Assembly: GCA_015060865.1 (NCBI GenBank)
Contig: SUXS01000012.1
Coordinates: 41,313 to 105,312 of the forward strand
Direction: 5' to 3'
DNA: 64,000 bases
From: Bacteroidales bacterium
GTDB taxonomy: Bacteria > Bacteroidota > Bacteroidia > Bacteroidales > Bacteroidaceae
Shown: positions 1 to 64,000 of the stretch, one piece after another
How positions within the stretch are numbered: position 1 is the first letter of the stretch
Layout of the letters: every line of letters starts with the position of its first letter
Program-made: the position numbers and the translations under genes
The notes under the pieces: generated by a model
What the model was told of the DNA's origin: nothing
Seen by the model: the letters and a program-made list of their open reading frames with translations, nothing else
The model's database searches: none

Positions 1-2667
1 GTCCTTACCTGTCAGTGGGTGTTGGCCCAAACGGCAGGTGAGGATGCTATCTATACAGGCCTTCAACAGTATGTCTGCAATATCGCGGACTTCAGCCGCA
101 AGCATCCTCAGGAGAAGGTTTATCTCCACATGGACAACCGCAGCTACTACATCGGCGACACCATCTGGTTCAAGGCATATGTGATGGATGCGGCTACCTT
201 GCATCCCACTCAGACGAGTGGGGTGCTCTATGTGGAGTTGCTCAATGAGAATGGAGTAGAGATGGAGCACAAGAAGATGCACCTGAGACACGGGATGTGC
301 CACGGGGATTTCATCTTGAAGGAGGCGTATCGTACCGGTTATTACGAGATACGTGCCTACACACGCAATATGCTGAATTGGGGCAATGTGTATGGATCAA
401 ACGAGTCCTTCTCGCTTTCCATGCTGAGTGCCGAAGAGCGTGAAGAGAATAGCCATCTATATAATTTCCAAGCGAATGATTTAATCCCTCCCTATAATTA
501 TTGCGTCTTCTCACGAGTTTTTCCTGTATTTATGAAGCCATACAAGAAAGGGGAATTCAAGGAAGAAATGGATTTTTATCCTTTTCATACAAGCTTGGCC
601 TTCCCAAAGGAGACCCATTATGAGTTTCGTGAGCAAAACGTCCGATTATCATTCTTTCCGGAGGGTGGTTCGCTGGTTGAGGGAGTCCCTTCAATCGTCG
701 CTTTTGAAGCTACAGACCAGTGGGGGCGTAAGATTGAGATAGAAGGTTATCTCACCCAAGGTCGCAAGAACAAAATGCTGGAATTCGCGACTTCTGGTCG
801 TGGTAGAGGATTTTTCAGCCTGTGCCCTAAAAAAGGAGTAAAATATTATGCGCATTTAGAATATAAAGGACGAAAGTACCAGTTCCTTTTGCCAGAGGCT
901 ATGCCTCAAGGGTATGTGCTCACTGTGCACCCTCCAGTAGGAAGAGATAATGCGGAATTTCGTGTGTCAAGCGCCCAAGTAGCAAAGCCTGATACAGCCA
1001 CATTAGGTTGGACTCTCCTTTGCCGTGGTGGATTATTGGCATTCGACACACTGGAGATTGTTTCTGGGAGTCATGTTGATGTTGACATCCCGTCATCCCG
1101 CCTTCGCTCGGGTGTCCACCAGTTGACGCTCTTTAATAGTCGCGGAGAGGTTCTGGCCGATAGGCTTTTCTTTGTCTGCCCACCTCGGGAACAAGCGACC
1201 CTGGGTCTTGCGGAACTTCCTGACACGGTGGCCCCTTATGAGCGGATACAGTTGGATTTCCAAGCAAACGGCCCGAGTGGCTATTTCACCCAGGGTTGCT
1301 TCTCATTGGCTGTAACAGATGATGACGAACGCGGTGGTCCCTCCTTTGATACACGTGACATACGCAGTGAGTTGCTGCTCTCGTCCGACCTGAAAGGGTT
1401 TATAGAAGATGTGGACTCCTATTTCCGCCATACCACAGAGCAGGAGATGGTAAGCGATATAGATATGCTCATGCTCGTGCAGGGGTGGCGACGTTACGAA
1501 TGGCAGGCAATGAGTGTCTCCTTACCCCCACGCTATACACCAGAAAAAGGGCTGTTGCTTGACGGATATGTCATTTCAGATATAGTGGTGAATAAGTCGT
1601 ACCGCAATCCTGACAACTACCAACATATTCCTAACCTGCAGATGGACATATCAATCATCTCTCCCGAGGTTTCCCTGACCGATACCTGTTCCGTAGATTC
1701 ACTTGGGAGGTTCCGTTTTGAAATTGACCGTTACTTTACGGGAGAGGCCCTCATGACATTGGTTCTGAAAGAGAGAAACCGTTCTGCCAAGAAATGGTTC
1801 CAGCGGATTATACCTTCTGACCTTAGCCTAAAGTTTAGCTATCCCGTCATTGACCGGGTCTATTCACCACTGCCGTGTCAATACTCCCATTATGAGTTCA
1901 ATACTCCTGAGGGGGAATATTTGTATCAGATAGATATGCCGTTGGATTGGGATGTGGGGGCAACCCTGGATGAGGTCAGCGTTAAAAAACGGTTCAAACG
2001 TAAAAGTGAGATTTATTACGAGAATCCCGAGATGGTAATCGATTATTATAAAGAGTGGAACCATGTCATTGACAGAGGCTGCCCGTTGATGAACTATGAA
2101 AGTAGTTTCAATGAAGACAATTCCATATTATTGAACTATCACCTGGGGAGATTCCGATTAAATGATTCATCAGCAGCGTTGAGGAAGCATGACTCGTTGT
2201 TCATTCGCTATGTAGATCGGTATTACAAACCTTATCACATGCCCGATACAGTAAGGGTATATACCAATTTATGTACACGCAATCGGTTGAAGGTTTGGCA
2301 ATTGGATTCACAAACAGACCATCGTGATCTGGTACGCTGTGTTTTCAGTTATTTTAAGCGTTCAGAAAGTCCACGCCGCGCACCTTATATGCCTAAGCAT
2401 GGCACCCGCCATACCTACTACGAGGGGTATAGCCGTGTGCGCGAGTTCTATAGCCCTGACTATTCCGAGTATGCCCTTCCCGATTCTACAGACTATCGCC
2501 GTACCCTCTACTGGGACCCCGACGTGTGGACCGACCACCTGGGCCGCGCCTCGGTGACCTTCCACAACAATGCCCGTACCAAACGCTTGCATGTACGGGC
2601 CGAAGGGTTCACACGTAATGGAGATCTCATTGTGCTGGACAGCGAAAGAATGAATCCTGAGCAATGA
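1..2667 (+). CDS. large MG2/alpha-2-macroglobulin-like protein, 5' end probably outside the window
   Basis: 882-aa ORF whose frame stays open to base 1. Segments YLHMDNRSYYIGDTIWFKAYV and FFPEGGSLVEGVPS resemble MG2-type beta-sandwich repeats of Bacteroidetes A2M-like proteins. Confidence 0.6.
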   Translation, partial: VLTCQWVLAQTAGEDAIYTGLQQYVCNIADFSRKHPQEKVYLHMDNRSYYIGDTIWFKAYVMDAATLHPTQTSGVLYVELLNENGVEMEHKKMHLRHGMCHGDFILKEAYRTGYYEIRAYTRNMLNWGNVYGSNESFSLSMLSAEEREENSHLYNFQANDLIPPYNYCVFSRVFPVFMKPYKKGEFKEEMDFYPFHTSLAFPKETHYEFREQNVRLSFFPEGGSLVEGVPSIVAFEATDQWGRKIEIEGYLTQGRKNKMLEFATSGRGRGFFSLCPKKGVKYYAHLEYKGRKYQFLLPEAMPQGYVLTVHPPVGRDNAEFRVSSAQVAKPDTATLGWTLLCRGGLLAFDTLEIVSGSHVDVDIPSSRLRSGVHQLTLFNSRGEVLADRLFFVCPPREQATLGLAELPDTVAPYERIQLDFQANGPSGYFTQGCFSLAVTDDDERGGPSFDTRDIRSELLLSSDLKGFIEDVDSYFRHTTEQEMVSDIDMLMLVQGWRRYEWQAMSVSLPPRYTPEKGLLLDGYVISDIVVNKSYRNPDNYQHIPNLQMDISIISPEVSLTDTCSVDSLGRFRFEIDRYFTGEALMTLVLKERNRSAKKWFQRIIPSDLSLKFSYPVIDRVYSPLPCQYSHYEFNTPEGEYLYQIDMPLDWDVGATLDEVSVKKRFKRKSEIYYENPEMVIDYYKEWNHVIDRGCPLMNYESSFNEDNSILLNYHLGRFRLNDSSAALRKHDSLFIRYVDRYYKPYHMPDTVRVYTNLCTRNRLKVWQLDSQTDHRDLVRCVFSYFKRSESPRRAPYMPKHGTRHTYYEGYSRVREFYSPDYSEYALPDSTDYRRTLYWDPDVWTDHLGRASVTFHNNARTKRLHVRAEGFTRNGDLIVLDSERMNPEQ

Positions 2668-3021
2668 ATAAAAGTTGTTGATGAACTATATGTTATCTTA
2701 TGAATCGTGTATCGTGTTGCGCGATTAGGCCATTCTCTATTGGCGAAAGTTCATAAATCGGTTGGCAATGGCAGAGCTTTCTTAAAGTGAAACTTTATAT
2801 TGGCAGGGCCATGATGTCTACGTGTATACCCTGTATGCTTTTTCTATATTCCTATGTGCAGATGGTTTGTTGTTTGGAACTCCCTCCTGAGACGACTTTG
2901 GGAAACTAAAGTTTCCGTCGTCGCAAGCAACGCTCATCTCGCGTTGCCCCTCTATAAACAGAGGGACAGTTAGTTGGACGTTTTCATTAAGATATTTTTA
3001 TAATGCGTTTTCCCTGCGTCA

Positions 3022-3093
3022 CCGCGGTGAAACTATGTTGTCTCCGCGGTGAAAAGTGCTTTTCTCCGCGGAGATAATAAAACGCCACCGCGG
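3022..3093. repeat. array of four CCGCGG-centred palindromes with exact 22-bp phasing
   Basis: CCGCGG cores at 3022, 3044, 3066 and 3088 (tcaCCGCGGtga, tctCCGCGGtga, tctCCGCGGaga, ccaCCGCGGtgg). Confidence 0.8.
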
Positions 3094-3183
3094 TGGCGTG
3101 TGATTATCTATTTGTTCTCAGGGCTGACGCACTGGAAATATCTACAAAGATTATCATTTACTATCATAGAATCAGTTGTTTAT

Positions 3184-3233
3184 CCACGCGAATCTCGCAA
3201 ATCTCGCAGACCGACGCTAATGCTCCTCGTCGG
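3184..3233. repeat. solo 9-mer-repeat arm (CCACGCGAA TCTCGCAAA TCTCGCAGA) plus short hairpin, related to the 40-41 kb palindromic elements
   Basis: Direct match of the TCNCGCGAA x3 pattern to the left arms at 40273, 40672 and 41280. No inverted partner nearby. Followed by hairpin ccgacg..cgtcgg. Confidence 0.6.
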
Positions 3234-3599
3234 CCTCCTAACCTAAGAGGAGAATTTAATGGATGTGGACAACATCAATATTATTGCTAAAATAATTTTT
3301 CTTTCGTTATGGGTATTCCGAATTTTATATTTACCTTTGCGTCATGTGGAGTGCGCTCCACAGATTTTTGATTTGTTGGTAGAAGCGTAGTGCTCTCTTG
3401 TTAATTGGAAACCTAGGAAATTTTCAATAGAACAAACAAGGAAGGCGTGGCGGTTCTGCGCGTATATCGCGTGGGCTGTTATTGTTACATCTGTTCGCAA
3501 AGGTTTTCCTAGGACCTCCAATTAAGGCGTGGCATATCAGCTCCACGCTTCTTTATTGTAAATGCTCTTTGGGAGTTGGAGGGCACAATGATTTTTACA

Positions 3600-4595
3600 A
3601 TGAAAAAATATTTATGGATGACGGTTTTCACCGTATTGATGTGCGTAGGCTTTACTGCTTGTAGTGAGGAGGATAAGGAGCCTACAAATCCATTGGTAGG
3701 GATGTGGGAGACAGACCGAAAGACGGGGAACATATATATTGATGACGTATATATTTATACCTTCAAGTCCGACGGTACCTATACGTGGAATGTTGGTGTC
3801 TATTGGAACGGGGGAGGGTATTATTCGTATGAAGATTCCTACTTGACATTGTCTGAGGCTGGGGGGAGCACTTCAGTGTGGGCCATTATGGCTTTAGAAA
3901 AAAAATATTTTGTCGTAGTGACCCAGTCGGGCTCCACGTACACCTTCTATAAGAGTGACGAGGATGGGGCGAAGGCAGAAAAGATGGATGTTTCGGGCAC
4001 TGTGCAGAATCATGAATACGTCGACCTTGGCCTTTCCGTGAAATGGGCAACATGCAATGTGGGTGCCTCACTTCCCGAAGAGGAGGGCGATTATTATGCC
4101 TGGGGAGAGACATCTACCAAGAAAGACTATAGTTGGAACACCTATAAGTGGTCTAAGAATGGTGATTCTGAATTCACCAAATATTGTTCTCAGAGCATCT
4201 ATGGCTATAATGGAGGATTTGCGGATAACTTGACTACGCTTGAACCAACCGATGATGTGGCTACTGCCAAATGGGGGAATAAATGGCGTATGCCGACTAT
4301 GGAGGAAATGAAAGAGCTATGTGAAAGATGTACTTGGGACTGGGTAAAGCGTAATGGTTATTATGGGTGGAAAATGACTGGACCCAATGGGAAATCAATC
4401 TTTCTCCCCCTTGCGGGCTACCGCTACGGCACGGAGGTCTACGGCCGTGGCGAAGAAGGCTGCTATTGGTCTGGCGAGCTGTTCGGGTACCAAAACTCCG
4501 GTGCGTACTACCTCTACTTCGGTCGCGGCTACTTCGACTGGGACAACTGCCATAGCCGCTGCCACGGTCTTACCGTTCGCCCCGTCACAGAATAG
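3600..4595 (+). CDS. lipoprotein with C-terminal FISH-type (Fibrobacter succinogenes major paralogous, TIGR02145-like) domain
   Basis: ATG at 3600 gives MKKYLWMTVFTVLMCVGFTAC lipobox. C-terminal pattern VDLGLSVKWATCNVGA..YYAWGE..KWRMPTMEEMKEL..FLPLAGYRYG..YWS. Confidence 0.7.
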   Translation: MKKYLWMTVFTVLMCVGFTACSEEDKEPTNPLVGMWETDRKTGNIYIDDVYIYTFKSDGTYTWNVGVYWNGGGYYSYEDSYLTLSEAGGSTSVWAIMALEKKYFVVVTQSGSTYTFYKSDEDGAKAEKMDVSGTVQNHEYVDLGLSVKWATCNVGASLPEEEGDYYAWGETSTKKDYSWNTYKWSKNGDSEFTKYCSQSIYGYNGGFADNLTTLEPTDDVATAKWGNKWRMPTMEEMKELCERCTWDWVKRNGYYGWKMTGPNGKSIFLPLAGYRYGTEVYGRGEEGCYWSGELFGYQNSGAYYLYFGRGYFDWDNCHSRCHGLTVRPVTE

Positions 4596-4634
4596 AAAGG
4601 ATCGAAGCGACGTATTCGTCAATTTGATTTATTT

Positions 4635-4668
4635 CCGTGGGGCATAATGTGTGCCCCACGGATTTTTT
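4635..4668 (+). terminator. intrinsic terminator of the FISH-domain lipoprotein gene
   Basis: ccgtggggca-taatg-tgccccacgg followed by atttttt. Confidence 0.75.
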
Positions 4669-4750
4669 CCGTGAAGCGGGCCGAAAAGGAGAACATACAG
4701 TGTGGTGTCATCCTTACGTAGGGGAGGATCCCGCGCTGGGACTTGCACGA

Positions 4751-4790
4751 GCTTTGCGAGATTTTTCGCTGCGCTCAGAATGGCACGAGA
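4751..4790. repeat. copy of the CATTyyGAGC..AGCGA.AAATCTCGCAAA motif also present in the parB-parA spacer
   Basis: The reverse complement of 4751-4790 reads gccattctgagcgcagcgaaaaatctcgcaaag. Compare tcatttcgagcaaagcgagaaatctcgcaaac at 49482-49513. Confidence 0.5.
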
Positions 4791-4854
4791 CGTTTAGGAC
4801 ACCTACGATGGCATGACGTATCTTTATATCGCCCCACGCTTATTGTAGCCAACA

Positions 4855-4884
4855 AGAAAGCCCAAGATGACTCTTGGGCTTTCT
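4855..4884 (-). terminator. hairpin downstream of tRNA-Met
   Basis: agaaagcccaaga-tgac-tcttgggctttct immediately 3' of the tRNA on the minus strand. Weak U-tract. Confidence 0.45.
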
Positions 4885-4888
4885 GTAG

Positions 4889-4960
<72 letters not shown>

Positions 4961-5072
4961 ATGTTTTTATTTTGATGGTGCAAAGGTAGTGCTTTTTTTT
5001 TAGACTGCAAATATTTTTGCGGTATTTTTCTTTTTTTGATCTGTCTTTTCTCTTTTGCAAGATAAAATTTAG

Positions 5073-5080
5073 TACTTTTG
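5073..5080 (+). promoter_or_regulatory. -7 box (TActTTTG) of the TetR gene, nearly leaderless
   Basis: Matches the Bacteroidetes TAnnTTTG consensus, 8 nt before the ATG at 5089. Confidence 0.5.
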
Positions 5081-5088
5081 CAATTGAT

Positions 5089-5682
5089 ATGAGCATAACG
5101 ATAAGTAAAACGACGAATATCTTGATAGAGGCAGCACGTGTGTTGTTTATCCGTAATGGCTATGACCATACGACGATGACTGATATTGCCCGTGAGGCCA
5201 AAAAGGGGCGTCGGACGCTTTATGTGCATTTCCCGAGCAAGGAGGTGCTGTTCCGTCGGGTGATAGAGATGGAGCTGAATAAGATTCTTGATGTGTTGCG
5301 GGCTATTGTTGATAAGGATATTCCGGCCGACAAAAAGATAATGGAGTTTGTCATCAGCAGACTTAATAATGTGCGCCATACCATCTTTCGCAATGGCTCG
5401 CTTCGTGCTGATTTTACCCGTTTCTATCTGACCATTGACAGCATTCGCCGTAAATATGACAAGTTTGAGATAAATCTTATTCGAAGTATTCTCATTGAGG
5501 GGCGTGAGCAGGGAATCTTTCATTTTGACAATCCAGACGTAATGGCTGCCATCATACATTATAGTATCAAGGGGCTGGAATCACCCTATGTGCGTGGCTT
5601 GGTTGCCGGTAATGTTGAGGTGCGTATATTGGAACGGCATGCCCGCCAAGTCATATTGCGTGGGCTGGGTATGAATATATAA
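5089..5682 (+). CDS. TetR/AcrR family transcriptional regulator
   Basis: N-terminal HTH ILIEAARVLFIRNGYDHTTMTDIAREAKKGRRTLYVHFPSKEVLF. Start moved to the ATG behind the -7 box. Confidence 0.85.
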   Translation: MSITISKTTNILIEAARVLFIRNGYDHTTMTDIAREAKKGRRTLYVHFPSKEVLFRRVIEMELNKILDVLRAIVDKDIPADKKIMEFVISRLNNVRHTIFRNGSLRADFTRFYLTIDSIRRKYDKFEINLIRSILIEGREQGIFHFDNPDVMAAIIHYSIKGLESPYVRGLVAGNVEVRILERHARQVILRGLGMNI

Positions 5683-5745
5683 TCCATGGCTGGTTGGCGT
5701 AGAGTACGTTTTCTGGGGGTGTTTCATTAAAAAAAGGTTGTGGCG

Positions 5746-6429
5746 ATGCAGGTTCTGTACGAGGACAATCATATTATTATAGTAAACAAGGCAGCTTCGG
5801 AAATTGTCCAGGGTGACAAGACGGGAGATATGCCTTTGTCTGAAATGGTAAAGGCTTATATTAAGGAGAAGTATAATAAGCCCGGTGCCGTGTTTCTTGG
5901 TGTGACTCATCGGCTTGATCGTCCGGTGAGTGGGGTAGTCGTTTTTGCTCGCACCAGCAAGGCTTTGCAACGATTGAATACGATGTTCCGTGAGGGGGGG
6001 CATATACAGAAGACTTATTGGGCCATCGTGAAGAATCGCCCTATGGCATCGGAGGCAGAACTTGTCCATTATTTAGTGCGCAATGAGCAGCAAAACAAGT
6101 CATATGCGTATTCTTCGGAGAGGGTGGGGGCCAAGCGCTCGGTACTCAGTTATCGCCTGCTGGGGAGTATGGAGAATTACCATTTGCTCGAAGTCGTATT
6201 GAAAACTGGCCGTCATCACCAGATACGTTGTCAGTTGGCCAAGATAGGCTCGCCTATCAAGGGGGACCTCAAGTATGGGGCTGAACGTTCCAATCCGGAC
6301 GGGAGCATTTGTCTGCATGCCCGCCGTATACGTTTTGAGCACCCTGTATCTAAAGTCATGATTGATGTGGTTGCTCCAGTGCCGGACGACCGTTTGTGGC
6401 ATAGTGCCGAAACTGTGGTGGCAGAATGA
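5746..6429 (+). CDS. RluA-family pseudouridine synthase
   Basis: Catalytic motif HRLDRPVSGVVVFARTSKA and C-terminal HQIRCQLA. Confidence 0.85.
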   Translation: MQVLYEDNHIIIVNKAASEIVQGDKTGDMPLSEMVKAYIKEKYNKPGAVFLGVTHRLDRPVSGVVVFARTSKALQRLNTMFREGGHIQKTYWAIVKNRPMASEAELVHYLVRNEQQNKSYAYSSERVGAKRSVLSYRLLGSMENYHLLEVVLKTGRHHQIRCQLAKIGSPIKGDLKYGAERSNPDGSICLHARRIRFEHPVSKVMIDVVAPVPDDRLWHSAETVVAE

Positions 6430-6460
6430 TGATTCTCCTTGTGTGGGGTAGGGGCTGGTG

Positions 6461-7711
6461 CTAAGAATACTCTCCTGGTGTTTTCTTGTAGTATAGGACG
6501 GAACAGTTCCTTTTCAGAAATACCTTATTGGCTACTTGCCTGACGTCGTGGCTTGTTATGGAGCAATAACGTGCCAGTTCTTCGTTGAGGTTGCTGTCCT
6601 GCCCGATAAGTTCCATTTGGGCGAGGTTGATGGCGCGGTTCAAGTAGTTGATATTGTTGAATGTACGTTCTGATTCTGAACGGTTGCGTACTTTGCTGAG
6701 TTCTTCGTCTGGTATAGATGTGCATTTCAGTACGCTCAATTCTTCCCATATGGCTTCCTCTGCCATTTCACAAGTGATGCCTTCGGCCAATCGGCCCATG
6801 ATGTAGAGCAGACCATTGTCAAGGCTGCCTTGTATATAGGCATCTATAGCAGTAAATATTTTAGTCTGATGCACCAAGTGTTGGATAAGTCGACTTGACT
6901 GCCCTGCGGCAAGGATATCAGTGATAAGGTCGCATACGTGATATCCTATATCTCTACGATTGGCCATATGGAAGGCCATCACCAGCATCTCTGACGGGAT
7001 GTCCCGGTATACGGTTTTTCGCCGTATGCGACTCTGTGCCGGTTCTGTTGCCCTCTCTTCCGTAACTTCGTCTCTCTTTTTCAGTATTGGCCCAAACCAC
7101 TTTTCACTAAGTGCCAGCACTTCATCGAAACCGATGTTGCCCACAACGGAAAGTATGGCATTGTCGGGGGTATAATGTCGGTTATAGAAGTCCATGATAT
7201 CGTTGAGTGTAGCCTGCTCAATATGCTCGGGGCAGATGCCTATTGTGGGCCAACGATAGGGGTGTACCTTGTATGCCATAGGCCGTATAAGGTGCTGTAT
7301 GTCACCATAGGGACGGTTGAGGTGGCGTTGCTTGAACTCCTCTATCACCACTCCTTTCTGCACCTCTACACTTTGTTCTGTAAGGGCGAGGCCGAGCATA
7401 CGGTCTGATTCTAACCAGAAGGCTGTCTCTATATTGCTTTTAGGTAGGGTGATGTAGTAATTGGTGAGGTCGTTGTTGGTCCAAGCGTTGTTCTCTCCTC
7501 CAGCGAATTGCACGTGGGCATCATAGTCGGGTATATTGACTGACCCCTCAAACATCAGATGCTCCATCAGATGTGCATATCCGGTGTGTTGAGGGTCTTC
7601 ATTGCGTGCCCCTACATTATACAGCAGATTTACAGCTACCATCTGAGTGGTTGTGTCTTCCTGATGTATGATACGTAGGCCGTTGGCGAGAACGTGGCGG
7701 TTTATGTTCAT
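6461..7711 (-). CDS. M16 (pitrilysin/insulinase) family peptidase
   Basis: HxxEH zinc motif (HLMEHLMFEGS). 416 aa. Confidence 0.85.
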   Translation of the reverse strand: MNINRHVLANGLRIIHQEDTTTQMVAVNLLYNVGARNEDPQHTGYAHLMEHLMFEGSVNIPDYDAHVQFAGGENNAWTNNDLTNYYITLPKSNIETAFWLESDRMLGLALTEQSVEVQKGVVIEEFKQRHLNRPYGDIQHLIRPMAYKVHPYRWPTIGICPEHIEQATLNDIMDFYNRHYTPDNAILSVVGNIGFDEVLALSEKWFGPILKKRDEVTEERATEPAQSRIRRKTVYRDIPSEMLVMAFHMANRRDIGYHVCDLITDILAAGQSSRLIQHLVHQTKIFTAIDAYIQGSLDNGLLYIMGRLAEGITCEMAEEAIWEELSVLKCTSIPDEELSKVRNRSESERTFNNINYLNRAINLAQMELIGQDSNLNEELARYCSITSHDVRQVANKVFLKRNCSVLYYKKTPGEYS

Positions 7712-8592
7712 TTTTCCGCAGGTTTTTCTATTTCTCTGACGCTTTTGATTATTACATCTTCGTATGGGCGTGCGTCTTTGTTTACTGCCCGATTCTCGAT
7801 TTTCATGACCACATCCATGCCGTCTATCACTTCGCCAAATACGGTGTAGTAGCCATCTAAGTCGGCAGCACCTCCGGTTGTCTTGTATAGGTTGCGTTGT
7901 TCCGCTGAATAGTGGAATTGCTTGCGCTTGGCCATCACTTTGTCAGTTTCTGCTGTGATGGCCTTTTTGATTTCGCGTATCTTGGGCATATGGCGTTTGG
8001 TGTCCTTGGCATATTCTTTCAGTTGCTTGCCGTATGGCTCTGTTTGTGTTATTGAGTCGAAAACTTCTTTTCTTAGGCGTTTGTTATAGGCGTCTTCTGC
8101 GTTGAATAGTTTCGTGTCAGAATATTTGAATCCGGTGACAATGTAAAAGTGTCCGCCAGATGATTTTTCCATCTTGTAATAGCTTGCCATGGCCAATGCT
8201 CCACGTTTATGGATGAACTTGTCCGGTTGTATCTCTTCAGGGATGGTATAGTCTACATCGTTGCCGCCCAGTGGAGTCTCCCGTGTGGCACCTTTTGATT
8301 TGGGGTCTCCGGCTTGTATGGCAAGTTTGTGCTGAATACGATAGAATAACTGGTTGTCGTAGTATCCTCTTCTGGCTAATTTCATGAAGTTGTGGCGATG
8401 CAAGGGCGTCTCGCGATATAATTTTAACGTGATGTTCCCTTCACTTGTTTCCATTAAGAGGTACTGGTCGGCGTCTACAATTATGGTGTCGGTATCTATG
8501 GACTCTGTGGTTGTAGACTCTTTGGGAGTGTTTTGGCAGGCTGTCAGTACGATGTGGCATAAGACAATCGCCATAAAAAGATGCTTCTTCAT
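7708..8592 (-). CDS. cyclophilin-type peptidyl-prolyl isomerase lipoprotein
   Basis: FYRIQHKLAIQAGDP and TVFGEVIDGMDVVMKIE. Lipobox MKKHLFMAIVLCHIVLTAC. 4-nt overlap with the downstream M16 gene. Confidence 0.85.
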   Translation of the reverse strand: MKKHLFMAIVLCHIVLTACQNTPKESTTTESIDTDTIIVDADQYLLMETSEGNITLKLYRETPLHRHNFMKLARRGYYDNQLFYRIQHKLAIQAGDPKSKGATRETPLGGNDVDYTIPEEIQPDKFIHKRGALAMASYYKMEKSSGGHFYIVTGFKYSDTKLFNAEDAYNKRLRKEVFDSITQTEPYGKQLKEYAKDTKRHMPKIREIKKAITAETDKVMAKRKQFHYSAEQRNLYKTTGGAADLDGYYTVFGEVIDGMDVVMKIENRAVNKDARPYEDVIIKSVREIEKPAEK

Positions 8593-8717
8593 ATTAGTTG
8601 TGTTAATGTGGTTTGTATTTGGCTTCAAATATACAAAAAATACCCCTATCGTAGGTTGGTATGTCCTGATTTTTTAGGTTGACTTTGCAAAATGTGCTGT
8701 TGTGGCAGTTTGTGTTT

Positions 8718-11126
8718 TTAGAACTCTACTAATATGCGTGCATTGATGCGCAATCCTGTGAGATAGTTAGGGATGGCGTAACGATGGTTTTCCGTATCGG
8801 TGATCCAGTAGTATGAGTTGATGTTTTTGATGCCCAGCAGATTGAAGGCGTCTATTCCTAACCATACATTGCGAAAGTGCTGTGAGATACCTGTGCGTAT
8901 GTTGCCTTTTTCATTGTTGACGGCACGGTAGCTCATGCCAATGTCTACACGTCGGTAGGCTGGCGCTCTGAACAGTAGTTTCTCTCGTCCTGAGTGAGGG
9001 GGACCGAAGGGGAGTCCGTTGGCATATACGGCGCGGAGGTTCATTTGCCAACGGTCTGTACCGGGAAAGTAGTCGGTAAGGCATAGCGAAAGGTTGAAAC
9101 GCTGGTCGGTAGGACGCGGATACCATTTTCCGTCAATCTTCTCCTCTGTTCGCATTATGGATGCGGTGAGCCATGAGTCTGTACCAGGAATAAATTCTCC
9201 GAAGAGCTTCATGTCGAGTCCTGCTGCATAACCCGTAGCGCAGTTCTCGCCATAATAGGTGAGGCGTACGTTGTTTATGTTGTATGGAATGAGGTTTGAC
9301 AGTGCTTTGTAGTATACTTCAGTAGTGAGCTTGAACGGACGGTCCCATACACGGAACTGGTAGTCCATGGCTCCTACCACTTGGACTGAACGTTGGGACT
9401 TGATGGCTTTGTTCAGTCTTACGTACGATGACCCTCCTGCTTGCACTGTATCGCGGAATTCTTTGTAGAAGGGGCTTTGGTAATATAATCCTGTGGCGAG
9501 GCGGAAGGTGAATTGGTCGTTCCCATCGGGAATAAAACCAACCGATAGACGGGGGGATAAGAGTGGCTCGTGATTCCATGACCAATAAGAGAAACGTATA
9601 CCTCCGTTTATGACAAACAGTCCGGCATCGGTATGTTTGCGCCAGGTATCCTGTGCGAAAGCAGCCAGACGATGGTTGCTGACTTGGTTCCTTGAACGTA
9701 GGTTGTAGATGAGCTCGATGCGCTCGCCTGTGTGAGGCAATGAATACCCTGCCGAGTCACGCATTTCCCACTCGTTAAGGTCATCACTGATGCGCTCCAT
9801 CTTGTATTCACCCCCCCAATGTAGCTCGTGCTGCTGCACCTTGTGCTTTCCAGTAAGTGCTACCGAGATTACTGAGGCGGTGAGGTAGTTTCTCGCATGT
9901 TCCATGTAGGTCCCTACACCCATGTTCTTGTCTTCGTCCACGTCGTCAAGCCAATATTGGCTGATAATGTCGAAGGTTTCCTCTTCGTCGGTACGATAGG
10001 CCGATGTGTTTAGTGCAAGGTGGTTGTGTTCGTTAATGTTGTAATCCAATGTTAATGCTCCGAACCATGTGCGGAACATATCCTCTTCCCGCCCTCCGAA
10101 ATATACCTTAAATTCCTTGACATCTTCCAGTGTCCCAAATGAGGTGTTGCGGTCTGAGGGGGTAAACCGATAACGGTTTTGCGATATGTTTCCGATGAAT
10201 CCTATTTCCAACTGTTGGGTGAGATGGTAGGTGAGGTAGGTCTGGTAGTCTACAAACGATGGGTCGTACTCCCCGTGTGTGTCGAGTGTCCCCAGTAGAT
10301 ACTGGCTGGTCTTGTAGCGTAGACTATGTGTCATGCTCCACTTGTCCTTGCTTCCTATACCTATATATGCATTGGCTCCAAGCATGCCGGCTGATAGTGA
10401 CCCCTCCAACTGGGTGGGGCGACGGTAGGTGATGTCGAGCACACTGCTCATCTTGTCGCCAAACTTGGCTTCGAATCCACCGGACGAGAAACCGATGTTC
10501 TCTACCATGTCTGGATTGATAAATGACAAACCCTCCTGTTGTCCTGCACGGATGAGTAGGGGACGGTATATTTCTATGCCATTGACGTAGACGGAATTTT
10601 CGTCATAGTTGCCGCCACGGACATTGTAGGTTGATGACAATTCGTTGGTAGCGCTTACTCCTGCTTGTGTAGCGATGAACGACTCTACCGATCCGCCTGA
10701 GGCATCAGGGCTTAGGCGTGCCTGCTTCTGAGATAAATGTTGCATGGTACCGGTCTGCCGGCGGATTTCTCGGATGGTGACTCCCTCCAAAGCCGTGTTG
10801 GAGTGGGGGAGCATAATGTTCATGGTGATGGTTCCTGACGGTTTGAAGAGGATGCGCCGCCGTTGTTGGTATCCAATCATGGAGTAGGTGATCTCTACGG
10901 TGTCGGCCGTGGCTATGCGCAGGCTATACTCACCCTTGAGGTCTGTGGTGGTGCCTTTCATTTGCCTTGCCACCCAAATATTAGCTATCTCTATGGGACT
11001 TCCTGTTTCGTCAGTAATCTTTCCTTTGATAGTTACACTTCCGCTTTCTACATTCTCTTGTGCATGTAGATGAGCGGGCAATAGGATGGTCAGTAGCAGC
11101 AGAATTAGTCGTGTAACCTTCTTCAT
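8718..11126 (-). CDS. TonB-dependent outer-membrane receptor
   Basis: Signal peptide MKKVTRLILLLLTILLPAHLHAQ, CarboxypepD_reg-like VTIKGKITDETGSPIEIANIW, plug and C-terminal barrel ending in F. Confidence 0.8.
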   Translation of the reverse strand: MKKVTRLILLLLTILLPAHLHAQENVESGSVTIKGKITDETGSPIEIANIWVARQMKGTTTDLKGEYSLRIATADTVEITYSMIGYQQRRRILFKPSGTITMNIMLPHSNTALEGVTIREIRRQTGTMQHLSQKQARLSPDASGGSVESFIATQAGVSATNELSSTYNVRGGNYDENSVYVNGIEIYRPLLIRAGQQEGLSFINPDMVENIGFSSGGFEAKFGDKMSSVLDITYRRPTQLEGSLSAGMLGANAYIGIGSKDKWSMTHSLRYKTSQYLLGTLDTHGEYDPSFVDYQTYLTYHLTQQLEIGFIGNISQNRYRFTPSDRNTSFGTLEDVKEFKVYFGGREEDMFRTWFGALTLDYNINEHNHLALNTSAYRTDEEETFDIISQYWLDDVDEDKNMGVGTYMEHARNYLTASVISVALTGKHKVQQHELHWGGEYKMERISDDLNEWEMRDSAGYSLPHTGERIELIYNLRSRNQVSNHRLAAFAQDTWRKHTDAGLFVINGGIRFSYWSWNHEPLLSPRLSVGFIPDGNDQFTFRLATGLYYQSPFYKEFRDTVQAGGSSYVRLNKAIKSQRSVQVVGAMDYQFRVWDRPFKLTTEVYYKALSNLIPYNINNVRLTYYGENCATGYAAGLDMKLFGEFIPGTDSWLTASIMRTEEKIDGKWYPRPTDQRFNLSLCLTDYFPGTDRWQMNLRAVYANGLPFGPPHSGREKLLFRAPAYRRVDIGMSYRAVNNEKGNIRTGISQHFRNVWLGIDAFNLLGIKNINSYYWITDTENHRYAIPNYLTGLRINARILVEF

Positions 11127-11293
11127 ATTTAATGTAAACGTGATTTCCCTGCAAAACGTATATGATTTCAGGGCTTTTTTTTGTTTTTTTTGCCAAAGTA
11201 TATGGGGAATAGTTTGCTCAGTGTCATTTTTTTTCACTATTATTGTACAATAATTAAACATATCAACCCCAATTATAACTAAAAAGCATTATT

Positions 11294-12904
11294 ATGAGAA
11301 AAATTTTTACACTTTTCTTCATGTCGATGTTCCTGGTGATAGGAACAGCCATGGCGCAGGATGATAGCGCCGACTCACTTAAACTCACGTTTCTAAATCC
11401 TAAAGATGGTGCAATGGAAACTTCCGTCTACAATATCCGACTTCAGTTCAACAAGGACGTTACAGCCACCCTTCCCGAAGGCGGTATTGATGTCGTGAAC
11501 AACGATACCAAGGAGGTTGTCAAGATTACCCGCATCTACAAGGATGAATGGACACCTGCCAACACCGTGCTCTTCTATTTTGAGCAGAAGATGATGCCTG
11601 ACAAGGATGGAAAGGGCGAAGAACTGCAAGACCAGTATATTGATACTCCCGGCTCCTATAGCTATACCATCCCCGCCGGCTGCATCAAGAGTGTCGATGG
11701 TGAGGAGTTTGCTGAGCACACCTTCACATTCAGTGTTGTAGGTACTTTTGGTGTAGAGAGCTATTCACCTCAAACGACCAGTAAGTTGGAGAAGATACAG
11801 ATAACCTTTACTGAAGAGGTTACCGAGGTGATATTTCCCAATAGCGGTTTGCCCGTTGTAGACGGTTATTGGACTCCCGTATCGTGGGTTAAGAATGATG
11901 TTGTAATCAGTGAAGACAAGAAGACTGTTACTTTTGAACTCGAGGAACCTATCACCGCAGAAGGTACGTATGGCATCGATCTTTATCAGGGAACGTTTGT
12001 TGGTCCCAAGGGTATCAATACTTACAGTTCGCTCATGTTCAATGTTATCGACAGTAATCCTTCTTTCGTAACCAACTTCCAGGAGGGCGAGCGGGTAAAG
12101 GAAATCGGCAATCTTGAAATTACTTTCAGGAATGTTAGCGAGGTGAAGCTCGTAGAGGGTGCAGAGCCTGTTACCGCATATCTCCCCGGTGATGGCGAAG
12201 CTACAGGTAAGGCTGCTTTGGCCAATAATAGGATTACCGTTACCTTTGATCAGCAGTTTACCGAAGAGGGTGTCTATACCTTTGTAATTCCTGCTGGTAT
12301 GTTCACTATGGATGGCGTGCCCAACGAACCTCGTGAGATCAATATCACTCTTTTCACCTTCTCTATCATTCCGCTTGAGGTTGATAGCGTAATTCCCGCA
12401 ATGGGCACAGTAGATAAGCTCGACCGCATCATTGTCGTATACAACCAGGATGTAACCCTCTCTATGGATGAGAACTGGCAGCAGATCTCACGCGAGATTG
12501 CCCTTACTTGTGGTGATAAGGTATATACGCTGACCTATAACTCCATGTCGAACCTTAGCAACAAGATTGAGTATCTTGTTAATGCTCAGTGGACAGGTTA
12601 TGAGTACGAGTCAACACCTATCACAGAAGCAGGAACCTATACTTTGAATCTTGCTGATATTATTGTAGACCACGCAGTAGAGGATTATATTGATGAGTGG
12701 GGTTATCCCAACAAGATGTGGCACTCAAAGGGCAAGTCTTGCGAGGGTACCTACACTTGGACCATCAGTGGCGACAACGCTATCAAGGTTGTAGCTCCTG
12801 AGACTGGTGAGCAGGTTATCTACGACCTTCTTGGCCGTCGCATCGAGAAGATTGTTGGTGATGGTATCTATATCGTCAATGGCAAGAAAGTTGTGATTAA
12901 GTGA
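11294..12904 (+). CDS. secreted Ig-like-repeat protein with T9SS C-terminal sorting domain
   Basis: Signal peptide and repeated beta-rich modules. The C-terminus VIYDLLGRRIEKIVGDGIYIVNGKKVVIK is typical of Por/T9SS CTDs. Confidence 0.65.
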   Translation: MRKIFTLFFMSMFLVIGTAMAQDDSADSLKLTFLNPKDGAMETSVYNIRLQFNKDVTATLPEGGIDVVNNDTKEVVKITRIYKDEWTPANTVLFYFEQKMMPDKDGKGEELQDQYIDTPGSYSYTIPAGCIKSVDGEEFAEHTFTFSVVGTFGVESYSPQTTSKLEKIQITFTEEVTEVIFPNSGLPVVDGYWTPVSWVKNDVVISEDKKTVTFELEEPITAEGTYGIDLYQGTFVGPKGINTYSSLMFNVIDSNPSFVTNFQEGERVKEIGNLEITFRNVSEVKLVEGAEPVTAYLPGDGEATGKAALANNRITVTFDQQFTEEGVYTFVIPAGMFTMDGVPNEPREINITLFTFSIIPLEVDSVIPAMGTVDKLDRIIVVYNQDVTLSMDENWQQISREIALTCGDKVYTLTYNSMSNLSNKIEYLVNAQWTGYEYESTPITEAGTYTLNLADIIVDHAVEDYIDEWGYPNKMWHSKGKSCEGTYTWTISGDNAIKVVAPETGEQVIYDLLGRRIEKIVGDGIYIVNGKKVVIK

Positions 12905-13023
12905 GAGCAGAAGACTGCTTGTAGGCTTATGCCGAACGTGAACAACTAAAACGCAGTTAAAGTTGTGATTAAGTGAGAGCAGAAGACTGCTTGTAGGCTT
13001 ATGCCGAACGTGAACAACTAAAA
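12887..13023. repeat. 72-bp-period tandem duplication of the gene 3' end and its downstream sequence
   Basis: The 65 nt at 12887-12951 are repeated exactly at 12959-13023. A third degenerate copy of the last codons plus stop (aaaaagattgttaagtag) follows at about 13031-13048. Confidence 0.85.
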
Positions 13024-13134
13024 TGAGATTAAAAAGATTGTTAAGTAGGGATAGTCATTTGGCTCCTTTGTTCTGAGTCAATTGGCAAGACTTACCCTAT
13101 GTTTTTCCAATCAGATTCATCACTGTTCAATATC

Positions 13135-13165
13135 ATCGGCCCTGAATTCAGGGCCGATTTTTTTA
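13135..13165 (+). terminator. intrinsic terminator
   Basis: atcggccctgaattcagggccgat followed by ttttttt. Confidence 0.75.
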
Positions 13166-13422
13166 TTCCCAATCACGTCAGGAACCACGTAAATGCTGGT
13201 TCCACGTGTAGAGCATCAGGCAGCAAGAATTACTTGAATTGATTCCCGTTTTGTAAGATTGACCACATCCATTATTCCCTCCTGAATGTATATCGTGTTG
13301 ACAATCAGTTTCCCTTGTTTCGGGATTTTCTCTGGTGTATATGATTGCGGGGATACTAATGGGGTTTTATCTCCTTTCTAAATGTGTCTATATGGGATGA
13401 TCGTTTTACATGAAAGCGAGCC

Positions 13423-14094
13423 TTATTCAGTGTAAGTCTCTATTATTGTGATAATATCGTTCGCGGTGTGTGCTATCCATTTAGCGTCATGAGCCATAAG
13501 TTCCTCTTTAGTGCGGAATCCCCATGTGACACCTATACTTTTTACATTAGCATTTAAGGCTGTTTGCATATCTACTCCAGAATCTCCAATGTATAGGGTG
13601 TTATCATGCTTGATTCCTGTCACCTTTAGTATGTCATTGATAATGGTGGGGTCAGGCTTGATGGGTACTCCTTCCCTTTGCCCTAATATTGCAGCGAATT
13701 GAATTTGTGGAAAGAAATGTTTAATCAGATTTTCCGTTGCTTGCTGGTATTTGTTTGATGCAATAGCTATCAGTATCCCGCTCTCCTGTAGATGTTCTAA
13801 CAAGGTTGTAATTCCTGGATAAGGAACGCTCTCGTCAGTATTGTGTATGTTGTAGTAGGGTACGAAGAGATCTCGTATGTGTTTTATGTTTGTTTCGGTA
13901 CGTGCGTTTTCTGGCAATGCCCTGTAAAACAGCCTATTGATGCCATTCCCTACAAATTTATAGTAAGAACTGGTTGGGTGGGTCGGAAAGCTGCATTGTG
14001 CTAATGCATAGTTTGTTGCGTTCGCTAAATCTGCAACGGTATTAAGCAAAGTGCCATCAAGGTCAAATATGGTAAGTTGTATGCTTGAACTCAT
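13423..14094 (-). CDS. HAD-superfamily hydrolase (phosphoglycolate phosphatase-like)
   Basis: Motif I FDLDGTLLNT and motif IV YIGDSGVDMQTA. Confidence 0.8.
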   Translation of the reverse strand: MSSSIQLTIFDLDGTLLNTVADLANATNYALAQCSFPTHPTSSYYKFVGNGINRLFYRALPENARTETNIKHIRDLFVPYYNIHNTDESVPYPGITTLLEHLQESGILIAIASNKYQQATENLIKHFFPQIQFAAILGQREGVPIKPDPTIINDILKVTGIKHDNTLYIGDSGVDMQTALNANVKSIGVTWGFRTKEELMAHDAKWIAHTANDIITIIETYTE

Positions 14095-14119
14095 TTGATT
14101 GCTTATGATGATTGTGTAG

Positions 14120-14824
14120 TTAAAACATGAAACCAAGGGAGAAACTTAGCATGTTCTTTCTTCGATTGAAAATAAATTCATTGGTAGAAATTTGTTCTTG
14201 GTCATCTGTTGTTGTAATACATTTGGAGATGTTGTGTAATCCATATTCAAATGAGAAATCAAAGAATATACGGCCAATGTTGATCCCTATTCCTGTCATG
14301 ATACTGGCATTGACAGGGTAGATGGATTCGGTAATCGAATTGTAGTCAAAGTTGTCAAACTGGTATTTACAAAACTTCGTGGCGATAAACTTAAACTTGG
14401 GCCCTAAGAAAAATGACATGGAGTAGGGACCTTCCTTTAAGAAATGGTATCCATAATATAGGGGCACCTCAAAACCTATTATGCGGGTACTGATGGTTGA
14501 CAAATCATTGCTATTAGCCTGGAGGTACCATGATTGGGTTGGGAAGAATATCGTATAGTTGCTGATGTTATACGATATCTCTGTTTGGATATAATGCTTG
14601 CTTAGGTTGATACGGGTAAAGGCCGTGTATAATAAGCTTATTTCAGATTTTGCGTTGTACTCATTGATGGGGTTTCCTGCTATCTTTAACTCTTGTATGT
14701 CGTATATAGTAGAGCTGAATCCGGCTTTTATTCCATAGTTGATGAGCGAAACCTTCTTTTGCTGTGCATGGAGAGTAATGCTGAAGCAAAATAAAAGTAA
14801 AAATATTTTTTCTCGGCATCTCAT
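14120..14824 (-). CDS. outer-membrane beta-barrel protein
   Basis: Signal peptide MRCREKIFLLLFCFSITLHAQ, alternating aromatic/hydrophobic strands, C-terminal F. Confidence 0.5.
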   Translation of the reverse strand: MRCREKIFLLLFCFSITLHAQQKKVSLINYGIKAGFSSTIYDIQELKIAGNPINEYNAKSEISLLYTAFTRINLSKHYIQTEISYNISNYTIFFPTQSWYLQANSNDLSTISTRIIGFEVPLYYGYHFLKEGPYSMSFFLGPKFKFIATKFCKYQFDNFDYNSITESIYPVNASIMTGIGINIGRIFFDFSFEYGLHNISKCITTTDDQEQISTNEFIFNRRKNMLSFSLGFMF

Positions 14825-15393
14825 CCTTTTTTCTTTTTTTCTACTGACCATCCAAACTTCCCGATTTTATCCCCCAAATGATAATAGCCACCATGAAGAT
14901 ATATGAGTGGGTCGCTTTCAGATAGTTCAAACTTACCGGTTTCCTTGTTTATGTACCTGTCATCAGCTATTACATTCACAACATCTGCAATGTACATTTC
15001 ATGTGACCCTAATGAGATGATTTCTTTTACTCGGCATTCGATGCTCAGAGGTGACTCTTCGATAATAGGAGCTGCAACAACTGAAGCTTTGCCTGGTGTG
15101 AGATGCATCTCCTTGAATTTATCGTAGTTGCGCCCCGATCGTACGCCGCACCAATCGGTGGCATGGGCAGTAGAAGAATCGGTGAGATTGATAACAAACT
15201 CCATATTCTTCTTAATGATATCTGCAGAATATCGTTCGGGGCGTACGGAAATATAGCACATAGGAGGATTGGTACAGATGGTTCCAGTCCATGCTATGGT
15301 AATGATGTTGTACTCTTCTTCGCATGAACCGCACGTAACCATTACGGCAGGCAAAGGGTATATCATTGTGCCAGGTTTCCAGTTTACCTTCAT
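14821..15393 (-). CDS. flavin reductase family protein
   Basis: NIITIAWTGTICTNPPMCYISVRPERYS is typical of the flavin reductase-like FMN-binding domain. Confidence 0.7.
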   Translation of the reverse strand: MKVNWKPGTMIYPLPAVMVTCGSCEEEYNIITIAWTGTICTNPPMCYISVRPERYSADIIKKNMEFVINLTDSSTAHATDWCGVRSGRNYDKFKEMHLTPGKASVVAAPIIEESPLSIECRVKEIISLGSHEMYIADVVNVIADDRYINKETGKFELSESDPLIYLHGGYYHLGDKIGKFGWSVEKKKKG

Positions 15394-15477
15394 TGTGGTT
15401 GGTTTACGCCCATGGGGGGATTCGTTGTTTGACTGATTCCCTTTGGATAAGACAAATATATCCTTTGGGATATTTAT

Positions 15478-15939
15478 CTATACAAGTTTTACCTCACTTT
15501 TGTTTTGCTCTTTTTCGCAATAGTGGCATTTTAATGTTCCTTCTTTTTTGTCCACTACGTGGAAGTGAGTTGGCATAGGCTCATTGTTGGTAATACATTT
15601 TGGATTACCACAACGGACGATACCGTATAGTTCATCGGGAATAATGACCTCTTTCTTTTCTACGACATCGAAGTCGCGTATAATATTTAGGATTACATTG
15701 GGAGCTACTACTGAAAGACGGCTTATCTCTTCGTCAGAGAAGTATTTGTCAGCTACTTTGATGATTCCTTTCTTACCAAGTTTGCTGCTGTGCAGATTGT
15801 AACCTATCGTGACACTTGAACCTAATTTCTCTAATTCGAGTAGCGAGGCAATGGTGAATACTAGTTCTGAAGGTATATGGTCTATGACGGTGCCGTTTTC
15901 AAGAGCGGCGACTAATAGTTCGGTCTTGTTGTTTTTCAT
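15478..15939 (-). CDS. pyrI: aspartate carbamoyltransferase regulatory subunit
   Basis: [13 protein letters not shown] and the C-terminal Zn cluster [13 protein letters not shown]. Lies downstream of pyrB. Confidence 0.9.
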
Positions 15940-15980
15940 TGTTGTAGGATTATGATATTCCGTTATCCATTATTGTATCT

Positions 15981-16892
15981 CTATACTTCGATGCCCAGGC
16001 AGTCGCAGATGAGTGCTTCGCGTACATACAATCCATTTTTGGCTTGTTGGAAGTAGTAAGCCTTGGGGCTTTCGTCTACGTCGTAGGCTATTTCATTTAC
16101 GCGGGGTAGTGGATGCAGTATGCGTAAGTTGTTGCGGGTGCCTTTTAGCATGTCGGCCTTAAGAATATATACATCTTTCACACGTTCGTATTCCATTAAG
16201 TCGGTAAAGCGTTCGCGTTGTACCCGAGTCATATATAGAATATCTGCGTTGGCGATAACCTCTTCGGTGAAGTCGGTATGCTCTACATACTTGATGTTGT
16301 GCTCTTTGCAGTATATCTTGTACTCGTTTGGCATGGCTAGTTCCTTCGGAGCAATAAAGTGGAACTGAGGATTGAAGTGGCGCATAGCCATTAGTAAAGA
16401 GTGTACTGTGCGGCCATATTTAAGGTCACCTACAAGATAAATATTGAGATTTTCCAATGTACCTTGCGTCTTGTAGATGGAATAAAGATCGAGCATCGTT
16501 TGTGAAGGATGTTGGTTGGCGCCATCTCCTGCATTGATGATAGGTACGGGCGATACTTCGCTGGCATAGCGTGCTGCACCCTCAAGGTGATGGCGCATCA
16601 CGATGAGGTCAGCGTAGTTGCTTACCATCATGATGGTATCCTTAAGACTTTCACCTTTGGATGAGCTGGATGTGGCTGCGTCGCTGAAACCGATGACCCG
16701 ACCTCCGAGACGATTTACGGCTGTCTCAAAGGATAGGCGTGTACGTGTTGATGGCTCAAAGAATAGTGTGGCAATGACCTGACCGTCCAATATTTTTCGG
16801 TTGGGCATTGCTTCAAATCGACTGGCAGCCTCAAGCAGACTCATAATCTTTTCCTTGCTGAGGTCTGCAATTGTTACGAAACTCTTTGTCAT
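15981..16892 (-). CDS. pyrB: aspartate carbamoyltransferase catalytic subunit
   Basis: Motifs [13 protein letters not shown] and HPLPRVNEI. Start set at the first ATG behind the promoter. Confidence 0.93.
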
Positions 16893-16925
16893 AGTATCAT
16901 TGATTAATCTGTTGTTGTCTATCTG

Positions 16926-16957
16926 CAAAATTAGTGCAAGCCCAACGAAAAATCAAA
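16926..16957 (-). promoter_or_regulatory. pyrBI promoter (-33 TTTG / -7 TAatTTTG)
   Basis: The plus strand shows CAAAatTA at 16926-16933 and CAAA at 16954-16957, 20 nt apart. Confidence 0.6.
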
Positions 16958-17118
16958 TTTATTTGTACTTTTCTGATAAGTAAACTAAATTCGCTATTCG
17001 TAATCAATAATTACTTGTGTAATATGTTTAGTGAGTGATAGGTGAGCTTGTATGTTTGGAACTATTGTTCGTAAATGTTGTAGCGTGACGCTCTGCCTCA
17101 AATGTGGTATTGGTGAAA

Positions 17119-17514
17119 TCAATCCTGATTGTAGCTCTTTTGGGGTGATGTGCAAGTTAAGGTGACTGCAGATTGGCAGGGGCCGGCTCCTTCAATAGGT
17201 GGGTTACGTTTGGTTACGCATATCTTTGCGCGCTTTAATGTTGGGAAGCGATGGAGTAGGGCGGATCCGATGCGGCCACATACGTGCTCCAGTAGCTGGG
17301 ATGGAATCTCCATCTCTTGTTTGATGACTTCGTATGCCTCGGCATAGTTGATGGTCCCGCTAAGTTCGTCGGTTGCTATAGCGTGACTGATGTCGGCTTC
17401 GAGGGTGATGTCTACAGTGAAGGTGTTGCCTAATAGCCGTTCCTCAGGAAGTACGCCGTGGCGGGCGTGGAAGGTGAGATTGCGTAGCTCGATGCTGCTT
17501 TGTTCTATGGTCAT
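17119..17514 (-). CDS. folB: dihydroneopterin aldolase
   Basis: LRNLTFHARHGVLPEERLLGNTFTVDITL and INYAEAYEVI. Confidence 0.8.
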   Translation of the reverse strand: MTIEQSSIELRNLTFHARHGVLPEERLLGNTFTVDITLEADISHAIATDELSGTINYAEAYEVIKQEMEIPSQLLEHVCGRIGSALLHRFPTLKRAKICVTKRNPPIEGAGPCQSAVTLTCTSPQKSYNQD

Positions 17515-17546
17515 CGTGATTCTTCTTTAATAGATGAAAGGGATTC

Positions 17547-17591
17547 AATAAAATGAAAGGGAACCCTCAACGACTTGAGCGACTCCCTTTC
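17547..17591 (-). terminator. probable nrdJ terminator
   Basis: Extended hairpin gaaaggga..ctcaa-cgac-ttgag..tccctttc, followed on the minus strand by attttatt. Confidence 0.5.
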
Positions 17592-17654
17592 TCGCGTATG
17601 TAAAAGAAAAAGATTTTTTCTCTCTATTATCCCTCTATAGGGATGATTGGTGTT

Positions 17655-20213
17655 TTATCCGCAACGGCTGGTGCCGCAGTTGGTGCAGATAAGGCAACCT
17701 TCCTGATATACGAGGCTCTCTTGTCCGCAGTTGGGGCATACTTGTCCCTTAGCTGCAGTGCCGTCGAGCACGTATTTCTTCAATGCACGCTCAACACCGA
17801 CTTTCCAAGTATTGATGCTTTCGCTGTCGAGCTGCAATGAACTGACAAGCTTGATTACCTGCTCGATAGGCATACGATATCGGAGTACGCCTGAGATAAG
17901 CTTGGCGTAGTTCCAGTATTCCTTGTCGAACTTCTCGGAAAGTCCCTCGATGGTGGTCTTGTAGCCGCGCTTGTTGCTGAACTGGAAGTCGTAGCGCTTC
18001 ACGCCGTTCTCGTCTACGTTTTTAATGATGTAGCCGTTGGTTACGGATTTGGGCAGAAGGATGCCCTCCTCATCGTCGGCCAAACCAGTGAAGATTTCGT
18101 AGGGACGGCCGTCGAGCAAGCCAACGAAGGCTACCCACTTCTCCTTGTTGTTCTGGAAACGTACCACATCGGCTTCGAGCACGCGAGGACGTGTCTCTAC
18201 TACTACGGGGGGCTTGCAGGTGCAAGGCTCCTCTACGGGCTTGCCATCGGCGGTCTTCTTCTTGTTGTCGGTAGCAATGAGTACGCCGCTGCGTGAACCG
18301 TCGCGGTATACGGTGCAACCCTTACAGCCGCACTTCCATGCCTCTACATAGAGGTCGTTGACGAGCTCTTCGCTTACGTCTGCGGGGAGATTGATGGTGA
18401 CGCTGATGCTGTGGTCTACCCACTTCTGGATGCGGCCCTGCATCTGTACCTTCTTGAGCCAGTCGATATCGTTGGCAGTAGCCTTGTTGTAGGGACTCTC
18501 TGCTACCATGGCGTCGATTTCCTCTTGGGTATAGCGCTTGGTGGTGTCGTAGCCCTTGGTCTCCATCCAAGTCATGAACTTGGGGTGGTATACGATGAAC
18601 TCCTCGAATGAGTCGCCTGTTTCGTCAGTAAAGTCTACATGTACGTCGGGGTCATTGGGGTTTACCTTGCGACGGCGCTTGTATACGGGCATGAATACGG
18701 GTTCGATGCCTGAGGTGGTTTGTGTCATCAAGCTCACGGTGCCGGTGGGGGCGATGGTGAGGCAGGCGATGTTGCGGCGACCATGCTTCTTCATCTCCTC
18801 GTACAGTGCTGGGTCGGCATCCTTGAGGCGGTTGATGAAGGGGTTGTTCTTCTCGCGCTCGCTGTCGTATACCTTGAATGCGCCACGCTCCTTGGCCATG
18901 TTGACCGATGAGCGGTAGGCCTCGATGGCGATGGTGCGGTGTACCTTCTCGGAGAAGTCGGTAGCCTCGTCGGTACCGTAGCGCAGGCCCATAGCGGCAA
19001 GCATATCGCCCTCGGCGGTGATGCCTACACCTGTACGGCGACCAAGGGTGCTCTTGTCCATAATCTTCTGCCACAGCTTGCGCTCAGCTCCCTTAACCTC
19101 CTCGCTCTCGGGGTCGCTCTCTATCTTCTGCATGATGGCCTCAATCTTCTCAATCTCAAGGTCGATGATATCGTCCATGATGCGCTGAGCTACAGCTACG
19201 TGCTGTTTGAAGAGGTCGAAGTCGAAGTATGCCTCGGGGGTGAAGGGATTTACTACGTATGAGTAGAGGTTGATGGCCAGCAGACGGCATGAGTCGTAGG
19301 GACAGAGAGGAATCTCACCGCAGGGGTTGGTAGAGACTGTCTTGAAGCCGAGGTCGGCATAGCAGTCGGGTACGGACTCGCGGATGATGGTGTCCCAGAA
19401 GAGTACACCAGGCTCGGCGCTCTTCCATGCATTATGTACAATCTTCTTCCACAGCTCTGATGCGTTCACCTCCTTGGTGTAGAGGGGTTCGGTGCTGTCG
19501 ATGGGATATTTCTGTGTGTAAGGACGGCCTTCTACAGCTGCACGCATGAAGTCGTCGTCCATCTTCACCGATACGTTGGCGCCAGTCACCTTGCCTTCGG
19601 TCATCTTGGCATCGATGAATGACTCTGAATCGGGGTGTTTGATAGACACGCTGAGCATCAAAGCTCCGCGTCGTCCATCTTGGGCAACCTCACGAGTGGA
19701 ATTTGAGTAGCGTTCCATGAAAGGAACAAGACCAGTAGAAGTAAGGGCCGAGTTCTTCACGGGTGAACCCTTTGGACGAATGTGTGAAAGGTCGTGGCCT
19801 ACACCACCGCGACGCTTCATGAGTTGTACCTGCTCTTCGTCTACACGGATAATGGCACCATATGAGTCGGCGTTGCCGTCCATACCGATGACAAAGCAGT
19901 TTGAGAGAGAAGCAATCTGGTAGTTGTTGCCGATACCGGTCATAGGACTGCCTTGGGGAACGATGTACTTGAAGTGGTCAAGCAGGTCAAAGAGCTGCTG
20001 GGCCGACAAGGCATTGGGGTACTTTGCCTCTACGCGGGCAATCTCATTGGCAATGCGCCAATGCATGTCTCTCGGGGTCTCTTCATAGATGTTGCCCAGA
20101 GAGTCTTTCATGGCATACTTGTTCGCCCATACTCTTGCAGCGAGAGCATCACCACCAAAGTATTCGAGCGTAGCATTCTGCGCTTCTTCGAACGTGTAAG
20201 TTTTCTTTTCCAC
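17655..20213 (-). CDS. nrdJ: class II (adenosylcobalamin-dependent) ribonucleotide reductase
   Basis: Single 852-aa chain with NPCGEIPL, TIAPTGT and a C-terminal CPNC..CTNC zinc ribbon. Confidence 0.85.
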   Translation of the reverse strand: MEKKTYTFEEAQNATLEYFGGDALAARVWANKYAMKDSLGNIYEETPRDMHWRIANEIARVEAKYPNALSAQQLFDLLDHFKYIVPQGSPMTGIGNNYQIASLSNCFVIGMDGNADSYGAIIRVDEEQVQLMKRRGGVGHDLSHIRPKGSPVKNSALTSTGLVPFMERYSNSTREVAQDGRRGALMLSVSIKHPDSESFIDAKMTEGKVTGANVSVKMDDDFMRAAVEGRPYTQKYPIDSTEPLYTKEVNASELWKKIVHNAWKSAEPGVLFWDTIIRESVPDCYADLGFKTVSTNPCGEIPLCPYDSCRLLAINLYSYVVNPFTPEAYFDFDLFKQHVAVAQRIMDDIIDLEIEKIEAIMQKIESDPESEEVKGAERKLWQKIMDKSTLGRRTGVGITAEGDMLAAMGLRYGTDEATDFSEKVHRTIAIEAYRSSVNMAKERGAFKVYDSEREKNNPFINRLKDADPALYEEMKKHGRRNIACLTIAPTGTVSLMTQTTSGIEPVFMPVYKRRRKVNPNDPDVHVDFTDETGDSFEEFIVYHPKFMTWMETKGYDTTKRYTQEEIDAMVAESPYNKATANDIDWLKKVQMQGRIQKWVDHSISVTINLPADVSEELVNDLYVEAWKCGCKGCTVYRDGSRSGVLIATDNKKKTADGKPVEEPCTCKPPVVVETRPRVLEADVVRFQNNKEKWVAFVGLLDGRPYEIFTGLADDEEGILLPKSVTNGYIIKNVDENGVKRYDFQFSNKRGYKTTIEGLSEKFDKEYWNYAKLISGVLRYRMPIEQVIKLVSSLQLDSESINTWKVGVERALKKYVLDGTAAKGQVCPNCGQESLVYQEGCLICTNCGTSRCG

Positions 20214-20289
20214 TGTGTTTTATGAGGTTATAGTTGTTGCAAAAAAGGTAAGTTGTGTAGAAGTGTTTCTTTCTTGAACAAAAGCTCTG

Positions 20290-20320
20290 CAAAGTTATAT
20301 AACCTTTCTGTATTGACAAA
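20290..20320 (-). promoter_or_regulatory. nrdJ promoter
   Basis: CAAAgtTA at 20290-20297 and CAAA at 20317-20320 on the plus strand, 19-nt spacer. Confidence 0.6.
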
Positions 20321-20626
20321 ATTTTTCAACAATGAAATTGTGTAAAAAATAAAAGTTTTCCAAAATATTTGTTTATATTTTTATAAATCAGCGAGTTGTG
20401 ATTTTTGCGTTTTGTGTAAAGTTTTCCGAAAGAAAAAGTTGGTAGTTGGGTGTGCTGTCTTGAAGATGGAATTCTTTTTCTTTTTGAACTTGGAAGAATG
20501 ATGTGGCAATGCAATGAAACTAGATGTTTCACTTGTCGATTATTTTAGAAAGTAGAAGGCTTATGTAGGTAAAAAGTATAAGGACGTTCTTCGGTCGTAA
20601 TGTTTGAGACCAATAGCCGTTTCTAT

Positions 20627-22030
20627 TTATCGAGTGGTGAGTTTTTTCTCTATACTTTCTATGGCTACTTGTAGAGACTTGTCATATGCAAGCTGTTCCT
20701 TGATGATACGGCAGGCATGTAAGACGGTGGAGTGATCTTTAGATCCGATGTGTTGGCCAATTTTTGATAGTGAAATGTTGGGAATATGCTTTTGAGAGAG
20801 GTACATTGCTACTTGGCGAGCTAATACAATGTCTCTTTTGCGTGATGTGGAGAAAATGGCCTCTTCCTCTACATGGTAATGATTGCAGGTGTTGCGAACA
20901 ACATCGTCAACGTTAATTTCTTTTTTAACAATGCGTACAGCTTTGCTTATGACACGCTCTGTCATAGCCAAATCGATGTCGCGACCATAAATGGTAGCAT
21001 GCGCCATCAAAGAGATAAGAATACCTTCTAATTCTCGTACACTGTCTGTTACATTTAGAGCTATATATTCCAATGCATCGTCGGAGATGGCGATATTCTC
21101 TTGCTTTACCTTTGTGAGCAGAATGTTACGGCGTAGCTCAAGATTGGGCTTTTCGATTTCAGCTGTTAATCCCCATTTGAAGCGGGTTATCAAACGCTCT
21201 TCTATTCCTTGAAGCATCACAGGAGGTCTGTCGCAAGTCATAATGAGTTGCTTGCCATTCTGATGCAGATGGTTGAAGATGTGGAAGAATGTGTTTTGTG
21301 TTTTTTCTACTCCAACAAACTCTTGAATGTCATCAATGATGAGGACATCAATTGTCTGGTAAAAATAAAGAAAGTCATTGAGCGTATTCTTTCGTACAGA
21401 ATCTGTATATTGTATCTTAAATAAGTGTGCTGATACGTAGAGAACGCGTAGGTGAGGGTATAGTTCTTTTACGCGTAGTCCGATGGCATTTGCCAAATGG
21501 GTCTTTCCAACCCCTGATGCTCCATAGAGAAAGAGGGGGTTGAATATTGTTTTGCCCGGATTGCGTGCTATATTATCAGCTGCAGCTAGTGGCAATTTGT
21601 TACTTAGGCCCTCAATGAAATTGTCGAATGTGTAGTTGGGTTTCAGCATGGGGTCAAGATCCTGAGGAGCTACGGCAATAGTCTTAGGACTTTGATTATT
21701 GCTCTTGATGGTGGGAGCAATCTGCTCATGCTTTGTGGTAGGACTTGGCTGATCTATCGTGGCCTGGCTTTCTATATCCATTAGAATACGATAGTTTAGC
21801 ATTGTCTGGTTACCGAAGATACGACGTATCGTGAGTCCTAACAGGTTCAGATAGTTTTCTTCCAGCTGCTCACGGACATAATAGCTGGGAACAAAAAGGG
21901 TGAGTGTGTTGTTTGAAAACGAAGCTGGCTTGATGCAAACAAACCAAGTCTCATATGCTTCGCTTGATATATTATCTTTAATAATAGCCAAGCATTTGTC
22001 CCATTGTCCGATGAGCTCTTTTTCTGTCAT
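20627..22030 (-). CDS. dnaA: chromosomal replication initiator DnaA
   Basis: Walker A GASGVGKTHL, box VII, and C-terminal DNA-binding IGSKDHSTVLHA. Confidence 0.95.
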   Translation of the reverse strand: MTEKELIGQWDKCLAIIKDNISSEAYETWFVCIKPASFSNNTLTLFVPSYYVREQLEENYLNLLGLTIRRIFGNQTMLNYRILMDIESQATIDQPSPTTKHEQIAPTIKSNNQSPKTIAVAPQDLDPMLKPNYTFDNFIEGLSNKLPLAAADNIARNPGKTIFNPLFLYGASGVGKTHLANAIGLRVKELYPHLRVLYVSAHLFKIQYTDSVRKNTLNDFLYFYQTIDVLIIDDIQEFVGVEKTQNTFFHIFNHLHQNGKQLIMTCDRPPVMLQGIEERLITRFKWGLTAEIEKPNLELRRNILLTKVKQENIAISDDALEYIALNVTDSVRELEGILISLMAHATIYGRDIDLAMTERVISKAVRIVKKEINVDDVVRNTCNHYHVEEEAIFSTSRKRDIVLARQVAMYLSQKHIPNISLSKIGQHIGSKDHSTVLHACRIIKEQLAYDKSLQVAIESIEKKLTTR

Positions 22031-22070
22031 TTTTCTTCTTCTCTGTAATTCACGATAAACTTCTACAATG

Positions 22071-22078
22071 CAAAGTTA
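22071..22078 (-). promoter_or_regulatory. -7 box of dnaA promoter
   Basis: CAAAgtTA on the plus strand, about 40 nt upstream of the dnaA ATG. Confidence 0.5.
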
Positions 22079-22372
22079 CATGAGTTATTTCGATTTTGAA
22101 AACAACTTTTTTTTGTGGTTTACTTGCTTCTTTGTAAGGTTTTGCCTATCAGTGACTTATAAAAAGATTAGAATTGTTGTCAATAAAAAAAATTGCACAT
22201 GTCCAACTCTCTGTAATACAGGATGGTTTGTAATTATTTGTTATAAATAGCAAGACTTTATAGTACCTTGAAACATACGATAAATGATTGTTTATAGTAC
22301 CTTCTACATGCTTTGATTCAAACTCTGTTTTTTAATCTTATTTAGACGGAGTATAATTTATAAGTATCTTTT

Positions 22373-22407
22373 CTACCTCTCCTGAAATGGAGAGGTAGTG
22401 ATTTTTT
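22373..22407 (+). terminator. intrinsic terminator with its U-tract on the plus strand only
   Basis: ctacctctcc-tgaaat-ggagaggtag then tgatttttt. It abuts the GH2 stop codon, but on the minus strand it is followed by A residues. Confidence 0.55.
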
Positions 22408-22408
22408 C

Positions 22409-24823
22409 TTATGGTTCTATAATCAATCTATCATCTTCTAGTAATGGGGCGCTGAAGGTGAGCGTCACGGGTGCATCGCCATTGACTTGCACGTAGGCTA
22501 CGAGGTAGCCCTGGTAGGCGCGGCGCTGGCGTGCCTTGGGGTGGCTCATGTCGCTGTTGTCGGAGTTCTCGAGGCCCAGCAGGCGGGCAGGTCCCTCGAC
22601 CTGGCAAGAGATCATGTTGTCGGCCAGCTTCACGATGGTGCCCTGCTCATCGAGCACCTCCACGAGCACTTGTGCGGTGCCTCCTGCAGCCGACACCTCG
22701 GGCTCGAGCAGTGTGGCACGAAGCTGGTAGGGGCGATCGCTGGTGGTGATAGCATAGGTGGCCTGCAGGTTGCCCTCAGCATCGAAGCCCTCGGCGGTGA
22801 GGGTGCCGGGGCGGTACTCTACGTCCCAATGTATCATGCCGCTGTTGTCGTCGTAGGGGCGCATCTCGCCAATGACCTCGCCATTGAGCTTGAGCTGTGC
22901 CTTGGCGGTGTTGGTGTAGCATACCACGCGCACACGCTGTCCGTCGCGGTAGTTCCAGGTGTCGCCGGCATCGATGGAGAGCTGGTTGCCCCAGCGCCCA
23001 CGGCCTGTGCGGTAGGTGCCGATATAGATCATGGGCTTGTCGCTCCAGTGGGCCTCGCGGAACTTGCCGCGTCCCTTGGGGTAGTTGGCAAAGTTGAGCA
23101 GACCGGTGTGGAGGCCGCGTGAGGGCCATGCGCCTGACTCGCCGAGGTAGTCGGTGCCCGTCCAGATGAACTGGCCGAAGATGTGTTCCTTGTCGCGCAC
23201 GGCTTTCCAGGCACCGAAGTCGCTGCGGGTCTCGCTGCCGTAGATGATGCGCTCGGGGTATTTCTTATGGTCGGTGTCGTAGCGGTCCTCGGTGTAGTTG
23301 TAGCCTACCACGTCGACAGCTTCGGGATACTCGGTCTCGTTGCTCATGACCACACCTGCCAAGGCTCCCGTGACGGGACGTGAGGAGTCGATGGCGCGGA
23401 TGCAGGCTGCCAGGCGCTTGGCAATCTTGCCTATACGCTCGGCATGGGGACGCTCGGGGTCGTAACCGCCAAACATGGGCTGGCTGATGCTGCTGCCGTC
23501 GAGCACGGGGTGTGAGTAGGGGTCGTTGGGGTAGTCTACCTCATTGCCTACGCTCCAGAGGAACACGCTGGGGTGGTTGCGGTCGCGGCGCACGATGTCG
23601 GTGATGTCGCGCTCTATCCACTCTTCGAAGAAGTCGGCCGTGCCCTCAAAGCCGGGCTCGCCCTTGTTCCAGCCCTTTATCCACTTGCGCTTGGGGAACT
23701 CCCACTCGTCGCTGCCCTCGTCCATGATGAGCAGACCCAGCTCGTCGCACAGGTCATACACGATGGGGGCTTGCGGATTGTGGCTCATGCGGATGGCATT
23801 GGCTCCCATGGCCTTGAGCGACTCGAGGCGGCGGCGCCATACCTCGGGAGGCACTACGGCACCCAGCACACCGGCATCGTGGTGGAGGCATACGCCCTTG
23901 ACTTTCATGTTCTGTCCGTTGAGGGCAAAACCCTTGTCGGCACTGAAGTCGAGGGTGCGCAAGCCGGCACGGATCTCGGTATGGTCTATCACCTTACCGT
24001 CGGCAAGGAGCTCCACCTGCAGGGTGTAGAGGTAGGGGTCGTCGAGGTTCCAGCGGTGAGGGTTCTTTAATTGACAATTCACAATTGACAATTGACAATT
24101 GGTGGTGCTGGCTGCCACGCTGGCACTCTTGGTGGCAGAGGCTACCTTCTTGCCATCGGCATCGAGCATCGTGATGCGTGCCTGTACCTTCTGTGCCTGC
24201 GTGGTGTGGTTGTCTACAGCCACGTCGACCTCGATGGTGGCACTGCGGTCGGTAAGCTTGCTGGCGCGGTAGGCCACGCCCCACTGCGAGAGGTGCACGT
24301 CGGGGGCGCTGATGAGGTAGACGTCGCGGTAGATGCCCGAACCGGTGTACCAGCGCGAGTCGGCATAGCGGCTATGGTCGACGCGTACGGCAATGACATT
24401 GTCGCCGCCCTTGTTGAGGTAGGGGGTGAGGTCATACATGAACGATACGTATCCGTTGGGGCGGTGTCCCAGGTGGTGGCCGTTGAGGTATACATCGCTG
24501 CGGTTATACACGCCCTCGAAGTAGATGTAGTGGCGGGCGGCATCGTCGCCCACAGTAAAGGTCTTGCGATACCATCCTATGCCTCCGGGCAGGTAACCTG
24601 TGCAGCTGGCCAGCTCCTGCGAGGGAGCGCTCTCCACGCTCCAGTCGTGGGGCAGCTCCATGGGGCGCCAGCGGCTGTCGTCGTAGTCGGGCTTGCTGGC
24701 TGCACTGTCATCGCGGAGGATAAAGCGCCACCCAGTGTTGAACTTTTCGGCTTGGCCAAACGATACTTGAGCCGAGGCACCGAGGCCTATGAGGCTGACG
24801 AGGAGAGTGAGTAGTGTTCTCAT
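22409..24823 (-). CDS. glycoside hydrolase family 2 (beta-galactosidase/glucuronidase-like)
   Basis: Signal peptide, DDSRWRPMELPHDW, NAIRMSHNPQ, SVGNEV. Confidence 0.8.
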   Translation of the reverse strand: MRTLLTLLVSLIGLGASAQVSFGQAEKFNTGWRFILRDDSAASKPDYDDSRWRPMELPHDWSVESAPSQELASCTGYLPGGIGWYRKTFTVGDDAARHYIYFEGVYNRSDVYLNGHHLGHRPNGYVSFMYDLTPYLNKGGDNVIAVRVDHSRYADSRWYTGSGIYRDVYLISAPDVHLSQWGVAYRASKLTDRSATIEVDVAVDNHTTQAQKVQARITMLDADGKKVASATKSASVAASTTNCQLSIVNCQLKNPHRWNLDDPYLYTLQVELLADGKVIDHTEIRAGLRTLDFSADKGFALNGQNMKVKGVCLHHDAGVLGAVVPPEVWRRRLESLKAMGANAIRMSHNPQAPIVYDLCDELGLLIMDEGSDEWEFPKRKWIKGWNKGEPGFEGTADFFEEWIERDITDIVRRDRNHPSVFLWSVGNEVDYPNDPYSHPVLDGSSISQPMFGGYDPERPHAERIGKIAKRLAACIRAIDSSRPVTGALAGVVMSNETEYPEAVDVVGYNYTEDRYDTDHKKYPERIIYGSETRSDFGAWKAVRDKEHIFGQFIWTGTDYLGESGAWPSRGLHTGLLNFANYPKGRGKFREAHWSDKPMIYIGTYRTGRGRWGNQLSIDAGDTWNYRDGQRVRVVCYTNTAKAQLKLNGEVIGEMRPYDDNSGMIHWDVEYRPGTLTAEGFDAEGNLQATYAITTSDRPYQLRATLLEPEVSAAGGTAQVLVEVLDEQGTIVKLADNMISCQVEGPARLLGLENSDNSDMSHPKARQRRAYQGYLVAYVQVNGDAPVTLTFSAPLLEDDRLIIEP
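24069..24101. repeat. in-frame heptamer array (AATTGAC AATTCAC AATTGAC AATTGAC AATTG) inside the GH2 gene
   Basis: 33 AT-rich nt embedded in very GC-rich coding sequence. Translated on the minus strand as NCQLSIVNCQL. Confidence 0.85.
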
Positions 24824-24887
24824 AAATGGTAGTTTTGTCTTTATAATAGGACTGCCATCCTAAGCAAGGGTTTAATAGCTGGTGCAA

Positions 24888-27134
24888 TTATTCATCCACG
24901 CGAATGACGGTGCGGATATTGTTGAGCTTCTTCAAGTTGTCGCAGATGACTTTTATGTCGTCCACGTCGTGAACTCGGAGGCGTATGGTGCCATCGAAGA
25001 TGCCGTCGTGAGCCTCTATGAGGATGCGCTCCATGTTTACATTGAGCTCCTGGGAAATCACGTTGGTAATTTGGTTCACCACACCCACACCGTCGATACC
25101 CTTGATGTTGATTGATACGGAGAAATGGAGCAATTTGTGGGTACTCCACTGTGCTGCCACGATGCGGTTGCCATAGCCGGCCTTGAGCTTGGCTGCTTCG
25201 GGGCACTTGCGTTGGTGGATGATGATTTGTCCGTCGTCGCCGATGAATCCGAGCACATCGTCGCCAGGGATGGGGTGGCAGCACTTTGCCATGTGGTAGC
25301 TGCTTTGGATGGCCTCGTCGGTGAGGATGAGCGGACGTTTCTTGTCAATCTTTTGTGGATTGTCGTTTGACAATTGCGGCTTGCCAATAGGCTTTTCTTC
25401 TTTCTTGCTTGTGCGGAAGAGTCGGCCAAGGATGTTTGTCGATGAACTGGAACCCTTGAGAGCATTGCGGTCGGCATCGCCGAGGATGATGCTCTTGTTG
25501 CCCAGCGCTACGAGCAACTGGTCATACTCCGAGAAGTTATGCATGCGGCATAGGCGGGCTATGCTGTGTACGTCGAGTGTGAGGTCCTCCTTCTGGGCAA
25601 ACTCGGCCATGATGCGTTCGCCCTCTTTGTGAGCGGCACGCTCCTCACGGCGCAGTATGCCCTGTATCTTGCTTTTTGCCTTGGCGGTGGTCACCATGGT
25701 GAGCCACTCGGGCTTCACATTCTGTGTTTTTGAGGTGAGTACCTCTACTTGGTCGCCACTCTGCAATACGTGGCTCATAGGCACGAGTTTGTGGTTCACC
25801 TTGGCACCGATGCAGTGCGTTCCCACCAATGTATGTATGGAGAAGGCAAAGTCGAGCGCGGTGCAGCCTTGCGGCATGGTCTTGATGTCGCCCTTGGGGG
25901 TGAAGACGAAGATTTCTGACGAGTAGAGGTTGAGCTTGATCGCGTCGAGGAAGTCCATCGCGTCGGGCTGTGGGTCGTCGAGGATTTCCTTGATGGTGTG
26001 GAGCCACTTGTTGAGGTCCACCTCATCCTCCTCCACGTAGCCGCTCTCCTTGTATTTCCAGTGTGCTGCAACGCCCTGTTCGGCGATGTCGTCCATGCGC
26101 TGGCTACGAATCTGCACCTCCACCCATTCGCCGTGATTGCTCATGAGGGTCACGTGCAGGGCTTGATAGCCGTTTGTCTTAGGCTGGTTCACCCAGTCGC
26201 GGAAGCGGTCGGGGTGGGTACGGTAGAGGTGCGATAGAGCAATATATATGTTGAAGCACTCGTTGGCCTCCTCTTTGATATTCTTGGGCTCGAAGATGAT
26301 GCGCACGGCCAGTATGTCGAATATCTCCTCGAAGGCGAGCTGCTTGACCTGCATCTTCTTCCAAATCGAGTAGGGCGACTTGATGCGTCCCATCAGTCGG
26401 TACTGTACACCCATCTCGTCGAGCTTGGCCTTGATGGGGGCGGTAAAGTCGGCAAAGAGTTTCTCGCGCTCCGCCTGTGTCATGGCCAGCTTTTCCTCTA
26501 TGCGGGCATACTCCTCGGGGTGCTCATACTTGAAGCTGAGGTTCTCCAGTTCCACCTTTATCTTGCTCAATCCGAGGCGATAGGCGATGGGGGCGTATAT
26601 GTAGAGCGTTTCTCCGGCAATCTTGTACTGCTTGTTGGGTGCCATGTGCTGCAGGGTGCGCATGTTGTGCAGTCGGTCGGCAATCTTGATGAGTATCACG
26701 CGTATGTCTTCCGACATGGTGAGCAGCAACTTCTTGAAGTTCTCCGTCTGTGCCGACGCCTTGTCTCCGAAGATGCCACCCGCTATCTTGGTCAGCCCGT
26801 CAACGATTTGCGCTATCTTGGGGCCGAAGAGGTTGGCGATGTCCTCCACGGTATATTCGGTATCCTCCACCACATCGTGGAGCAATGCTGCGCAGATGGA
26901 TGTAGAGCCCAAACCTATTTCCTCGCTCACGATGCGTGCTACGGCGATGGGGTGCATGATATAGGGCTCGCCCGAGTTACGACGCACTCCCTTATGGGCA
27001 TGCTTGGCAAAGTTGAAGGCACGGGTGATGATGTCGACCTTCTTGCGGTGCTTCGAGGCCAGGTAAGTACTCAGCATTCCTTGGAACGCTTCGTTTATCA
27101 TCTTCTCTTCGGCAAGTTCCTTTTCGGTGTTCAT
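24888..27134 (-). CDS. bifunctional (p)ppGpp synthetase/hydrolase (RelA/SpoT homologue)
   Basis: HD domain (HPIAVARIV..LLHDVVEDT), synthetase domain, TGS and C-terminal ACT-like domain. Confidence 0.9.
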   Translation of the reverse strand: MNTEKELAEEKMINEAFQGMLSTYLASKHRKKVDIITRAFNFAKHAHKGVRRNSGEPYIMHPIAVARIVSEEIGLGSTSICAALLHDVVEDTEYTVEDIANLFGPKIAQIVDGLTKIAGGIFGDKASAQTENFKKLLLTMSEDIRVILIKIADRLHNMRTLQHMAPNKQYKIAGETLYIYAPIAYRLGLSKIKVELENLSFKYEHPEEYARIEEKLAMTQAEREKLFADFTAPIKAKLDEMGVQYRLMGRIKSPYSIWKKMQVKQLAFEEIFDILAVRIIFEPKNIKEEANECFNIYIALSHLYRTHPDRFRDWVNQPKTNGYQALHVTLMSNHGEWVEVQIRSQRMDDIAEQGVAAHWKYKESGYVEEDEVDLNKWLHTIKEILDDPQPDAMDFLDAIKLNLYSSEIFVFTPKGDIKTMPQGCTALDFAFSIHTLVGTHCIGAKVNHKLVPMSHVLQSGDQVEVLTSKTQNVKPEWLTMVTTAKAKSKIQGILRREERAAHKEGERIMAEFAQKEDLTLDVHSIARLCRMHNFSEYDQLLVALGNKSIILGDADRNALKGSSSSTNILGRLFRTSKKEEKPIGKPQLSNDNPQKIDKKRPLILTDEAIQSSYHMAKCCHPIPGDDVLGFIGDDGQIIIHQRKCPEAAKLKAGYGNRIVAAQWSTHKLLHFSVSINIKGIDGVGVVNQITNVISQELNVNMERILIEAHDGIFDGTIRLRVHDVDDIKVICDNLKKLNNIRTVIRVDE

Positions 27135-27145
27135 GTTTTTTTAAT

Positions 27146-27236
27146 CCTGAATTCTAAATTCTGAATTGTTCTTTTTAGTCTTTGACTTTGGCCCCTTCGG
27201 GCGTCGACCTTCGGCTCATCTTTCAACTTTCATCTT
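27146..27236. repeat. spacer element with heptamer arrays (CCTGAAT TCTAAAT TCTGAAT / CATCTTT CAACTTT CATCTT)
   Basis: Fills the spacer between the RSH start (27134) and the mltD-like stop (27230). Centre is ggccccttcgggcgtcgaccttcggc. Confidence 0.6.
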
Positions 27237-28624
27237 GGATAAATCTTCAGTCTCTTTCCTGCCACGATGCGGCTGGTGCGGAGGCCGTTCCATCGCTTGA
27301 GTTCGTTTACTGTCACGCGGTAGCGGCGTGCAATGGTCGAGAGGGTCTCTCCACTGCGTATCTTGTGGTAGATGAATCCGCTGTTGGTGGCTTGGTTTTT
27401 CAGAGTCTTCACCTTCTCCTCGGAGAAGTATTTCTCGCGGTCGTAGTTGTATATCGAGTCGCCCGAGAGGATGAAGGTGCGTATCTTGTCTTCGGGGAGG
27501 CGCAGCGCTCCGGGCAGGAACTTGCCCGGGATGACGTCTTCGCGGTACTGCGGGTTGAGGCCACGCAGTGTCTCCATGTCGATATCGCATACGGCTGCTA
27601 TCTGATCGAAGTGGAGCAGACGGTTTACCATGATGGTGTCGGTAGCTATAGGCAACTTGGGCTCCATGGGGCAGATGCCATGCTCGGCATGGTAGGTCAT
27701 GATGTAGGTGGCTGCAATGAAGGCAGGCACATAGCCGCGCGTCTCACGGGGCAAGTAGTAGTAGATGTCCCAAAAATTGGTCTTTCCGCCCGAGCGGTAG
27801 ATGGCCTTGTTCACGTTGCCCGAGCCGCAGTTGTAGGCTGCTATGGCCAGGCTCCAGTCACCGAAGCGGTCATAGAGGTCGCGCAGGTGCTTGGCTGCTG
27901 CCCAAGTGGCCTTCACGGGGTCGCGGCGGTCATCGACGAGGCTATTTTGCTTCAACCCGTAGAGCTTGCCTGTGCTGTACATAAACTGCCATAGGCCGGT
28001 AGCTCCAGCGCGAGATACGGCCACGGGGTTGAGGGCCGATTCGATTACCGGCAGGTACTTCAGCTCGTTGGGCACGCCATGCACGTCGAGTGCCTGCTCT
28101 ATGATGGGCTCGTAGTACTGCATCATACCCAGCATGTAAGATACCTGATGGCGCAGCTTCGTGGCGTAGCGGTCAATGCTGCTGCGCACGGGCTGATTGT
28201 ATACCATCTGCACCAGGCAGGGCAGGTTGGCCAGTCGCTCGGTGTATACCGTGTCGCTGAATGTGGGGTTGGTGGCTGTTGCCGTGCATGTGGTGTCCAC
28301 CATGAGGTAGGTCTGCGCATACCAACTGTTGAGTAGGCTATCGAGTTCGCCCGACATGCTCTCAATCACCACCAGCGAGTCGTCCTTGATGGTGGTCCAC
28401 TCCTCGGGGATGGGCTCGCGCTCCACTACGGGTAGTTCGGCTCTTGTCGTCTCCACGGCCTCTTCGGCGATGGTGTCCTGAGGGGCTACGGCTATATTTT
28501 CCACTTGTGGAGCCTGTGTCTCCACCGCTTTCTTCACTCCTCTGATGGGGAGTATTTTCTCGGAGCATCCGCATAGCACCACCAGTGCCATCAATGCCAT
28601 GTATATCGTCTTTTTCATTGTCAT
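27230..28624 (-). CDS. MltD-like lytic transglycosylase lipoprotein with C-terminal LysM
   Basis: Lipobox ALVVLCGC, SLT motif ESALNPVAVSRAGATGLWQFM, LysM YHKIRSGETLSTIARRYRVTVNELKRWNGL. Confidence 0.8.
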   Translation of the reverse strand: MTMKKTIYMALMALVVLCGCSEKILPIRGVKKAVETQAPQVENIAVAPQDTIAEEAVETTRAELPVVEREPIPEEWTTIKDDSLVVIESMSGELDSLLNSWYAQTYLMVDTTCTATATNPTFSDTVYTERLANLPCLVQMVYNQPVRSSIDRYATKLRHQVSYMLGMMQYYEPIIEQALDVHGVPNELKYLPVIESALNPVAVSRAGATGLWQFMYSTGKLYGLKQNSLVDDRRDPVKATWAAAKHLRDLYDRFGDWSLAIAAYNCGSGNVNKAIYRSGGKTNFWDIYYYLPRETRGYVPAFIAATYIMTYHAEHGICPMEPKLPIATDTIMVNRLLHFDQIAAVCDIDMETLRGLNPQYREDVIPGKFLPGALRLPEDKIRTFILSGDSIYNYDREKYFSEEKVKTLKNQATNSGFIYHKIRSGETLSTIARRYRVTVNELKRWNGLRTSRIVAGKRLKIYPR

Positions 28625-28648
28625 TAAACGCTTTTCGGGAATATCCTA

Positions 28649-28680
28649 CAAAGATAGCGCAAGGCGAGCGAAATGCCAAA
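28649..28680 (-). promoter_or_regulatory. promoter of the mltD-like gene
   Basis: CAAAgaTA at 28649-28656 and CAAA at 28677-28680 on the plus strand, 20-nt spacer. Confidence 0.6.
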
Positions 28681-29159
28681 TTTATTTGAGCATTTCCGAG
28701 CCGCCGCCTATCTTCTGCTTGCTGAGCAGGCTAAAGATACAACAACTGACGCATGAGCGAGCGAGAACCAAGCTCGCTTGGGTTCTTGTAGCAAGCGAAA
28801 AGGAAGAAAGAGAAGCTAAGCCGAGAGGAGAACAAAATAAATTCATTTATTTTTATCCCGAGGCGCAGTGTATCTTCTGCGATGAAATCGCTAAAATTAG
28901 TACAAGGCGAGAGAAAACGCAAATTTATTTAATTATATTTTCTTCCTTGTCACTCGGCTAAGATAAAGATGAACACTTATCTTCGCTTTCGTTCCTGTGT
29001 CAGTTGCAGTTTCCCGCCGACGCGGGATAATCGTCGGTTGCGGCGACTGCCGGTTTATCGGCACAAAGAAGTGCGACAAAGTCGCCATTAGCCTAATTTC
29101 AAGCTGTAAAACAGATTAAAATTAAGCCAAACGAAAAAGCAAATTTCAGACCATAAAAG

Positions 29160-29480
29160 TCACTTTACCACCAATAAGGCAAAGTTGACGTCCCCTGCAG
29201 CGAGGCTACGCCCTGTGGTGTAGCTGGTGTCGGCAAGCAGTGTGTAGGGTGAATCGTCGGTAGGTGTGGCGGATTGGCGAGGCATGGCCATTCCCAACAC
29301 GAAGCCAAGCACTGAGGCTGCCACGAGCCAGTAGGGCGAGATGGTGCGACGCACCTTCTGTACATGGGGTTTACATTGGCGTGGCGTGATGCTGGCATTG
29401 TCTTCATCGCGCACTTCGCGTAGCAGATCGAGGAGTTCGGCCGACTCCTGTTCCTTCTTTTTCAGTTCGTTATCGTTCAT
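29160..29480 (-). CDS. small single-pass membrane protein, possible anti-sigma factor
   Basis: Immediately downstream of the ECF sigma gene. One TM segment, ISPYWLVAASVLGFVLGMAM. Confidence 0.4.
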   Translation of the reverse strand: MNDNELKKKEQESAELLDLLREVRDEDNASITPRQCKPHVQKVRRTISPYWLVAASVLGFVLGMAMPRQSATPTDDSPYTLLADTSYTTGRSLAAGDVNFALLVVK

Positions 29481-29484
29481 AGTT

Positions 29485-30054
29485 CTATTTATATTCGTTC
29501 ATCATTCTTTTTACACTCTCCAGCGCGGCATACAATCGCGACTTCACGGTGCCCTCGGGACACCCTACGATATGGGCCACTTCGGGGATGGTGAGTTCCT
29601 CATCGTAGTGGAGCAGGAAGGCATCGCGCTGCGCCGTGGGGAGCGATTGCACGGCTTGGCGCAGACGCTGGCGCTGTTCGTCGCGCTCCATCGCCTCGGT
29701 AGGCTCATGGGTGGCTTCCTCGCGTTGGAGAAGTTCCTCTACATAGGCTTGGCGTATGGTCTCGTGCCGATACTCATTCTTGCAGAGGTTATAGGCCATA
29801 GCGTAGAGCCATGAGGCAAAGGGCTGGTCGGAGCGATACTCCTTGCGGTAAGTCCACACTCGGACGAAAAGCTCCTGCACCATGTCCTCGGCCTTGGCAG
29901 TATCATAGGCGAGCATGCGGAGGAAGAAGCCTCCGAGCCTTCGCGCATACCTATTATATAAGGTGTCGAAAGCCGCGTGTTCGCCGCGACCGATGCGTTG
30001 CATTAGCTCGGCATCGGTCAGCGCACTCAGGGCATTAGCGGTCAATCTCTTCAT
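29485..30054 (-). CDS. ECF-type RNA polymerase sigma-70 factor
   Basis: Region 2 (FDTLYNRYARRLGGFFLRML..AEDMVQELFVRVW) and region 4 (LPTAQRDAFLLHYDEELTIPEVAHIVGCPEGTVKSRL). Confidence 0.85.
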   Translation of the reverse strand: MKRLTANALSALTDAELMQRIGRGEHAAFDTLYNRYARRLGGFFLRMLAYDTAKAEDMVQELFVRVWTYRKEYRSDQPFASWLYAMAYNLCKNEYRHETIRQAYVEELLQREEATHEPTEAMERDEQRQRLRQAVQSLPTAQRDAFLLHYDEELTIPEVAHIVGCPEGTVKSRLYAALESVKRMMNEYK

Positions 30055-31216
30055 AGTACTTCTGGCGTTGTTCGTCGGGTATATCAACTTGCTCTACGAT
30101 ACGCAACATCAGCGTGCGCAGTTCGTTGTAGCGGAAAAAGTTGCCTGTCTGCTTGTAATGGTCGAGCAGCGACTTGAAGCAAGGTATGTAATTCAAGTTA
30201 AATTTGTTTGCAGAAGCCGTGTAGCTCTCGGGGAGGAAGCTCTCGCGCAAATAGTCGGTAAGGTAATTCTCCTCGAAGTTCTTGCGCTTGATGGCCAAGT
30301 TGTCGTAGGGCTTCTCGCTATAGCGCATCACCAGTCCCTCGGAGTAGAGTTTGTCCTTGAACGACGGCACATTCATCAGTGTTGAGAAGTATACGGCGGG
30401 GCGGCGGGTGTGTTTAATGATGTGTAGCATCATCTGTTCAGTATATTTGTCGGCCTCCTCCTGGCTCGAAATTTGTGGTATAGGCTCAAAGTCAGGAATA
30501 CTCAATCGCTCGCATATCAGCTTCCTGTAGTTGGGTGCCCACATCATGCTCATGCATATAACATCAATGTCTTCGAAGAGATTCTTGCCGTATTGCACCA
30601 GCAGTTTTGAGAATGTTGGTGAGTCTCCGCTGACAAAGATGAGGCTGTTTGCCTTCATACCGCTAAGGGCGTTGTAGGCATAGTTGAGCAGAGAGGGCGA
30701 GTAGGTGCCGCTGTTGTACCAACGCTTCAGTATGTCGGCCATCAACTCTTCGTCGCCCGTTTGCATCAGGTAGCTGACGTAGTCGGGGTACATCTCCACA
30801 TTGTCCGGGCGCATCTGTATGGCCTTTTTCATCTCTGGAGCAGCGTTGACATCGCCTTTATGGTAATACTTCATGATATACAATGTATAAGTGTCGGGGA
30901 TAGACTTTGCCATCTCTTGCATTATGCGCTCCACTTTCTCTCTATGTTCAGTGCTTTCATCGAACCATGATTGGTATCTGACCGCCTTGTAATAGTTCTT
31001 CCAGGCCTCCTCGTTCTTCGGGTTCTTGTCTATCTCGGCTTTCCACAAACGTTCCTGTGTCTTGTACCATTCGGCACTGTGCTTTACCTTGACTGGTGTC
31101 TCCACCTTTTGCGGCACCTCCTTCTCTGTGTTGTCCTGTGCCCAAGCCGTATGAGCGGTAAGTGTAAATCCTGCGATTGCCGTGAGGCAAACGATGATGG
31201 TGTGTTTTGCTTTCAT
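30035..31216 (-). CDS. secreted protein of unknown function, first gene of the ECF sigma operon
   Basis: Signal peptide MKAKHTIIVCLTAIAGFTLTAHTAWAQ. Overlaps the sigma gene start by 20 nt. Confidence 0.6.
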   Translation of the reverse strand: MKAKHTIIVCLTAIAGFTLTAHTAWAQDNTEKEVPQKVETPVKVKHSAEWYKTQERLWKAEIDKNPKNEEAWKNYYKAVRYQSWFDESTEHREKVERIMQEMAKSIPDTYTLYIMKYYHKGDVNAAPEMKKAIQMRPDNVEMYPDYVSYLMQTGDEELMADILKRWYNSGTYSPSLLNYAYNALSGMKANSLIFVSGDSPTFSKLLVQYGKNLFEDIDVICMSMMWAPNYRKLICERLSIPDFEPIPQISSQEEADKYTEQMMLHIIKHTRRPAVYFSTLMNVPSFKDKLYSEGLVMRYSEKPYDNLAIKRKNFEENYLTDYLRESFLPESYTASANKFNLNYIPCFKSLLDHYKQTGNFFRYNELRTLMLRIVEQVDIPDEQRQKYYEEIDR

Positions 31217-31407
31217 TGCGTGTATGCTTTTTTGTTGTTTGTACTCAGTTTGTTCTATCTGTAAAACGCGTTTTTCATGATTGCATACACGCGAAGCACC
31301 CAATCGTTCGGTACTTTAACAATGTTTAACCTTGACGGACTTGTCCTTCGACTGAGTAAGCAATAATGCGGGAACCTCTACGTTATACCTATAAATAATG
31401 GTATACT

Positions 31408-32433
31408 ATGAAAAGTCTGCAGTTTCGTATCGGTTTGTTTGTGATGGGACTATGCTCCCTACTTCTTGTTGCTTGTAATGAGGATACTCCTCTTGGTGGT
31501 GGGGAAGAGGTACTACCCAACGATACCGTATCCATATCGCCCAATGACTCTTTGGCTTTTACAGGTGCATCTTCTACCGACACGGTGGTAGTGCATTGTA
31601 ATGATACGTGGAACATCTATGGGTATGCCTATTGGGCGTCAGTATCGCCACAGAACGGCAAGAATGGTGATACGTTGATTGTGTCTGTCGATGCAAACAC
31701 AACGGGGGATGAGCGCAAGGTGAGCTACTATCTGTATAGTGGCGAGGCGAAGTGTGAGTTGGTCGTTTCGCAAAGAAAACGTCGTGAACTCTCTGTTTCG
31801 CCCTCTCAGAAACTCTTCTTCGGATACGAGGGTGGTGTTGATACCTTGACAATCCATTCAGAAGGGGCGTGGTGGATAGACAGACAGCCCGAATGGCTTT
31901 CCGTCTCTTCTTCTGATGGTGACGATGGAGATATGCTCATCGTCTCAGCAACGGAGAATAACTCTACGCACAACCGTGAAGACACGCTCATATTGCGGAA
32001 TGAAGAGATGGAAGTTTTGGTTCCAGTTTTGCAGAATAGTCATCCAAGTCCGATAATTGAACAGATAACATATCGGTATGACAGTGTCGGATACACCCCT
32101 GAGAATTGGCTCTTCTTGGTAAATGAAAGGGTGGAAGTTGTGTTCAAATCTGCGAGGCTCAAGCGTTTAATCATTCATGTAGCGGATCTTGATAATATTG
32201 ACTTTTTGGAGCATTATGAAGCGTTTCCAGAGTGCATAGGTGATGATACCTATCGTGTGGTTCTTGATGGTGGTGCTTATTATTGGGAAATCAAATTCGT
32301 CATGACTGTGTATGACGACCTTGGAAAGAGTGGAGATTCTGAAATCATCTATCCGAAAGACTATATCGAAGACCCAGCCGTGAGAGCACTGATAGATAAG
32401 GAACTTGAATTGTGGCTGGGCTATATACCTTGA
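31408..32433 (+). CDS. lipoprotein with two BACON-like domains
   Basis: Lipobox LLLVAC. Two repeats of the pattern ..DTVVVHCNDTWNI..WASVSPQNGKNGDTLIVSVDANTTGDERK.. Confidence 0.6.
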   Translation: MKSLQFRIGLFVMGLCSLLLVACNEDTPLGGGEEVLPNDTVSISPNDSLAFTGASSTDTVVVHCNDTWNIYGYAYWASVSPQNGKNGDTLIVSVDANTTGDERKVSYYLYSGEAKCELVVSQRKRRELSVSPSQKLFFGYEGGVDTLTIHSEGAWWIDRQPEWLSVSSSDGDDGDMLIVSATENNSTHNREDTLILRNEEMEVLVPVLQNSHPSPIIEQITYRYDSVGYTPENWLFLVNERVEVVFKSARLKRLIIHVADLDNIDFLEHYEAFPECIGDDTYRVVLDGGAYYWEIKFVMTVYDDLGKSGDSEIIYPKDYIEDPAVRALIDKELELWLGYIP

Positions 32434-32469
32434 ACATGTAACCGCATCGAATAATAAGAGGAAGCACAA

Positions 32470-33531
32470 ATGGCCAAGATGACTCCCAAGCAGCTGGCAG
32501 ATAAGCTGCGCTTCGCTGGCGAGGCGATACCTTCGATGACACGCCGTCGTGATGGACACGACTACGAAGCGCGGCAGATGTACCTCATCACAATCACGGT
32601 AGAGGGGCGTAGGCCCCTGCTTGGGCGTGTGGTGGGCAATCCTGAAGCTGCCGAAGGAGCCCCCGATGCTCCGCACATCGAGCTGTCGCCTCTTGGAAAG
32701 GCGGTAGAGCAGCAGTGGATAGCCATCAGCCATTACCACCCCGAAGTGAAGGTGCTTGCCTTGCAGATGATGCCCGACCATCTGCATAGCATCCTCTTCG
32801 TCAAGGAGCGCATGCCGCAGCACTTAGGACATATCATCAAAGGCTTCAAGGCCAGCACCAATAAGGAGTACCGGCGGCTCATAGCTCCCGCTCCTTCGAG
32901 TGCCGTTCCTGTTGTCTCCTCGGCTGCGACGCCGTCGCAGCGAACGGGAAGGCCCAAACCCGACCGCAAGCATGGCCTGCTCTGGAGCATTGGCTACACC
33001 GACGGCATCCTTGGCCGCAAAGGCCAGCTCAACAACTGGCTTGCCTACCTGCGCGACAACCCTCGTCGCCTACTCATGAAGCGCCTGCATCCCGAGTTCT
33101 TCCGCGTGCAGCGCAATGTGCTGGTAGGCTGCTATGAGTTTTCTGCCATCGGCAACCGCTATTTGCTGTCGCATCCCGTACGTTTGCAGGTGCAATGCTC
33201 GCGCCGCCTCACCCAAGAGGAGATTGCGCAGCAGACGAGCTACTACCTGGGATTGGCCAAGCGTGGGGCAGTACTCGTGTCGCCCAGCATCTCGCCCGGC
33301 GAGAAGGCCATCATGCGTGCCGCCTTCGATGCAGGCTACCCACTCATCCTCCTGCAGGAGAATGGCTTCACCGAACTGGCCAAGCCGGGCGGTGCCCGCT
33401 TCGACGCCTGCGCCGAAGGCCGCCTGCTCATCCTCGCTCCATGGGAGCATCACAATCAGCGCCTTGCCATTAATCGCAGCCAATGCCTCTCGCTCAATGA
33501 TATGGCTCGGGCCATTTGCGAGGGGGACTGA
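32470..33531 (+). CDS. IS200/RAYT-like HUH (Y1) protein with a C-terminal extension
   Basis: YLITITVEGRRPLLG, HUH motif MMPDHLHSILFV, WSIGYTDGIL and tyrosine motif AYLRDNPRRLL. An extra ~130 aa follows. No terminal inverted repeats or flanking hairpins seen. Confidence 0.7.
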   Translation: MAKMTPKQLADKLRFAGEAIPSMTRRRDGHDYEARQMYLITITVEGRRPLLGRVVGNPEAAEGAPDAPHIELSPLGKAVEQQWIAISHYHPEVKVLALQMMPDHLHSILFVKERMPQHLGHIIKGFKASTNKEYRRLIAPAPSSAVPVVSSAATPSQRTGRPKPDRKHGLLWSIGYTDGILGRKGQLNNWLAYLRDNPRRLLMKRLHPEFFRVQRNVLVGCYEFSAIGNRYLLSHPVRLQVQCSRRLTQEEIAQQTSYYLGLAKRGAVLVSPSISPGEKAIMRAAFDAGYPLILLQENGFTELAKPGGARFDACAEGRLLILAPWEHHNQRLAINRSQCLSLNDMARAICEGD

Positions 33532-33564
33532 CCTCGATGCCCTTTTATGCTGTCTTGCCAGTGC

Positions 33565-35880
33565 TTACATACGACTTTTCGCACTCTCGCCCGTTCCTGT
33601 TCCTTTGTACTTGCTCTTCGTGGTGTTGAACTTATAGCGGATGGTGAGTGCGGCTTGGCGGGTGTCGAAATGGTTGTATTGCACGATGCTGTAGTCGCCT
33701 GAGCGCAGTCGCACTCCGGCGCGTTGCGAGTCGAGCAGGTCGGTGCCTTCAAGTTCGACGGTGAGGGCATCGTTCAAGAATGACTTACGCACCGAAAGGC
33801 CAAGGGCATAGTTGTGCGAAAGCGTCTCATACACCAAGGTGTGGCCCTTGCCCTGGTAGCTCATGTCGAGCTGTATCATGTAGTTCTTGGGCAGTTGGAT
33901 GATGTTGGTGAGGTAGCCGACCCAGATGGGCTTGTTCATGGAGATTGTCTCTCCACGGAAATCCATATCGAACCACTGTTTCTGCAACCCGACCGTGAGG
34001 CTCGGCATCCAGCATCCTATCTGGGGCGAGGCCACGAGGTAGGCACTCATCTGGGGAACAGGCTTGGCGTAGTTGATGGTGGTGAGCATCATGGCATCGG
34101 GATTCTCGGGCTGGGCAGTGCCCCACTGCACGAAAGCATCTTTCAGCAGGCTGTACGAGGCCGACAGCTGGAAAAACTGCCAGGCGCCGCTGAGCGATAG
34201 GTTGTGGGTAATCTGCTGGCGTAGCGTAGGGTTACCCTTGTCCAATGAGTAGCGGTCGATGTAGGTCACTGAGTTGCGCAACTGGTGATACGAGGGACGC
34301 TGTGTCTTCACTGCATAGGAGAGCTGTGCCTGCACGGGGCCGAGCAAGGCCGTGAGCGAAGCGTTGGGGAAGAAGTTGTCGAAGGCGCGACTCTGGTCGG
34401 CCTGCCACGCATCGTTGATGTAGTAGTCAAATGCCACGTGCTCGTAGCGCAAGCCTGCTCCTATGGCGCCGAAGGGCAGCGCATGGCTGTACTCGGCAAA
34501 GGCCGTGGCGTTTTGCTCGCGGATGGTGCTGTTTGACGAGGACAGATAGTTCTCGGGGTTCAGGTACACATCCTTGCGATAGGTATAGGTATATTCACTA
34601 CCTGCCGATAGGCTACCGCCCCACACGGGGTAGGTGAGCACGAGCTTGCCAGCGCCCATCCGGTTGCGTGTGTTGCTGTACGAGTTCACGATGCGGTCCT
34701 CATCGTTCGTGCTGTTCTCGTCGTACATGTCGTGTCCGTCCTCATCCTGCATCAGCCAGTCGGCATTGAAGTCGATGTTCAGTTTGCCCGCCGTACCATT
34801 ATAATAGGCGTTGACCTGATGGTTGGCGTAGTCGTCATAGAGCATGGTCGACTGAGTGCGCAGGTCGTCGTCCAATACGCCATCGAATGTGGCTTTGCTG
34901 TGCGCATCCATGGTGCCCCGATAGTCTGTTAATGCCTTGCCCGTATACTTCACGCCCATGGAGTGGTTTGCGTTGAACTGGTAGTTGGCGCCCAACGTGG
35001 GGAGCAGCACTTGCGAGTGCGTGGTGGCAGTGAGGGTGTTGTTCAGCTCAAGCAATCGGACGGATTGTAGCGACTGGGTGAGCTTGCCCTCTTGAATATC
35101 ATTCGTCAACCGATAATCAAGGTTGCCGAATATGTCCAGCTTGCCGTGGCGGTAGTTGAAGCTCAGCTGATCAATGAGGTCGGTGTTGTAGTCGCTCTGA
35201 AACACCGACGAGCGCAGGTTGAATCCGAAGCCGTCGCCCTGCTTGCGGATGGTCTGAATACGGATAACGGCACTCACCGTGGCATCGTAGCGTGCACCGG
35301 GGTTGTGGATGACCTCCACGTGCTTTATCTCGTCGGAGTTGAGCTGCTCCAGCTCGGCATTGTCGCGCACGAGTCGGCCGTTGATATACACCACCGGCGT
35401 ACCCTTGCCCAGCACCTCGATGGACTCTCCCTTGTGTATCACACCGGGAATTTTGCCCAGCACATCGTTGGCCGAGCCCAACGTGGCCAATACGCTGTTC
35501 TCCACGCTCGTCACCATGGCGTCGCCCTTGATTTGCGTCTTGGGCAGAGTGCCCTTCACCACCACCTCGTCGAGTAGCTGATTGTCTGCCGTGAGGCGCA
35601 CGACCATGGTACCGCTCTCCTTCAGCGCTTGCCACACGGGGGTGTATCCTATGTACGACACGTGCAGCAACGCCCCGTTGCCCTTGCTCGCGAGAGCAAA
35701 CCGCCCCGCTTCGTCGGTCACCGTACCGGCCACATAGGCCGAGTCGGCCGTGTGCATCACCACATTGGCGTACGCTACGGGGTTGTCCTCTGCATCTACT
35801 ACCTTTCCGCTAATCTGCTGCGCCTGTGCACCGCCAAGCATACTTGTGGCCAGCATGGCCACCATCATCCATCTTTTCAT
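33565..35880 (-). CDS. TonB-dependent receptor-like outer-membrane beta-barrel protein
   Basis: Signal peptide, CarboxypepD_reg-like ISGKVVDAEDNPVAYANV, plug, long barrel. Confidence 0.75.
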   Translation of the reverse strand: MKRWMMVAMLATSMLGGAQAQQISGKVVDAEDNPVAYANVVMHTADSAYVAGTVTDEAGRFALASKGNGALLHVSYIGYTPVWQALKESGTMVVRLTADNQLLDEVVVKGTLPKTQIKGDAMVTSVENSVLATLGSANDVLGKIPGVIHKGESIEVLGKGTPVVYINGRLVRDNAELEQLNSDEIKHVEVIHNPGARYDATVSAVIRIQTIRKQGDGFGFNLRSSVFQSDYNTDLIDQLSFNYRHGKLDIFGNLDYRLTNDIQEGKLTQSLQSVRLLELNNTLTATTHSQVLLPTLGANYQFNANHSMGVKYTGKALTDYRGTMDAHSKATFDGVLDDDLRTQSTMLYDDYANHQVNAYYNGTAGKLNIDFNADWLMQDEDGHDMYDENSTNDEDRIVNSYSNTRNRMGAGKLVLTYPVWGGSLSAGSEYTYTYRKDVYLNPENYLSSSNSTIREQNATAFAEYSHALPFGAIGAGLRYEHVAFDYYINDAWQADQSRAFDNFFPNASLTALLGPVQAQLSYAVKTQRPSYHQLRNSVTYIDRYSLDKGNPTLRQQITHNLSLSGAWQFFQLSASYSLLKDAFVQWGTAQPENPDAMMLTTINYAKPVPQMSAYLVASPQIGCWMPSLTVGLQKQWFDMDFRGETISMNKPIWVGYLTNIIQLPKNYMIQLDMSYQGKGHTLVYETLSHNYALGLSVRKSFLNDALTVELEGTDLLDSQRAGVRLRSGDYSIVQYNHFDTRQAALTIRYKFNTTKSKYKGTGTGESAKSRM

Positions 35881-36060
35881 TTTCGTTTTTATTCTTTTTC
35901 GTGTTCGTTTTGCCTGTTTAGACGCACGTCGTATGCAAAAACTACGTGCATCCTTCTATTAGACGTAACGAAAGCCTGAAAAGTTGCAAATGGTTGCAAA
36001 AAAAAGCGCGATTGAGCTAAATATGAAATAATGTTTGATGAAACACAAGTTTCATCGCTG

Positions 36061-36092
36061 CAAAGTTAGTGCAAACCGAGCGAAATGCCAAA
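36061..36092 (-). promoter_or_regulatory. promoter with long leader for the 33565..35880 receptor gene
   Basis: CAAAgtTA at 36061-36068 and CAAA at 36089-36092, 20-nt spacer. Same cassette as at 28649. Confidence 0.55.
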
Positions 36093-36365
36093 ATATGTTT
36101 TGAGTATTTCCGAGGCGCAGCCTAACTTCTTCTTGCAAAGCAGGATAAAGATACTGCAAAGCATAGTGAAAGTATGACAATTCTCGTTAATAATCTACAA
36201 ATAGTCAAGCGTTTTTATTGCCGTTTCGCTCGCTTCTACTTATCTTTGAGATAAATCTCGAAGATAATGTACATTCGCTGTGAAAAATATTCAAGCAAGC
36301 TTGATATTTCTCGCTCATTTATTCTTATCTTTGCATCTGAGTATTAACCGTAAAAGCACACGACT

Positions 36366-37715
36366 ATGAAACTGAGACAAAGGCTGGCGCAGAGATTTAC
36401 CACATTGTTTCGCGAGACGATACGCCTGACCGATTATATAGACACCTCGGCTGCCGAGAAGTCCATCCGTAGCAACATCTACTTCCGTGGACCCAATGCT
36501 TGGATTCTGGCTATCGCTACGATTATCGCTTCGGTGGGTCTCAATGTCAACTCCATCCCGGTTATTATTGGCGCCATGCTCATATCGCCGCTCATGGGCC
36601 CTATCTTTGGCGTAGGCTTAGGGTTGGGCATCAATGACATGCAGCTCATCAAGTCATCGGGAAAGAACCTCCTGGTGATGGTGAGCATCAGCTTGGTGGC
36701 ATCGTTTGTCTACTTCCTCATCACTCCGCTCAATCTCACCAATCCCAGCGAGCTGCTTGCCCGCACCAATCCCACCATCTATGATGTGCTGATAGCTCTC
36801 TTCGGCGGCTTTGCCGGCATCCTTGAGCAGTGCCGTAAGGAGAAGGGCACCGTGTTTGCTGGTGTAGCCATCGCCACCGCCCTTATGCCGCCCCTCTGTA
36901 CAGCAGGCTTCGGACTGGCCAGCGGCAACTTCGGCTATTTCCTGGGAGCGGCCTACCTGTTTGTCATCAACTGCATCTTCATCATGCTGGCCACCTACAT
37001 CAGTGTCAAGTACTTCGGCTTCCGCGAGGTGACCTTTGCCGATGCGCTTGCCCAGCGCCGCACGCGCACTTTCAGCACGGCGCTCATCATCCTTTTCATC
37101 GTGCCCAGCATATGGTCGGCCGTCACCTTTATCCGTCAAAACAACTTTGAGGGCAACGCCACTGCCTTTGCCGAGCAGTGCAAGGTGTATGGACGCACCA
37201 TCCTCTATGATTATAAGATAGACCACACCGACGGCTCCGTCGTCAGCCTCTTCTTCTCGGGCGACCCGCTGAGTGAGCAGACGCGGCGCGACCTTCTCGC
37301 ACAAGCCGCCGAGTATGGCATAAAGGAGGAGCAGGTGCTCATCAACGAATATAGCACTACCACTCAGGACAACAATGTGGAACTCGTGAAAAGCATCTAT
37401 GACAAGATGGACACCGAGGTCTCGCGCCGCGATGCCGAGATCAGCCGCTTACGTCAGCAACTGGCCGCCTCCGAGAAGGAGGAACTTCCCTACGTGCAGC
37501 TTGCCCGCGAGATTATGGGCATCTATCCCTCTGTAAAAGATGTGGTGCTGGCTCGTGGCGCAACGGTCAGTGCCGACTCTCTCTATGCCGTACCATGCCT
37601 CTCTGTCGTGGTGCATCGCGACTCGGTGTTCACTCCGGCCGAGATGTCCCAACTCTCCGAGTGGCTACGCGTGCGTCTTGCTACGGATATGGAAGTGGTA
37701 ATCTTGCAGCGATGA
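36366..37715 (+). CDS. DUF389-type integral membrane protein with cytoplasmic C-terminal extension
   Basis: IYFRGPNAWILAIATIIASVGLNVNSIPVIIGAMLISPLMGPI and repeated TM blocks. Confidence 0.7.
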   Translation: MKLRQRLAQRFTTLFRETIRLTDYIDTSAAEKSIRSNIYFRGPNAWILAIATIIASVGLNVNSIPVIIGAMLISPLMGPIFGVGLGLGINDMQLIKSSGKNLLVMVSISLVASFVYFLITPLNLTNPSELLARTNPTIYDVLIALFGGFAGILEQCRKEKGTVFAGVAIATALMPPLCTAGFGLASGNFGYFLGAAYLFVINCIFIMLATYISVKYFGFREVTFADALAQRRTRTFSTALIILFIVPSIWSAVTFIRQNNFEGNATAFAEQCKVYGRTILYDYKIDHTDGSVVSLFFSGDPLSEQTRRDLLAQAAEYGIKEEQVLINEYSTTTQDNNVELVKSIYDKMDTEVSRRDAEISRLRQQLAASEKEELPYVQLAREIMGIYPSVKDVVLARGATVSADSLYAVPCLSVVVHRDSVFTPAEMSQLSEWLRVRLATDMEVVILQR

Positions 37716-37730
37716 CAAGAACCTGTGCAT

Positions 37731-37830
37731 TCTCCCCGATTAGGCTGTCCGGTTGTCCTTGCCTCTTATAAGCAGATGATCCTCAACATATAAGCAAGGG
37801 CAGCCTTGGGATACCCGAGGTTGTCCTTGC
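37731..37830. repeat. GGCTGTCC composite repeat, copy 1 (49-nt box plus hairpin)
   Basis: tctccccgattaggctgtccggttgtccttgcctcttataagcagatga, then hairpin gcaagggcagccttggg..cccgaggttgtccttgc. Confidence 0.75.
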
Positions 37831-37853
37831 TTGCTTTTAGACACGTAATGTCG

Positions 37854-38222
37854 TTACTTAAACTGTACGATATTGGCCGTAGCGCTGCAGGTTATTTTCA
37901 CATAAAACGGAGTCCACATGGCCACCGAGTAGTGCACTGTAGTGTTGGTCAACGTCTGCGCACCGCTGAGGTTGGCATTCTTCGACATCTCGCTGATGGC
38001 ATTGTTATAGAGTGCCTTCTTGCTCAGTCCGCCGATGCCGCAGATATAAGTTGCTGTAGCCTCACCATAGGCATGACCTATAACTTTGAAGTTGTCGTCA
38101 GACAATACCACCTGAGTCTGTGTGAGGTTGTTTGATACTGTATTTGCTACTCCTGCACAACCTGTAAGAGAAAGCGTTGCTGCTACGAAAGCGCAAATGG
38201 TCAAAAACTTTTTCATAATCAA
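37854..38222 (-). CDS. small lipoprotein
   Basis: Lipobox FVAATLSLTGC. 122 aa. Confidence 0.6.
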   Translation of the reverse strand: MIMKKFLTICAFVAATLSLTGCAGVANTVSNNLTQTQVVLSDDNFKVIGHAYGEATATYICGIGGLSKKALYNNAISEMSKNANLSGAQTLTNTTVHYSVAMWTPFYVKITCSATANIVQFK

Positions 38223-38246
38223 TTCTTTTATTTGGTTGTTTGTTTT

Positions 38247-38870
38247 TTAATAAAGCTGATACATCACGGTAGCCGTAGCCAGCGTACCCACCTCGTCCAG
38301 TGTATACTCTTTGACGTGCAAGCGGATGTATTTCAGTTCACCATCCTCTGTTGCGATATAGCCTCTGTATCCGCACTTTGGCTGCATCTCAGCGGCGTAG
38401 TGAGGAATATACTCCACCCACGAATACTGACTGTCTACGTGGGCGTCGCAATAGCATTCGGGGTGTTCGGTGATATCGGTGATGCTTCTCACTTTATCCA
38501 ATTGTTCCAGATAGGGGAACACATAGCAGGTGTCAGGAGTCTCCAACACTTCGTATTGCCCTGCATCGCCCCACTGGCCAGCGGTGCGAGTATGCATAAG
38601 CAACAGCAACTGGCCCCTGCCGAGCGCCAGCGTGTATTTGTAGTTGTAGTCTTCATAGATTACCACGTTGCTCCTTGTGCTCCAGCGTTCAGGGTTATAT
38701 TTTATTATATGGGCTTCGTGCTTCAGCGTTGCTTCCTTTATAGCTATGCTTGCTGTATAATTCGTATCCGTGGGAGGATACAGTTCTTCTTCTTCATCGT
38801 CACAAGCGGTGAAGGTAAAGCCCACCACAGCAACGGCCATAAGGGCGCAAATAGTCCAAAACTTTTTCAT
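38247..38870 (-). CDS. lipoprotein of unknown function
   Basis: Lipobox VVGFTFTAC. 207 aa. Confidence 0.6.
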   Translation of the reverse strand: MKKFWTICALMAVAVVGFTFTACDDEEEELYPPTDTNYTASIAIKEATLKHEAHIIKYNPERWSTRSNVVIYEDYNYKYTLALGRGQLLLLMHTRTAGQWGDAGQYEVLETPDTCYVFPYLEQLDKVRSITDITEHPECYCDAHVDSQYSWVEYIPHYAAEMQPKCGYRGYIATEDGELKYIRLHVKEYTLDEVGTLATATVMYQLY

Positions 38871-38899
38871 AAAAACTTCTTTTATTATTAAAAATTGTG

Positions 38900-38907
38900 C
38901 AAATATA
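38900..38907 (-). promoter_or_regulatory. -7 box of the lipoprotein pair
   Basis: CAAAtaTA on the plus strand, 30 nt upstream of the 38870 start. Confidence 0.5.
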
Positions 38908-39277
38908 TACTATCTATCTCTGTCCTCCAACGAATCATGCAGGATTCTATATCAACGCACAAGAAAAGCGCGGACAAAACTCAGTGTATCTGTCTTTGAG
39001 GTCTTCGACTACCTTGCACCAAATATACGAGTAAAGCCCACGCCTGATGGCGTGAGCGTCATCGCTTTACTCTTGGTGCCTAATGAAAGTGTCGAAGTTT
39101 CAAAGACAAGATCAAAGCTAAACGCTTTTCCAATATGTCTAAAATGTGCGTATCAGCTATACGCTAATGCTCCATAAGCTATACATTTATGTGTTATACT
39201 TTTGTTGTATCGTATGCAAAGAAACAAATTGTATTCCAAATATCCTAATTCTTTCTCGTTTTTTTGTAATAAGGCAG

Positions 39278-39373
39278 TCTCCCCGATTAGGCTGTCCGGC
39301 TGTCCTTGCCTTTTATAAGTAGATGAACCTCTGCAAATAAACAAGTACAGCCTCGGGTGTCCCGAGGCTGTAC
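39278..39373. repeat. GGCTGTCC composite repeat, copy 2
   Basis: tctccccgattaggctgtccggctgtccttgccttttataagtagatga, then hairpin gtacagcctcggg-tgt-cccgaggctgtac. Confidence 0.75.
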
Positions 39374-39397
39374 TATGACAGATTGTGCTTATAGCAT

Positions 39398-39598
39398 TTA
39401 ATCCCCCTCTTCGAGCGTGAAGATGTCGTCGACGGACTTACCGAAATAGCGGGCAATCTTCAGTGCCAGCACGGTAGAGGGTACATAGCGGGCAGCCTCA
39501 ATGGAGTTGATTGTCTGGCGGCTCACGCCTACTGCCACGGCAAGGTCCTGCTGCGTGATGTCCTTGATGGCACGCTCCACACGAATAGTATTCTTCAT
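39398..39598 (-). CDS. XRE-family helix-turn-helix transcriptional regulator
   Basis: ITQQDLAVAVGVSRQTINSIEAARYVPSTVLALKIARYF. 66 aa. Confidence 0.85.
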   Translation of the reverse strand: MKNTIRVERAIKDITQQDLAVAVGVSRQTINSIEAARYVPSTVLALKIARYFGKSVDDIFTLEEGD

Positions 39599-40080
39599 CG
39601 CTGCTCCTTTCTCTCGCGATGCATGGCGAGGTTAAATTTCACGATGTACAGCATCAGGTAGAGATACATCGTTAAGAACATAAAGGTGAGGAATTCTAAA
39701 TCATAGACGAAGAGAATGCCCATCGCCAATACAATAGACGTAGCCCAAGTACTCCACACAAACGACTGCATGCGGATGTGCGCTGTCATCTCATCCTCGT
39801 CCTGCTCACGCGAAAGGGCGATGAATACAAGCGAAGCGAGAAGGCCGAGCATTGCAATCTCTTCGATAAGGCTAGTCTCTGTCATGCGGAACCAACCTTC
39901 ATGGCTGATTACAGCCGGCACCGTAGCATTGATGCAAATATTCACAAGCACGTCGCTGTCGCACAAGCAAAGCACACTGAGCACTAAGAACGGCACCACC
40001 ATCCAAAGCCCTGTTTTCTTAAAGCCTACAGGTAACAAATAACTCTTCTTCATAGCATACATTTTTTTGAGGTTGTACAT
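39595..40080 (-). CDS. multi-pass membrane protein co-transcribed with the XRE regulator
   Basis: Four hydrophobic segments and a 4-nt overlap with the XRE gene. The start must lie below the -7 box at 40114. ATGs at 40080, 40062 and 40053 are all possible. Confidence 0.6.
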   Translation of the reverse strand: MYNLKKMYAMKKSYLLPVGFKKTGLWMVVPFLVLSVLCLCDSDVLVNICINATVPAVISHEGWFRMTETSLIEEIAMLGLLASLVFIALSREQDEDEMTAHIRMQSFVWSTWATSIVLAMGILFVYDLEFLTFMFLTMYLYLMLYIVKFNLAMHRERKEQR

Positions 40081-40113
40081 TAAATAAAACTCTCTTACGT
40101 AAGATTCACGCCG

Positions 40114-40121
40114 CAAAGGTA
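40114..40121 (-). promoter_or_regulatory. -7 box of the membrane-protein/XRE operon
   Basis: CAAAggTA on the plus strand. Confidence 0.55.
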
Positions 40122-40272
40122 AGTATATTTTCCGTAATGACAAATATATTTTACATTTTATCGCGCAAACTTTATATTTTTTCTCTTCCGAATAAGTGAA
40201 ATGGATAAGAGATGCAATATGATTTCTTCCGATAAAGACATCTTATTCTTTCTCTCTTTTGACATGTTTTCC

Positions 40273-40391
40273 TCACGCGAATCTCGCGAATCACGCGAAA
40301 ACATACATCGCTATCGCTTGTATGTGGCCATCCGGATGGCAAACGCGAGTGAAACAATGCGTTTTTCGCGTGATTCGCGAGATTCGCGTGA
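40273..40391. repeat. palindromic element PAL1: perfect 29-bp inverted arms of three 9-mers enclosing three small hairpins
   Basis: tcacgcgaa tctcgcgaa tcacgcgaa aa at 40273-40301 is the exact reverse complement of 40363-40391. The interior holds cataca..tgtatg, the perfect palindrome GCCATCCGGATGGC (40327-40340), and aacgc..gcgtt. Confidence 0.9.
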
Positions 40392-40506
40392 AACATAAAC
40401 AGCGTGAAACTCAAATGTTTTCATAATGTATCTTCTTAGAGCGGACAAGCAGAACACTTTCAGTCGATGGTACGGAAAGTTCTGCGCCGCTTCTCTAATT
40501 CTTCAA

Positions 40507-40586
40507 ATATCCACGGATATTTACTTACGTATCCATGGATATTTCATCACGTATCCGTGGATATTTCATTACGTATCCACGGTTAC
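40507..40586. repeat. array of four TATCC-RY-GGATA palindromes with exact 22-bp phasing
   Basis: Dyad centres at 40513/14, 40535/36, 40557/58 and 40579/80 (atatccacggatat, gtatccatggatat, gtatccgtggatat, gtatccacggttac). Confidence 0.85.
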
Positions 40587-40671
40587 GCAAGTTTTTCTAT
40601 ACTGAAAACTTGCTTTTCGGGCAAATATTTCGTAACTTTACGGAGTAAACAGCGAAACTATTCGATAAGGC

Positions 40672-40808
40672 TCACGCGAATCTCGCAAATCACGCAAAGA
40701 GCACGCGCATTCGCTTGTGCTTGCCATCCGGCGCGAACACTCGGCGGAATCGCCGACAAACGCGAGCGAAGCGATGCGTTCTTCGTGAGATTCGTGAGAT
40801 TTGTGTGA
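40672..40808. repeat. palindromic element PAL2 (9-mer arms, GCCATCCGG core)
   Basis: Arms 40672-40700 and 40780-40808 pair with 22 Watson-Crick pairs, 4 G-U pairs and 3 mismatches when read as plus-strand RNA. Confidence 0.85.
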
Positions 40809-40868
40809 GGCAACAAAAAGATAAGCTTTTGCGTGAAACAAAAAAGAATTACATAAAACCAGAATACG

Positions 40869-41255
40869 ATGAAAGCAAAGGATCCACTATCATACAAGAT
40901 TATCGGTTGTGCGATGGAGGTGTACAACACGTTAGGGCCAGGGCTGCTGGAAGCCGCTTACGAGAAAGCTCTGATCCACGAATTGGAACTTAACGGATTA
41001 TCCGTAGCCTCGCAGGTGCCAGTGGAGATGAATTATAAAGGGGTGAACTTGGGAGAAGGTTTGCGGCTGGACCTGCTCGTGGAGGATTCCATCATCATAG
41101 AGCTAAAGTCCGTAGAGGAACTGAAGCCTGTACACTACAAGCAGTTGCTCACGTACCTCAAACTGATGGACAAACGTATAGGATTGCTCATCAATTTCAA
41201 CGTTTACGATTTCCGTGAGGGGATTAAGCGGGTTGTCAACGAATTCAAGGACTGA
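40869..41255 (+). CDS. GxxExxY protein (TIGR04256-like, PD-(D/E)xK superfamily)
   Basis: YKIIGCAMEVYNTLGPGLLEAAYEKALIHEL (G-LL-E-AA-Y) and DLLVEDSIIIELKSV. Confidence 0.8.
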   Translation: MKAKDPLSYKIIGCAMEVYNTLGPGLLEAAYEKALIHELELNGLSVASQVPVEMNYKGVNLGEGLRLDLLVEDSIIIELKSVEELKPVHYKQLLTYLKLMDKRIGLLINFNVYDFREGIKRVVNEFKD

Positions 41256-41279
41256 TATGCCGCTTGCATAACGTATTCC

Positions 41280-41418
41280 TCACGCGAATCTCGCGAATCT
41301 CGCAAAGAGCACGCGCATTCGCTTGTGCTTGCCATCCGGCGAGAACACACTCGGCGGAATCGCCGACAAACGCGAGCGCAGCGATGCGTTCTTCGTGAGA
41401 TTCGCGAGATTCGCGTGA
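41280..41418. repeat. palindromic element PAL3, direct repeat of PAL2
   Basis: Differs from PAL2 by 7 substitutions and one 2-nt indel. Arms pair with 27 Watson-Crick pairs, 1 G-U and 1 mismatch. Confidence 0.85.
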
Positions 41419-41474
41419 GACAAAAAGTAAGGAATAAGCTTTTGCGTGAAAAAGAATTATTAAACTAAGATATT

Positions 41475-42098
41475 ATGGCAAAATACATCAAACAAGAATT
41501 CAAGAGCATCAATGACGACAGTGAGAACAAGGCATACTATCGCATGGAGACGTCGCGTCGGGTGACGATGGCCGAGTTTGTTAAGGAAATCTCTATCCCG
41601 GGCTATGGCATCAGCGAGGCCACGGCAGTGCAGGTGCTCAGTCAGGCCGCCACATCGCTGGCCCGCCTCATGGCACACGGCTGCGCCGTGACGATTGACG
41701 GCATTGGCACCTTCAAGGCCACGATAGGCGTGTGCGAAGACAAGGAGCAGGATGCGTTTGTGGAGAACGAGCCGCAGCGCAATGCACAGAGCATCGAGGT
41801 GAACGGCGTGCACTACCGAGCCGACAAAGCGCTGGTGAAGGCCGTGCGCAGCCAATGCACGCTCGAGCGTGGCCAGCAGAGCCGCATCAAGCGCTCGCCC
41901 TACACGATGGAGGAGCGCATCAGTCGCGCCATTGCCTTCATCGAAGAGCACGGCTATATGCGCACTCGCGACTATGCTAATCTGAACGAGCTGTCCCTGT
42001 CGACCGCCACCGTGGAGCTACGCAAGGTGCGCAAGGAAGAGGCTTCGGGCATCCGCGCCATCGGGCGGGGAAGCAGCTTGGTTTATGTGAAGGGGTGA
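41475..42098 (+). CDS. HU_HIG-type histone-like DNA-binding protein with C-terminal winged-helix-like tail
   Basis: KAYYRMETSRRVTMAEFVKEIS..VQVLSQAATSLARLMAHGCAVTIDGIGTFKATIG. Confidence 0.7.
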   Translation: MAKYIKQEFKSINDDSENKAYYRMETSRRVTMAEFVKEISIPGYGISEATAVQVLSQAATSLARLMAHGCAVTIDGIGTFKATIGVCEDKEQDAFVENEPQRNAQSIEVNGVHYRADKALVKAVRSQCTLERGQQSRIKRSPYTMEERISRAIAFIEEHGYMRTRDYANLNELSLSTATVELRKVRKEEASGIRAIGRGSSLVYVKG

Positions 42099-42267
42099 GG
42101 AGAGGATTTCTCTACGAAGGCGCAAAGGAGCACTACATCCTCGACATCGAGCACAAGAGAGAGGCCGTGAAAGTGGTGCGAGCACTGGAGCAGGCCTTGC
42201 CTTATCCCAAACCAAAGAAAAAGAAGGGATAGAGGGGTAGCTGCGCTTACACCAAATGTAAATCTTC

Positions 42268-42367
42268 AAGGACAGCCCAAGGACAGCCCAGGCTGTCCTT
42301 GCTTATTTACTGACATTCTTTCGATTATGCCTTGTAAGGACAGCCGGACAGCCTATTCGGGAAAAAG
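42268..42367. repeat. GGCTGTCC composite repeat, copy 3 (inverted orientation)
   Basis: Hairpin caaggacagcc-caaggacagccc-aggctgtccttg, then ccttgtaaggacagccggacagcctattcgggaaaaag, which is the reverse complement of the copy 1/2 box. Confidence 0.75.
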
Positions 42368-42452
42368 TTGTTGCAGTCGTCAGAGAACACGTCCCGATAA
42401 TATATTTATGTCGAATACATAGATGGAGCTTTTTTGCAAGGCTTGCAGAGAT

Positions 42453-42483
42453 TTTGTTTATTTAAGCCGAATATTTATATTTG
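42453..42483 (+). promoter_or_regulatory. promoter of the three-gene AT-rich operon
   Basis: TTTG at 42453-42456, 19-nt spacer, TAtaTTTG at 42476-42483. ATG at 42506. Confidence 0.65.
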
Positions 42484-42505
42484 CAAAATAAAAAATCGTT
42501 TACCT

Positions 42506-43573
42506 ATGAGCAATTTAGATTCTGACATTATTCTATTTAGAAGTTCACTCCCATTTCATCCTAATGGGGAACAAGTGATTTATGTAGAGCCCGATTACGA
42601 TAAAGGTGTAAATGGTTTTATTCAAGATAACTACGACTGGCTTAATCGAGAAGTAGAGAACTTGGGATATGAGTTCTGCTATTTCCCGGCAATGTCAGAG
42701 AGATTTCATGGATGGCAGTATAGAAGGTATTATACTCCATATAATCCTCCACCAATAACACATATCGGAGGATGTGAGATTGAGCCCTATAAATTGGGAA
42801 GTGATTGCCTATCTTCCTACCTCAAGACAGATTGTACATTATCTCCTTCTTTTATTATATATGCCGATGACATAGTCTGCAGCGGATATTATGCTTTTAG
42901 GGTATTCAGGTTGGATGAAACCGGTGAATTGAAATCCCAACTCTCATTATTCTTCCAACACTTTAGTACATTAAGAAAGAAGCATTCAGACCGTTTACGT
43001 GCAATTCGTTACAGTATTACAGGAGAAATAGAGTCGTATCCAGATAACGAAATTGCAGATAGAGATTTTCCGCAGGAAGCTGAAAAACTAATGGAAGATG
43101 TACGTGAACAAATAATGCAACTGAGAGCGTATGGTGTGAATGAAATGGTGCTAAATTCTCTTTTGAATCCTCGACCACGTTTGAGTACAATGGTTATTTC
43201 TGCCGAAGGTCGTATCACTTTGCCAGGATATCAAAATCGGGAAATTAAGATGACACCATTGGTGAAAGCTGTATATTTCTTGTTTCTCCGCCACCCCGAA
43301 GGTATTGTGTTCAAAAACTTGCCCGATTATCGGGAAGAATTGTTGATGATATACAAGAAACTTACGGGACGCGTATCTGATGAGGATGTATTACGCAGCA
43401 TTGAAGATGTGACAAATCCTTGCAGGAATTCGATTAACGAAAAATGCGCAAGAATACGAGAAGCTTTCATACGAGAGTTTGATGACCGCATAGCGAGATT
43501 TTATTATATAACGGGGAGCCGTGCTACAGCAAAAAAGATAGTGTTGCCCCAAGATTGCGTGATTTGGCAATGA
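42506..43573 (+). CDS. hypothetical protein A (355 aa), C-terminal helical HTH-like module
   Basis: First ATG behind the promoter. No family recognised. The C-terminus MTPLVKAVYFLFLRHPEGIVFKNLPDYREELLMIYKKLTG resembles LuxR/sigma-region-4-type helices. Confidence 0.7.
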   Translation: MSNLDSDIILFRSSLPFHPNGEQVIYVEPDYDKGVNGFIQDNYDWLNREVENLGYEFCYFPAMSERFHGWQYRRYYTPYNPPPITHIGGCEIEPYKLGSDCLSSYLKTDCTLSPSFIIYADDIVCSGYYAFRVFRLDETGELKSQLSLFFQHFSTLRKKHSDRLRAIRYSITGEIESYPDNEIADRDFPQEAEKLMEDVREQIMQLRAYGVNEMVLNSLLNPRPRLSTMVISAEGRITLPGYQNREIKMTPLVKAVYFLFLRHPEGIVFKNLPDYREELLMIYKKLTGRVSDEDVLRSIEDVTNPCRNSINEKCARIREAFIREFDDRIARFYYITGSRATAKKIVLPQDCVIWQ

Positions 43574-43648
43574 AAATATAAACAGCCCCATAACTATAAC
43601 GTAAAAGTGGATAGTTATGATATATATAATTTAACCATAAGTAAGACG

Positions 43649-45313
43649 ATGATTGCAGATAAAAGGCTTTTTACATTAATGATAAAATATCATTCAGTTA
43701 TAGTAAAAAGATTGATAGAAAAGAAACTTGTGTATAAAGGGGTGGATAAACTTAATGTTGTCAATCAGACTGTTCTCGATTCTGACTCCAATTATTGTCC
43801 TTTTGAAATTGTTAAAGTAGACGAAAATAATGTAACAAGAATTATTGCGCGTACTTGCGAAATAGAATGGTTGAACAAGTTTATATTAATAGACACAAAC
43901 AATCCTACAATCTTTAAAAAACTTAGAGGAAAAGTTTTTCGAAGTAATTATGATAATATCAGATATCATTATTGCATGCCTTCATGTTTGGACTACCTTT
44001 TAGAAGAGCATTATCAGGATATATCTTATATAAAGTTTCCAAAACGACACAATGTACTTGTCAAAGGGAATTTAATTCCCAATTATTTTAAAATCATTCA
44101 GAGACAAATTGAAAAAATTATAGAATTTCGAGATAATGGAAAGAATATAGAGAATTTATCTTATCAAATAGTCTTGTATAACTATAAAGGATATTCCTAT
44201 CATGATAGGAAATGGTTAGAAACTATTGAGAAATATAGAGAGTTTGCATATTTACCACTTTATTCAGATTTAGATTGGACTTTGGACTTAGTGGAAACAT
44301 ACAAGGATAAGATAATTTGGAAGAGGTTAATTGAAGAATCCAATTTACAATGGACTGAAGAAATGGTTGGACTATATAACGATTATATACCATATAAAGA
44401 GTTGGAAACATTCAAGGCTTTTGACACGATGAGTAACAAATTTATAGATATCCATATGAATGTCTTGAATTGGAAGGCATTTCTTAGAACCTGTAAATTT
44501 GAATGGAATTCATCTGATTTGAAACATTTTTACTATATCGTTGACCGAAAATCTTTCTTTTTTGACGCTTTAGTTAACAACGAGCAATTTATCTGGAATG
44601 CTGATTTGCTCAAAACAGCAATAGAATTAGATCCCTATTTTTTGTCTTGTTGCATCAAGAAAAAAGAGTTATCTGATATACTGTTCCAAATCCCTAATTA
44701 TGTGGATTTGGTGCAAAGAGTTTCGAATGATCCATTTATCTTTCTTAAACTTAAGGATGGAGGAGAAAAACCTTATAATACATATAGTGAATATTTTACT
44801 ATTGATTTCATGAAAAAATATCACAAGAAATGGGAGGAGGTGGTAGAAAAAAAGTATGATGGCATGCAAAGAACACCTGATACTAACTATCATTTCTATA
44901 AGGTTTATAATAGATGGGACTATTTTATGTATAATAACTCTATCCGTCTTACATATGAGATTAGTAAATATTTGTATTCAATTACTATAACATTGGGCGG
45001 TGCTTATACGCTATTGGACGATGGCTCATATATGGAAGAGGATGAACGAAATCCAAAAGTTAATGGATTAGAGGCTTTTAATATGCTTGGAATTGCCAGT
45101 AGTGAAGATTTGGTGAAGATTTGCAATGATGATGATTTAATTGAGATATTCTTAAATGGAAAACAGGGATTCAATACTGAGATTACTGACTATTTGATTG
45201 AAATTTTCTTTTCGGATTACTCTTTAGATGATTATTTGAACATAATAAATCAACTAAAAGATTGGGATAACATTGTAAAGGATAAACAATATCCAGCAAG
45301 GAAATGGTGGTAG
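43649..45313 (+). CDS. hypothetical protein B (about 555 aa), Trp-rich tandem repeats
   Basis: Long, very AT-rich ORF (alternative GTG start at 43607). Recurring W-x(13-16)-W modules such as DWTLDLVETYKDKIIWKRLIEESNLQWTEEMVGLY. Confidence 0.7.
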   Translation: MIADKRLFTLMIKYHSVIVKRLIEKKLVYKGVDKLNVVNQTVLDSDSNYCPFEIVKVDENNVTRIIARTCEIEWLNKFILIDTNNPTIFKKLRGKVFRSNYDNIRYHYCMPSCLDYLLEEHYQDISYIKFPKRHNVLVKGNLIPNYFKIIQRQIEKIIEFRDNGKNIENLSYQIVLYNYKGYSYHDRKWLETIEKYREFAYLPLYSDLDWTLDLVETYKDKIIWKRLIEESNLQWTEEMVGLYNDYIPYKELETFKAFDTMSNKFIDIHMNVLNWKAFLRTCKFEWNSSDLKHFYYIVDRKSFFFDALVNNEQFIWNADLLKTAIELDPYFLSCCIKKKELSDILFQIPNYVDLVQRVSNDPFIFLKLKDGGEKPYNTYSEYFTIDFMKKYHKKWEEVVEKKYDGMQRTPDTNYHFYKVYNRWDYFMYNNSIRLTYEISKYLYSITITLGGAYTLLDDGSYMEEDERNPKVNGLEAFNMLGIASSEDLVKICNDDDLIEIFLNGKQGFNTEITDYLIEIFFSDYSLDDYLNIINQLKDWDNIVKDKQYPARKWW

Positions 45314-45314
45314 T

Positions 45315-46160
45315 ATGGCAATTGATGGAAATTTAGCAAATCAGATGAAAAAAGAAGAATTAGGGGTATACGCAAACAATGAGAGTTTTAGGAAGATAGC
45401 CGAAAAGTTATATGCCGAAATTAGTTTGGCTCGAAAAGTCCTTTCTATGCATAAGCCATCAATTGGATATTGGGGAGAATCTATACTTCGGGACTTTCTT
45501 CGGCATCATCTTTCCTCCAATGTAAGAGTCACTTCAGGTTTTATATTCCATAAAGACAATGTAGATAGTGAGGAAATTAAATCACATCAATGTGACATCA
45601 TTATTTATGATGTCAATTATACACCAATTCATTCATTTGGCGAGATTGAGGTAATACCATCTTGTGCTGTTATTGCTGTAATAGAGGTGAAAAGTTCTAT
45701 TAAGCGAAAGACATTTGAAAAAACACTCTCAGATTTTGATCTGCTTGGGCAGATGGGGATAAGGAACAAATACATTTTTGTATTCTCTTCTCCTAGTCCT
45801 AAAACTATTAAATCCTATTTTTTTGATAAAGTTAATTCTGAAAATGGACTTCTAGTGGCAGATAGTCTTAACTATAAATATAACCATGGAAGTTTTGAAA
45901 CACTTCCTACTGCAATCGTTTCCTTAAGTTCTGATTTCTTGTTGTGTCAAGATTATATTGAAGGAAATAGAGATATGTACGGATATGCGGCATATACTTT
46001 TACGTATCCGACTGAGAGTACAATTGCGAGCCTTCAATTATTTTGGGGAATGATTGTAAACGATTGCACTACGAATCTGCAAGATAGCAATTATGATGAA
46101 TCCGAAATATGCTTTGATGAATTAAAAGTATTATACGAATTTGGATTATGGGATTTATGA
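45315..46160 (+). CDS. hypothetical protein C (281 aa), PD-(D/E)xK-like nuclease candidate
   Basis: One-base gap after gene B. GESILRDFLRHHL .. QCDIIIYD .. AVIAVIEVKSS gives the order E / D / E-x-K. Confidence 0.7.
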   Translation: MAIDGNLANQMKKEELGVYANNESFRKIAEKLYAEISLARKVLSMHKPSIGYWGESILRDFLRHHLSSNVRVTSGFIFHKDNVDSEEIKSHQCDIIIYDVNYTPIHSFGEIEVIPSCAVIAVIEVKSSIKRKTFEKTLSDFDLLGQMGIRNKYIFVFSSPSPKTIKSYFFDKVNSENGLLVADSLNYKYNHGSFETLPTAIVSLSSDFLLCQDYIEGNRDMYGYAAYTFTYPTESTIASLQLFWGMIVNDCTTNLQDSNYDESEICFDELKVLYEFGLWDL

Positions 46161-46266
46161 GAACTTATGCCACATTGCCTGTTTCTTACAAGAAAACGGG
46201 TGGTTTACTTTGTTATTTATTCGGTAATCATTATTTTTGCAACAACGAATGTAAAGTGACTTGTAT

Positions 46267-46575
46267 ATGAACACTGCAACGAGAGAAAACATCATCCCCA
46301 AGTTGAGGGCCTATTTTGCTACTCAACCTATTGAGAGGGCTTGGCTGTTTGGATCCTTCTCGCGAGGCGAGGAGACCGAGACCAGCGATGTGGATATACT
46401 GGTCGACTTTGACAAGGGCGCTCGCATAGGATTGTTCAAGTATGCAGGCATCTATGGTGACTTGAAAGAACTGCTAGGGCGTGATGTGGATTTGGTGAAG
46501 AATGGCTCGCTAAAACCATTTGCTGTAGATAGCGCAAACCACGATAAAATACTTATCTATGAGAGAGCGAATTAA
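46267..46575 (+). CDS. mntA: MntA-type nucleotidyltransferase antitoxin
   Basis: GSFSRGEETETSDVDILVDF (GSx2RG..DxD). Confidence 0.85.
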   Translation: MNTATRENIIPKLRAYFATQPIERAWLFGSFSRGEETETSDVDILVDFDKGARIGLFKYAGIYGDLKELLGRDVDLVKNGSLKPFAVDSANHDKILIYERAN

Positions 46576-46909
46576 AGACCGCACCAGATTGCTCCATATG
46601 CTGGAAGGCATTGACAATATCATGGAGTTTAAGGAAGGAGTTGACTTTGAAACATTTGCCAACAACAAATTGCTTAAGTTCGGCATATTCTACAATGTAA
46701 CAATCATTGGTGAAGCTGCCTACAAGTTGACGAAAGAGTTTATCGCTTCTCATCCCGATGTGCCCTGGCGTGACATAATCAATATGCGCCACGTCTTAGT
46801 ACACGGGTACTATCAGATTGACCCTGAGATATTATGGGAGACGGTGAACAATGATCTTGTAGAACTCAAGACTGCACTACTCCGCTATTTGAAAGAAGAA
46901 GATTTATAA
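46559..46909 (+). CDS. hepT: HepT-type (DUF86) RNase toxin
   Basis: Rx4HxY motif RHVLVHGY. 17-nt overlap with mntA. Confidence 0.85.
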   Translation: MRERIKDRTRLLHMLEGIDNIMEFKEGVDFETFANNKLLKFGIFYNVTIIGEAAYKLTKEFIASHPDVPWRDIINMRHVLVHGYYQIDPEILWETVNNDLVELKTALLRYLKEEDL

Positions 46910-46914
46910 TAGTT

Positions 46915-46946
46915 GCGGTGGACACTCATCCACCGCTTCTTTTTTG
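46915..46946 (+). terminator. intrinsic terminator after hepT
   Basis: gcggtgga-cactca-tccaccgc followed by ttctttttt. Confidence 0.75.
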
Positions 46947-47182
46947 CATTTCCGAAGCTGCAAGCGCTTTGAACGATAGAAAACAGAATCTATTCATGGA
47001 AAATTCATGGCCAATTTACGGCAATTCATGTTCACGAAAGAGAAAGAATTGGGGAATCCTTGCAATCTTCTCGCCCAATCCCCAAGGCGAGTGAAAAGAA
47101 CGCAGCCATGAGCGATTAGGAAAAAACAAGAAGCAAGAGAAAACTCAGTTTTTGAGTTAATAAGTTTTTCTCATTCGCACAG

Positions 47183-47344
47183 ATGGCCCTCCCCATCAGC
47201 ACTGCGCTGAAGGGAGTGTTATGGTTTGTCTTCTTCGGATTGGCCAAGACGTTCCAGTACGGCGGCCTTGCCATATTGGGTGCCAAAGGGCTGAGCGAGG
47301 CTTTCAAGAAAGAAAAGAAAGGGAAGGATAATTCCGAATCTTGA
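47183..47344 (+). CDS. possible 53-aa small membrane protein
   Basis: MALPISTALKGVLWFVFFGLAKTFQYGGLAILGAKGLSEAFKKEKKGKDNSES: one hydrophobic helix plus a Lys-rich tail. Below the ORF-track cutoff. Competes with the 63-aa minus-strand ORF 47116..47307. Confidence 0.3.
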   Translation: MALPISTALKGVLWFVFFGLAKTFQYGGLAILGAKGLSEAFKKEKKGKDNSES

Positions 47345-47596
47345 ATATCCCTACTAATTTGTCATATTCTCCTGTCGTTTCCCCCCCAAAGGCAAATCCT
47401 TAAGCAGTTTCACTAATCAATTTTCAGTTTGTCCAAACGTCTTGTTTCGTTTTGAGTGTGGCGGAAAACCTACTAACGGCTCTTGCAAAGTCCTAGTGCG
47501 AGATCCTAGGGCGAAACTCAGACGTTTTTGGACTAGCAAGTATCTTCCTGCCGTTGGAATGAGAAATCGCGGTTTTTGAATAAATTCGCTCCAGAA

Positions 47597-48442
47597 TTAG
47601 AAGCTGAAGCTACACTGCAGTCCGTAGGACTGGGTGTTGCGGGGCGTGGCGTGGCGCTGATGGTCGATGATGCTGGGGCGTACCTGTACACTGAGATCCT
47701 CAGATATGTCAAAATTGGAAAGTTCAGCATCGACATAGGCATCGATAACAGAGATGAGATATACACCGATAAAGCAGAAGATGCTGAGGTCGCGCTGTCG
47801 GCGGTAGTTATCCTTACGATTCTTGAATACACGTTTGAGGTAATCCTTGTTAGCCTCGATGTTGTAGCGGGGTGGAAGGAAATCCTCATAGCTAGCGGTA
47901 CCGGGATCGTCATCCATGATGTCGAGGTAGGCTTGTGAGTAGTCACTGTACATTTGGTTGTTCCAGTTGAGGGCGTAGGCGCAGCCGAGAAATCCGCCGT
48001 ATACGATGGGTAGCTTCCAGTATTTGTGGTTATATATCTGTCCGCCTCCGGGGAACACGATGCCGGCCCAAGTAGCCTTGCTCGGATCAGGGGTAAAGGT
48101 GGCAAGTTTTTGTGCACGTTGCTCACGTCGGGTAGGGGTTTTCGCGGCTTTCGTGGTGTCGGAGTTCTCTGAGTCCTCGGCGGGTATGCCCAACTCGGCT
48201 TTTGCGGCTCGGTGGAGCGAATCACTGAGGACTGAAATCAGATGTTGTTTGTCAAGTGTGATACTTATAGTTTCTTTCTTTGAGGAATCGTTGGATGATG
48301 CAGCTTTGTGTTGAGATATGCCTCTTCTTTCGGTGTGAGACTCGGCAATGCTGTCTGTCAAAGACGGTCTTGCCTGTGTCGCTATCGGGAGCATCACAAG
48401 CAAGACGGTTAGTGATAGAAGTATTGACCTCAGCTGTTTCAT
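47597..48442 (-). CDS. DUF5683-like membrane protein downstream of parB
   Basis: Signal/TM and the segment WAGIVFPGGGQIYNHKYWKLPIVYGGFLGCAYALNWN. 2-nt gap after parB. Confidence 0.65.
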   Translation of the reverse strand: MKQLRSILLSLTVLLVMLPIATQARPSLTDSIAESHTERRGISQHKAASSNDSSKKETISITLDKQHLISVLSDSLHRAAKAELGIPAEDSENSDTTKAAKTPTRREQRAQKLATFTPDPSKATWAGIVFPGGGQIYNHKYWKLPIVYGGFLGCAYALNWNNQMYSDYSQAYLDIMDDDPGTASYEDFLPPRYNIEANKDYLKRVFKNRKDNYRRQRDLSIFCFIGVYLISVIDAYVDAELSNFDISEDLSVQVRPSIIDHQRHATPRNTQSYGLQCSFSF

Positions 48443-48444
48443 TG

Positions 48445-49323
48445 CTATGCTTTCAGTTTGTCCAATAAGGCGATGATGCGTTCAAGTTCTTGCTCATTTG
48501 CAAAGTTGATGGTAATCTTCCCTTTTCCTTTGGTGTTGCACGTGAGTTGTATGTCTGTTTGGAAGAATGCTGCAAGGTGTTTTTTTAATATAGCAAAGTC
48601 TTCAGTAAGTGCTTTGTTGGCTGCTTTCTTTGGTGTGTGGCCTTTTGTACTGTTATTTTCCTTAATAAGTTCCTCTACCTTGCGTACAGAATATCCGTTG
48701 GCTTGTATCTCTTGAAATAACTTAATTTGTTCCACCGGGTTGTCGAGGGCGAGGAGTGCACGGGCGTGACCCATGTCGAGCTCGCGGTTTTTGAGTGCCA
48801 CCTGTATCTGTGCGGGGAGCTTGAGCAGGCGCAGGTAGTTGGCGATGGTGGTGCGCTTCTTTCCTACGCGTTCGCTCAGCTTCTCCTGGGTGAGGCTGTA
48901 CTCCTCGAGCAGGTGCTGGTAGGCGAGGGCTATCTCCATGGAGTTGAGGTCTTCGCGCTGTATGTTCTCGATGAGCGCCATCTCCATCACGTTCTCGTCA
49001 TCGGCAGTGCGTATGTAGGCGGGTACGGTGGTGAGTCCGGCGAGCTGCGATGCGCGGAAGCGGCGTTCACCGGCAATGATCTGGTAGGTGCCGTCGTCCA
49101 TCTTGCGCAGGGTGATGGGCTGTATGATGCCAATCTCCTTGATGGAGTCGGCAAGCTCTTGCAGTGCCTCGGGGTCGAACTCGCGGCGCGGCTGGTTGGG
49201 GTTGGGCTTGATCTTGCTGATGGCTATCTCGCTGATGGAGGATGAGCCTTCGGTCTTCACCGTATCGGTGGAGATGAGGGCGTCGAGGCCACGGCCAAGG
49301 GAGGGGTATTTCTTTGTTGCCAT
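48445..49323 (-). CDS. parB: chromosome partitioning protein ParB
   Basis: IIQPITLRK..YQIIAGERRFRAS and HTH LTQEKLSERVGKKRTTIANYLRLL. Confidence 0.93.
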   Translation of the reverse strand: MATKKYPSLGRGLDALISTDTVKTEGSSSISEIAISKIKPNPNQPRREFDPEALQELADSIKEIGIIQPITLRKMDDGTYQIIAGERRFRASQLAGLTTVPAYIRTADDENVMEMALIENIQREDLNSMEIALAYQHLLEEYSLTQEKLSERVGKKRTTIANYLRLLKLPAQIQVALKNRELDMGHARALLALDNPVEQIKLFQEIQANGYSVRKVEELIKENNSTKGHTPKKAANKALTEDFAILKKHLAAFFQTDIQLTCNTKGKGKITINFANEQELERIIALLDKLKA

Positions 49324-49333
49324 ATCTTTTTTT

Positions 49334-49675
49334 AGTTGAAAGTTGAAAGATGAAAGTTGAAAGTAGGCTTTGCGATGTGTTCCCTGCCGGATGGTAATAA
49401 TCTTTCTTCTTTCACTTTTCAGCGTTTCATTTTTTTTAAGTTATTTTGGTAATAATATAGATGTTGTCCAAAACGTCCCGTGTCATTTCGAGCAAAGCGA
49501 GAAATCTCGCAAACGTCTCATGCTAAGTTCCAGCGAGGGATACCTCGGCGCTTCGCTTTGTCGGCATGACACCAACGCTGAGATTTTAGTGTTAGTGGAC
49601 AACTGCTATATTATCTCCGTTATTTTTCTGAGTTGGAAGTAGGAAAACTTTCATCTTTCATCTTTCCACTTTCAA
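49334..49675. repeat. nested palindromic element filling the parB-parA spacer
   Basis: Outer heptamer arms agttgaaagttgaaagatgaaagttgaaagt (49334-49364) and aactttcatctttcatctttccactttcaa (49647-49675). Inner inverted repeats atatagatgttgtcca / tggacaactgctatat and gtgtcatttcgagcaaagcga / tcgctttgtcggcatgacac. tgccggatgg core at 49385-49394. Confidence 0.8.
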
Positions 49676-50433
49676 TTTTTTTTAATGATTTCTTGCGCCA
49701 AAGTCAGGTAGTTCTGTGCCCCCTTAGACTCGGCATCGTAGAGGATGGCGGGGATGCCGTGGCTGGGGGCTTCGCTGAGGCGTACGTTGCGCTGGATGAC
49801 GGTGTCGAACACCAGCTCCTGGAAGTGGCGGCGTACCTCGTCGAGCACCTGATTGCTCAGACGCAGGCGCGAGTCATACATCGTGAGCAGGAAACCCTCG
49901 ATGCTGAGGCCGGGGTTGAGCTTCGACTTGATAATCTTGATGGTATTGAGCAGCTTGCTGATACCCTCCAAGGCGAAGTACTCGCACTGGACGGGGATAA
50001 TAACCGAGTCAGCAGCAGTAAGGGCATTGACGGTGATGAGTCCTAACGAGGGCGAGCAGTCAATGAGGATGTAATCGTACTCTTCATAGAAAGGCTTGAG
50101 CATGCTTTTTAGAATATTCTCACGATTGTCGAGATTTAGCATCTCGATTTCAGCTCCTACTAGGTCGATATGTGAGGCTATCACTTCCAGACCCTCTATG
50201 TCAGTGGTATAGATAGCTTCTTTGGGGTCGCGCCCGTCAATAAGACATTCGTATATAGAGCAATCTACATTGCGTATGTCCACGCCTAATCCCGATGAGG
50301 CATTGGCCTGTGGGTCAGCATCTATCAGTAATACTTTTTTTTCTAATGTAGCCAATGACGCAGCAAGGTTAATGGCTGTAGTAGTCTTACCTACACCACC
50401 TTTCTGATTGGCTAATGCTATAACTTTTCCCAT
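49672..50433 (-). CDS. parA: chromosome partitioning ATPase ParA/Soj
   Basis: Deviant Walker A NQKGGVGKTTT. 253 aa. Confidence 0.93.
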   Translation of the reverse strand: MGKVIALANQKGGVGKTTTAINLAASLATLEKKVLLIDADPQANASSGLGVDIRNVDCSIYECLIDGRDPKEAIYTTDIEGLEVIASHIDLVGAEIEMLNLDNRENILKSMLKPFYEEYDYILIDCSPSLGLITVNALTAADSVIIPVQCEYFALEGISKLLNTIKIIKSKLNPGLSIEGFLLTMYDSRLRLSNQVLDEVRRHFQELVFDTVIQRNVRLSEAPSHGIPAILYDAESKGAQNYLTLAQEIIKKN

Positions 50434-50510
50434 TGTGATATTTTTTTCGGGTGCGAAATAAATAATAATCTATCTAATTCGTACGAAAAAATCCCTAAAC
50501 TTTCTAAAAT

Positions 50511-50563
50511 TGTGGATAACTCCTTTGATTTGTTAATAACTATCCACGCGTGTGGATAGTTAT
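50511..50563. promoter_or_regulatory. DnaA-box-like cluster upstream of parA
   Basis: TGTGGATAA (9/9 to the reverse complement of the TTATCCACA consensus) at 50511-50519. A 28-bp near-perfect palindrome ataactatccacgc|gtgtggatagttat at 50536-50563 holds two more box-like 9-mers. An AT-rich tract at 50445-50510 is adjacent. Confidence 0.4.
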
Positions 50564-50614
50564 GATGTTTAACTACGGAGTATAGTCTTTTTAGGAGTAG
50601 GCGTTTTGAATGGA

Positions 50615-51493
50615 TTAGCTGAGGGTGAAATACTTTTCGCCTATCATGATCCCATCACAGAAGATGTGTACTGCATATTCGCCGGCTTCAAGAAATTCCT
50701 CTACATCCCAATACATAATGACAACCTGTTCTTCACCATTGTACTCAATGGTCTTTTTGATACTGTATTCCAACTGTGTATTTTCGTAGGGAAAGGTGTT
50801 TGATGGGTTCTTTGTGAGTACACTACCATCAGGCTTGGTGATACGGACGTAGATTTTTTTCTCTCCAGTAGCCGCAGTTATATTCTTCACAATAGTGAAG
50901 TCGATAGCTAGCTTTATGACACTTTTAACTTTATCAGTTTCCTTGCCACGTTTGTTGCGTGAACTGATATGTATGTTTGTTGCGTCAAGTTGTGAGGCGA
51001 GGGTTACCTTTTCATTAAGGTTCTTGGTCTCTTCCTGCAGCACCTCAACCTGCTTGGTAACTGCCTGATACTGCGTGCGCACCCGCTTGTTTTCCTTACT
51101 GAGTTTCTCGTTTGCCTGGTTAAGCGAGTCGATTTGCACTACATAACTGCGCATTACTGCACGCACGGTCTTCAGCTCTCTCTTCAGACGAGCTATCTCA
51201 GCAGCATTGCTGGCCTTGGTAGCGCGTAGCTCTTCGAGTAGGCGTTGTGTGCGCAGCTTTTCACGCTCGAGCTGCGCTACGAGGCTGTCGTTACTGATGA
51301 GTATCTGCATCTCGTCATATTGGGTGGCGAAGGTGCTGTACTCATTCTCCATTTCCATTTTCTCCAGTTCAAAGAGCTGCACCATCTCCTCATTGGCCTT
51401 GTTGGCTTGACTGAGGCGGATGCCGAGGAAAGCCAAGGCACCTGCCAAAGCTATGCCTACAATGATAAGTATGCTTAGGATTTTCTTGTTCAT
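50615..51493 (-). CDS. membrane-anchored coiled-coil protein
   Basis: N-terminal TM ILSILIIVGIALAGALAFLGI, long heptad-rich region, beta-rich C-terminus. Confidence 0.6.
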   Translation of the reverse strand: MNKKILSILIIVGIALAGALAFLGIRLSQANKANEEMVQLFELEKMEMENEYSTFATQYDEMQILISNDSLVAQLEREKLRTQRLLEELRATKASNAAEIARLKRELKTVRAVMRSYVVQIDSLNQANEKLSKENKRVRTQYQAVTKQVEVLQEETKNLNEKVTLASQLDATNIHISSRNKRGKETDKVKSVIKLAIDFTIVKNITAATGEKKIYVRITKPDGSVLTKNPSNTFPYENTQLEYSIKKTIEYNGEEQVVIMYWDVEEFLEAGEYAVHIFCDGIMIGEKYFTLS

Positions 51494-51500
51494 CTTTTGT

Positions 51501-54248
51501 TTACTTCAATTTTGACAGACTTTCCTTAATCGCAGCAATCTTGCTCTCGGCATCGGCCTGTTTCTTGCGCTCGGCGGCGACAACGGCCTCGGGTGCATTG
51601 CTTACAAAGCGTTCGTTGGAAAGTTTCTTCATCACTGAGTTGAGGAATCCTTCGAGATAGGTGAGCTCGGCCTGTAGCTTGGCAACTTCGGCCTCTACAT
51701 CGATGAGGCTGCCCAAAGGTACGGCATACTCGGTGGTGCCTACCATGAATGATGAGGTACCCTCGCTCTTGGCTTCTACTACATTGATAGCTTCGAGGTT
51801 GGCCATCTTCTCTATAATTGCATTGTAGGTAGCTACAGCGTGATTGCCTACCACTTCAAGGCTGAGCGCCTCCTTCTGCGCGATGTTCTTCTGCAAGCGG
51901 ATGGTGCGCACGCCACTGATGATGCTCTTTACGGTCTCGATGTCGGCTATGAGCTGCTCGTCGTACTTGTCGGCAAAAATCTTTACGCTTTGTGTCATGA
52001 TGCTCTCGCCGGGCTTGCGTTCCTCGATAGCTTGCCACAACTCTTCGGTGATGAAGGGCATGAAGGGGTGGAGCAGGCGCAGCAGGGCGTCGAAGTAGTG
52101 AAGTGTAGCATCGTAGGTCTGCTTGTCGATAGCACAACCGTAGGCGGGCTTCACAATCTCAAGATACCAGCTGGAGAACTCATCCCAGAACAGGCGGTAT
52201 ATAGCCATCAGTGCCTCGCTCAAGCGGTACTTGCTCATCAGGTCGTCCACCTCGAGGGCTGTCTTGGTGAGCATAGCATCGAACCACTGGCAACCCAAGC
52301 GGGCAGCCTCGGGCTGAGCGATGGTGGCATCTACATTCCAACCCTTCACGAGGCGGAAGGCGTTCCAAATCTTGTTGTTGAAGTTACGGCCCTGCTCGCA
52401 GAGTGCATCATCGAAGAGGATGTCGTTGCCGGCAGGAGCGCAGAGCATCATACCCATACGCACGCCATCGGCACCATACTGGGCGATGAGGTCGAGCGGG
52501 TCGGGCGAGTTGCCGAGGCTCTTCGACATCTTGCGTCCCAGCTTGTCGCGTACGATACCGGTGAAGTATACATTCTTGAATGGCATGTCGCCCTTGTACT
52601 CGTAGCCTGCCATAATCATACGTGCTACCCAGAAGAAGATGATGTCCGGGCCGGTCACCAGGTCTGAGGTGGGGTAGTAGTAGTTGAGTTCGGCATTGTC
52701 GGGGTTGTTGATACCGTCAAACAGTGAGATGGGCCACAGCCATGATGAGAACCAAGTGTCGAGGGCATCCTCGTCCTGACGCAGCTCGGCAGCTGTGATA
52801 TTCTCGTATCCCTCTATCTTGCGGGCCAACTCAACGGCTTCGTCAATGCTCTCGGCTACTACGAAGGTCTCTTCGCCACCCTCTGCTGTGGGCAGGAAGT
52901 AGGCCGGTATGCGGTGTCCCCACCAGAGTTGGCGGCTGATACACCAGTCTTGTATGTTTTCCAACCAATTGTTGTAGGTGGTCTTGTACTTGGCGGGGTA
53001 GAACTTGAGTTCGTCGTTCATTACGGGCGGCAGGGCGATGTCGGCAAAGTGCTGCATGCGGAGGAACCACTGCATGCAGAGACGCGGCTCAACGGCCGTG
53101 TCGGCATTGCGCTCCGAGTAGCCCACCTTGTTGTCGTAGTCTTCCACCTTCTCGAGCAGACCAGCAGCTTCGAGGTCCTTGGCGATGAGGCGGCGCACCT
53201 CCATGCGGTCCTTGCCTACATAGAGTCCGGCTTCCTCGCTCAGTGTGCCGTCGGGGTTGAAGATGTCGATAGTCTCCAGATTGTGCTTCTTGCCCAGCAT
53301 GTAGTCATTGGTGTCGTGAGCAGGAGTCACCTTCAAGCATCCTGTACCGAACTCGATGTCTACGTAGCGGTCCTCGATGACGGGAATCTCACGACCTACG
53401 AGCGGTACGATGACCTTCTGTCCCTTGAGCCAAGTGTTCTTGGGGTCCTTGGGGTTGATACACATGGCCGTGTCGCCCATGATGGTCTCGGGGCGAGTGG
53501 TAGCCACTACGGCATAGTAGCCTTTCTCGTCTTTGTGTATAACGTTGTCGAGTTGAAAGTTGAAAGATGAAAGTGGAGAGTGGCCGTCCGGATGGCAACT
53601 TTCATCTGTCATCTTTCCACTTTCCACTTGTCCTACCACATAATACTTCAAGTAATATAGCTTGCTCTTCTCCTCCTTGTAGATTACCTCTTCGTTGGAG
53701 AGGGCAGTCTGTGCCTTGGGGTCCCAGTTTACCATGCGCAGACCGCGGTAGATAAGGCCCTTGTTGTAGAGGTCTACGAATACCTTGATGACGCTTGCGC
53801 TACGCTTCTCGTCCATGGTGAAGGCCGTACGGTCCCAGTCGCATGATGCACCCAGCTTACGCAGTTGCTTGAGGATGATGCCGCCGTGCTCGTCGGTCCA
53901 CTCCCAAGCATGCTTGAGGAACTCCTCACGGGTGAGGTCGCTCTTCTTGATGCCCTGTTCGGCGAGCTTCTTCACCACCTTGGCTTCGGTAGCGATAGAG
54001 GCATGGTCGGTACCCGGTACCCAGCAAGCATTCTTGCCCAGCATACGTGCGCGGCGCACGAGAATATCCTGAATGGTATTGTTGAGCATGTGGCCCATGT
54101 GGAGCACACCCGTCACGTTGGGTGGGGGGATGACCACTGTATAGGGCTCGCGTCCGTCGGGCTCAGAGTGGAAGAGTTTGTTGTCTAACCAATATTGATA
54201 CCATTTACCCTCAACATCCGTGGGGTTGTATTTGCTTGCTAGTTCCAT
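51501..54248 (-). CDS. valS: valine--tRNA ligase
   Basis: HIGH-type motif [19 protein letters not shown]-terminal coiled coil. Carries an in-frame palindromic insert. Confidence 0.95.
53551..53628. repeat. heptamer-arm palindromic element inside the valS reading frame
   Basis: agttgaaagttgaaagatgaaagtggagagtgg - ccgtccggatgg - caactttcatctgtcatctttccactttccact. Same arm sequence as the parB-parA element and same GCCGTCCGGATGGC core as PAL1. Confidence 0.85.
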
Positions 54249-54443
54249 AGATTATATGTCGTTTATATACATTTATTCAAATTGGGTACAAAATTAGTGC
54301 AAAAAATCGATTTAGCGAAGACAATACATATTTACTTGTATTGTTGAACGTGAGAAATTTAGTTCAGACAAGCGAAAAAGCTAATTTGCTAATTATATTT
54401 TCTACCAGGTATTAAGGCACATGTCTAAACGGTTCTTATGCTC

Positions 54444-55664
54444 TTATATTTTCTGGTAGCAGATGAAGTACTTCTTCACCTTTTTCTCCAGCAGTGATAG
54501 GTTAAACATGTCCGATGCTTCGGCTATATCGCGTGTGCTTCCGTCGTTGTAGAGTATCTCGATATGGTCGTCGGCTGCCGTGTACATGTCCTTCTCTTGG
54601 GTAGCCGAGCATATCAGGTACTCGGCCTCTTTCTTGCTGATGCCAAGATTTTCCGTAATGCGGTCGATGAGGCTTTCCTGATACTCTCTGCTGAAGGGTT
54701 GTGCGCTGAACTCCACCTTGAACAATCGGCGGTTTACCAGTCCATTACTGAGTGTGGCAAGCACCTTGTCGGGGTGCGATTCCCACACCTTCAGGGCGCT
54801 CCAGATGTCGTTGTCGTCGAGTTGGGTGAATATGTCGAGGCACTTCTCATCGTTGAAGAAGACTTCGCGTGTGATGTCGGTGTAGAGGAAGTGGCGTAGG
54901 GCAGGAGAGGCGAAGAGTTCTTCGCCCGCTTTTGCCAGCTCCTTGGCTCGTGTGAGTGTACTGATGAGCATCTTCTCGCAAGCCACCGAGGTCTTGTGCA
55001 GGTACACCTGCCAGTACATCAGGCGGCGTGCCGTGAGGAAGTTCTCGATGGAGTAGATGCCTTTCGACTCCACCACCAGGTGATCGTCCTTCACGCCGAG
55101 CATCTTGATGATGCGTGCCGAGCCAATGTTGCCCTCTGTAACGCCTGTGTAGAAACTGTCGCGACGCAGGTAGTCGAGGCGGTCCATGTCGAGCTGACTG
55201 CTCACCAACTGGTGCAGGAATCGCTTCTCGTACTCATCCTTATAGATACGTATGGCGAGGTCGAGCCGTCCGCCCAGTTCGCGGTTCATCCGCTCCATCA
55301 GCAGCAGCGATATCTCCTCGTGGTGCACACCCGGTGCCAGCGTGTTCTCCAATACATGGGAGAAGGGGCCATGTCCCACGTCGTGCAGCAATATGGCCAG
55401 CTTCACCGACTCGGCTTCGTGGTCCGATATCTCCACTCCTTTTCCCCGTAGCGATTGTATCGCCTCCGTCATCAGGAAGAAGGCGCCCAATGAATGTTGA
55501 AAACGTGTATGCTGCGCTCCAGGATATACCATGCTGGAAAGTCCCAGCTGCTTGATGCGGTGGAGGCGTTGCACGATAGGGTGGGTGACCACCTCCATGA
55601 TGACCCCCTTGGGAATATTGATGAACCCGAATACCGGGTCGTTGATGATTTTGCCTGACTGCAT
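54444..55664 (-). CDS. HD-domain phosphohydrolase (dNTPase-like)
   Basis: FQHSLGAF and ILLHDVGHGPFSH. Start placed behind the -7 box. Confidence 0.8.
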   Translation of the reverse strand: MQSGKIINDPVFGFINIPKGVIMEVVTHPIVQRLHRIKQLGLSSMVYPGAQHTRFQHSLGAFFLMTEAIQSLRGKGVEISDHEAESVKLAILLHDVGHGPFSHVLENTLAPGVHHEEISLLLMERMNRELGGRLDLAIRIYKDEYEKRFLHQLVSSQLDMDRLDYLRRDSFYTGVTEGNIGSARIIKMLGVKDDHLVVESKGIYSIENFLTARRLMYWQVYLHKTSVACEKMLISTLTRAKELAKAGEELFASPALRHFLYTDITREVFFNDEKCLDIFTQLDDNDIWSALKVWESHPDKVLATLSNGLVNRRLFKVEFSAQPFSREYQESLIDRITENLGISKKEAEYLICSATQEKDMYTAADDHIEILYNDGSTRDIAEASDMFNLSLLEKKVKKYFICYQKI

Positions 55665-55691
55665 ATCTCTGCTTCTAACCAATTGGAATGA

Positions 55692-55699
55692 CAAAGATA
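55692..55699 (-). promoter_or_regulatory. -7 box of the HD-domain gene
   Basis: CAAAgaTA on the plus strand. Confidence 0.5.
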
Positions 55700-55864
55700 C
55701 GAATAAGCGAGTGAAAAGCCAAGTTTGCTTGAGCTTTTCTCAACGAGCGTGAGTCTCTTCATGGTTAACCATAAAGGTATCCATACCTTATAAATCCGTT
55801 ATAAAGAAAGAAAAGAGGAGGAGTGGAAATTTCCACTCCTCCTCAAGTGATATGTCAAAAAAGA

Positions 55865-57898
55865 TTATTCTTCCGTTGTCATTTTGAAAATATTCACGTA
55901 GAGGCGTGCATCAGTCTTGGCAGGATAGCATCCGTATGAAGTGTACCCAGTGTCATACATGATGACCTTATCGTTCATTGTGTTGGTTACACTGTAGGTG
56001 CCATCCTCATTGACGTTGAACAACCAGCTGCTGCCAGGTTGTACCATCTCAGTGCCGATGTTGAACGAGTTGTAATCGCCCTTCATATAGATGTAGCGGC
56101 CATAGCTGTCCTGCATGGTGAATCCATCCTCTACGGCAGTAACGGTGAGGAATGCGTTCTCTGCAGCATCGCAGGCCTCTATGATGCCCTCTTCATTGAT
56201 GGTGACGCTGGCATAGGGCATATAACCGTAGTTCTTGTTCTCTCCCAGCGGACTGAAGAGGCGTCCTTCGGTAACGCCTGTCTCCTCGTTAACCTTGATG
56301 TCGGCTACCATGACGTAGATGCCGCTTTCGGTAACTTCGCTGACAGGTACGCACTTGAAGGTCTTGTATACCCACTGGCCATCGATGAGGTTGAAGTTGT
56401 ATACTCCCTCTTCAAGGGCGGTGTTGGTCCATTCGCTACCATTATATATATAGTTCTCTACAACGAGTTTGTTGCTCTTGTTGTAATACACCAGTGTGGT
56501 CTCCTGCTTGTTTACGGCATAGGGATAGTTCTTCTCCAGATACATAGGAATGTATGTGGCAGGGTCGCTGATGCTGCCTTTCATACCCATGGCCTCATAC
56601 TCAGCAGGCTGTATCACGTCGGCATCAATGGCCTTCCATGATGTACCGTCCCATTGGTAGAGGGCGAGTACAGAGGTGGTGTTGGCTACAGCTGCTGCAC
56701 GGCGTGGAGCGGTTGCTGCGGCATCGGCTGCTGTCACTGACGTTGCCATGGTGTTGAAGTATTTACCGCTGCTCACACCGATGAAATAGCCGGTTACGGT
56801 CACTTTCTGCCCGTCGAGTGAAGCGTCAACCAATCCTTCGACAGGGTAGGAGATGCTGCCTATAATTGTATCTACTCCTTCAAAGTTTACGTTATAATAG
56901 TTTCCGCTGATAGTAAGTGTACCAGTATAACTTACATACTCTACGGTAGGATTGTTGAACAATTTTTCGATTTCAGTATTGTTCAATGCGCGTGGAGTGG
57001 GACGATTGAGCTTATTCCCTTTGGAAATCACATTCATAGTTGAGGGGAATTTGGTGCCGTCAAATTGAAATAGTCCCGCGTATTTGGTTACGGTACCAGT
57101 TACAGTTATGAAATCTCCAATAGAGGCTGCATCGTTGCTTCCTACATAATATAGGATGTAGTCACTACCGTCGCTGATGAGGTAACCTCGAGCATATGTA
57201 CCCACAACTTGTCCTTTTACAGTGTATTCTCCTTCACCATTCTCCAAGATGTCGCTGATGGCATCATACTTTACCTCAACTTCTTCATTGCCTGTCGTAG
57301 GATCATTCTCGGCATACTCATAGTTTACCAAAACCACTTCGCCCACTTCGGCATCGTCGAAGTTGTCTTTCAGTATGCGGTTCATGTATTTGCTTGCTTG
57401 GCGTGAGGGGCAGAAGAACTCATGGCCTTCACCATCTTCCCATACCATCTCATAGTCGTATTCTGAAAGCTCGTAGCTATATGCTTGAGCAATCTGCTGG
57501 TGCAGCTCGGGCACTTCGGCGAGTTCGTTTACCGTGATGATGGCCGAAGAACCATCGGTAGCTGTGCTCCACTTGTCGGCCAAGAAGGCGGGAAGGTAGA
57601 GCTCGGCAGGCACGAGGTCGGTGAAGTAGTTGTTGCTTTTATTGGCCTCGAATGCATCGTACATGGTGCTGTCGAGAGAACCATCTTCGTTCTGCTTGAT
57701 AGTACTGGTTGCTACGTCCTTGTTCGCTGCGAGCTTGAATAGGTCGGCATAGTCGGCCTTCTTCAAGGTGTAGTTGATAGACTTTACATCGGTAGGTACC
57801 GATAAGTCCTTGTAGCCGTCGAAGTTCAGTTCGTTGTAGTCTTCGCATCCGAAGAGCATCAACGTGGCGGCAACGTATAATAATGATTTCTTGTTCAT
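55865..57898 (-). CDS. surface lipoprotein partnered with the upstream TonB-dependent receptor
   Basis: Lipobox ATLMLFGC. OB-fold-like segment YTVKGQVVGTYARGYLISDGSDYILYYVG..GDFITVTGTVTKYAGLFQF. Confidence 0.6.
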   Translation of the reverse strand: MNKKSLLYVAATLMLFGCEDYNELNFDGYKDLSVPTDVKSINYTLKKADYADLFKLAANKDVATSTIKQNEDGSLDSTMYDAFEANKSNNYFTDLVPAELYLPAFLADKWSTATDGSSAIITVNELAEVPELHQQIAQAYSYELSEYDYEMVWEDGEGHEFFCPSRQASKYMNRILKDNFDDAEVGEVVLVNYEYAENDPTTGNEEVEVKYDAISDILENGEGEYTVKGQVVGTYARGYLISDGSDYILYYVGSNDAASIGDFITVTGTVTKYAGLFQFDGTKFPSTMNVISKGNKLNRPTPRALNNTEIEKLFNNPTVEYVSYTGTLTISGNYYNVNFEGVDTIIGSISYPVEGLVDASLDGQKVTVTGYFIGVSSGKYFNTMATSVTAADAAATAPRRAAAVANTTSVLALYQWDGTSWKAIDADVIQPAEYEAMGMKGSISDPATYIPMYLEKNYPYAVNKQETTLVYYNKSNKLVVENYIYNGSEWTNTALEEGVYNFNLIDGQWVYKTFKCVPVSEVTESGIYVMVADIKVNEETGVTEGRLFSPLGENKNYGYMPYASVTINEEGIIEACDAAENAFLTVTAVEDGFTMQDSYGRYIYMKGDYNSFNIGTEMVQPGSSWLFNVNEDGTYSVTNTMNDKVIMYDTGYTSYGCYPAKTDARLYVNIFKMTTEE

Positions 57899-57922
57899 AT
57901 TCCTTTATATATTATATATGTA

Positions 57923-60700
57923 TTAGAAGTTAATCTTCAAGCGTACTGAGTAGGTGCGTCCGAAGGCATAGAATACGCGGTAGGCCTTCTGCCATGAGTT
58001 GTCGCCCACGGGGCTGTATGCATCTACGATATAGAGGTTATCGAACAGGTTGTCGATGTTTCCGATGAAGGTGGCACGACAATTGCCGATGTTGAATCGA
58101 TACGAAGCATTGAGGTCAAACTGTCCGCCAGCAGGAATCATCCAAGGTGTGGTGTAGTTCTTGGTCTGACCAGAGGCGATGTCGCTGGTGCTGATAGAGA
58201 AGTCGGCATAGTTGTTGCCATAGTAGGTGTAGTCAAGTCCGGCACTCAGGTCGCGAGTAATCTTGGCGCGTGCACCGAGGGCTGCTGTTGTCTGGGCCGA
58301 ACCACCTACCTTTACACCCTTGAGGTTGAGCTTGGCCCAAGCATGGTCTTCGGCACCGGCTGCAGAGGCGAGAGTACCCTTACCTACATTAGCCACTGGC
58401 TGACCCAGTGAGTTGTAGTAGTATCCGGTAGCGTTGCTGTCCCAGGTCCAGTCGCCCACTGACAGCATACCGGTAATGTCAAGCCAGCGTGTGGGCTTCG
58501 CAGTGAAATCGAGTTCTACACCCATGTGCTTGGCATCTACGCCCTCCATGTTGATGCTGATGCGGTCTTCTGTTCCGTCCTCATACTCGATGGCGCTTGA
58601 GCGAGCCATGGTCTTGTCCATCCACTTGGTGTAGTAGGCATTCAGACGCAAGTCGAGGAATCTGTTGTGGAATCCGTAACCAGCCTCTACCGAGAAAATC
58701 TTCTCATTTACGGCATTTGGATTGATAGAGTTGCTGTTCGTTGCGCTCAGGAAAGCACCGCCTGAGTAGAAGGGGGCACGGCTGATGTAACCGATGTTGG
58801 CAAATACGTTGTGGTTGTCGTTGATGTTGTAGTTGGCACCACCCTTGGCAGTGTAGCCCCAGAAGCTCACTACGTCAGACTTGGCGTGCTCGGCATCGTA
58901 GTAGAAGCGGTCGTAGCGCCAGTAGTTGTTGTAGTTGAGCGAACCGGCAACGAAAGCTGCCAGCTTATCCTTATTATATTCGGCCTGGAAGAAGAGTCCC
59001 TCCTGCATCACATAGCCGTCGTAGTCGCGGTATACCACGTCGCCCACCTGCAACTTCTGGTTCACCCAGTTGGGGTTGAGCGCAGCAGCATTGTTCTTGG
59101 GATCAACACCGGCACGGCTGCTGCTGTCGATGAAGAATTTACCGTTGTAGAGGTCCGAGAGTACATTCTTGTGCGTACCTTTATAGTAGCGGTAGTCGAT
59201 ACCGCCGTAGAAGTCGATATACTTGCCAATCTGTGTGGTGTAGGTCGATACCAATCCGTACCAGTTGTGGTAGTTGGGGTTCTTCGACATCACCATGAGC
59301 GCACCTGCCTCACTGGCCTGGTTCATCAACTGAATCTGGTCGTAGGCAAAGGTACCATCTGCATGACGCAAGGTATAGGTTTGGTTCAGTGCATCACCTG
59401 AGAAGTAGTCGCCGTAGTCAGCTGCGTTGATGGTGTTGAAGTTGAGCACACCGTCGCTGGCGCCATACCAATAGTTGCGTAGGGTAGAGTTGATAGCCTG
59501 ACCTGAGTAACCGTTACCGCGGCCTATCGACACGTAAGCAACTGAGCTGAGCGATGATTTGTGGTTAATTTGCCACTGGTGGTTGAGCGATATCTGCGGT
59601 TTGTGGTACTCATTGTACGATGAGGTCTTGCGCTCGCCGTTGAGACCGAAACCATAAGTGGGGTTGTACTTGTAGGGACTGTCGCCCTTCATGTAGTTGG
59701 CTACTTGTTGCCATCCTTGGATGGTGAGACCATCATTCTTGTTGCGCTGATAGTGCTTCTGTGGTGCGCCGAAGGCTGTGAACGACAGTTGGTGGTCAAG
59801 TCCGATACGCTTCGAGAGGTTGACGAAATAGTTGTAACCTTCAAAGTCGGTACCTTGGATGTAGCCGTCGCCCCAGGTTTTTGAACCTAAAAATGAGAAT
59901 GCCCATCCCTCCTTGTTCTGACCAGTAGAGAAGCTGAAGAGCATCTTGTTGTATCCGTCGTTGCCCATGGCATACGATGCCGTACCGCCCTTCTTGGCTT
60001 CAAGGCCCTTGGTGACGATGTTGATGGAGCCACCCACCGAGGGAGCCGATACCTTTGAGGCGCCCAGTCCGCGCTGAGTCTGCATGCTGCGGGTCACATC
60101 GGTCAGTCCCATCCAGTTGCTCCAGTACAAGCCGCCCCATTCCATGTCGTTCATGGGCACGCCGTTGACCATGACGGCCACGTTGGCACTCTGGAAACCG
60201 CGCATGTTGATTTTCGAGTCACCGAATCCACCACCAGCCTTTGTGGCATATACGCCCGGGGTTGATTTCAAGATTTCGGGAAACTCCTTCGTTCCCATCT
60301 TTTCCTCAATGAATACGGGGTCGATGGTAGAGAGGGCTACGGGGGTCTTGCGTGCTATAGCTACAGATTGAGTGATGACCACATCGCCCAAAGCCACCGC
60401 ATCGGGTTTTAGCTCTACGATACCGATGTTGCTCTTGTTGGCTTTCTGCTCCAAAGTCTGATAACCGATGTAGCTGAACACCAATGTTGGCTTTTCTTGT
60501 TTTGACTCGATGGTGAAGTGTCCATCCAAATCTGTAACTACGCCCGTGGTAGAGCCTTTTACCTGTACTGAGGCTGCCACCAGCGGCTCCTGTGTTTCGG
60601 CATCTACCAACGTGCCTTTTACCGTGCGCTGTGCATTCACGGTAAGTATGCCGCCCAAGATAAAGGCGACACTCACAAATAGTCGTGATAGTTTTGACAT
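57923..60700 (-). CDS. TonB-dependent receptor
   Basis: Signal peptide, CarboxypepD_reg-like VKGTLVDAETQEPLVAASVQV, plug, C-terminal barrel ending in F. Confidence 0.8.
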   Translation of the reverse strand: MSKLSRLFVSVAFILGGILTVNAQRTVKGTLVDAETQEPLVAASVQVKGSTTGVVTDLDGHFTIESKQEKPTLVFSYIGYQTLEQKANKSNIGIVELKPDAVALGDVVITQSVAIARKTPVALSTIDPVFIEEKMGTKEFPEILKSTPGVYATKAGGGFGDSKINMRGFQSANVAVMVNGVPMNDMEWGGLYWSNWMGLTDVTRSMQTQRGLGASKVSAPSVGGSINIVTKGLEAKKGGTASYAMGNDGYNKMLFSFSTGQNKEGWAFSFLGSKTWGDGYIQGTDFEGYNYFVNLSKRIGLDHQLSFTAFGAPQKHYQRNKNDGLTIQGWQQVANYMKGDSPYKYNPTYGFGLNGERKTSSYNEYHKPQISLNHQWQINHKSSLSSVAYVSIGRGNGYSGQAINSTLRNYWYGASDGVLNFNTINAADYGDYFSGDALNQTYTLRHADGTFAYDQIQLMNQASEAGALMVMSKNPNYHNWYGLVSTYTTQIGKYIDFYGGIDYRYYKGTHKNVLSDLYNGKFFIDSSSRAGVDPKNNAAALNPNWVNQKLQVGDVVYRDYDGYVMQEGLFFQAEYNKDKLAAFVAGSLNYNNYWRYDRFYYDAEHAKSDVVSFWGYTAKGGANYNINDNHNVFANIGYISRAPFYSGGAFLSATNSNSINPNAVNEKIFSVEAGYGFHNRFLDLRLNAYYTKWMDKTMARSSAIEYEDGTEDRISINMEGVDAKHMGVELDFTAKPTRWLDITGMLSVGDWTWDSNATGYYYNSLGQPVANVGKGTLASAAGAEDHAWAKLNLKGVKVGGSAQTTAALGARAKITRDLSAGLDYTYYGNNYADFSISTSDIASGQTKNYTTPWMIPAGGQFDLNASYRFNIGNCRATFIGNIDNLFDNLYIVDAYSPVGDNSWQKAYRVFYAFGRTYSVRLKINF

Positions 60701-60902
60701 AAGTTTTATTTTGAGTTTTAAATGTATGTTGAATTCTCGTTCTGCGAAATTAGTAAAAAAATATTAAATGTATCTTGTTCTCGGGAAGATTTTACTGATA
60801 AACTATTTCTTTTCTCTGTTGTTCTCTTTTTTATGTAGGACCTTGTGATATGTGTCCGATTATTTGTCTATCTTTGTAGCGTAAATAAAAATATATCACA
60901 TT

Positions 60903-61706
60903 ATGAATTATCTTTGGATTCTTCTTTGTATTTCCTTTGCCATCTCAGCGGTTGGTTGGATCTATTTTATCTATTTTTTCAGTGTTGGATATGGATTTGC
61001 CATTTCGGCATTGGCTGTTGCTTCGGCCATCATCTTCCGTGATGTGCTGACACTTCCTGCTGTCATTTTGTGTGCCGTACTTTTCATCTATGGTATTCGC
61101 CTGGCCATGTTTCTGCTGCTCAGGGAGAAACGATCGGCTTCGTACAAAAAGATTCTCTATCAACCTGACAATACCAAGAAGAAACCTCTCTTTGCTATGT
61201 TTATGATATGGATTTCATGTGCCCTGCTTTATGTGGGGCAGGTGAGTCCTGTTACTTTCCATTTGTATAATATGGCCCATGGACTTCCTGTCAGTGAAGG
61301 TTGGATGTGGGTGGGAGCCATTGTAGCTGCAATAGGTGTAGTCATTGAGATGGTGGCCGATGCGCAGAAAAATTCCGCAAAGAAGGTTGATCCTCATCGT
61401 TATGTCGATACAGGCCTTTACCGCATTGTACGTTGCCCTAACTATTTTGGTGAGGTGCTTATGTGGACGGGTAGCTTCCTCATCTGCTTCGGCTCATGTT
61501 GTACAGTAGGGCAGTGGATTATTGCTTCGCTAGGTTACGTGGGTATCGTATATGTGATGTTCAGTGGAGCCCGTCGACTTGAGTTGCGTCAGACCGAGGT
61601 CTATGGCAGTGATCCGGCTTTCCAGGCATACATCAAGCGTACGCCCCTTATCATACCTTTGGTACCTATCTATAGTGTAGCAAAGTTCTCTTGGCTCAAG
61701 GGATAG
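60903..61706 (+). CDS. DUF1295 / steroid-5-alpha-reductase-like membrane protein
   Basis: Multi-pass, with GLYRIVRCPNYFGEVLMWTG. Confidence 0.7.
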   Translation: MNYLWILLCISFAISAVGWIYFIYFFSVGYGFAISALAVASAIIFRDVLTLPAVILCAVLFIYGIRLAMFLLLREKRSASYKKILYQPDNTKKKPLFAMFMIWISCALLYVGQVSPVTFHLYNMAHGLPVSEGWMWVGAIVAAIGVVIEMVADAQKNSAKKVDPHRYVDTGLYRIVRCPNYFGEVLMWTGSFLICFGSCCTVGQWIIASLGYVGIVYVMFSGARRLELRQTEVYGSDPAFQAYIKRTPLIIPLVPIYSVAKFSWLKG

Positions 61707-61743
61707 CTTTAATCTTGGCCCCGTTTTCGTTTCCGATAGATGC

Positions 61744-61773
61744 ATTAAGCCCTGCCAATTGGCAGGGCTTAAT
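61744..61773. terminator. bidirectional hairpin between convergent genes
   Basis: attaagccctgcc-aatt-ggcagggcttaat. Confidence 0.65.
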
Positions 61774-61801
61774 ATATTGTAGCTGTAGGTCATGCTTGAG
61801 T

Positions 61802-62635
61802 TTACAATATGCCGTACTTCACGAGCTCGGCAGCCATCTCCTCCTGTACTTCGCGAGCCTTCTCGCGGGCTACAGCGGCGAAGTTCTCGGTAGTGTCGGC
61901 ATAGATGATGGCACGGCTTGAGTTGACGATGAGTCCGCACTCCTTGGTGATACCGTACTTGCATACCTCGCTGAGCGAACCGCCCTGAGCGCCTACGCCA
62001 GGCACGAGGAGGAAGTGGTTGGGTACGATTTTGCGGATGTCCTCGAAGAGCTGGCCGCGAGTAGCACCTACCACGTACATCATATTCTCGTCGTTGCCCC
62101 ACTCCTGTGAACGACGCAGTACCTTCTCGAAGAGGCGTTCGCCAGTCTCCTTGTCCTCCATAAGCTGGAAGTCGAGCGAACCCTTATTTGATGTCAGCGC
62201 CAGCAATATCACCCACTTGCCTTCGTAGGCGAGGAAGGGCTTCACGCTGTCTTCGCCCATGTAGGGAGCCACGGTGAGGGCGTGCACATCCTGCTCCTCG
62301 AAGAATGAGCGGGCATACATCGAAGAGGTGTTGCCTATGTCGCCACGCTTGGCATCGGCGATGATGAAGTGGTTGGGATAGTTCTCCTTGAGGTAGGCGA
62401 TGGTCTTCTCGTAAGCCTCGTAGCCCTTGAGTCCGTCGCACTCATAGAAGGCGAGGTTGGGCTTGTAGGCCACGCAGTAGTCGGCCGTAGCGTCGATGAT
62501 GGCCTTGTTGAAGGCAAAGATGGGATCCTCCTCGTTCAGCAAGTGAGCGGGAATCTTCTTGGTGTCGGTGTCGAGGCCTACGCAGAGGAATGACTTGCGT
62601 GCCTTGATAATGTCGATGAGTTGTTGCTTGTTCAT
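61802..62635 (-). CDS. pyrF: orotidine 5'-phosphate decarboxylase (type 2)
   Basis: LCVGLDTD and [10 protein letters not shown]. Start at [10 protein letters not shown]. The longer ORF would read through the heptamer array. Confidence 0.88.
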
Positions 62636-62650
62636 AATTCCATTTTTTTT

Positions 62651-62785
62651 GTCAACAGACAACAGTCAACGGTCAACGGACTTGCCTTCCGGGATGTTGC
62701 TGTTTGGTTATTGATTTCTTTTCACTTCTATGGTCAATAGCCACAAGTCGCGTCAGGATGGGACTGTAGAGCATTGACCGTTGAC
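62651..62785. repeat. spacer element with GTCAACR heptamer array and inverted partner
   Basis: gtcaaca gacaaca gtcaacg gtcaacg g (62651-62679), core gccttccgggatg (62684-62696), inverted ttgaccgttgac (62774-62785). Confidence 0.65.
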
Positions 62786-62789
62786 TATA

Positions 62790-63899
62790 TTACAGTTCGC
62801 TCTCCTTCAGTCGCTCCGCATTCTCGGCCACCATGAGCTGGTCAATGCAGTCCTGTATGTCGCCATTCATGAAAGCGGCGAGGTTGTAGATGGTGTAGTT
62901 GATGCGGTGGTCGGTGATGCGTCCCTGCGGATAGTTGTAGGTGCGTATCTTGGCCGAGCGGTCACCGGTAGATACCATGGTCTTGCGCTTTGAGGCTATG
63001 TCGTCGATGTATTTCTGGTGTTCCTTATCATATATAAAGGTACGCAGGCGCGATAGGGCACGCTCCTTGTTCTTGGGTTGGTCGCGTGTCTCGGTACACT
63101 CGATGAGTATCTCCTCCACTTCACCTGTGTTGGGGTTCTTCCAGTTGTAGCGGAGGCGTACACCCGATTCCACCTTGTTCACGTTCTGTCCGCCGGCACC
63201 TGATGAACGGAAGGTATCCCACTTGATCTCACCCTCGTTGATTTCCACCTCGAAGGCTTCGGCTTGGGGCAAGCAGGCCACGGTGGCTGCCGAGGTGTGT
63301 ACACGGCCTTGGGTCTCGGTGGCAGGCACGCGCTGCACGCGGTGCACGCCCGACTCATATTTCAGTGTGCCGTATACCTTCTCTCCGCTCACGCTAAAGA
63401 TAATCTCCTTGTAGCCACCTGCAGTGCCTTCGTTGAAGCTCGATACCTCCATGCGCCAACCCTTCTGCTCGCAGTACTTGGTGTACATCTTGAAGAGGTC
63501 GCCGGCAAAGAGGGCAGCCTCGTCGCCGCCCGTTCCGCCACGTATCTCCATGATGACGTTCTTGTCGTCCTCGGGGTCGGCAGGTACGAGCAGCAGCTTT
63601 ATCTCCTCCTCGAGGGCGGGCAACTGCGTTTCGCAGGCATCAATCTCTTCGCGGGCCATCTCACGCATGTCGGCGTCGGTCTCAGTGGCGAAGAGTTCCT
63701 TGGCCTCTTCGAGCTGTCGGGTGAGCTGCATATATCGACTGCGGGCCTCCATAAGAGCCCCCAGTTCCTTGTATTCCTTGTTGAGTTTTACAAATCGGCG
63801 CATGTCGGCTATCACGGCAGGGTCGGTGATGAGGAGTTCTATCTCCTCGTATTTGCCCACCAGCCCATCGAGCCGCGCCATCAAATTATTTTCTGCCAT
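62790..63899 (-). CDS. prfA: peptide chain release factor 1
   Basis: PAT tripeptide (RVPATETQGR) and GGQ motif (SGAGGQNVNKV). Confidence 0.93.
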   Translation of the reverse strand: MAENNLMARLDGLVGKYEEIELLITDPAVIADMRRFVKLNKEYKELGALMEARSRYMQLTRQLEEAKELFATETDADMREMAREEIDACETQLPALEEEIKLLLVPADPEDDKNVIMEIRGGTGGDEAALFAGDLFKMYTKYCEQKGWRMEVSSFNEGTAGGYKEIIFSVSGEKVYGTLKYESGVHRVQRVPATETQGRVHTSAATVACLPQAEAFEVEINEGEIKWDTFRSSGAGGQNVNKVESGVRLRYNWKNPNTGEVEEILIECTETRDQPKNKERALSRLRTFIYDKEHQKYIDDIASKRKTMVSTGDRSAKIRTYNYPQGRITDHRINYTIYNLAAFMNGDIQDCIDQLMVAENAERLKESEL

Positions 63900-63937
63900 A
63901 ATCAACTATTTACTTTTACGAATCTGGGATTCTAATG

Positions 63938-63969
63938 CAAAGTTATAGCAAAAGCCTTGAAGAGCCAAA
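63938..63969 (-). promoter_or_regulatory. prfA promoter
   Basis: CAAAgtTA at 63938-63945 and CAAA at 63966-63969, 20-nt spacer. Confidence 0.55.
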
Positions 63970-64000
63970 TATCTTCTTGTTTTTCCGTCGCATGCAATGT

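Follow-up and report, generated by a model that had tools for sequence, protein, structure and literature searches.

GxxExxY nuclease-family genes lie between inverted arrays of short tandem units that are also found in palindromes without the gene

GxxExxY genes enclosed by inverted arrays of short tandem repeats, together with gene-less palindromes built from similar arms, form a widespread and apparently undescribed design. Here, we analyze one case in a 64,000-nt stretch of Bacteroidales DNA (henceforth termed the window; coordinates count from its first letter), in which a GxxExxY gene and two of the palindromes (PALs) form a cassette. The original prediction of a palindromic carrier for GxxExxY genes is borne out well beyond this locus: a carrier built from short tandem units characterizes the GxxExxY family in general. 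Flank-to-flank repeats occur at 35 of 46 testable diverse loci (76%), compared with 5 of 134 (4%) for shifted controls placed on the same contigs. Literature searches by arm strings, GxxExxY, PDDEXK_3, and ISAs1 plus CAGGG retrieved no description of these elements, and Rfam, at gathering as well as permissive thresholds, contained no relevant family for the window or 12 related loci.

Genomes can carry several GxxExxY copies. The window protein matches TIGR04256 with 150.6 bits (cut-off 35) and PF13366 (PDDEXK_3) with 149.7 bits (cut-off 22). The residues G25-x-x-E28-x-x-Y31, D68, E78-x-K80, and Q92-x-x-x-Y96 are invariant across homologues that are 36–88% identical to it. Judged by sequence, GxxExxY genes are predicted to encode small, catalytically intact PD-(D/E)XK nucleases. 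The PF13366 family comprises 20,135 clusters at 50% identity and is annotated in numerous bacterial as well as some archaeal genomes. Steczkiewicz et al. (2012) listed it as “function unknown”, and its clades mix bacterial and archaeal members (PMC3424549). A role as a defense system was rejected, as searches with PADLOC and PHROGs models gave only weak Cas4-type similarity (Cas4-core matches at E = 4e-4) and no PHROG match. A PDB sequence search with the protein found nothing. Only the α-β-β-β-α-β order of the AlphaFold model is usable at a pLDDT of 52.6, its Foldseek matches being meaningless, and a further protein search, run from a mixed alignment, yielded the known close homologues once more and hence no deep alignment.

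Table 1. Features of the cassette locus and of further arm-related sites in the window
Feature	Position	Strand	Description
Isolated right terminus of CAGGG-type MITE	2992..3017	+	TTTTTATAATGCGTTTTCCCTG; 26/26 identical to the L080 MITE end
Solo left arm	3177..3212	+	CCACGCGAATCTCGCAAATCTCGCAGA, then small hairpins; fourth arm site in the window
PAL1-bearing MITE-like unit	40203..40439	.	~237 nt; diverged copy (82% identity) of the 238-nt MITE
PAL1	40273..40391	.	119-nt palindrome; arms of 3 x TCNCGCGAA
22-nt tandem repeats, three to four	40496..40583	.	TATCCACGGATA-type palindrome in each
Putative Bacteroidota -7 promoter box	40633..40640	+	TAACTTTA; read off the sequence; 11 nt upstream of the cassette junction
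797-nt segment missing in L007	40652..41448	+	PAL2, leader, GxxExxY, PAL3, and part of the second leader
PAL2	40672..40808	.	137-nt palindrome; right arm decayed through CpG transitions
Leader, PAL2 to GxxExxY start codon	40809..40868	+	Homologous to the HU leader; additional arm-like unit TTTGCGTGA
GxxExxY gene	40869..41255	+	128-aa PD-(D/E)XK nuclease-family protein; TIGR04256, PF13366
PAL3	41280..41418	.	139-nt palindrome; direct copy of PAL2
Leader, PAL3 to HU-HIG start codon	41419..41474	+	Final 26 nt match the native leader retained in L007
HU-HIG DNA-binding protein gene	41475..42098	+	PF18291; host gene, cassette in its upstream region

The palindromes PAL1, PAL2, and PAL3 lie where the original prediction had placed them (Table 1), and its account of their composition also stands. 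The TCNCGCGAA unit is tripled in the arms, far above chance expectation, and the right arm of PAL2 has decayed; a GCCATCCGG core is found in all three; and PAL2 differs from PAL3 by 7 substitutions and one 2-nt indel. Both GxxExxY and HU-HIG are preceded by the same palindrome and leader, since the PAL2/PAL3 similarity runs on to both start codons, and each leader contains a near -7-like TAAGCTTTTG. A two-unit arm pattern matches the window 13 times (0.13 expected), a count reached in 0 of 100 shuffles; the solo left arm is thereby placed at 3184–3212, and no partner of it was found in the window. The arms of PAL1 are complementary at 29 of 29 positions. Single-strand DNA folding yielded z values of -10.2 for PAL1, with a fold energy of -51.1 kcal/mol, -2.7 for PAL2, and -7.3 for PAL3. 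Flip/flop comparison of the PAL cores gave partial or ambiguous inversions. PLSDB held no match to PAL3, and neither a PAL nor a close GxxExxY relative was found in viral contigs. A reading of the PAL as a parS site was rejected, the resemblance being limited to a half-site (GCGTGAAAC).

The PAL2-GxxExxY-PAL3 cassette has no recognized promoter of its own and lies just downstream of the putative HU-HIG promoter and upstream of the HU-HIG start codon. The consensus of the Bacteroidota -7 box is TAnnTTTG, and the TAACTTTA box would be a putative promoter element of this type. The 22-nt repeats are kept in all alleles, including L010, where the upstream gene is a different one, and cassette-free L007; they are probably an operator of the host promoter, outside the cassette.

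In related genomes, the HU-HIG gene (PF18291 match) occurs with or without the cassette. Allele L007 has an intact HU gene and no PAL at all, and the whole PAL1-bearing stretch is missing from it as well. Alignment with L007 places the junction of the 797-nt segment between GGAGTAAACA and AAAAAAGAAC; the segment has GCGAAAC at its start and GCTTTTGCGTG at its end, both arm-unit-like. HU-gene distances place L007 among cassette-bearing alleles, and the outgroup L146 has the cassette, which favors a secondary deletion in L007 over a site that never received the cassette. The cassette at the HU locus is old. Its PAL2 survives as a deletion remnant in L009, whereas L012 has a truncated and L010 a broken copy. 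Among the HU-locus alleles, GxxExxY shows a pN of 0 at a pS of 0.13–0.23. Purifying selection of this strength on a gene at a fixed locus could reflect a host function unrelated to mobility.

A second locus, found in related gut Bacteroidaceae, has a GxxExxY gene of 88% identity, with an FtsX permease gene on one side and a response-regulator (RR) gene on the other. Here the gene is PAL-flanked in 14 contigs, some with 2–3 PALs in tandem; a perfect TACCTTTG -7 box precedes the cassette junction by 3 nt. The comparison of related strains that had been proposed with the original prediction revealed alleles lacking the unit at both the HU locus (L007) and the RR locus (L233). The earlier proposal that the cassette was inserted by way of the PAL in front of the HU gene survives in part: PAL and GxxExxY travel together, as the PAL-GxxExxY-PAL arrangement of the second locus illustrates, and cassette-free alleles exist at both loci, but L007 is free of PALs and thus lends no support to recombination at a pre-existing PAL before HU. 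None of the loci compared showed a recently transposed gene-bearing cassette, and gene-bearing units have no visible target-site duplication on their flanks. The boundaries at both loci show just short imperfect direct repeats, which would fit illegitimate recombination as well as a dedicated mechanism. The RR-locus contigs L132 and L134 have a Phage_integrase gene 2 kb downstream, which L133 and L135 lack; no integrase was called alongside the HU locus.

The arms appear to be constrained in their own right. The PAL3 arm and the second-locus arm are identical at 26 of 27 positions, while synonymous sites between the two GxxExxY copies are saturated (pS 0.97, pN/pS 0.07). Mismatches in the stems, read on the sense strand, comprise 23 G·U, 22 A·C, and 31 others. 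Because the arms are near-identical despite synonymous saturation and the stems show no G·U bias, the data point to a DNA-level role of the arms.

To assess generality, we used a diverse set of 80 metagenomic GxxExxY loci; most of our data are metagenomic contigs. A flank repeat is missing at 24% of the testable loci, and L235 has a PAL downstream only. Arms in this set consist of 2–4 tandem 8–10-mers with the core C-R-C-N-R-A-N; at 33 of 80 loci, versus 3 of 68 controls, the most frequent 7-mer of the flanks fits this core. The CGCGAA unit is missing from all 80 diverse loci, and the link between classes thus rests on the shared design and the loose core. In all DNA retrieved here, tandem-unit inverted arms spaced 250–1000 nt apart enclose GxxExxY in 50 of the 61 cases. 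The remaining 11 are arm pairs formed across adjacent PALs within a cassette, plus a single gene-less array (L123); no other gene was found between such arm pairs. Arm class and protein are also linked: GxxExxY identity is 55.6% within a unit class versus 46.3% between classes, a gap equaled in 0 of 2000 permutations.

In several phyla, the gene sits exactly at the center of a single palindrome. Among the matches listed, a contig binned as Methanocorpusculum (L114) holds a 40%-identical GxxExxY within one large palindrome with the same 9-mers as the window PALs (arms ~144 nt, 92%). Finished isolate genomes show the same design, with GxxExxY between radA and an FAD-dependent protein gene in Bacteroides finegoldii, between ade and manC in Bernardetia, and between fabD and fabG in Sphingomonas. 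In P. nigrescens, a module of hairpin plus units is directly repeated ahead of two successive ORFs. Cassettes occupy fab, his, and sugar-nucleotide operons, and GxxExxY is co-oriented with its neighbors in 77–78% of cases, which is not clearly above the bacterial background.

A search for further PAL copies and the genes they flank, as suggested with the original prediction, had a mixed outcome: PALs accompany GxxExxY at the second locus, but they also occur without the gene beside unrelated genes. The Bacteroidaceae MAG SGB_1324 contains a cassette (L087) plus solo PALs (L080 and L099). Sphingomonas parapaucimobilis YK209 has one cassette, and its arm has matches on four other replicons; at the three places examined, each on a different one of the other replicons, the arm forms gene-less nested palindromes. 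Gene-less copies were also found downstream of genes and between convergent genes. Among the matches listed, TCNCGCGAA-type 9-mers occur in gene-less palindromes of Alphaproteobacteria, Gemmatimonadota, Chloroflexota, Verrucomicrobiota, and Acidobacteriota; the genome scan pattern behind this listing is loose and produces many chance matches in high-GC genomes.

PAL1 requires a separate account. The palindrome is real, but it is part of a separate MITE, an element that has terminal repeats of its own and is bounded by 10-bp target duplications elsewhere. Over 218 nt, the PAL1-bearing unit can be aligned with the MITE of L080 and L020. This 238-nt element has the terminal inverted repeats CAGGGAAAACGCATTATAA...TTATAATGCGTTTTCCCTG in L080, L020, and L022, which are degenerate in the window copy, and 10-bp target duplications of CCTTCCTCTA (L080), AGCCATAAAA (L020), and ATTCTCTTTA (L022); none is recognizable around the window copy. 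MITE copies are ~238 nt long, contain no ORF, and are 98–99% identical across two MAGs, with several located at contig ends. Such near-identical copies suggest a DDE transposase acting in trans; none was identified for the MITE of PAL1. The CAGGG ends and 8–10-bp duplications presumably fit the ISAs1 family as the parent of the MITE.

Building on the architecture and its enrichment, the co-inheritance of gene and arms, presence and absence at two loci, gene-less cognates, arm constraint, and DNA-level symmetry, we propose that the cassette is one lineage of a very widespread architecture in which a GxxExxY gene resides in inverted tandem arrays and its putative nuclease acts on its own arms. 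We regard this explanation as moderately probable. GxxExxY genes are enclosed by inverted arrays of 2–4 tandem 8–10-nt units or lie amid alternating arrays, and gene and arms are co-inherited as a single unit. The gene-less version, i.e., the arm, a short core, and the inverted arm that make up a PAL, is dispersed in the same genomes, often nested in other palindromes, and can be carried onward by other elements, as PAL1 is inside its 238-nt MITE. The tandem units would serve as putative binding or cleavage sites of the GxxExxY nuclease, which may act on the arms or on extruded cruciforms, with host recombination and repair then copying, deleting, and nesting the elements. Such a relationship would parallel the REPIN/RAYT partnership but involve another enzyme. 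More tentatively, GxxExxY proteins might be the cognate enzymes of an unrecognized superfamily of palindromic elements in Bacteria and Archaea, with each lineage recognizing its own arms and cutting driving their copying, nesting, and loss. This would constitute a second, independently evolved REPIN/RAYT-like partnership, based on the PD-(D/E)XK fold; we consider this broader reading possible but somewhat doubtful.

An RNA-level element of the intervening sequence (IVS) type is a rather unlikely alternative in our estimate and can coexist with a DNA-level role. The arms would pair in the transcript, so that the ORF either lies within a long stem or has a hairpin on each side, and would matter as RNA structure instead of as DNA sites. 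RNase III-type processing would then cut the GxxExxY message out of the host mRNA or insulate it, so that a selfish gene is tolerated in 5' UTRs and operons. Cassettes do lie in transcribed spacers, after -7 boxes and within operons, PALs fold strongly, and the ORF-in-stem layout resembles the Coxiella 23S rRNA IVS with its bounding inverted repeats (PMC4990558). The co-orientation with neighbors (77–78%) would also agree with this explanation, were it not close to the usual bacterial background. RNase III- or IVS-type processing, already considered in the original prediction, gains no support from the stem mismatches, as sense-strand G·U pairs are not in excess over A·C (23 versus 22). In addition, the arm sequence itself is conserved beyond pairing while synonymous sites saturate, tandem 8–10-mers with a cross-phylum core are unnecessary for a stem, and no Rfam family matches.

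The remaining explanations assign the palindromes to other causes. If PALs were ordinary REP/MITE-like repeats that are moved by an unrelated transposase and gather around acquired small genes, GxxExxY would be a coincidental passenger. PALs without GxxExxY beside unrelated genes, the spread of PAL1 within a CAGGG-ended MITE with 10-bp target duplications, and the breaking of assemblies, as by multicopy repeats, are what one would then see. We nevertheless think this very unlikely, given that flank repeats occur at 76% of GxxExxY loci and 4% of same-contig controls, that arm class follows protein phylogeny, that the gene lies exactly mid-palindrome in several phyla, and that no other kind of gene was found between such arm pairs in all DNA retrieved. 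We give similarly little credence to a regulatory module, in which PAL plus leader would be the cis-regulatory unit of both genes, for instance an attenuator, an array of operators, or a leader with a promoter, and a local tandem duplication of the HU leader would have made or captured the GxxExxY slot, the regulator that binds the repeats being perhaps HU-HIG or the neighboring HTH protein. Such a module would account for the shared PAL and leader ahead of both ORFs, the near -7-like TAAGCTTTTG in both leaders, the tandem amplification of PAL units at the second locus, and the repeated hairpin-plus-units module before two successive ORFs in P. nigrescens. Natural allele L007, however, keeps an intact HU gene without any PAL, the same arms flank GxxExxY before an unrelated response-regulator gene and in an archaeon-binned contig, and gene-less copies occur downstream of genes as well as between convergent ones.

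Among known systems, REPIN-RAYT pairs offer the closest set of parallels to the proposed nuclease–arm partnership: an enzyme gene between its own cognate palindromic repeats (PMC3116915, PMC3337134, PMC5581495, bioRxiv 10.1101/2021.07.10.451892), many gene-less palindromic copies within the same genome, both intergenic and in operon spacers, largely vertical co-inheritance of gene and repeat class at a fixed locus under purifying selection, and arrays of alternating inverted units. The enzymes differ, GxxExxY being a PD-(D/E)XK nuclease of ~125 aa and RAYT an HUH/Y1 transposase, and so do the repeats: GxxExxY arms are 2–4 tandem 8–10-mers, often with the gene in the loop of one palindrome, whereas REPINs are inverted REP hairpins with a GTAG-type head. 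Neither a RAYT nor any second gene was present between the cassette arms in the loci examined, and mobilization of GxxExxY cassettes is something that we so far infer. PALs also resemble MITEs such as the Neisseria Correia elements and nested MITEs in being short, ORF-less, multicopy, intergenic, prone to nesting, and located in transcribed regions, with inverted termini; the TCNCGCGAA-armed PALs themselves, however, come without detected target duplication or DDE parent, and GxxExxY is the sole gene found between arms.

With the 23S rRNA IVS, as in Coxiella with S23p (PMC4990558), the cassette shares a small, selfish-looking ORF and long-stem inverted repeats that are tolerated in a host transcript. 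It lies, in contrast, between protein-coding genes (there is no rRNA in the window), encodes a PD-(D/E)XK protein instead of a four-helix bundle, has arms of tandem units, and shows no sign of RNA-specific pairing conservation. Integron cassettes likewise have an arrayable ORF without recognized promoter, a putative host promoter just upstream, and an imperfect palindrome of 60–140 nt alongside. The attC reading was rejected since the PAL ends TCACGCGAA...TTCGCGTGA differ from the R''/R' GTTRRRY core sites; moreover, PALs occupy both sides of one constant gene family, apparently unaccompanied by IntI or attI. Free-standing PD-(D/E)XK homing genes split a conserved target and are not known to have inverted tandem-unit arrays around them, whereas GxxExxY insertion sites are unrelated intergenic spacers. 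Common to homing endonuclease and GxxExxY genes are their small size, the shared nuclease superfamily, a patchy distribution, and indications of horizontal transfer, such as the mixed bacterial/archaeal clades noted for PF13366 (PMC3424549).

The palindromes make up a widespread intergenic class that breaks metagenome assemblies and creates spurious ORF calls, sits within operons and 5' UTRs, and marks breakpoints of deletions and rearrangements. For the GxxExxY family, the genomic context suggests a concrete substrate hypothesis, namely the inverted, lineage-specific tandem arrays plus the gene-less copies of their arms. If true, the partnership would assign a function to a family of ~20,000 clusters at 50% identity, and REPIN/RAYT would no longer be the sole known long-lived pairing of an enzyme gene with intragenomic palindromes.

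Three palindromes whose arms are inverted arrays of tandem 9-mers, PAL1 to PAL3, were located on re-reading the sequence where the original prediction had placed them and built as it had described, and comparing PAL2 with PAL3 reproduced the claimed 7 substitutions and a 2-nt indel. The likeness of these two extends up to the start codons of the genes that follow, as the proposed shared palindrome-plus-leader implied. The gene after PAL2 encodes a GxxExxY protein (TIGR04256, 150.6 bits; PF13366), the gene after PAL3 an HU-HIG protein (PF18291), and we refer to PAL2, its leader, the GxxExxY gene, PAL3 and part of the second leader as the cassette. A two-unit arm pattern has 13 matches in the window against 0.13 expected (reached in 0/100 shuffles), and single-stranded DNA folding gave z-scores of -10.2, -2.7 and -7.3 for PAL1, PAL2 and PAL3, respectively. 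No Rfam family matched the window.

Features of the window (window positions)
Feature	Position	Description
PAL1	40273-40391	perfect 29-nt arms of three tandem TCNCGCGAA units
PAL2	40672-40808	PAL3 is a direct copy
PAL3	41280-41418	PAL2 is a direct copy
Solo arm	3184-3212	
Putative Bacteroidota -7 box	40633-40640	TAACTTTA; cassette starts 11 nt downstream
Additional segment relative to L007	40203-40439	PAL1 unit
Additional segment relative to L007	40652-41448	cassette
22-nt tandem repeats	40496-40583	three to four, one TATCCACGGATA-type palindrome each; directly upstream of putative HU promoter
26-nt inverted repeat	39275-39312 and 42333-42362	GGACAGCC tandem units; encloses HTH-to-HU block (~3 kb)
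Hairpin	42267-42300	CAAGGACAGCC...GGCTGTCCTTG, after HU gene
Genes in variable region right of HU	~46267-46909	nucleotidyltransferase (PF01909)/HepT (PF01934) toxin-antitoxin pair and DUF6602 gene (from L001 10793-11435)
Tandem duplication	12887-13023	72-nt unit, perfect (1.9 copies, 100% match)
MITE terminus	2992-3017	isolated, CAGGG-type
22-nt repeats after MITE terminus	3018-3071	CACCGCGGTGAAAC/TCCGCGGAGA motifs (region 2992-3100)

The GxxExxY family comprises 20,135 clusters at 50% identity and is listed as of unknown function, with mixed bacterial/archaeal clades (PMC3424549). Homologues share invariant E28, D68, E78-x-K80 and Q92-xxx-Y96. The protein had no match among PHROG, defence-system models or PDB sequences; outside similarities were limited to weak Cas4-core matches, and the predicted structure was usable only for an α-β-β-β-α-β order.

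Exact-protein look-ups retrieved alleles of this HU locus from metagenomic contigs; the orthologous L087 stems from an uncultured “Bacteroidaceae bacterium” MAG. The allele L007 encodes exactly this HU protein behind the same set of genes, but lacks PAL1, PAL2, the GxxExxY gene and PAL3. Elsewhere PAL2 is reduced to a remnant (L009) or lacks its last arm unit (L012), and a right arm is broken in L010. By HU-gene distance L007 falls within the cassette-bearing alleles (13-25 differences), and the outgroup L146 (~58 differences) has the cassette, which makes a secondary deletion most simply the reading of L007; its junction (GTAAACA / GTGAAACA) is located in arm-like units. The insertion polymorphism that the original prediction called for thus exists as presence and absence, but it is no evidence of a recent insertion, L007 being a likely deletion. 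The octamer upstream of the cassette is a plausible Bacteroidota -7 promoter box.

The 22-nt repeats preceding it are kept in all alleles, the cassette-free one included; they look like an operator array, and their half-site resembles a DnaA box (TTATCCACA). The right side of HU is wholly different between alleles: L146 has prfB there, L010 a DUF4988/LRR protein gene and L009 TfoX. The GGACAGCC inverted repeat and the hairpin near HU may mark an inversion/insertion boundary or belong to a further family of tandem-unit repeats.

GxxExxY homologues with 88% identity occupy a second Bacteroidaceae site, here called the response-regulator (RR) locus, with an FtsX/MacB permease gene on one side and a response-regulator/histidine-kinase operon on the other. 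Here too the gene is PAL-bracketed, bearing out the proposal that PAL and GxxExxY travel as one unit; two or three tandem PALs lie downstream in some contigs, and the cassette starts 3 nt past a perfect TACCTTTG -7 box. L233, with an 84%-identical response-regulator ortholog and the same synteny, has no cassette and its -7 box 8 nt before the ATG, so that presence/absence is seen at two loci; beside a 75% ortholog, the GxxExxY gene has a single decayed PAL, downstream only. Comparison of the HU-locus with the RR-locus cassette shows saturation at synonymous sites (pS 0.97), yet the arms are 26/27 identical and therefore sequence-constrained or homogenised. The low pN (pN/pS 0.07 between loci; pN 0 with pS 0.13-0.23 among HU-locus alleles) implies strong purifying selection on the protein. 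L137 (3900-4000) has a different left neighbourhood at the RR locus, with umuD/umuC-like genes, and its upstream PAL is represented by the right arm alone, suggesting that a rearrangement had its breakpoint within a PAL. An identical unusual broken right arm (GAGATTGCCTTTRGCCCCTTYGGGCGGCGAAC...) in the upstream PALs of L010 (5910-5990, HU locus) and L140 (3895-3945, RR locus) hints at sequence exchange between cassettes of different loci.

A genome-collection scan found the arms in at least four Bacteroidaceae MAGs, frequently at contig ends, a typical position for multicopy repeats. PAL1-type cores are contained in a gene-less 238-nt MITE (termini CAGGGAAAACGCATTATAA...TTATAATGCGTTTTCCCTG), which is bordered by 10-bp target duplications in each of three separate locations. 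Its copies in two MAGs are 98-99% identical; the copy in the window is related at 82% and has unrecognisable ends. Palindromes also nest: a PAL2/3-subtype PAL between paralogous membrane-protein genes lies within a second palindrome with TCACACAGA arms. Since the neighbours of these solo PALs are unrelated to GxxExxY, PALs are a repeat family of their own. Gene-less arrays and nested palindromes of other unit types, CTCACGCAGAGACCGCAGA and TCACACAGA, occur in Bacteroidaceae MAGs (L123 1832-2319; L088 1270-1540), meaning that a single genome harbours several classes of arm. The repeats after the window's isolated MITE terminus are a distinct palindromic repeat, though built in a similar style.

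Scanning metagenomes with an alignment of four sequences as query yielded 80 diverse GxxExxY loci (35-72% identity). The arm-flanked design is common to them despite the absence of the CGCGAA unit (0/80). Among loci with full flanks, 35/46 had significant upstream-downstream repeats, compared with 5/134 pseudo-genes shifted within the same contigs. Inverted arms consist of 2-4 tandem 8-10-mers (units such as CACGAAG, CACAGAG, CGCAGAG, CGCAAAG, CACATAG, ACAGGAT and CACGGAA), and C-R-C-N-R-A-N describes the most frequent 7-mer of the flanks in 33/80 loci versus 3/68 controls. Protein identity is 55.6% within and 46.3% between unit classes, a difference reached in 0/2000 permutations; gene and lineage-specific tandem-unit arms are a co-inherited unit. 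In all fetched DNA, pairs of inverted tandem-unit arms with a spacing of 250-1000 nt have GxxExxY between them in 50/61 cases, the other 11 being arm pairs of neighbouring PALs of the same cassettes and one gene-less array (L123).

Where flank repeats are direct, arm and inverted arm alternate in arrays to either side of the gene. Of these cassettes, one is placed within an apparent sugar-nucleotide operon and another, by its translated flanks, between apparent cas1 and cas2. Such a position, inside a CRISPR adaptation module with cas1 and cas2 as neighbours, is read from the translated flanks for the CACAGAG-armed cassette of L188 (3001-3360) and is of note given the weakly Cas4-like core of the protein. 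L217 (3001-3700) holds two tandem cassettes, the second with an internal deletion and arm units translated as N-terminus (TTEFTEKHGK); two GxxExxY domains are also present in many 270-295-aa proteins of the database (P0260-P0267).

The same design in PLSDB isolate records shows that it is no assembly artefact: GxxExxY lies between radA and a FAD-dependent protein gene in B. finegoldii (arms TTCACCACAGAGGACGCAGAGGACACGGAG and complement), ade and manC in Bernardetia, and fabD and fabG in Sphingomonas parapaucimobilis (arm TCACGCGAAGGCGCGAGGACGCGAAG), and P. nigrescens has a hairpin-plus-ACAAATC module as direct repeat on both sides. Gene-less cognate palindromes can share the genome of a cassette: in the Sphingomonas strain the arm recurs on four other replicons, and the three examined places are triply nested gene-less palindromes, e.g., in the hisF-hisE spacer and downstream of purQ. 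A Methanocorpusculum-binned contig holds a 40%-identical GxxExxY gene within one palindrome that uses the 9-mers of the window's PALs (arms ~144 nt, 92% identity; outer ends GAACCGCGAATCACGCGAATCTCG and complement). Gene-less 100-300 nt palindromes with (C/T)CGCRAATC-unit arms adjoin housekeeping genes in MAGs of Alphaproteobacteria, Gemmatimonadota, Chloroflexota, Verrucomicrobiota and Acidobacteriota, among the matches listed.

Processing of the palindromes as RNA, similar to IVS elements (cf. PMC4990558), is a live and partly compatible explanation. Sense-strand stem mismatches comprise 23 G·U, 22 A·C and 31 others, so that RNA pairing on one strand is not the conserved property, and co-orientation with neighbouring genes (77-78%) is near the bacterial background. 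Together with arm conservation and the tandem-unit design, the mismatches favour arms acting at the DNA level, e.g., through protein binding or cruciform formation. The closest analogue of cassettes with gene-less PALs is REPIN/RAYT, REP palindromes and their transposase (PMC3116915, PMC3337134, PMC5581495), but the cassette falls outside that group because it has neither an HUH/Y1 transposase as its enzyme nor REP hairpins as its repeats. No earlier account of a palindromic GxxExxY carrier was found in Rfam or the openly searchable literature. We propose that the GxxExxY nuclease acts on its own arms, an activity that would drive the copying, nesting and deletion of these elements.

Follow-up and report, generated by a model that had tools for sequence, protein, structure and literature searches.

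The DNA analysed here is a single stretch of 64 kb (the window) from an uncultured lineage of Bacteroidaceae of the ruminant or herbivore gut. ParB and ValRS proteins identical to those of the window are encoded on metagenome contigs from JGI and ENA, and the nearest species representative of the lineage is a roe-deer colon MAG. A gapless hairpin scan of the window returned 18 hairpins, vs 2 in a shuffled copy, and elements whose arms are built of short tandem repeats occur at a density of about 8 per 64 kb, with inverted-repeat arms 20 to 35 nt long. The element PAL1 (positions 40273 to 40391, plus strand) has arms of 9-mers at 40273-40301 and 40363-40391 that are complementary at 29/29 positions. 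These arms enclose three local hairpins, namely P2 (ACATACA..TGTATGT), P3, which is the core described below, and P4 (AAACGC..GCGTTT), and the RNA fold of the whole has a predicted energy of -72 kcal/mol (z = -9.4). Two further 9-mer-arm elements on the plus strand flank a GxxExxY gene. The first, c2 (40671-40809), lies 60 nt upstream of that gene and carries half of the core (CTTGCCATCCGG, 40720-40731) followed by a small hairpin, TCGGCGGAATCGCCGA. The second, c3 (41279-41419), is a direct-repeat copy of c2 on the opposite side of the gene, 56 nt upstream of an HU-HIG gene, with the same half-core at 41328-41339 and again a small hairpin after it.

Arms of 7-mers characterize the remaining hairpins with a core. 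The parA-parB spacer contains a plus-strand hairpin with GTTGAAA / TTTCANC arms (49334-49430) and a right half-core, CCGGATGGTAA, at 49387-49397. A second element (53549-53630, plus-strand coordinates, with valS on the minus strand) lies in frame within valS, where it forms residues 207 to 233. A hairpin with GTCAACR arms (62651-62786, plus strand) fills the prfA-pyrF intergenic space; its half-core, CTTGCCTTCCGG (62681-62692), adjoins the left arm, and a possible second half, CAGGATGGGAC, is found about 70 nt downstream. The window also contains solo arrays of arm units: CCACGCGAA TCTCGCAAA TCTCGCAGA, of the 9-mer type and without a partner arm (3183-3210, plus strand); the 7-mer array GATGAAAGTTGAAAGATGA (27216-27236, minus strand), from which the SLT/LysM ORF at 27230-28624 takes its final codons and its stop; and, on the parA side of the parA-parB spacer, an array of CTTTCAT/CTTTCCA 7-mers (49640-49676, plus strand), which contains the parA stop codon. 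Elements of this kind occupy tight intergenic gaps of operons and supply stop codons.

A preliminary description of the window had proposed that a short conserved core is shared by elements flanked by inverted arms of tandem 7-mers or 9-mers. The arms are as described. Tandem Repeats Finder reported TCACGCGAA in three copies at 40273-40299 with its complement at 40365-40391, and likewise for the copies at 40672 and 41283; AGTTGAA in 4.4 copies at 49334-49364 (also CTTTCAT) and in 3.4 copies at 53551-53574; and CAACAGA in 4.1 copies at 62653-62681. All five core loci (5/5) lie inside long inverted repeats. The six cores were likewise recovered at the positions given for them (6/6): GCCATCCGGATGGC at 40327-40340 in PAL1, a 14-nt perfect palindrome, GCCGTCCGGATGGC at 53583-53596 in valS, GCCATCCGGCG at both 40723-40733 and 41331-41341, TGCCGGATGG at 49385-49394 and GCCTTCCGGGATG at 62684-62696. 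However, the motif as first delimited was too short. Alignment of PAL1 with the valS copy showed a conserved block of about 18 to 20 nt, with the consensus (G/T)GCC(A/G)TCCGGATGG(C/T)AA, which is a palindrome of two TTGCCATCCGG half-sites that overlap at CCGG. The full core reads GTGGCCATCCGGATGGCAAAC in PAL1 (40323-40343) and GTGGCCGTCCGGATGGCAAC in the valS copy (53579-53598); 19 of 20 aligned positions are identical, the exception being one A/G difference, and the PAL1 arms (CGCGAA 9-mers) are unrelated to those of the valS copy (GTTGAAA 7-mers). The copies at 40723, 41331, 62684 and 49385 each retain a single half-site (CTTGCCNTCCGG or CCGGATGGTAA). In the copy at 62684 the core is off-centre, beside the left arm.

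The core does not recur at the frequency expected by chance, nor is it usually found without inverted tandem repeats. The motif GCCNTCCGG has 7 matches at 5 loci in the window, where dinucleotide-preserving shuffles predict 1.28, counting both strands at the 2 loci that are palindromic; none of 100 shuffles reached 7, and all 7 matches fall within hairpins with tandem-repeat arms. We then considered the window together with about 185 kb of related contigs, 249 kb in all and some 10 independent copies, using the core-site pattern CC[AG]TCCGGA[CT]GG. It occurs 8 times vs 0.06 expected, at 6 independent loci and in a tandem-arm hairpin every time (8/8), and no stand-alone core was found in these 249 kb. 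Among 79 other Bacteroidales species (1.4 Mb) the same pattern has 1 occurrence, with 0.33 expected, and GCCNTCCGG is present at chance frequency, with 0 occurrences in hairpins. Chance is therefore excluded as the source of the shared core.

Outside the window, full cores were identified at three sites: in an intergenic hairpin with GATGAAA arms, of which the core forms the tip (L087:1749-1848), inside mazG as part of a 7-mer element (L235:~9520-9600) and beside AATTGAC 7-mer arms within mfd (L359:8390-8575). Core-bearing arms are accordingly of four types: TCNCGCGAA 9-mers, GTTGAAA/GATGAAA 7-mers, GTCAACR 7-mers and the AATTGAC 7-mers of L359. Members of the 9-mer family (PAL1, c2, c3, a copy on L091 and two copies on L104) fold into a long stem, P1, with three 9-mers per arm around the local hairpins P2 to P4, P3 being the core. 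The 7-mer family forms a separate repeat, about 85 nt long, in which the valS copies of the window and L235, the L235 mazG copy, the L087 copy and the window parA-parB copy align throughout; in all five a GGAGAG spacer lies 5' of the core and the right arm directly abuts it. Each element is an imperfect hairpin of 80 to 170 nt; tandem units of 7 or 9 nt make up the stem, in at least four types, and the tip is the same in all of them. The core is the conserved apical module of lineage-specific, dispersed hairpin repeats in gut Bacteroidaceae.

The preliminary description had further stated that the centre is conserved and the arms vary. The strongest support for this claim comes from the compensatory and concerted arm changes between PAL1 and its homologue with diverged arms at L091:8707-8828. 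Between these non-orthologous loci the arms have changed by about 41% and the interior by about 6% (4 of 62 positions), an approximately 6-fold faster change in the arms. Ten stem pairs have changed on both sides, and 9 of the 10 still pair. In all three 9-mer units of L091, CGCG has become CACA in the left arm and TGTG in the right arm. The c2 element carries G.T intermediates, with G on the left and T on the right. CpG hypermutability was rejected as the sole cause of arm divergence, since all interior CpGs are retained and the changes in the left and right arms are complementary. As read from these alignments, the stem is constrained to pair and changes in concert, and for the interior with its core it is the sequence that is constrained; the concerted change of the three units in L091 would be compatible with the suggestion that arms arise by slippage or templated copying. 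The claim holds between PAL1 and L091 and across arm types, but within a family the arms are conserved, as over the 85 nt or so of the five 7-mer copies. This conservation indicates ordinary repeat families that share a tip, rather than one element with free arms.

Comparison of related loci showed that the elements have recently been gained or lost between genes. The parA-parB spacer measures 348 nt in the window vs 11 nt in L235, in which ValRS is 96% identical, and at the c2 site the strain contig L104 has 15 nt instead, with flanks 93 to 97% identical to those of the window. L104 keeps the GxxExxY gene without c2, and this PD-(D/E)XK gene was accordingly set aside as a candidate mobilizing nuclease. 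A hairpin with ATTTACA arms lies exactly at the valS stop in L001, L089, L357 and L359, where it provides the last codons and the stop, and is absent in the window, L087 and L088; L001 shares only valS with the window (97.6% nucleotide identity) and is not syntenic with it. No direct repeat indicative of a target-site duplication was detected beside c2, the valS copy, the mazG copy or the valS-stop element. T-runs flank the intergenic 7-mer copies on both sides and are ambiguous as target-site duplications, and no sharp termini could be defined from filled and empty pairs, which are too diverged.

Some housekeeping proteins also tolerate the elements in frame, at permissive loops. Residues 207 to 240 of the window ValRS have no counterpart in the ValRS of Thermus thermophilus; the element itself encodes 27 of them (207 to 233), and the insert is also absent from close relatives with an 896-aa protein. 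Among ValRS proteins 90 to 99% identical to that of the window, this loop either lacks an insert (the 896-aa form) or has one of at least eight unrelated kinds, and the DNA of the other inserts forms different strong hairpins (-59 to -80 kcal/mol). MazG has 285 aa in L235 vs 254 aa in L088 and L357, and the peptide that the insert adds, KEESVKMKDESCRPDGNNSPLSSVNLQLEK, parallels that of ValRS, frame and orientation being the same. On the opposite strand of the coding copies TGA occurs in every frame, and GTGGAAA or GATGACA variants remove stops at the cost of stem mismatches. Coding copies also show drift of the core (GGACGG in the window valS copy, CHQDGH in P0044). Mfd of L359 has 1,177 aa and is extended at its N terminus by about 78 residues in comparison with Escherichia coli Mfd. 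In-frame copies are thus present in ValRS and MazG and probably also in Mfd.

These loci bear on whether mobility is needed at all, as hairpins could grow in place by replication slippage and template switching from local palindromes, with the core arising by convergence or chance. A single arm-like unit is found at each of the empty sites (GAGTTGAAAC in the L235 parA/parB spacer, GAGGTGGAGAAT in basal mazG and GAGAATGTTGAG in basal valS), ValRS loops of other lineages contain tandem LEN.. repeats, and all three 9-mer units of L091 have changed together, all of which would fit growth in place. However, unrelated loci share about 85 nt, including an asymmetric spacer and a terminal CTCGAG, the identical 20-nt core, with 8 occurrences vs 0.06 expected, is beyond what chance could produce, and the valS insert of L358 has two further copies 7 kb away within another ORF. 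Growth in place is largely refuted because of this homology among multiple loci, and we consider it very improbable.

The distribution of the elements separates the hairpin architecture from its tip. In 84 Bacteroidales loci, 17 of 242 hairpins have periodic arms (period 6 to 9), among them hairpins directly after valS in Bacteroides intestinalis and Segatella copri; the periodic-arm hairpins of other Bacteroidales are mutually unrelated in sequence. This set includes L001 and L087, which carry the core, and outside the lineage of the window 0 of its periodic-arm hairpins have it. Close relatives also possess core-less tandem-arm hairpins, with ATTTACA or AATTCAG arms. An IMG/VR scan for GTTGAAAGTTGAAAG returned about 10 contigs with GTTGAAA-arm hairpins that have other tips and no intact core. 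Since core-less tandem-arm hairpins are common in relatives and in other Bacteroidales, the tip is unnecessary for the architecture: the tandem-arm architecture is widespread and the tip is specific to the lineage of the window. A metagenome scan for GTGGCCNTCCGGATGGCAA yielded 25 matches, approximately the number expected by chance, of which only those on L091 and L104 are genuine, which indicates that the metagenome collection barely samples the lineage. A blastn search of PAL1 against plasmid and phage collections gave no match, a viral scan for the P4 motif gave 0, and a viral scan for the junction of core and right arm gave 120 matches, all in unrelated coding sequence. An exhaustive phmmer search with 34 aa for in-frame copies recovered only repetitive giant proteins.

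This distribution would also fit a core that is itself a mobile REP-like palindrome of about 20 nt and that inserts where tandem-arm hairpins already in place expose single-stranded tips, the arms differing because the hosts differ. Core-less hairpins of this build exist in B. intestinalis, S. copri, many MAGs and the close relatives, and the core is limited to one lineage. GTGG precedes the palindrome in PAL1, in L091 and in the valS copies, and the L235 valS copy reads GTAG-CCATCCGGATGG-CCAC, like a "double-foot" REP (Quentin 2018, PMC6006769). In c2, c3 and the copy at 62684, moreover, the junction between half-core and extra hairpin falls exactly on the central CCGG, which suggests that nesting occurs preferentially at the tip. 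Against these observations stand the lack of an isolated core in 249 kb of the lineage, the coinheritance of core, right arm and GGAGAG spacer in the five 7-mer copies, and the absence of GT[AG]G from 6 of 10 copies. In addition, the core-less L163 (IMG/VR) resembles the 7-mer family with the core centre deleted; it keeps the outer core bases TGGC..TAAC and so looks like a deletion derivative rather than an empty host. Insertion of a mobile core into hosts is therefore a possibility that we take seriously but consider unlikely.

We also considered whether the elements act as RNA, in which case the long double-stranded stems would serve as processing or stability signals or, in the 9-mer family, as 5' leaders, the palindromic, GC-rich tip would nucleate folding or bind a protein, and spread would be secondary. 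The folds of the 9-mer family are very stable (-72 to -92 kcal/mol; z = -7 to -11), the arm changes are compensatory with G.T intermediates, and the family folds as a four-way junction in which P2 differs between subfamilies (ACATAC/GTATGT vs AGCAC/GTGCT) and yet pairs. Three copies, c2, c3 and L091, each lie about 55 to 65 nt before a start codon and have a common spacer, TTTGCGTGA..AAAAAGAATT; given this position and spacer, the 9-mer family may have a leader or promoter role. Other copies lie within the co-transcribed pairs parA-parB, prfA-pyrF and valS with its downstream gene. However, no Rfam family accounts for the elements. At the gathering score, Rfam identified only tRNA-Met over the window, and under permissive thresholds the best hit in 40150-41500 was Cyano-2, with 23 bits vs a gathering score of 40. 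Read in the direction of transcription, the hairpin of the parA-parB spacer has no U-tract after it, the T-runs being on the non-transcribed strand, and a terminator scan of 40000-41600 was at background level. The neighboring genes are functionally unrelated, and the in-frame coding copies have degraded stems and avoid stops. Five of six window elements fold better on the plus strand and PAL1 folds equally on both, but we rejected this asymmetry as a sign of a functional strand; it follows the G+T skew of the window, whose plus strand is rich in these bases over its whole length, and is untied to core orientation at other loci. A primary role as RNA seems doubtful to us.

The preliminary description had named a RAYT-like protein at 32470 as a possible partner of the core, and the protein is indeed of this kind. 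ORF 32470 (32470-33531, plus strand) encodes 353 aa, with an N-terminal Y1 HUH domain (IS200/RAYT-like) and a C-terminal DprA-like domain, of a kind that binds single-stranded DNA. Its motifs MPDHLHS (HLH) and AYLRDNP (Y..NP) are invariant in 31 homologues. Profile matches fall below the respective cut-offs (NCBIfam REP_Tyr_transpos, E = 6e-8 and 32.7 bits against a cut-off of 80; Pfam Y1_Tnp, E = 0.0026). An AlphaFold model of the protein has a pLDDT of 77. In Foldseek comparisons the N-terminal domain matched the TnpA proteins of ISDra2 and IS608 and RAYT 4er8, with target TM-scores of 0.52 to 0.66, which places it with the IS200/IS605 TnpA and RAYT folds, and the C-terminal domain in the model matches DprA and ShosA. 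On the strength of this model, ORF 32470 is a plausible candidate for an enzyme acting on single-stranded DNA hairpins, and its link to the elements is putative. The proposal that an HUH enzyme recognizes the core thus has a Y1 HUH-like candidate, but nothing in these loci connects that protein with the elements: it has no flanking hairpin and belongs to a family far wider than the core, with more than 6,000 homologous clusters, some of them called RayT by JGI. The gaps beside the ORF are 36 and 33 nt and hold no hairpin; no hairpin was found within about 4 kb, and the hairpin scan found none between 13158 and 37792.

Taken together, these observations lead us to favor a reading to which we assign a probability of roughly one half: the elements are dispersed hairpin repeats whose stems need only pair and whose tip is a sequence-specific module, probably read by a protein, with the arm families linked by descent or by tip exchange. 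Because the stems need only pair, whereas the tip has to keep its sequence, the tip is most likely what a protein recognizes, on single-stranded nucleic acid in its folded form, and under the favored reading the elements would spread or be maintained via a single-strand hairpin intermediate, as is thought for REP/REPIN sequences. The only visible candidate for the reader is the Y1 HUH-DprA fusion of ORF 32470. The arm families may have come from one ancestor or have exchanged tips, and their arms would have been remodelled by slippage and by copying of one arm from the other. A broader version, in which conserved, single-copy Y1 HUH-DprA proteins handle a Bacteroidales-wide class of tandem-stem hairpins, seems to us rather improbable. 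Under this version, a specific palindromic tip would be recognized in the lineage of the window by the enzyme or by a partner. Each event would rebuild the stems through slippage and through copying of one arm from the other, partly from target sequence, and the element would owe its heritable identity to the tip alone.

If the tip is the recognition element, these would be dispersed bacterial palindromes identified by their apex and not by their ends or foot, and a very widespread, uncharacterized Bacteroidales protein, the Y1 HUH and DprA-like fusion, would gain a function. The Bacteroidales-wide version, if true, would describe a mode of propagation unlike both terminal-repeat-defined and REP-type mobilization, and would account for how often hairpins are inserted in frame in essential genes, the ValRS loop with its eight or more unrelated inserts being one such hot spot. 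Independently of the mechanism, these repeats give rise to rapid protein-length polymorphism in essential genes (ValRS, MazG and Mfd) and to variation of operon spacers in abundant gut bacteria. They are relevant to strain typing, to gene calling in metagenome-assembled genomes and to the tolerance of palindromes in coding DNA.

Among known systems, the elements are close in several respects to REP/REPIN-RAYT systems. Most copies of a short GC-rich palindrome are scattered through intergenic DNA, and the genome also codes for a Y1 HUH protein that has HUH and Y..NP motifs. GTGG stands at the foot of the palindrome in some copies, and there are in-frame insertions, as reported for REP subclass 2.4 by Quentin et al. 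(2018; PMC6006769), who also noted "atypical secondary structures" around Bacteroidetes Y1 genes. Unlike a REP, however, the palindrome here only caps a far longer hairpin, with a stem built of tandem 7- or 9-mers. REP units are imperfect palindromes of 20 to 40 nt; the core is a 14-nt perfect palindrome in a conserved block of 18 to 20 nt, found in longer hairpins in 8 of 8 cases in 249 kb. REP sequences run to hundreds of copies per genome, and the tandem-arm elements number about 8 per 64 kb. There are no copies beside the Y1 gene and hence no REPtron. The GT[AG]G foot is inconsistent, being GTGG in PAL1, L091 and the window and L235 valS copies, with CTAC also on the other side in L235, and replaced by GTTG, CTGG or CTTG in mazG, L087, c2, c3 and 62684. 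Unlike RAYT, the Y1 protein ends in a DprA-like domain, and its family is widespread and single-copy.

In their effect on proteins the elements resemble Rickettsia palindromic elements (RPE), palindromic repeats of about 80 to 170 nt that lie in frame in essential genes at permissive surface sites, here ValRS, MazG and probably Mfd, and add a peptide without destroying the protein. The likeness is one of behavior, a relation in sequence would not be expected, and the elements are from a different phylum (here Bacteroidaceae). RPE stems are not known to be tandem repeats, nor RPE families to share a tip. Like MITEs and Correia-type elements, those described here are non-autonomous, bounded by inverted repeats, about 100 to 150 nt long, intergenic and polymorphic between strains, and the 9-mer family may carry outward regulatory sequence, as Correia-type elements do. 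Unlike MITEs, they have no detected target-site duplication, and conservation peaks at the centre and not at the termini when families are compared. No autonomous IS with the same termini was found in the window, the related loci, or the plasmid and phage collections.

Hairpins read at their tip are known from ssoA single-strand origins, with the CS-6 loop, and from rolling-circle and CRESS Rep origins, with a loop nonamer and iterons; HUH enzymes act in the Rep origin cases. By analogy, the elements described here would share with these origins a conserved apex, a stem conserved only in its pairing and short tandem repeats beside or within the stem, although those origins are single functional sites of plasmids or viruses rather than dispersed chromosomal repeats. 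Our literature searches returned no description of tandem-repeat-stem hairpins with a common tip. The view that the organization matches no described class is too strong: the behavior, that of dispersed palindromes with in-frame insertions, is REP-, RPE- or Correia-like, but tandem-repeat stems combined with a common tip are unusual. The feature is real, and what sets it apart is the joining of tandem-repeat stems and a common tip to a behavior that is already known.

The stop codon of valS was found to be the exact site of a hairpin with ATTTACA arms in related Bacteroidales loci (L001:12739-12875, L089:12781-12874, L357:12751-12888 and L359:12691-12831), where the hairpin itself provides the final valS codons and the stop. 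No such hairpin lies at the valS stop of the window, L087 or L088. The equivalent site of B. intestinalis (L050:12649-12726) and of S. copri (L055:12701-12793) holds tandem-arm hairpins that are unrelated. At the DNA level, valS of MAG RGIG4179 (L001) is 97.6% identical to window 51523-54284; the gene neighbouring valS is just 79% identical between the two, and the two share no other synteny. This pattern may stem from recombination, from a transfer of valS or from chimeric binning.

We also observed an insertion hot spot within ValRS, in the loop between YYLKYYV and (V/I)IHKD. The loop corresponds to residues ~205 to 240 (window 53529-53630) and lies at 10592-10770 in L087, L088, L089, L357, L358 and L359. 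Among ValRS proteins that are 90 to 99% identical, it carries at least eight unrelated, hairpin-coding inserts of 11 to 45 amino acids, or none. Two additional copies of the L358 insert were present in a VapE-like open reading frame (L358:3084-3164 and 3777-3878).

Heptamer repetition was seen within ORF 22409-24823 (minus strand), which contains 4.7 copies of AATTGAC (window 24069-24101), with CTTGCCATCGG approximately 50 nt downstream. The same unit forms the arms of an element in L359 mfd that bears the core, the palindromic tip shared by the hairpin elements. The candidate enzyme encoded at window 32470-33531 had no above-threshold Pfam families and consists of a Y1 HUH (IS200/RAYT-like) domain fused to a DprA-like single-strand-DNA-binding domain; this fusion is a conserved, single-copy protein of Bacteroidales, for which the protein collection contains over 6000 clusters.

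The window contains other repeats. One family, in which 19-nt terminal inverted repeats enclose a GTCATTTCGAGCAAAGCGAGAAATCTCGC-type interior, occurs at 49452-49614, nested in the parA-parB spacer, and at 4724-4801, with further copies directly after valS in L358 and at L359:5036-5239. Members of a dispersed, approximately 100-nt family (window 36050-36340 and 28643-28740) share 78 to 87% identity with copies in relatives (L001:7350-7584 and 9888-9961; L088:7212-7398 and 9805-9960). Recurrent GGACAGCC/GGCTGTCC hairpins (AAGCAAGGACAGCC..GGCTGTCCTTGCTT) at gene ends (window 37792-37832, 39290-39374 and 42258-42353) may constitute a family of terminator-like hairpins. At 12887-13023, a 72-nt segment is duplicated in tandem without mismatches (1.9 copies at 100% identity).

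Among the 9-mer-arm hairpin elements PAL1, c2 and c3, the direct repeats c2 and c3 lie on either side of a GxxExxY/PDDEXK_3 gene (window 40869-41255); strain contig L104 keeps this gene and is missing c2. Between PAL1 and c2 lies a 22-nt tandem repeat, TATCCATGGATATTTCATTACG (3.3 copies; window 40508-40579), also found at L088:6957-7045 and L104:769-869. Every unit contains a 12-nt palindrome, and the repeat is therefore iteron-like.

Follow-up and report, generated by a model that had tools for sequence, protein, structure and literature searches.

Layout and composition of the locus

The window is a 64,000-nucleotide stretch of Bacteroidales DNA, and the locus within it comprises three co-directional genes on the plus strand, A (42506-43573; 355 aa), B (43649-45313; 554 aa) and C (45315-46160; 281 aa). 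All three were found at the positions that a first-pass annotation of this DNA had proposed, and their ATG starts are backed by family alignments. The gap between B and C is a single nucleotide (the junction reads tgg tag t atg), and the Bacteroidetes-type promoter upstream of A (42453-42483, plus strand) is present with exactly the sequence and spacing described earlier: a -33 TTTG at 42453-42456, 19 nt, and a -7 TAtaTTTG at 42476-42483. From shuffles, 1.1 copies of the pattern TTTG-N17-21-TAnnTTTG would be expected; the window has 12, a number reached in 0 of 100 shuffles, and of these one lies 5' of A and a separate one 5' of the downstream MntA gene (46209-46239). In a scan of the window this pattern was absent between A and B and preceded neither B nor C, and a hairpin scan detected no intergenic terminator-like hairpins within the block; the sole plus-strand hairpin match there (44066-44080) falls within the B coding sequence. 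The window contains a single copy of the palindrome TGCAAG-G-CTTGCA (42435-42447), a candidate operator for A.

The AT-richness noted earlier was borne out. With a GC content of 0.333 the block is the lowest 3.65-kb stretch of the window (mean 0.481, s.d. 0.049), and the GC3 of genes A, B and C is 0.26-0.34 versus 0.50-0.78 in the flanking genes. An accessory stretch of ~19 kb had also been proposed and finds no support in composition, which deviates only in A-B-C and, mildly, in MntA/HepT. B genes at other loci have a GC content of 0.28-0.33 regardless of the GC of the locus.

The elements described on either side of the operon are present. A GGACAGCC/GGCTGTCC repeat and hairpin module has four direct copies and one inverted copy, with a 10-bp stem at 42278-42301. 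The MntA/HepT type VII toxin-antitoxin genes (46261-46909; NTP_transf_2 1.9e-15, HepT-like 1.1e-24; PADLOC label PDC-S09) adjoin the operon, overlap each other by 17 nt and have their own promoter (the copy at 46209-46239) and terminator (46915-46936). MntA/HepT pairs are commonly found in defence islands. In loci L013 and L103, unrelated genes follow the cassette in place of MntA/HepT. The pair is a separate toxin-antitoxin unit outside the conserved block.

The candidate operator, promoter and three genes travel as one block

The conserved block delimited by blastn spans 42430-46160 (plus strand), comprises the candidate operator, the promoter and genes A, B and C, and has shared edges in three contexts. 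It is 81% identical to L013/L014, where the alignment ends at the stop codon of C; in L103 the left edge is common, and 42430-43577 and 43620-46163 align at 74% and 84%, respectively. The A promoter is also kept in L013 and L103, and the palindrome in front of A in these two loci and in L123. Flanking genes differ in all three A-B-C contexts. The whole unit, from the candidate operator to C, moves as one piece into different chromosomal sites, and no integrase or transposase genes flank the cassette in the loci examined. Horizontal acquisition, as proposed earlier, is upheld by the foreign composition together with a block that is sharply bounded in three unrelated contexts.

The A-B-C order recurs in three contexts, but they are confined to closely related loci in which B is at least 76% identical. 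Outside this clade, B occurs with SIR2, with other genes or alone; A and C are each found without the other two genes, and among the loci sampled for A (83, or 85 with L123/L124 included) none had it beside B or C. The arrangement is the same in each of the 24 assemblies read in which ParB is identical, so strain-level presence/absence polymorphism was not seen.

Families and predicted roles of the encoded proteins

The PD-(D/E)xK motif order read earlier in C was confirmed, whereas the view that its family could not be assigned was not. C is NucC-like and matches PF20247 (DUF6602; 68.8 bits versus a cut-off of 27, E 4.3e-19, residues 46-140), the domain found in Damona, a named single-gene system, and PF20247 is present in 25 of 25 C-subfamily clusters. 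In PADLOC, C matches PD_DExK (1.6e-22) and NucC (7.8e-16), and the C-family profile matches the NucC structure 6uxf at 5e-15, in the N-terminal half only. The nuclease core (aa 22-140; 45378-45734, plus strand) holds the catalytic-triad residues D94 (45594-45596), E124 (45684-45686) and K126 (45690-45692), which are invariant in 21 C-subfamily members together with E55 and V125. No signal peptide was found in C. We strongly infer from sequence that C, as effector of the locus, is a Mg-dependent PD-(D/E)xK endonuclease of the NucC/DUF6602 kind that actively cuts DNA; the earlier reading of C as a nuclease effector agrees with its membership of a defence-linked family.

In every sampled context the C subfamily has a partner gene within 34 nt and is never solitary. 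B is the partner at a distance of +1 nt in the window and +31 nt in L013, and it overlaps C (-11 nt) in L103; the other partners are a kinase-LRR protein (12 nt) in a DarT/Schlafen island and a 195-aa/272-aa pair. There are thus five independent C cassette types, three of them with A-B.

NucC, the CD-NTase-associated or type III CRISPR accessory endonuclease (PDB 6p7o, 6uxf, 7zgv), has a restriction-endonuclease-like core in common with C. The active sites are aligned, with IDx30EAK in NucC (D73, E104 and K in Ec/Pa NucC) and CDx29EVK in C. NucC is a homotrimer that hexamerises on ligand binding. The alignment covers ~105 N-terminal residues, the profile ending at about residue 122 of 265, and the C-terminal half of NucC, which houses the gate loop and some of the cA3 pocket, is unalignable with C. 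The cA3 pocket consists of R53, Y81 and T226/V227 and the gate-loop latch of H136 and Y141; T226 and the gate-loop region are unalignable in C, the Y81 equivalent (Y102) is present in the window C and varies across the subfamily, and the column matching R53 lacks conservation. NucC is partnered by a CD-NTase or a type III CRISPR complex, whereas the partner of C is the repeat protein B. No CD-NTase or Cas10/type III CRISPR effector was found among the Pfam-annotated genes within +/-10 kb (L001/L107), and the nucleotidyltransferase nearest C is MntA, which is paired with HepT.

A and B belong to no named family, as had been suspected. Searches of Pfam, PADLOC, NCBIfam, PHROG and PDB sequences were empty for both (0 families at E<=1 in PADLOC-DB v2; for A, zero Pfam matches at E<=1, including Trans_reg_C), and relatives of known mechanism were not detected for either protein.

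The B family is rare, with 13 clusters among 5.8 billion proteins and 63 representatives at E<1e-30 in an exhaustive HMM search. The AF2 model of B (pLDDT 83.6) gave zero Foldseek matches in the PDB at E<0.3, and B lacks a Walker A motif and resembles neither Argonaute, APAZ, STAND NTPase nor HEAT-type proteins; similarity to nucleotidyltransferases, cyclases or TIR was not detected either. Its central region (aa ~186-370; 44204-44758, plus strand) carries a 24-aa Trp repeat. Profile positions ~200-300 match 4-8 stretches in many unrelated repeat proteins, in which the unit is LSxNxxLPWSxELIEKYKDKWDW, and borderline matches in BFVD were phage G Gp563 (E 1.1e-3) and an entomopoxvirus 'tryptophan repeat' protein (E 0.04). 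The Trp-rich repeats ascribed to B in the first-pass annotation are a genuine Trp repeat, but of modest richness (13 W in 554 aa, or 2.3%, with 7 in residues 189-316). The C-terminal domain (aa ~371-545; 44759-45283, plus strand) is the most conserved part of B, with the highest identity of its domains (91-93% inside the ABC clade, 29-48% outside) and an invariant polar cluster (invariant residues R408, T409, D411, T412, N413, Y414, W423, D424, K440, G450, G451, D458, E464, D465, R467 and N472). It is also found as a separate module in shorter proteins.

B also stands as a repeat protein whose relatives adjoin defence effectors. Their neighbours include a DUF6602 nuclease in three contexts, SIR2 in two, PDC-S15/FRG (6e-103), a PD-T4-6/mad6-like kinase and an HKD+Snf2 fragment, and some relatives are solitary. 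The SIR2 partners, in L012 and L104, match PADLOC SIR2 and Aga_SIR2 at 1e-13, with Pfam SIR2_2 below threshold (7-9e-4) and GAG, HG and GxGxxD motifs visible; in these two distant lineages of B, the SIR2 partner has diverged about as far as B itself (SIR2 43% identical, B 37-44%), a sign of co-divergence. In the clade of L104, L015, L016 and L017 (~70% identical mutually), a SIR2 gene, a 123/125-aa protein or nothing lies downstream, and in L015 and L017 B stands alone between housekeeping genes. The conserved DNA of this clade is limited to the B ORF, so B can be autonomous. The SPARSA/SPARDA short pAgo systems (SIR2 or nuclease), DSR2 and Avs/NLR-like systems follow the same logic of one conserved, non-catalytic or repeat partner with a nuclease or SIR2 NADase that is swapped between lineages; in contrast to these, the effectors of B are separate genes, B also occurs on its own, and it has no PDB fold match.

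A is one member of a large Bacteroidales family that is unannotated and comprises >2,587 homologous clusters. The C-terminal domain of A (aa ~229-355; 43190-43570, plus strand) is the most conserved part, and the invariant residues concentrate at 239-343. The best Foldseek PDB matches of the AF2 model (pLDDT 85.5) were to the ToxR DNA-binding domain and weak (E 0.5, prob 0.66-0.69, TMt 0.49-0.55), and hhalign against verified PhoB/OmpR domains aligned the expected helices at a weak E of 0.11; both are consistent with a possible OmpR/ToxR-like winged helix. The palindrome linked to the family has the consensus TGCAAG(G/C)CTTGCA. The 77 non-redundant A-family loci (625 kb) contain it 14 times in exact form, never more than 171 nt from the start or stop of an A gene, and 203 kb of control loci contain none. 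The distance from palindrome to TAnnTTTG is exactly 28 nt in 13 of 28 sites (background 0.8% for 24-36 nt), and in L012, where an A homologue is divergent from B, a symmetric variant palindrome lies in the intergenic region. Given a family-linked palindrome fixed 28 nt before the -7 box, A is probably a local transcription factor.

A can be compared with OmpR/PhoB/ToxR-type winged-helix regulators and with local regulators of defence loci such as BrxR, CapW and RptR: a palindrome close to the promoter and at a constant distance from it, which A would presumably bind, is what one would expect of a local regulator. A differs from OmpR-type and BrxR-type regulators in that it falls below Pfam thresholds, has neither a receiver nor a WYL domain and has mostly non-defence cargo. 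About 6 of 73 A-family neighbours match PADLOC candidates (3 PDC-S05, 3 PDC-S23); most are non-defence genes, and Endonuclease_NS genes often lie beside these regulators. With >2,500 clusters and mostly non-defence neighbours in its family, A looks like a local regulator and not like a dedicated subunit. The earlier label for A, an accessory or regulatory subunit, is better read as regulatory, and the notion of a dedicated subunit falls away since the family is not defence-specific.

Proposed function and alternative explanations

A-B-C is most likely an unnamed anti-phage module, credibly of the sensor/partner-plus-nuclease type, in which one known effector family is joined by two undescribed partners. 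We give about an even chance to the reading that the horizontally acquired block at 42430-46160 is a self-contained anti-phage or anti-mobile-element module. From the earlier defence proposal, the nuclease effector C, the mobile block and the defence neighbours of B carry over, whereas a dedicated subunit A and wide three-gene synteny do not. In the mechanism that we propose, A, whose role as a local transcription factor is well supported, would bind the palindrome TGCAAGGCTTGCA, immediately upstream of the -33 box and 28 nt from the -7 box (~-41 to -53), and from this operator would control its own A-B-C operon, with its N-terminal domain as a possible receiver of the signal. B, co-translated with C across the 1-nt gap, would be the specificity or control partner, a role with moderate support; its repeat region and C-terminal domain could recognise an infection cue or keep C inactive, and in other lineages the same B scaffold may serve a SIR2 NAD-depleting effector. 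C would be the effector nuclease, probably activated by protein contact and not by cyclic tri-AMP, since no CD-NTase or Cas10 lies nearby. Judging from its neighbourhoods, B is not tied to a single partner, which counts against this best explanation, as do the three-gene synteny in one close clade, the mostly non-defence neighbours of A, the weak fold matches of A and the retention of the locus in all 24 assemblies.

Damona is a reported single-gene DUF6602 anti-phage system of Vibrio integron cassettes (bioRxiv 10.1101/2024.07.02.601686). C has the same Pfam domain and the PADLOC/CBASS-nuclease cross-matches described for Damona, and the two are likened by domain and description; Damona is a stand-alone gene, whereas C is the last gene of an operon, translationally coupled to B, in a subfamily that is always partnered. 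DUF6602 is reportedly sufficient alone, so C may not need B. The three genes could then be independent modules captured together once, with a Damona-like C, an autonomous B (its C-terminal domain perhaps the effector) and an unrelated regulator A, which we consider unlikely but deserving of weight. Besides the single-gene Damona, this agrees with the mobility of the B ORF by itself in the clade of L104, L015, L016 and L017, with the occurrence of A and of C apart from the other two genes, and with an A-B-C synteny restricted to one clade. It is opposed by the short or overlapping B-C junctions with no promoter motif before either gene, by the constant proximity of C-subfamily genes to a partner ORF, and by the co-divergence of B and SIR2.

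An addiction pair that stabilises its element or island, with C as toxin, B as inhibitor and phage defence not the selected function, is decidedly improbable. Tight gene coupling, a potentially toxic nonspecific nuclease, the adjoining MntA/HepT pair and retention in all near-identical assemblies would fit such a pair, but a large, repeat-rich B that moves without C does not look like a typical antitoxin, at other loci it adjoins effectors and candidates of defence type, and integrases and transposases are absent around the cassette in the loci examined.

It would be a long shot that the C-terminal domain of B makes or relays a signal to interchangeable effectors (a NucC-like nuclease or SIR2) without a CD-NTase, Cas10 or TIR synthase, in a unit gated by a new A family with a fixed-geometry operator; if true, B would found a class of infection sensors or signal generators not described before, built on a new fold. 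Slimmer still are the prospects of the related alternative in which this domain is a new enzyme whose infection signal allosterically activates the nuclease (or SIR2 elsewhere), as in CBASS or Thoeris with a different synthase. NucC and the defence SIR2 ThsA are classic second-messenger-activated effectors, the dense invariant polar cluster suggests catalysis or ligand binding, and the domain is separable; against this, C aligns with NucC only in the catalytic N-terminal half and not in the gate-loop region, the C subfamily does not conserve the equivalents of R53 and Y81, which contact cA3, and no similarity of B to a nucleotidyltransferase, cyclase or TIR was detected.

An acquired DNA-processing or nutrient-scavenging nuclease operon with a local regulator is the least probable of the alternatives, for although A-family regulators often adjoin Endonuclease_NS and other non-defence cargo, C has no signal peptide, the NucC/DUF6602 clade is known only from defence contexts, and relatives of B and C adjoin genes of defence type (SIR2, DarT, Schlafen, PDC-S15 and kinases).

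Layout and boundaries of the A-B-C cassette

Genes A (42506-43573, 355 aa), B (43649-45313, 554 aa) and C (45315-46160, 281 aa) lie on the + strand at the coordinates given by the first-pass annotation, which had proposed them as a candidate new defence system. Their ATG starts are backed by family alignments, and all three are annotated 'hypothetical' in the source Bacteroidales MAG. The promoter had been read exactly (TTTG at 42453-42456, 19 nt, TAtaTTTG at 42476-42483), as had the one-base gap between B and C (junction tgg-tag-t-atg). The pattern TTTG-N17-21-TAnnTTTG has 12 matches in the window versus 1.1 expected from shuffles, with one copy before A, a second before MntA (46209-46239) and none between A and B in the window scan. 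No terminator-like hairpin was found between the A, B and C genes in the hairpin scan, and the sole + strand match inside the block (44066-44080) is within the B coding sequence. Rfam matches over 40-48 kb were sub-threshold only. The block, previously judged AT-rich by eye, has a computed GC of 0.333, the lowest of any 3.65-kb stretch of the window (mean 0.481, sd 0.049), and the GC3 of its genes is 0.26-0.34 versus 0.50-0.78 in the flanking genes.

The order A-B-C was found in three different chromosomal settings, that is, the window and the two relative loci L013/L014 and L103. Based on blastn, L013/L014 share 81% identity with the window over 42430-46160, with the right end at the C stop codon, and the left edge at 42430 is common to L103. 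The block is flanked by HU-HIG and MntA/HepT in the window, by DUF1016 and 200/141-aa proteins in L013, and by DUF4304 and HU-HIG in L103. MntA/HepT was rejected as part of the system, because it has its own promoter and terminator (46915-46936, after HepT) and is outside the conserved block; terminator-like hairpins occur before the block and after HepT and none between the block genes, thus the pair is a separate unit. Strain-level presence/absence was not detected at the ParB-side locus, where the island was kept in 24 of 24 contigs read.

Nuclease C and the contexts of protein B

Protein C, initially regarded as unassignable, matched named families: DUF6602 in Pfam (4e-19), and PD_DExK (1.6e-22) and NucC (7.8e-16) in PADLOC. 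It also matched the solved NucC structures, at 1.8e-6 directly and 5e-15 with the family profile, and this match is confined to the N-terminal catalytic half. The residues D94, E124 and K126, which align with the NucC motif IDx30EAK, are invariant along with E55 in 21 members of the C subfamily. DUF6602 is the domain of Damona, a reported single-gene anti-phage system (bioRxiv 10.1101/2024.07.02.601686).

Neither A nor B had a significant match in Pfam, PADLOC, NCBIfam, PHROGs or the PDB sequence and profile searches. A total of 13 B relatives were found in an index of 5.8 billion proteins, and an exhaustive profile search retrieved 63 representatives at E<1e-30. The AF2 model of B is confident (pLDDT 83.6), with no Foldseek match in PDB below E 0.3 and only borderline matches in BFVD, all to viral Trp-repeat proteins. 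The central region (aa ~186-370) is built of a ~24-aa Trp repeat (LSxNxxLPWSxELIEKYKDKWDW). This repeat recurs in numerous unrelated proteins, some of them fused to ankyrin repeats or to an RNase_T exonuclease. Conservation in B is highest in the C-terminal domain (aa ~371-545), which carries a dense cluster of invariant polar residues; no Walker A motif was found in B. The GC of B genes is always 0.28-0.33, whatever that of the host locus. Carriage of B by phages or plasmids was rejected, as tblastn gave no matches in 50,697 phage and 72,556 plasmid records and no relative was found in IMG/VR.

We obtained 13 independent genomic contexts of B. Besides A-B-C, B is followed by SIR2 at two loci, once with a divergent A upstream (L012) and once after a NusG-like gene (L104/L105). 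It is otherwise found between an HTH gene with an HKD/Snf2 fragment and an S24 peptidase gene (L009), after FRG/PDC-S15 (6e-103; L019), after a PD-T4-6/mad6-like kinase (L016), or with a small 123/125-aa protein and housekeeping genes either side (L015, L017). Three loci were uninformative, with contig ends cutting the context (L018, L011) or an unassigned 116-aa ORF upstream and a contig too short downstream (L106). Both SIR2 partners matched PADLOC SIR2 models at 1e-13; they are 43% identical to each other, similar to their B proteins (37-44%), therefore the B-SIR2 pair co-diverged. The best case for B working with an effector is that its partner alternates between this nuclease and SIR2. 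The main rival, which we consider rather unlikely, treats C (Damona-like) and B as two single-gene modules that are independent of each other and were captured jointly. Counting against an effector-tied B, the B proteins of L104, L015, L016 and L017 are ~70% identical mutually, yet their downstream genes differ and DNA conservation is limited to the B ORF. No domain of B was found to co-vary with effector type, as the B proteins of L104 (with SIR2) and L015 (without) are 62-72% identical in every domain.

A 438-aa ORF (L009, 6661-7977) lies just upstream of the B relative, between the HTH_3 gene and the S24 peptidase. It matched the PADLOC 'HKD+Snf2' model at 2e-20 over the first ~257 of 948 positions only, and also the start of SNF2/ResIII domains. 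The ORF would thus be a helicase-nuclease that has been truncated or else a short form in its own right.

Equating the cassette with 'Damona' fails, because C does not stand alone. The C subfamily is small (25 clusters) and has a partner gene directly before the nuclease in every context fetched. In three contexts the partner is B. Elsewhere it is a kinase-LRR protein (called as 944 or 1013 aa) located 12 nt upstream in a DarT/Schlafen island, or a 195-aa/272-aa pair that, like the cassette of the window, often has an HU-HIG gene before it. These other partners were unrelated to A or B. Finally, the cassette is not a CBASS or type III CRISPR member, as no CD-NTase or Cas10 was detected within +/-10 kb and the cyclic tri-AMP-binding residues of NucC are, in the C subfamily, either not conserved or in the region beyond the alignment.

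The kinase-LRR loci (L115-L118, with C relatives at 50% identity) have the order kinase plus LRR_5 protein, DUF6602 nuclease, DarT, two unknown genes and Schlafen/AlbA_2, an apparent further pair of repeat sensor and DUF6602 nuclease in a dense defence island.

Protein A and its candidate operator

The A family is very large (>2,587 clusters). Across 83 sampled A-family loci, which hold 95 A copies, no copy adjoins B or C. The neighbours of A are mixed (Endonuclease_NS, TPR, DnaB_C- and UvrD-like helicases, DUF1848, DUF6717, RhuM and others), with PADLOC candidates in ~6 of 73; A was thus rejected as a dedicated defence subunit. Outside the ABC clade, the closest A relative (56% identical) is followed by an AT-rich 823-aa protein, which was unrelated to both A and B. 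In the A model (pLDDT 85.5), the best PDB match of the C-terminal domain by Foldseek was a ToxR winged-helix domain, though weak, and hhalign with verified PhoB/OmpR domains aligned the expected helices at a weak E of 0.11.

The palindrome TGCAAG-G-CTTGCA (42435-42447) marks the left edge of the conserved cassette and is the single copy in the window. Its form TGCAAG(G/C)CTTGCA also occurs at L013 (5465), L103 (224), L123 (6927) and 13 of the 77 non-redundant A-family loci searched (625 kb; within L020-L102). These 77 loci hold 14 exact copies, all <=171 nt from an A start (5) or just past the stop (9), and 22 copies when one mismatch is allowed, 20 of them beside A; the control of 203 kb of non-A loci had none. 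In 13 of 28 distinct sites, the distance from the palindrome to the start of a TAnnTTTG -7 box is exactly 28 nt, and in two more it is 29 nt, versus a background chance of 0.8% for a box at 24-36 nt; the -33 TTTG is often not recognisable at these sites. At L012, a symmetric variant lies between the divergent A and B. On the simplest reading, A would bind the palindrome, which lies around -41 to -53, and control the promoter next to it, here that of A-B-C. The palindrome has the look of an operator used by a large, undescribed family of Bacteroidales regulators (>2,500 clusters, without a Pfam model).

As the best-supported model, we propose an acquired operon in which A would be a local transcription factor acting on its own operator, and B a partner or sensor containing repeats. 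C would be the effector, a NucC-like DNase whose control is probably through protein contact and not through a cyclic oligonucleotide. For this chain as a whole, we see the case as evenly balanced. The cassette is best called a candidate defence module of the sensor/partner plus effector kind. The effector family of C is already known and candidate systems of this kind are numerous; new and testable are the fold of B, the alternation of its effectors and the operator of the A family. If confirmed, the cassette would be one more defence module for Bacteroidales, which live in gut and rumen and have a poorly mapped immune repertoire. Its NucC-type nuclease would be run by a partner protein of unknown fold rather than a cyclic-oligonucleotide synthase, extending the known ways of switching on such effectors. 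The alternation of nuclease versus SIR2 beside B offers a ready comparative test. The A family, together with a palindrome rigidly spaced from the -7 box, represents a new and testable architecture of local regulator and promoter in Bacteroidales, with possible use in annotation and in engineering inducible promoters.

A recurrent three-gene set with overlapping stop/start codons was observed in 17 of the 83 A-family loci (L024, L028, L038, L050, L061, L073, L081, L094 and others), encoding a ~228-250-aa protein (weak MotB_plug match), an Endonuclease_NS (~290 aa) and a long-form A (~470 aa), some with an N-terminal DUF6804. A paralogues form tandem arrays of 2-4 at L054, L079 and L100.

Repeats and recurrent neighbours around the cassette

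Outside the conserved cassette, 42267-42354 carries four direct copies and one inverted copy of GGACAGCC. They form a terminator-like 10-bp hairpin (42278-42301) followed by a T-rich tail, probably the terminator of the upstream HU-HIG gene; further direct copies lie at 42338-42353. Further upstream, before a PDDEXK_3 gene, a ~650-bp densely structured non-coding stretch (40263-40808) contains a perfect 29-nt inverted repeat (40273-40301/40363-40391), 9-nt tandem units (TCACGCGAA/TCTCGCGAA), three to four 22-nt tandem units (40496-40583) and 60-nt inverted arms 280 nt apart. Its sole Rfam match was sub-threshold (Cyano-2, E 0.018).

An 88-nt non-coding element directly follows the two small genes downstream of A-B-C both in the window (47056-47143, after MntA/HepT) and in L013 (10344-10431, after the 200/141-aa genes), with 82% identity. 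It carries a CTCGCC...GGCGAG hairpin, had no match in Rfam, and could be the right end of a larger insertion, a small RNA or a repeat element.

Four of the 12 promoter matches, all on the - strand (16926-16957, 28649-28680, 36061-36092 and 63938-63969), have extended similarity (TTTGGCATTTCGCTCG..TTGCRCTAWCTTTG), pointing to co-regulated genes or to a promoter module that is repeated.

HU-HIG genes recur beside DUF6602-nuclease cassettes of more than one type. They stand before A-B-C in the window (41475-42098), after it in L103 (5973-6449), and before the 195-aa/DUF6602/272-aa cassette in L119 (4215-4850), L121 and L122. The HU-HIG proteins showed no close relation to each other by BLAST, and their genes may be markers of an integration hotspot.

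Follow-up and report, generated by a model that had tools for sequence, protein, structure and literature searches.

Nested palindromes between parA and parB in a Bacteroidales genome: a probable stack of mobile repeats on a 3-nt gene junction

The genes parA and parB are normally tightly linked in one operon. In the 64,000-nucleotide stretch of DNA from a Bacteroidales bacterium analysed here (hereafter, the window), they are separated by a gap of 348 nt (49324-49671) filled with nested inverted repeats. This raises the question of what the insert is, how it came to lie within a core operon, and whether it acts on the transcript that would carry it. An initial annotation had described the gap as a single composite element capable of terminating, attenuating or processing the parAB transcript. 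Comparison with related loci favours a different origin, which is considered probable: selfish DNA stacked in at least two steps on an originally 3-nt junction, a hairpin cassette having arrived first and an IS1595-type MITE later.

Structure of the parA-parB spacer

The ends of both ORFs agree with the initial annotation, which had parA stopping at 49672 and parB starting at 49323, and the nested architecture it described (outer arms, a left sub-hairpin with its T8 run, and inner pairs) was recovered by an inverted-repeat search (Table 1). The parA stop codon lies inside the right outer arm, and TRF detected a period of 7 in the spacer, with 4.4 and 3.9 copies. A 27-nt arm pattern gave three matches against none in 100 shuffles, and the sense RNA of the spacer folds at -97.2 kcal/mol, compared with -65.3 +/- 4.8 kcal/mol for shuffled sequences (z = -6.63), so that chance is ruled out for both the arms and the fold.

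Such repeats do break assemblies, and three related contigs (L130-L132; fetched loci are designated by L numbers) end in a heptamer array just upstream of parB, which brings in the suspicion of an assembly artefact, for example a chimeric join at the repeats. This is scarcely credible, because the 348-nt spacer is 100% identical in contigs of at least three independent metagenome samples (L001-L003), with 20 more places having largely the same gene neighbourhood; furthermore, a relative (L007) carries a consistent intermediate form. The nested parA-parB palindrome is confirmed as real.

Table 1. Features of the parA-parB junction and of a sister hairpin in valS, in window positions.
Feature	Position	Strand	Remarks
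parA	49672..50433	-	253 aa; AAA_31/CbiA/ParA domains (Pfam); TGA stop (49672-49674) from the insert's first heptamer, TAA in insert-free relatives
parB	48445..49323	-	292 aa; ORF and Pfam (ParB_N, HTH_ParB, ParB_C)
A-rich leader just upstream of the parB ATG	49324..49333	-	sense AAAAAAAGAT
Unit A1, well-kept heptamer arm	49334..49366	.	(A/T)GTTGAA x4.4; long-range pairing with 49647-49675
Unit A1, centre	49367..49400	.	ACCATCCGGCAGGGAACACATCGC on the sense strand
Unit A1, decayed second arm, T8 and AA	49401..49439	.	arm itself 49401-49429
Target-site duplication, left copy	49440..49447	.	GTTATTTT, 8 bp
MITE, IS1595-type family, 171 bp	49448..49618	.	terminal inverted repeats 49448-49470 (GGTAATAATATAGATGTTGTCCA) and 49596-49618
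Target-site duplication, right copy	49619..49626	.	GTTATTTT, 8 bp
Unit A2, short decayed arm	49627..49646	.	tctgagttggaagtaggaaa
Unit A2, well-kept heptamer arm	49647..49675	.	CTTTCAT-type units; overlaps the parA stop; pairs with 49336-49364
Outer heptamer arms	49336-49364 / 49647-49675		29 nt, 93% complementary
Left sub-hairpin	49337-49366 / 49402-49433		71-85% complementary, via ctgccggatgg, then T8 at 49430-49437
Inner repeat pair	49452-49470 / 49596-49614		19 nt, 89%
Core repeat pairs	49480-49491 / 49561-49572 and 49493-49500 / 49553-49560		
Sister heptamer hairpin in valS	53551..53629	-	centre GCCGTCCGGATGGC; in frame; encodes 27 aa

Probable order of insertion and the inner IS1595-type element

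Relatives of the locus were sampled as contigs encoding ParB homologues of 84-100% identity, representing ten ParB clusters. In four of the ten (L005/L006, L136-L138, L139-L141 and L192/L193), parA and parB are 3 nt apart, the junction reading TAAcctATG in the context ...ATCATTAAAAAGAACTAAcctATG, and this compact form is taken as the presumptive ancestral state. The long insert pointed out in the initial annotation is thus derived, and the heptamer arrays of the window's spacer (at least three tandem 7-nt units) are absent from L005 and L136-L141. An intermediate form is found in L007-L009, whose 168-nt spacer comprises heptamer units only, is identical to the window's at 165 of 168 positions and supplies the parA stop as a TGA inside its first heptamer. 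The spacer of the window corresponds to this 168-nt type plus 179 nt at AAAATAAC, that is, the 171-bp element and a second 8-bp target; the single AAAATAAC of L007-L009, with no element, represents an empty site at the orthologous position. The notion of a single composite element was therefore abandoned in favour of at least two unrelated mobile repeats inserted successively, as indicated by the L007 intermediate and the target duplication of the MITE.

Other relatives carry quite different material at the same place. In L191, whose ParB is 84% identical, the gap measures 576 nt and holds three hairpin units together with a PF05635 gene (L191 925-1575). The L194 junction contains a 138-nt hairpin (L194 1363-1500) with arms of a different short repeat, made of CAGGAGTT-type units, in L130-L132 the assemblies break 35-38 nt upstream of parB, within a (TTCTCAA/TTTTCAA)n array (first 40 nt), and L133-L135 have an unrelated 79-nt spacer. 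Altogether, the junction is expanded in six of the ten ParB clusters sampled, in at least five kinds. Such variety fits opportunistic insertion where stop and start codons meet in A-rich sequence better than a conserved regulator, and it argues for tolerated selfish DNA over an evolved one.

The inner 171-bp element is assigned to the MITEs of an IS1595-family insertion sequence. Metagenomes were scanned with a 20-nt pattern taken from the terminal repeat. Of the 49 loci retrieved, about 35 are family members; counting the window's own copy, there are 28 complete elements (27 in metagenomes) of 138-327 bp, plus one nested 595-bp case. The complete elements have in common 23-bp terminal inverted repeats, GGYAATAATATAGNWGTTGTCCA, and half of them (14/28) are flanked by a perfect 8/8 A/T-rich direct duplication, whereas control 8-mers displaced by 8 nt never matched at more than 4/8 positions. 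The window copy is flanked on both sides by GTTATTTT, and 8 bp is the length of the IS1595 target-site duplication known from ISfinder. In addition, a 2.5-kb element in L186 (1189-3714) is bounded by GGCAATAATATAGATGTTGTCCA and its inverse, which are the ends of the MITE, and has TAAAAATA, an 8-bp duplication free of mismatches, on either side. The 325-aa protein that it encodes contains DDE_Tnp_IS1595 (E = 1.1e-45) and Zn_ribbon_IS1595 domains, and the element is regarded as a putative autonomous member of the IS1595 family; alongside the transposase it carries two small ORFs as passengers, one of them matching DUF4160.

Like other IS1595-family MITEs, the window element is non-coding, has 23-bp ends identical to those of the transposase-encoding element, lies within an 8-bp A/T-rich target duplication and has many dispersed copies and an observed empty site. 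The copies are small and occur in different contexts, and the sole ORF across the window copy is not conserved. The family differs in its unusually mosaic interiors, which vary among copies as chains of small hairpin modules. In the window copy, the interior is itself palindromic (49480-49572), and its core module also stands alone at 4724-4801 (about 80% identity over 82 nt) and in L088. Taken by itself, the RNA of the MITE folds at -60.7 kcal/mol (z = -5.2). BLAST against plasmid and phage collections gave no match to the MITE, and the family was not found in the literature, reports on MITEs in Prevotella included (most subscription journals lay outside the coverage); it appears to be a new family of the known IS1595-type kind. 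Within the window, the free-standing core palindrome at 4724-4801 lies a short way downstream of a tRNA gene (4889-4960), and a decayed second member of the MITE family is visible at 3150-3300, where one terminal repeat is well preserved (3266-3298) and its partner, near 3160, has diverged.

The layering also bears on whether the spacer encodes a product of its own. A 90-aa ORF (49370..49642, + strand) spans the strongly structured region, which might suggest a small protein or a small RNA. However, this ORF crosses both the MITE and its target duplication and cannot exist in the MITE-less L007. For a small RNA, Rfam provided no match even at E <= 1; the spacer region searched at that threshold and the whole window searched at the gathering score returned only a chance snoRNA-like match and one tRNA. 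Visual inspection of the spacer revealed no promoter motif of the Bacteroidetes type, and the one weak sigma-70-like match, inside the terminal repeat of the MITE, comes from a model that is not meaningful for the Bacteroidetes sigma factor. A product encoded by the spacer is accordingly very unlikely.

The repeat-armed hairpin family and its possible gene-bearing relatives

The outer part of the spacer can be placed in a multi-copy hairpin family defined by short tandem-repeat arms and a GCCWTCCGG centre. In the window, GCCWTCCGGV has 6 matches at 5 sites, against 0.6 expected, and all of these sites (40327, 40723, 41331, 53587 and 62684) are centres of hairpins with tandem 7-mer or 9-mer arms. 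Unit A1 of the parAB spacer has a slightly decayed version of the centre, ACCATCCGGCAGGGAACAC, and its central segment shares homology with the centre of unit 3 in L191 and with those of the 9-mer-armed hairpins near 40.7 and 41.3 kb. Together with the dispersed MITE modules, these copies show that components of the spacer are present at other sites, which the initial annotation had itself proposed as the test for an element.

A sister copy lies within valS (ORF 51501..54248, minus strand), and its arms are identical to the parAB outer arms at 24/24 and 27/28 positions. When valS is aligned with the Thermus ValRS structure sequence (T. thermophilus, 1gax), the alignment breaks exactly at the hairpin, leaving a 34-aa insert; Prevotella-like ValRS differ from one another in the length of this loop. 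Inspection of the valS copy showed stop codons in its five other frames. Two further in-frame copies, both chance finds, occur in other Bacteroidaceae genomes, in an ilvD-like ORF (L095) and a mazG-like ORF (L088). All three are read in one common frame and give similar peptides, VESGKM.DES ... LSS.NFQLD. An exhaustive representative protein search with the 30-aa valS insert retrieved only giant repetitive proteins and no in-frame relatives, and joining the three insert peptides into one query for a protein word search gave 5 candidates, none of them scored. A strict regular-expression survey of coding versus intergenic hairpins in the fetched loci missed irregular in-frame copies and was confounded by read-through frames. 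Furthermore, about 70 chance matches are expected in the genome-wide heptamer scan (17 fixed bases, 596 Gb), so the taxonomic spread among its listed matches should not be over-read. For the heptamer hairpin, no clean target duplication or empty-site pair was seen, the one change observed being the replacement of about 7 nt (CTAACCT).

The occurrence of sister copies inside valS and beside unrelated genes also weighs on a possible role of the palindrome as DNA, either as a ParB-binding, centromere-like site or as a cruciform affecting replication or segregation. A long, near-perfect palindrome within a partition operon does invite such a reading. Nevertheless, the spacer has no match to parS (TGTTNCACGTGAAACA) within 3 mismatches, the window's best matches (3 mismatches) lie elsewhere and at chance frequency (4, against 1.8 expected), and close relatives have intact parAB without the insert. 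A function at the DNA level is thus highly doubtful.

The behaviour of the hairpins recalls the Rickettsia palindromic elements, which lie between genes and also in frame in housekeeping genes, where they contribute a short surface-loop peptide and keep one stop-free frame. The hairpin family is likewise both intergenic and in frame (valS, ilvD-like and mazG-like ORFs), a property of the sister copies and not of the parAB copy. The likeness is an analogy in behaviour. The host group here is the Bacteroidales; tandem 7- to 9-nt arms around a GCCWTCCGG centre are not the design of the Rickettsia elements, and the link to PF05635 and PD-(D/E)XK genes described below is no feature of them.

Heptameric tandem repeats have previously been reported to be in excess between bacterial genes, with no accepted mechanism (PMC4692102, PMC4679880). 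These repeats are often found directly upstream of start codons and are missing from the same spacers of close relatives (PMC4692102, PMC4679880); they break assemblies and sometimes form inverted pairs (PMC4679880, PMC4692102). Described families include STRR in cyanobacteria, TAACTGA in Beggiatoaceae, Cyanobacteria and Bacteroidetes, and GGGAATC in Xanthomonas (PMC4679880, PMC4692102). The parAB insert resembles the STRR and TAACTGA types in having 7-nt tandem units in an intergenic spacer from which relatives lack them. It differs in its unit, GAAAGNT, in the arrangement of the arrays as hairpin arms with a conserved centre, and in the presence of such arrays in coding sequence and around small genes as well, which those reports do not describe (PMC4679880, PMC4692102). 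In the literature searched, with most subscription journals outside the coverage, no description was found of GAAAG-type hairpins, of in-frame palindromic copies in Bacteroidetes, or of a link to PF05635 or PD-(D/E)XK genes. The hairpin family appears to be an undescribed form of known kinds, namely RPE-like, IVS-like and heptamer arrays.

Several further repeats were observed in the window. A repeat-armed hairpin at 62653-62720, with GTCAACR heptamers and the centre GCCTTCCGGG, lies between two minus-strand genes and is followed on the sense strand by A9 and a downstream start codon, a layout like that upstream of parB. At 24069-24101, 4.7 copies of AATTGAC (33 nt) lie within ORF 22409..24823 (-), a glycoside hydrolase of family 2; this array leaves the frame intact and showed no inverted partner. 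At 27216-27236, three heptamer units of the CTTTC type overlap the stop codon of an SLT/LysM gene (27230..28624, minus strand) and adjoin the module ggccccttcgggcgtcgacc, which is also found in L088 and, in closely similar form, in the MITE copies of L155 and L180. In addition, Tandem Repeats Finder detected a perfect tandem duplication at 12887-13023 (72-nt unit, 1.9 copies, 100% identity).

Some members of the hairpin family are associated with small genes. Unit 2 of L191, which lies upstream of the PF05635 gene, is 91% identical over 55 nt to the unit of the window and L007, and the match takes in 'caactaaaaaagaNATG', the A-rich leader and the ATG position; the 'arm, A-run, ATG' order of the parB leader is also found before the IVP gene in L191. 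A profile search identified five PF05635-like genes in the fetched loci. The four that could be checked on both sides (L191, L025, L045 and L063) are all bracketed by inverted tandem-heptamer arrays, the heptamer sequence differing by lineage, while the fifth (L094) is cut by the locus edge, with the downstream array alone visible. Similarly, in the window a PDDEXK_3 gene (PD-(D/E)XK, 'GxxExxY'-type; 40869-41255) is bracketed by two near-identical 9-mer-armed hairpins. The flank inverted-repeat scores of the four PF05635-like genes and the PD-(D/E)XK gene range from 13 to 21.5, whereas 2000 segments drawn at random from the same loci have their 99th percentile at 11.5. In the same part of the window, 40268-41420 contains three hairpins with tandem 9-mer arms (TCACGCGAA-type) and GCCATCCGG centres, and a 22-nt tandem repeat (x3.3; 40508-40579) lies inside ORF 40467..40808, which has no Pfam match.

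PF05635 genes are known from the intervening sequences of 23S rRNA, which are removed by RNase III. The loci of L191, L025, L045 and L063 resemble these in having a long inverted-repeat stem around a small four-helix-bundle gene, whereas the spacer of the window has no PF05635 ORF and lies in mRNA, not in 23S rRNA. To our knowledge, tandem-heptamer arms are not part of the published description of 23S rRNA intervening sequences. Given the small sample, the link of the hairpins to PF05635 and PD-(D/E)XK genes is a lead and not a settled association, and the parAB copy of the window looks like a gene-less remnant or relative of a PF05635-type cassette. More speculatively, and with rather less than even confidence, the repeat-armed hairpins may represent members without a gene in a class of mobile cassettes that is widespread but undescribed. 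Full members of this class would carry either a PF05635 gene (23S-IVS protein, Avd-like) or a PD-(D/E)XK 'GxxExxY' gene and would insert preferentially at operon stop/start junctions and now and then in frame within essential genes; on this reading, the spacer between parA and parB would be a decayed cassette in which a MITE was later trapped.

Proposed assembly of the insert and its possible effects on parAB

The sequence of events that best accounts for these observations would begin with a gene-less hairpin cassette, built of tandem GAAAG-type heptamer arms and an (A/G)CCATCCGGCAGGGAACAC centre, inserting at the stop/start junction. Its TGA would have replaced the TAA of parA, and an A-rich leader would have been left before the parB ATG. 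Subsequently, an IS1595-family transposase acting in trans would have put the 171-bp MITE into the A/T-rich linker between the hairpin units, duplicating GTTATTTT. The nested palindrome would have arisen because each element is itself palindromic and the best-kept arms of both units happen to pair.

Exchange between lineages has probably also shaped the region. In seven-taxon identity matrices comparing the window with L005, L007, L136, L139, L191 and L192, its parA proved to be a mosaic: over its first 450 nt, identity to every relative compared is about 78%, and over its last 310 nt, as over the first 300 nt of parB, it is 93-98%, insert-free relatives included. This pattern indicates that the junction region is exchanged between lineages and homogenised by recombination, which can explain why the hairpin is common to the window, L007 and L191 yet absent in closer relatives of L007. 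A single old insertion that recombination then spread could explain the three occurrences, as could repeated insertion specific to this site. A window-like donor of the parA 3' end and spacer of L007 had been suggested by three-taxon site patterns (Fisher p = 1e-11); this directional claim was withdrawn after the seven-taxon matrices, because the window parA is itself mosaic and reaches 93-98% even with insert-free relatives.

Once in place, the whole insert would be co-transcribed with parAB and fold into nested stem-loops. A role in terminating or attenuating the transcript, as put forward initially, found no support: a terminator scan of 48400-50700 returned 0 terminator-like sites, and it is A7 or A8 that follows the hairpins in the parAB sense orientation, with T-runs behind them on the antisense strand only, that of unit A1 included. 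As the sense strand has no U-tract behind the hairpins, we infer that the insert does not act as an intrinsic terminator. In the fold with flanks, the predicted outer stem links the parA stop to a position 10 nt ahead of the parB ATG. The close translational coupling that parA and parB have in relatives would be broken by the insert, but the outer stem may bring the parA stop within about 10 nt of the parB start, and a ribosome finishing parA would melt this stem and expose the parB start, so that some coupling may survive. The insert would be tolerated because it supplies both a stop codon and an A-rich restart leader.

Whether such a structure has evolved or been co-opted as a post-transcriptional regulator must also be weighed. 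REP/BIME sequences in E. coli operons and Correia elements in Neisseria uncouple neighbouring mRNA levels through RNase III cutting or an exonuclease block. The stems of the spacer, if cut by RNase III or blocking 3'-5' exonucleases, would similarly uncouple parA and parB mRNA and raise ParA relative to ParB. Like those elements, the insert consists of intercistronic palindromic repeats in a mosaic and could, by analogy, stabilise the upstream mRNA or be cut by RNase III, although it has no sequence similarity to them. No transposase gene, including the IS200/IS605-like RAYT type that is associated with REP elements, was noticed within the 64 kb. Consistent with a regulator are the very stable nested sense RNA with its 29-bp outer stem (-97 kcal/mol, z = -6.6), the predicted mean probability that the 20 nt preceding the parB ATG are unpaired (0.44 in the window and 0.33 in L007, compared with 0.81 in the insert-free L005), and the occurrence of related units around PF05635 genes, the family of the RNase III-excised rRNA intervening sequences. 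Furthermore, the heptamer module is 98% identical between lineages, with nearby coding DNA at 93-96%, which leaves room for some constraint. On the other hand, no hairpin is followed by a sense-strand U-tract or matches a terminator, close relatives do without any spacer, others have quite different inserts that fit opportunistic insertion, and the inner 171 bp are a plain MITE copy with a fresh target duplication. An evolved or co-opted regulator is consequently judged unlikely. A changed ParA:ParB ratio or altered transcript processing is a possible consequence of the insert, and RNase III processing of the spacer is plausible by analogy with rRNA intervening sequences and Correia elements. 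Stacked selfish DNA thus stays the preferred account, with the insert, we infer, a tolerated, near-neutral passenger.

These results suggest that a conspicuous structure in a core operon may be layered selfish DNA, and should not be read as a regulator from sequence alone. The naturally occurring 3-nt, 168-nt and 348-nt junctions provide a ready series on how much spacer structure the parAB operon tolerates. More widely, the locus has yielded a clean IS1595-type MITE family with mosaic interiors, as well as Bacteroidales repeat-armed hairpins that appear to act like Rickettsia palindromic elements and to bracket small IVS-protein and PD-(D/E)XK genes. If the proposed cassette class is real, it would explain a large part of the surplus of 7-nt tandem repeats between bacterial genes; a true link between hairpins and genes would, in addition, explain why these repeats sit just upstream of start codons and would make their origin testable.
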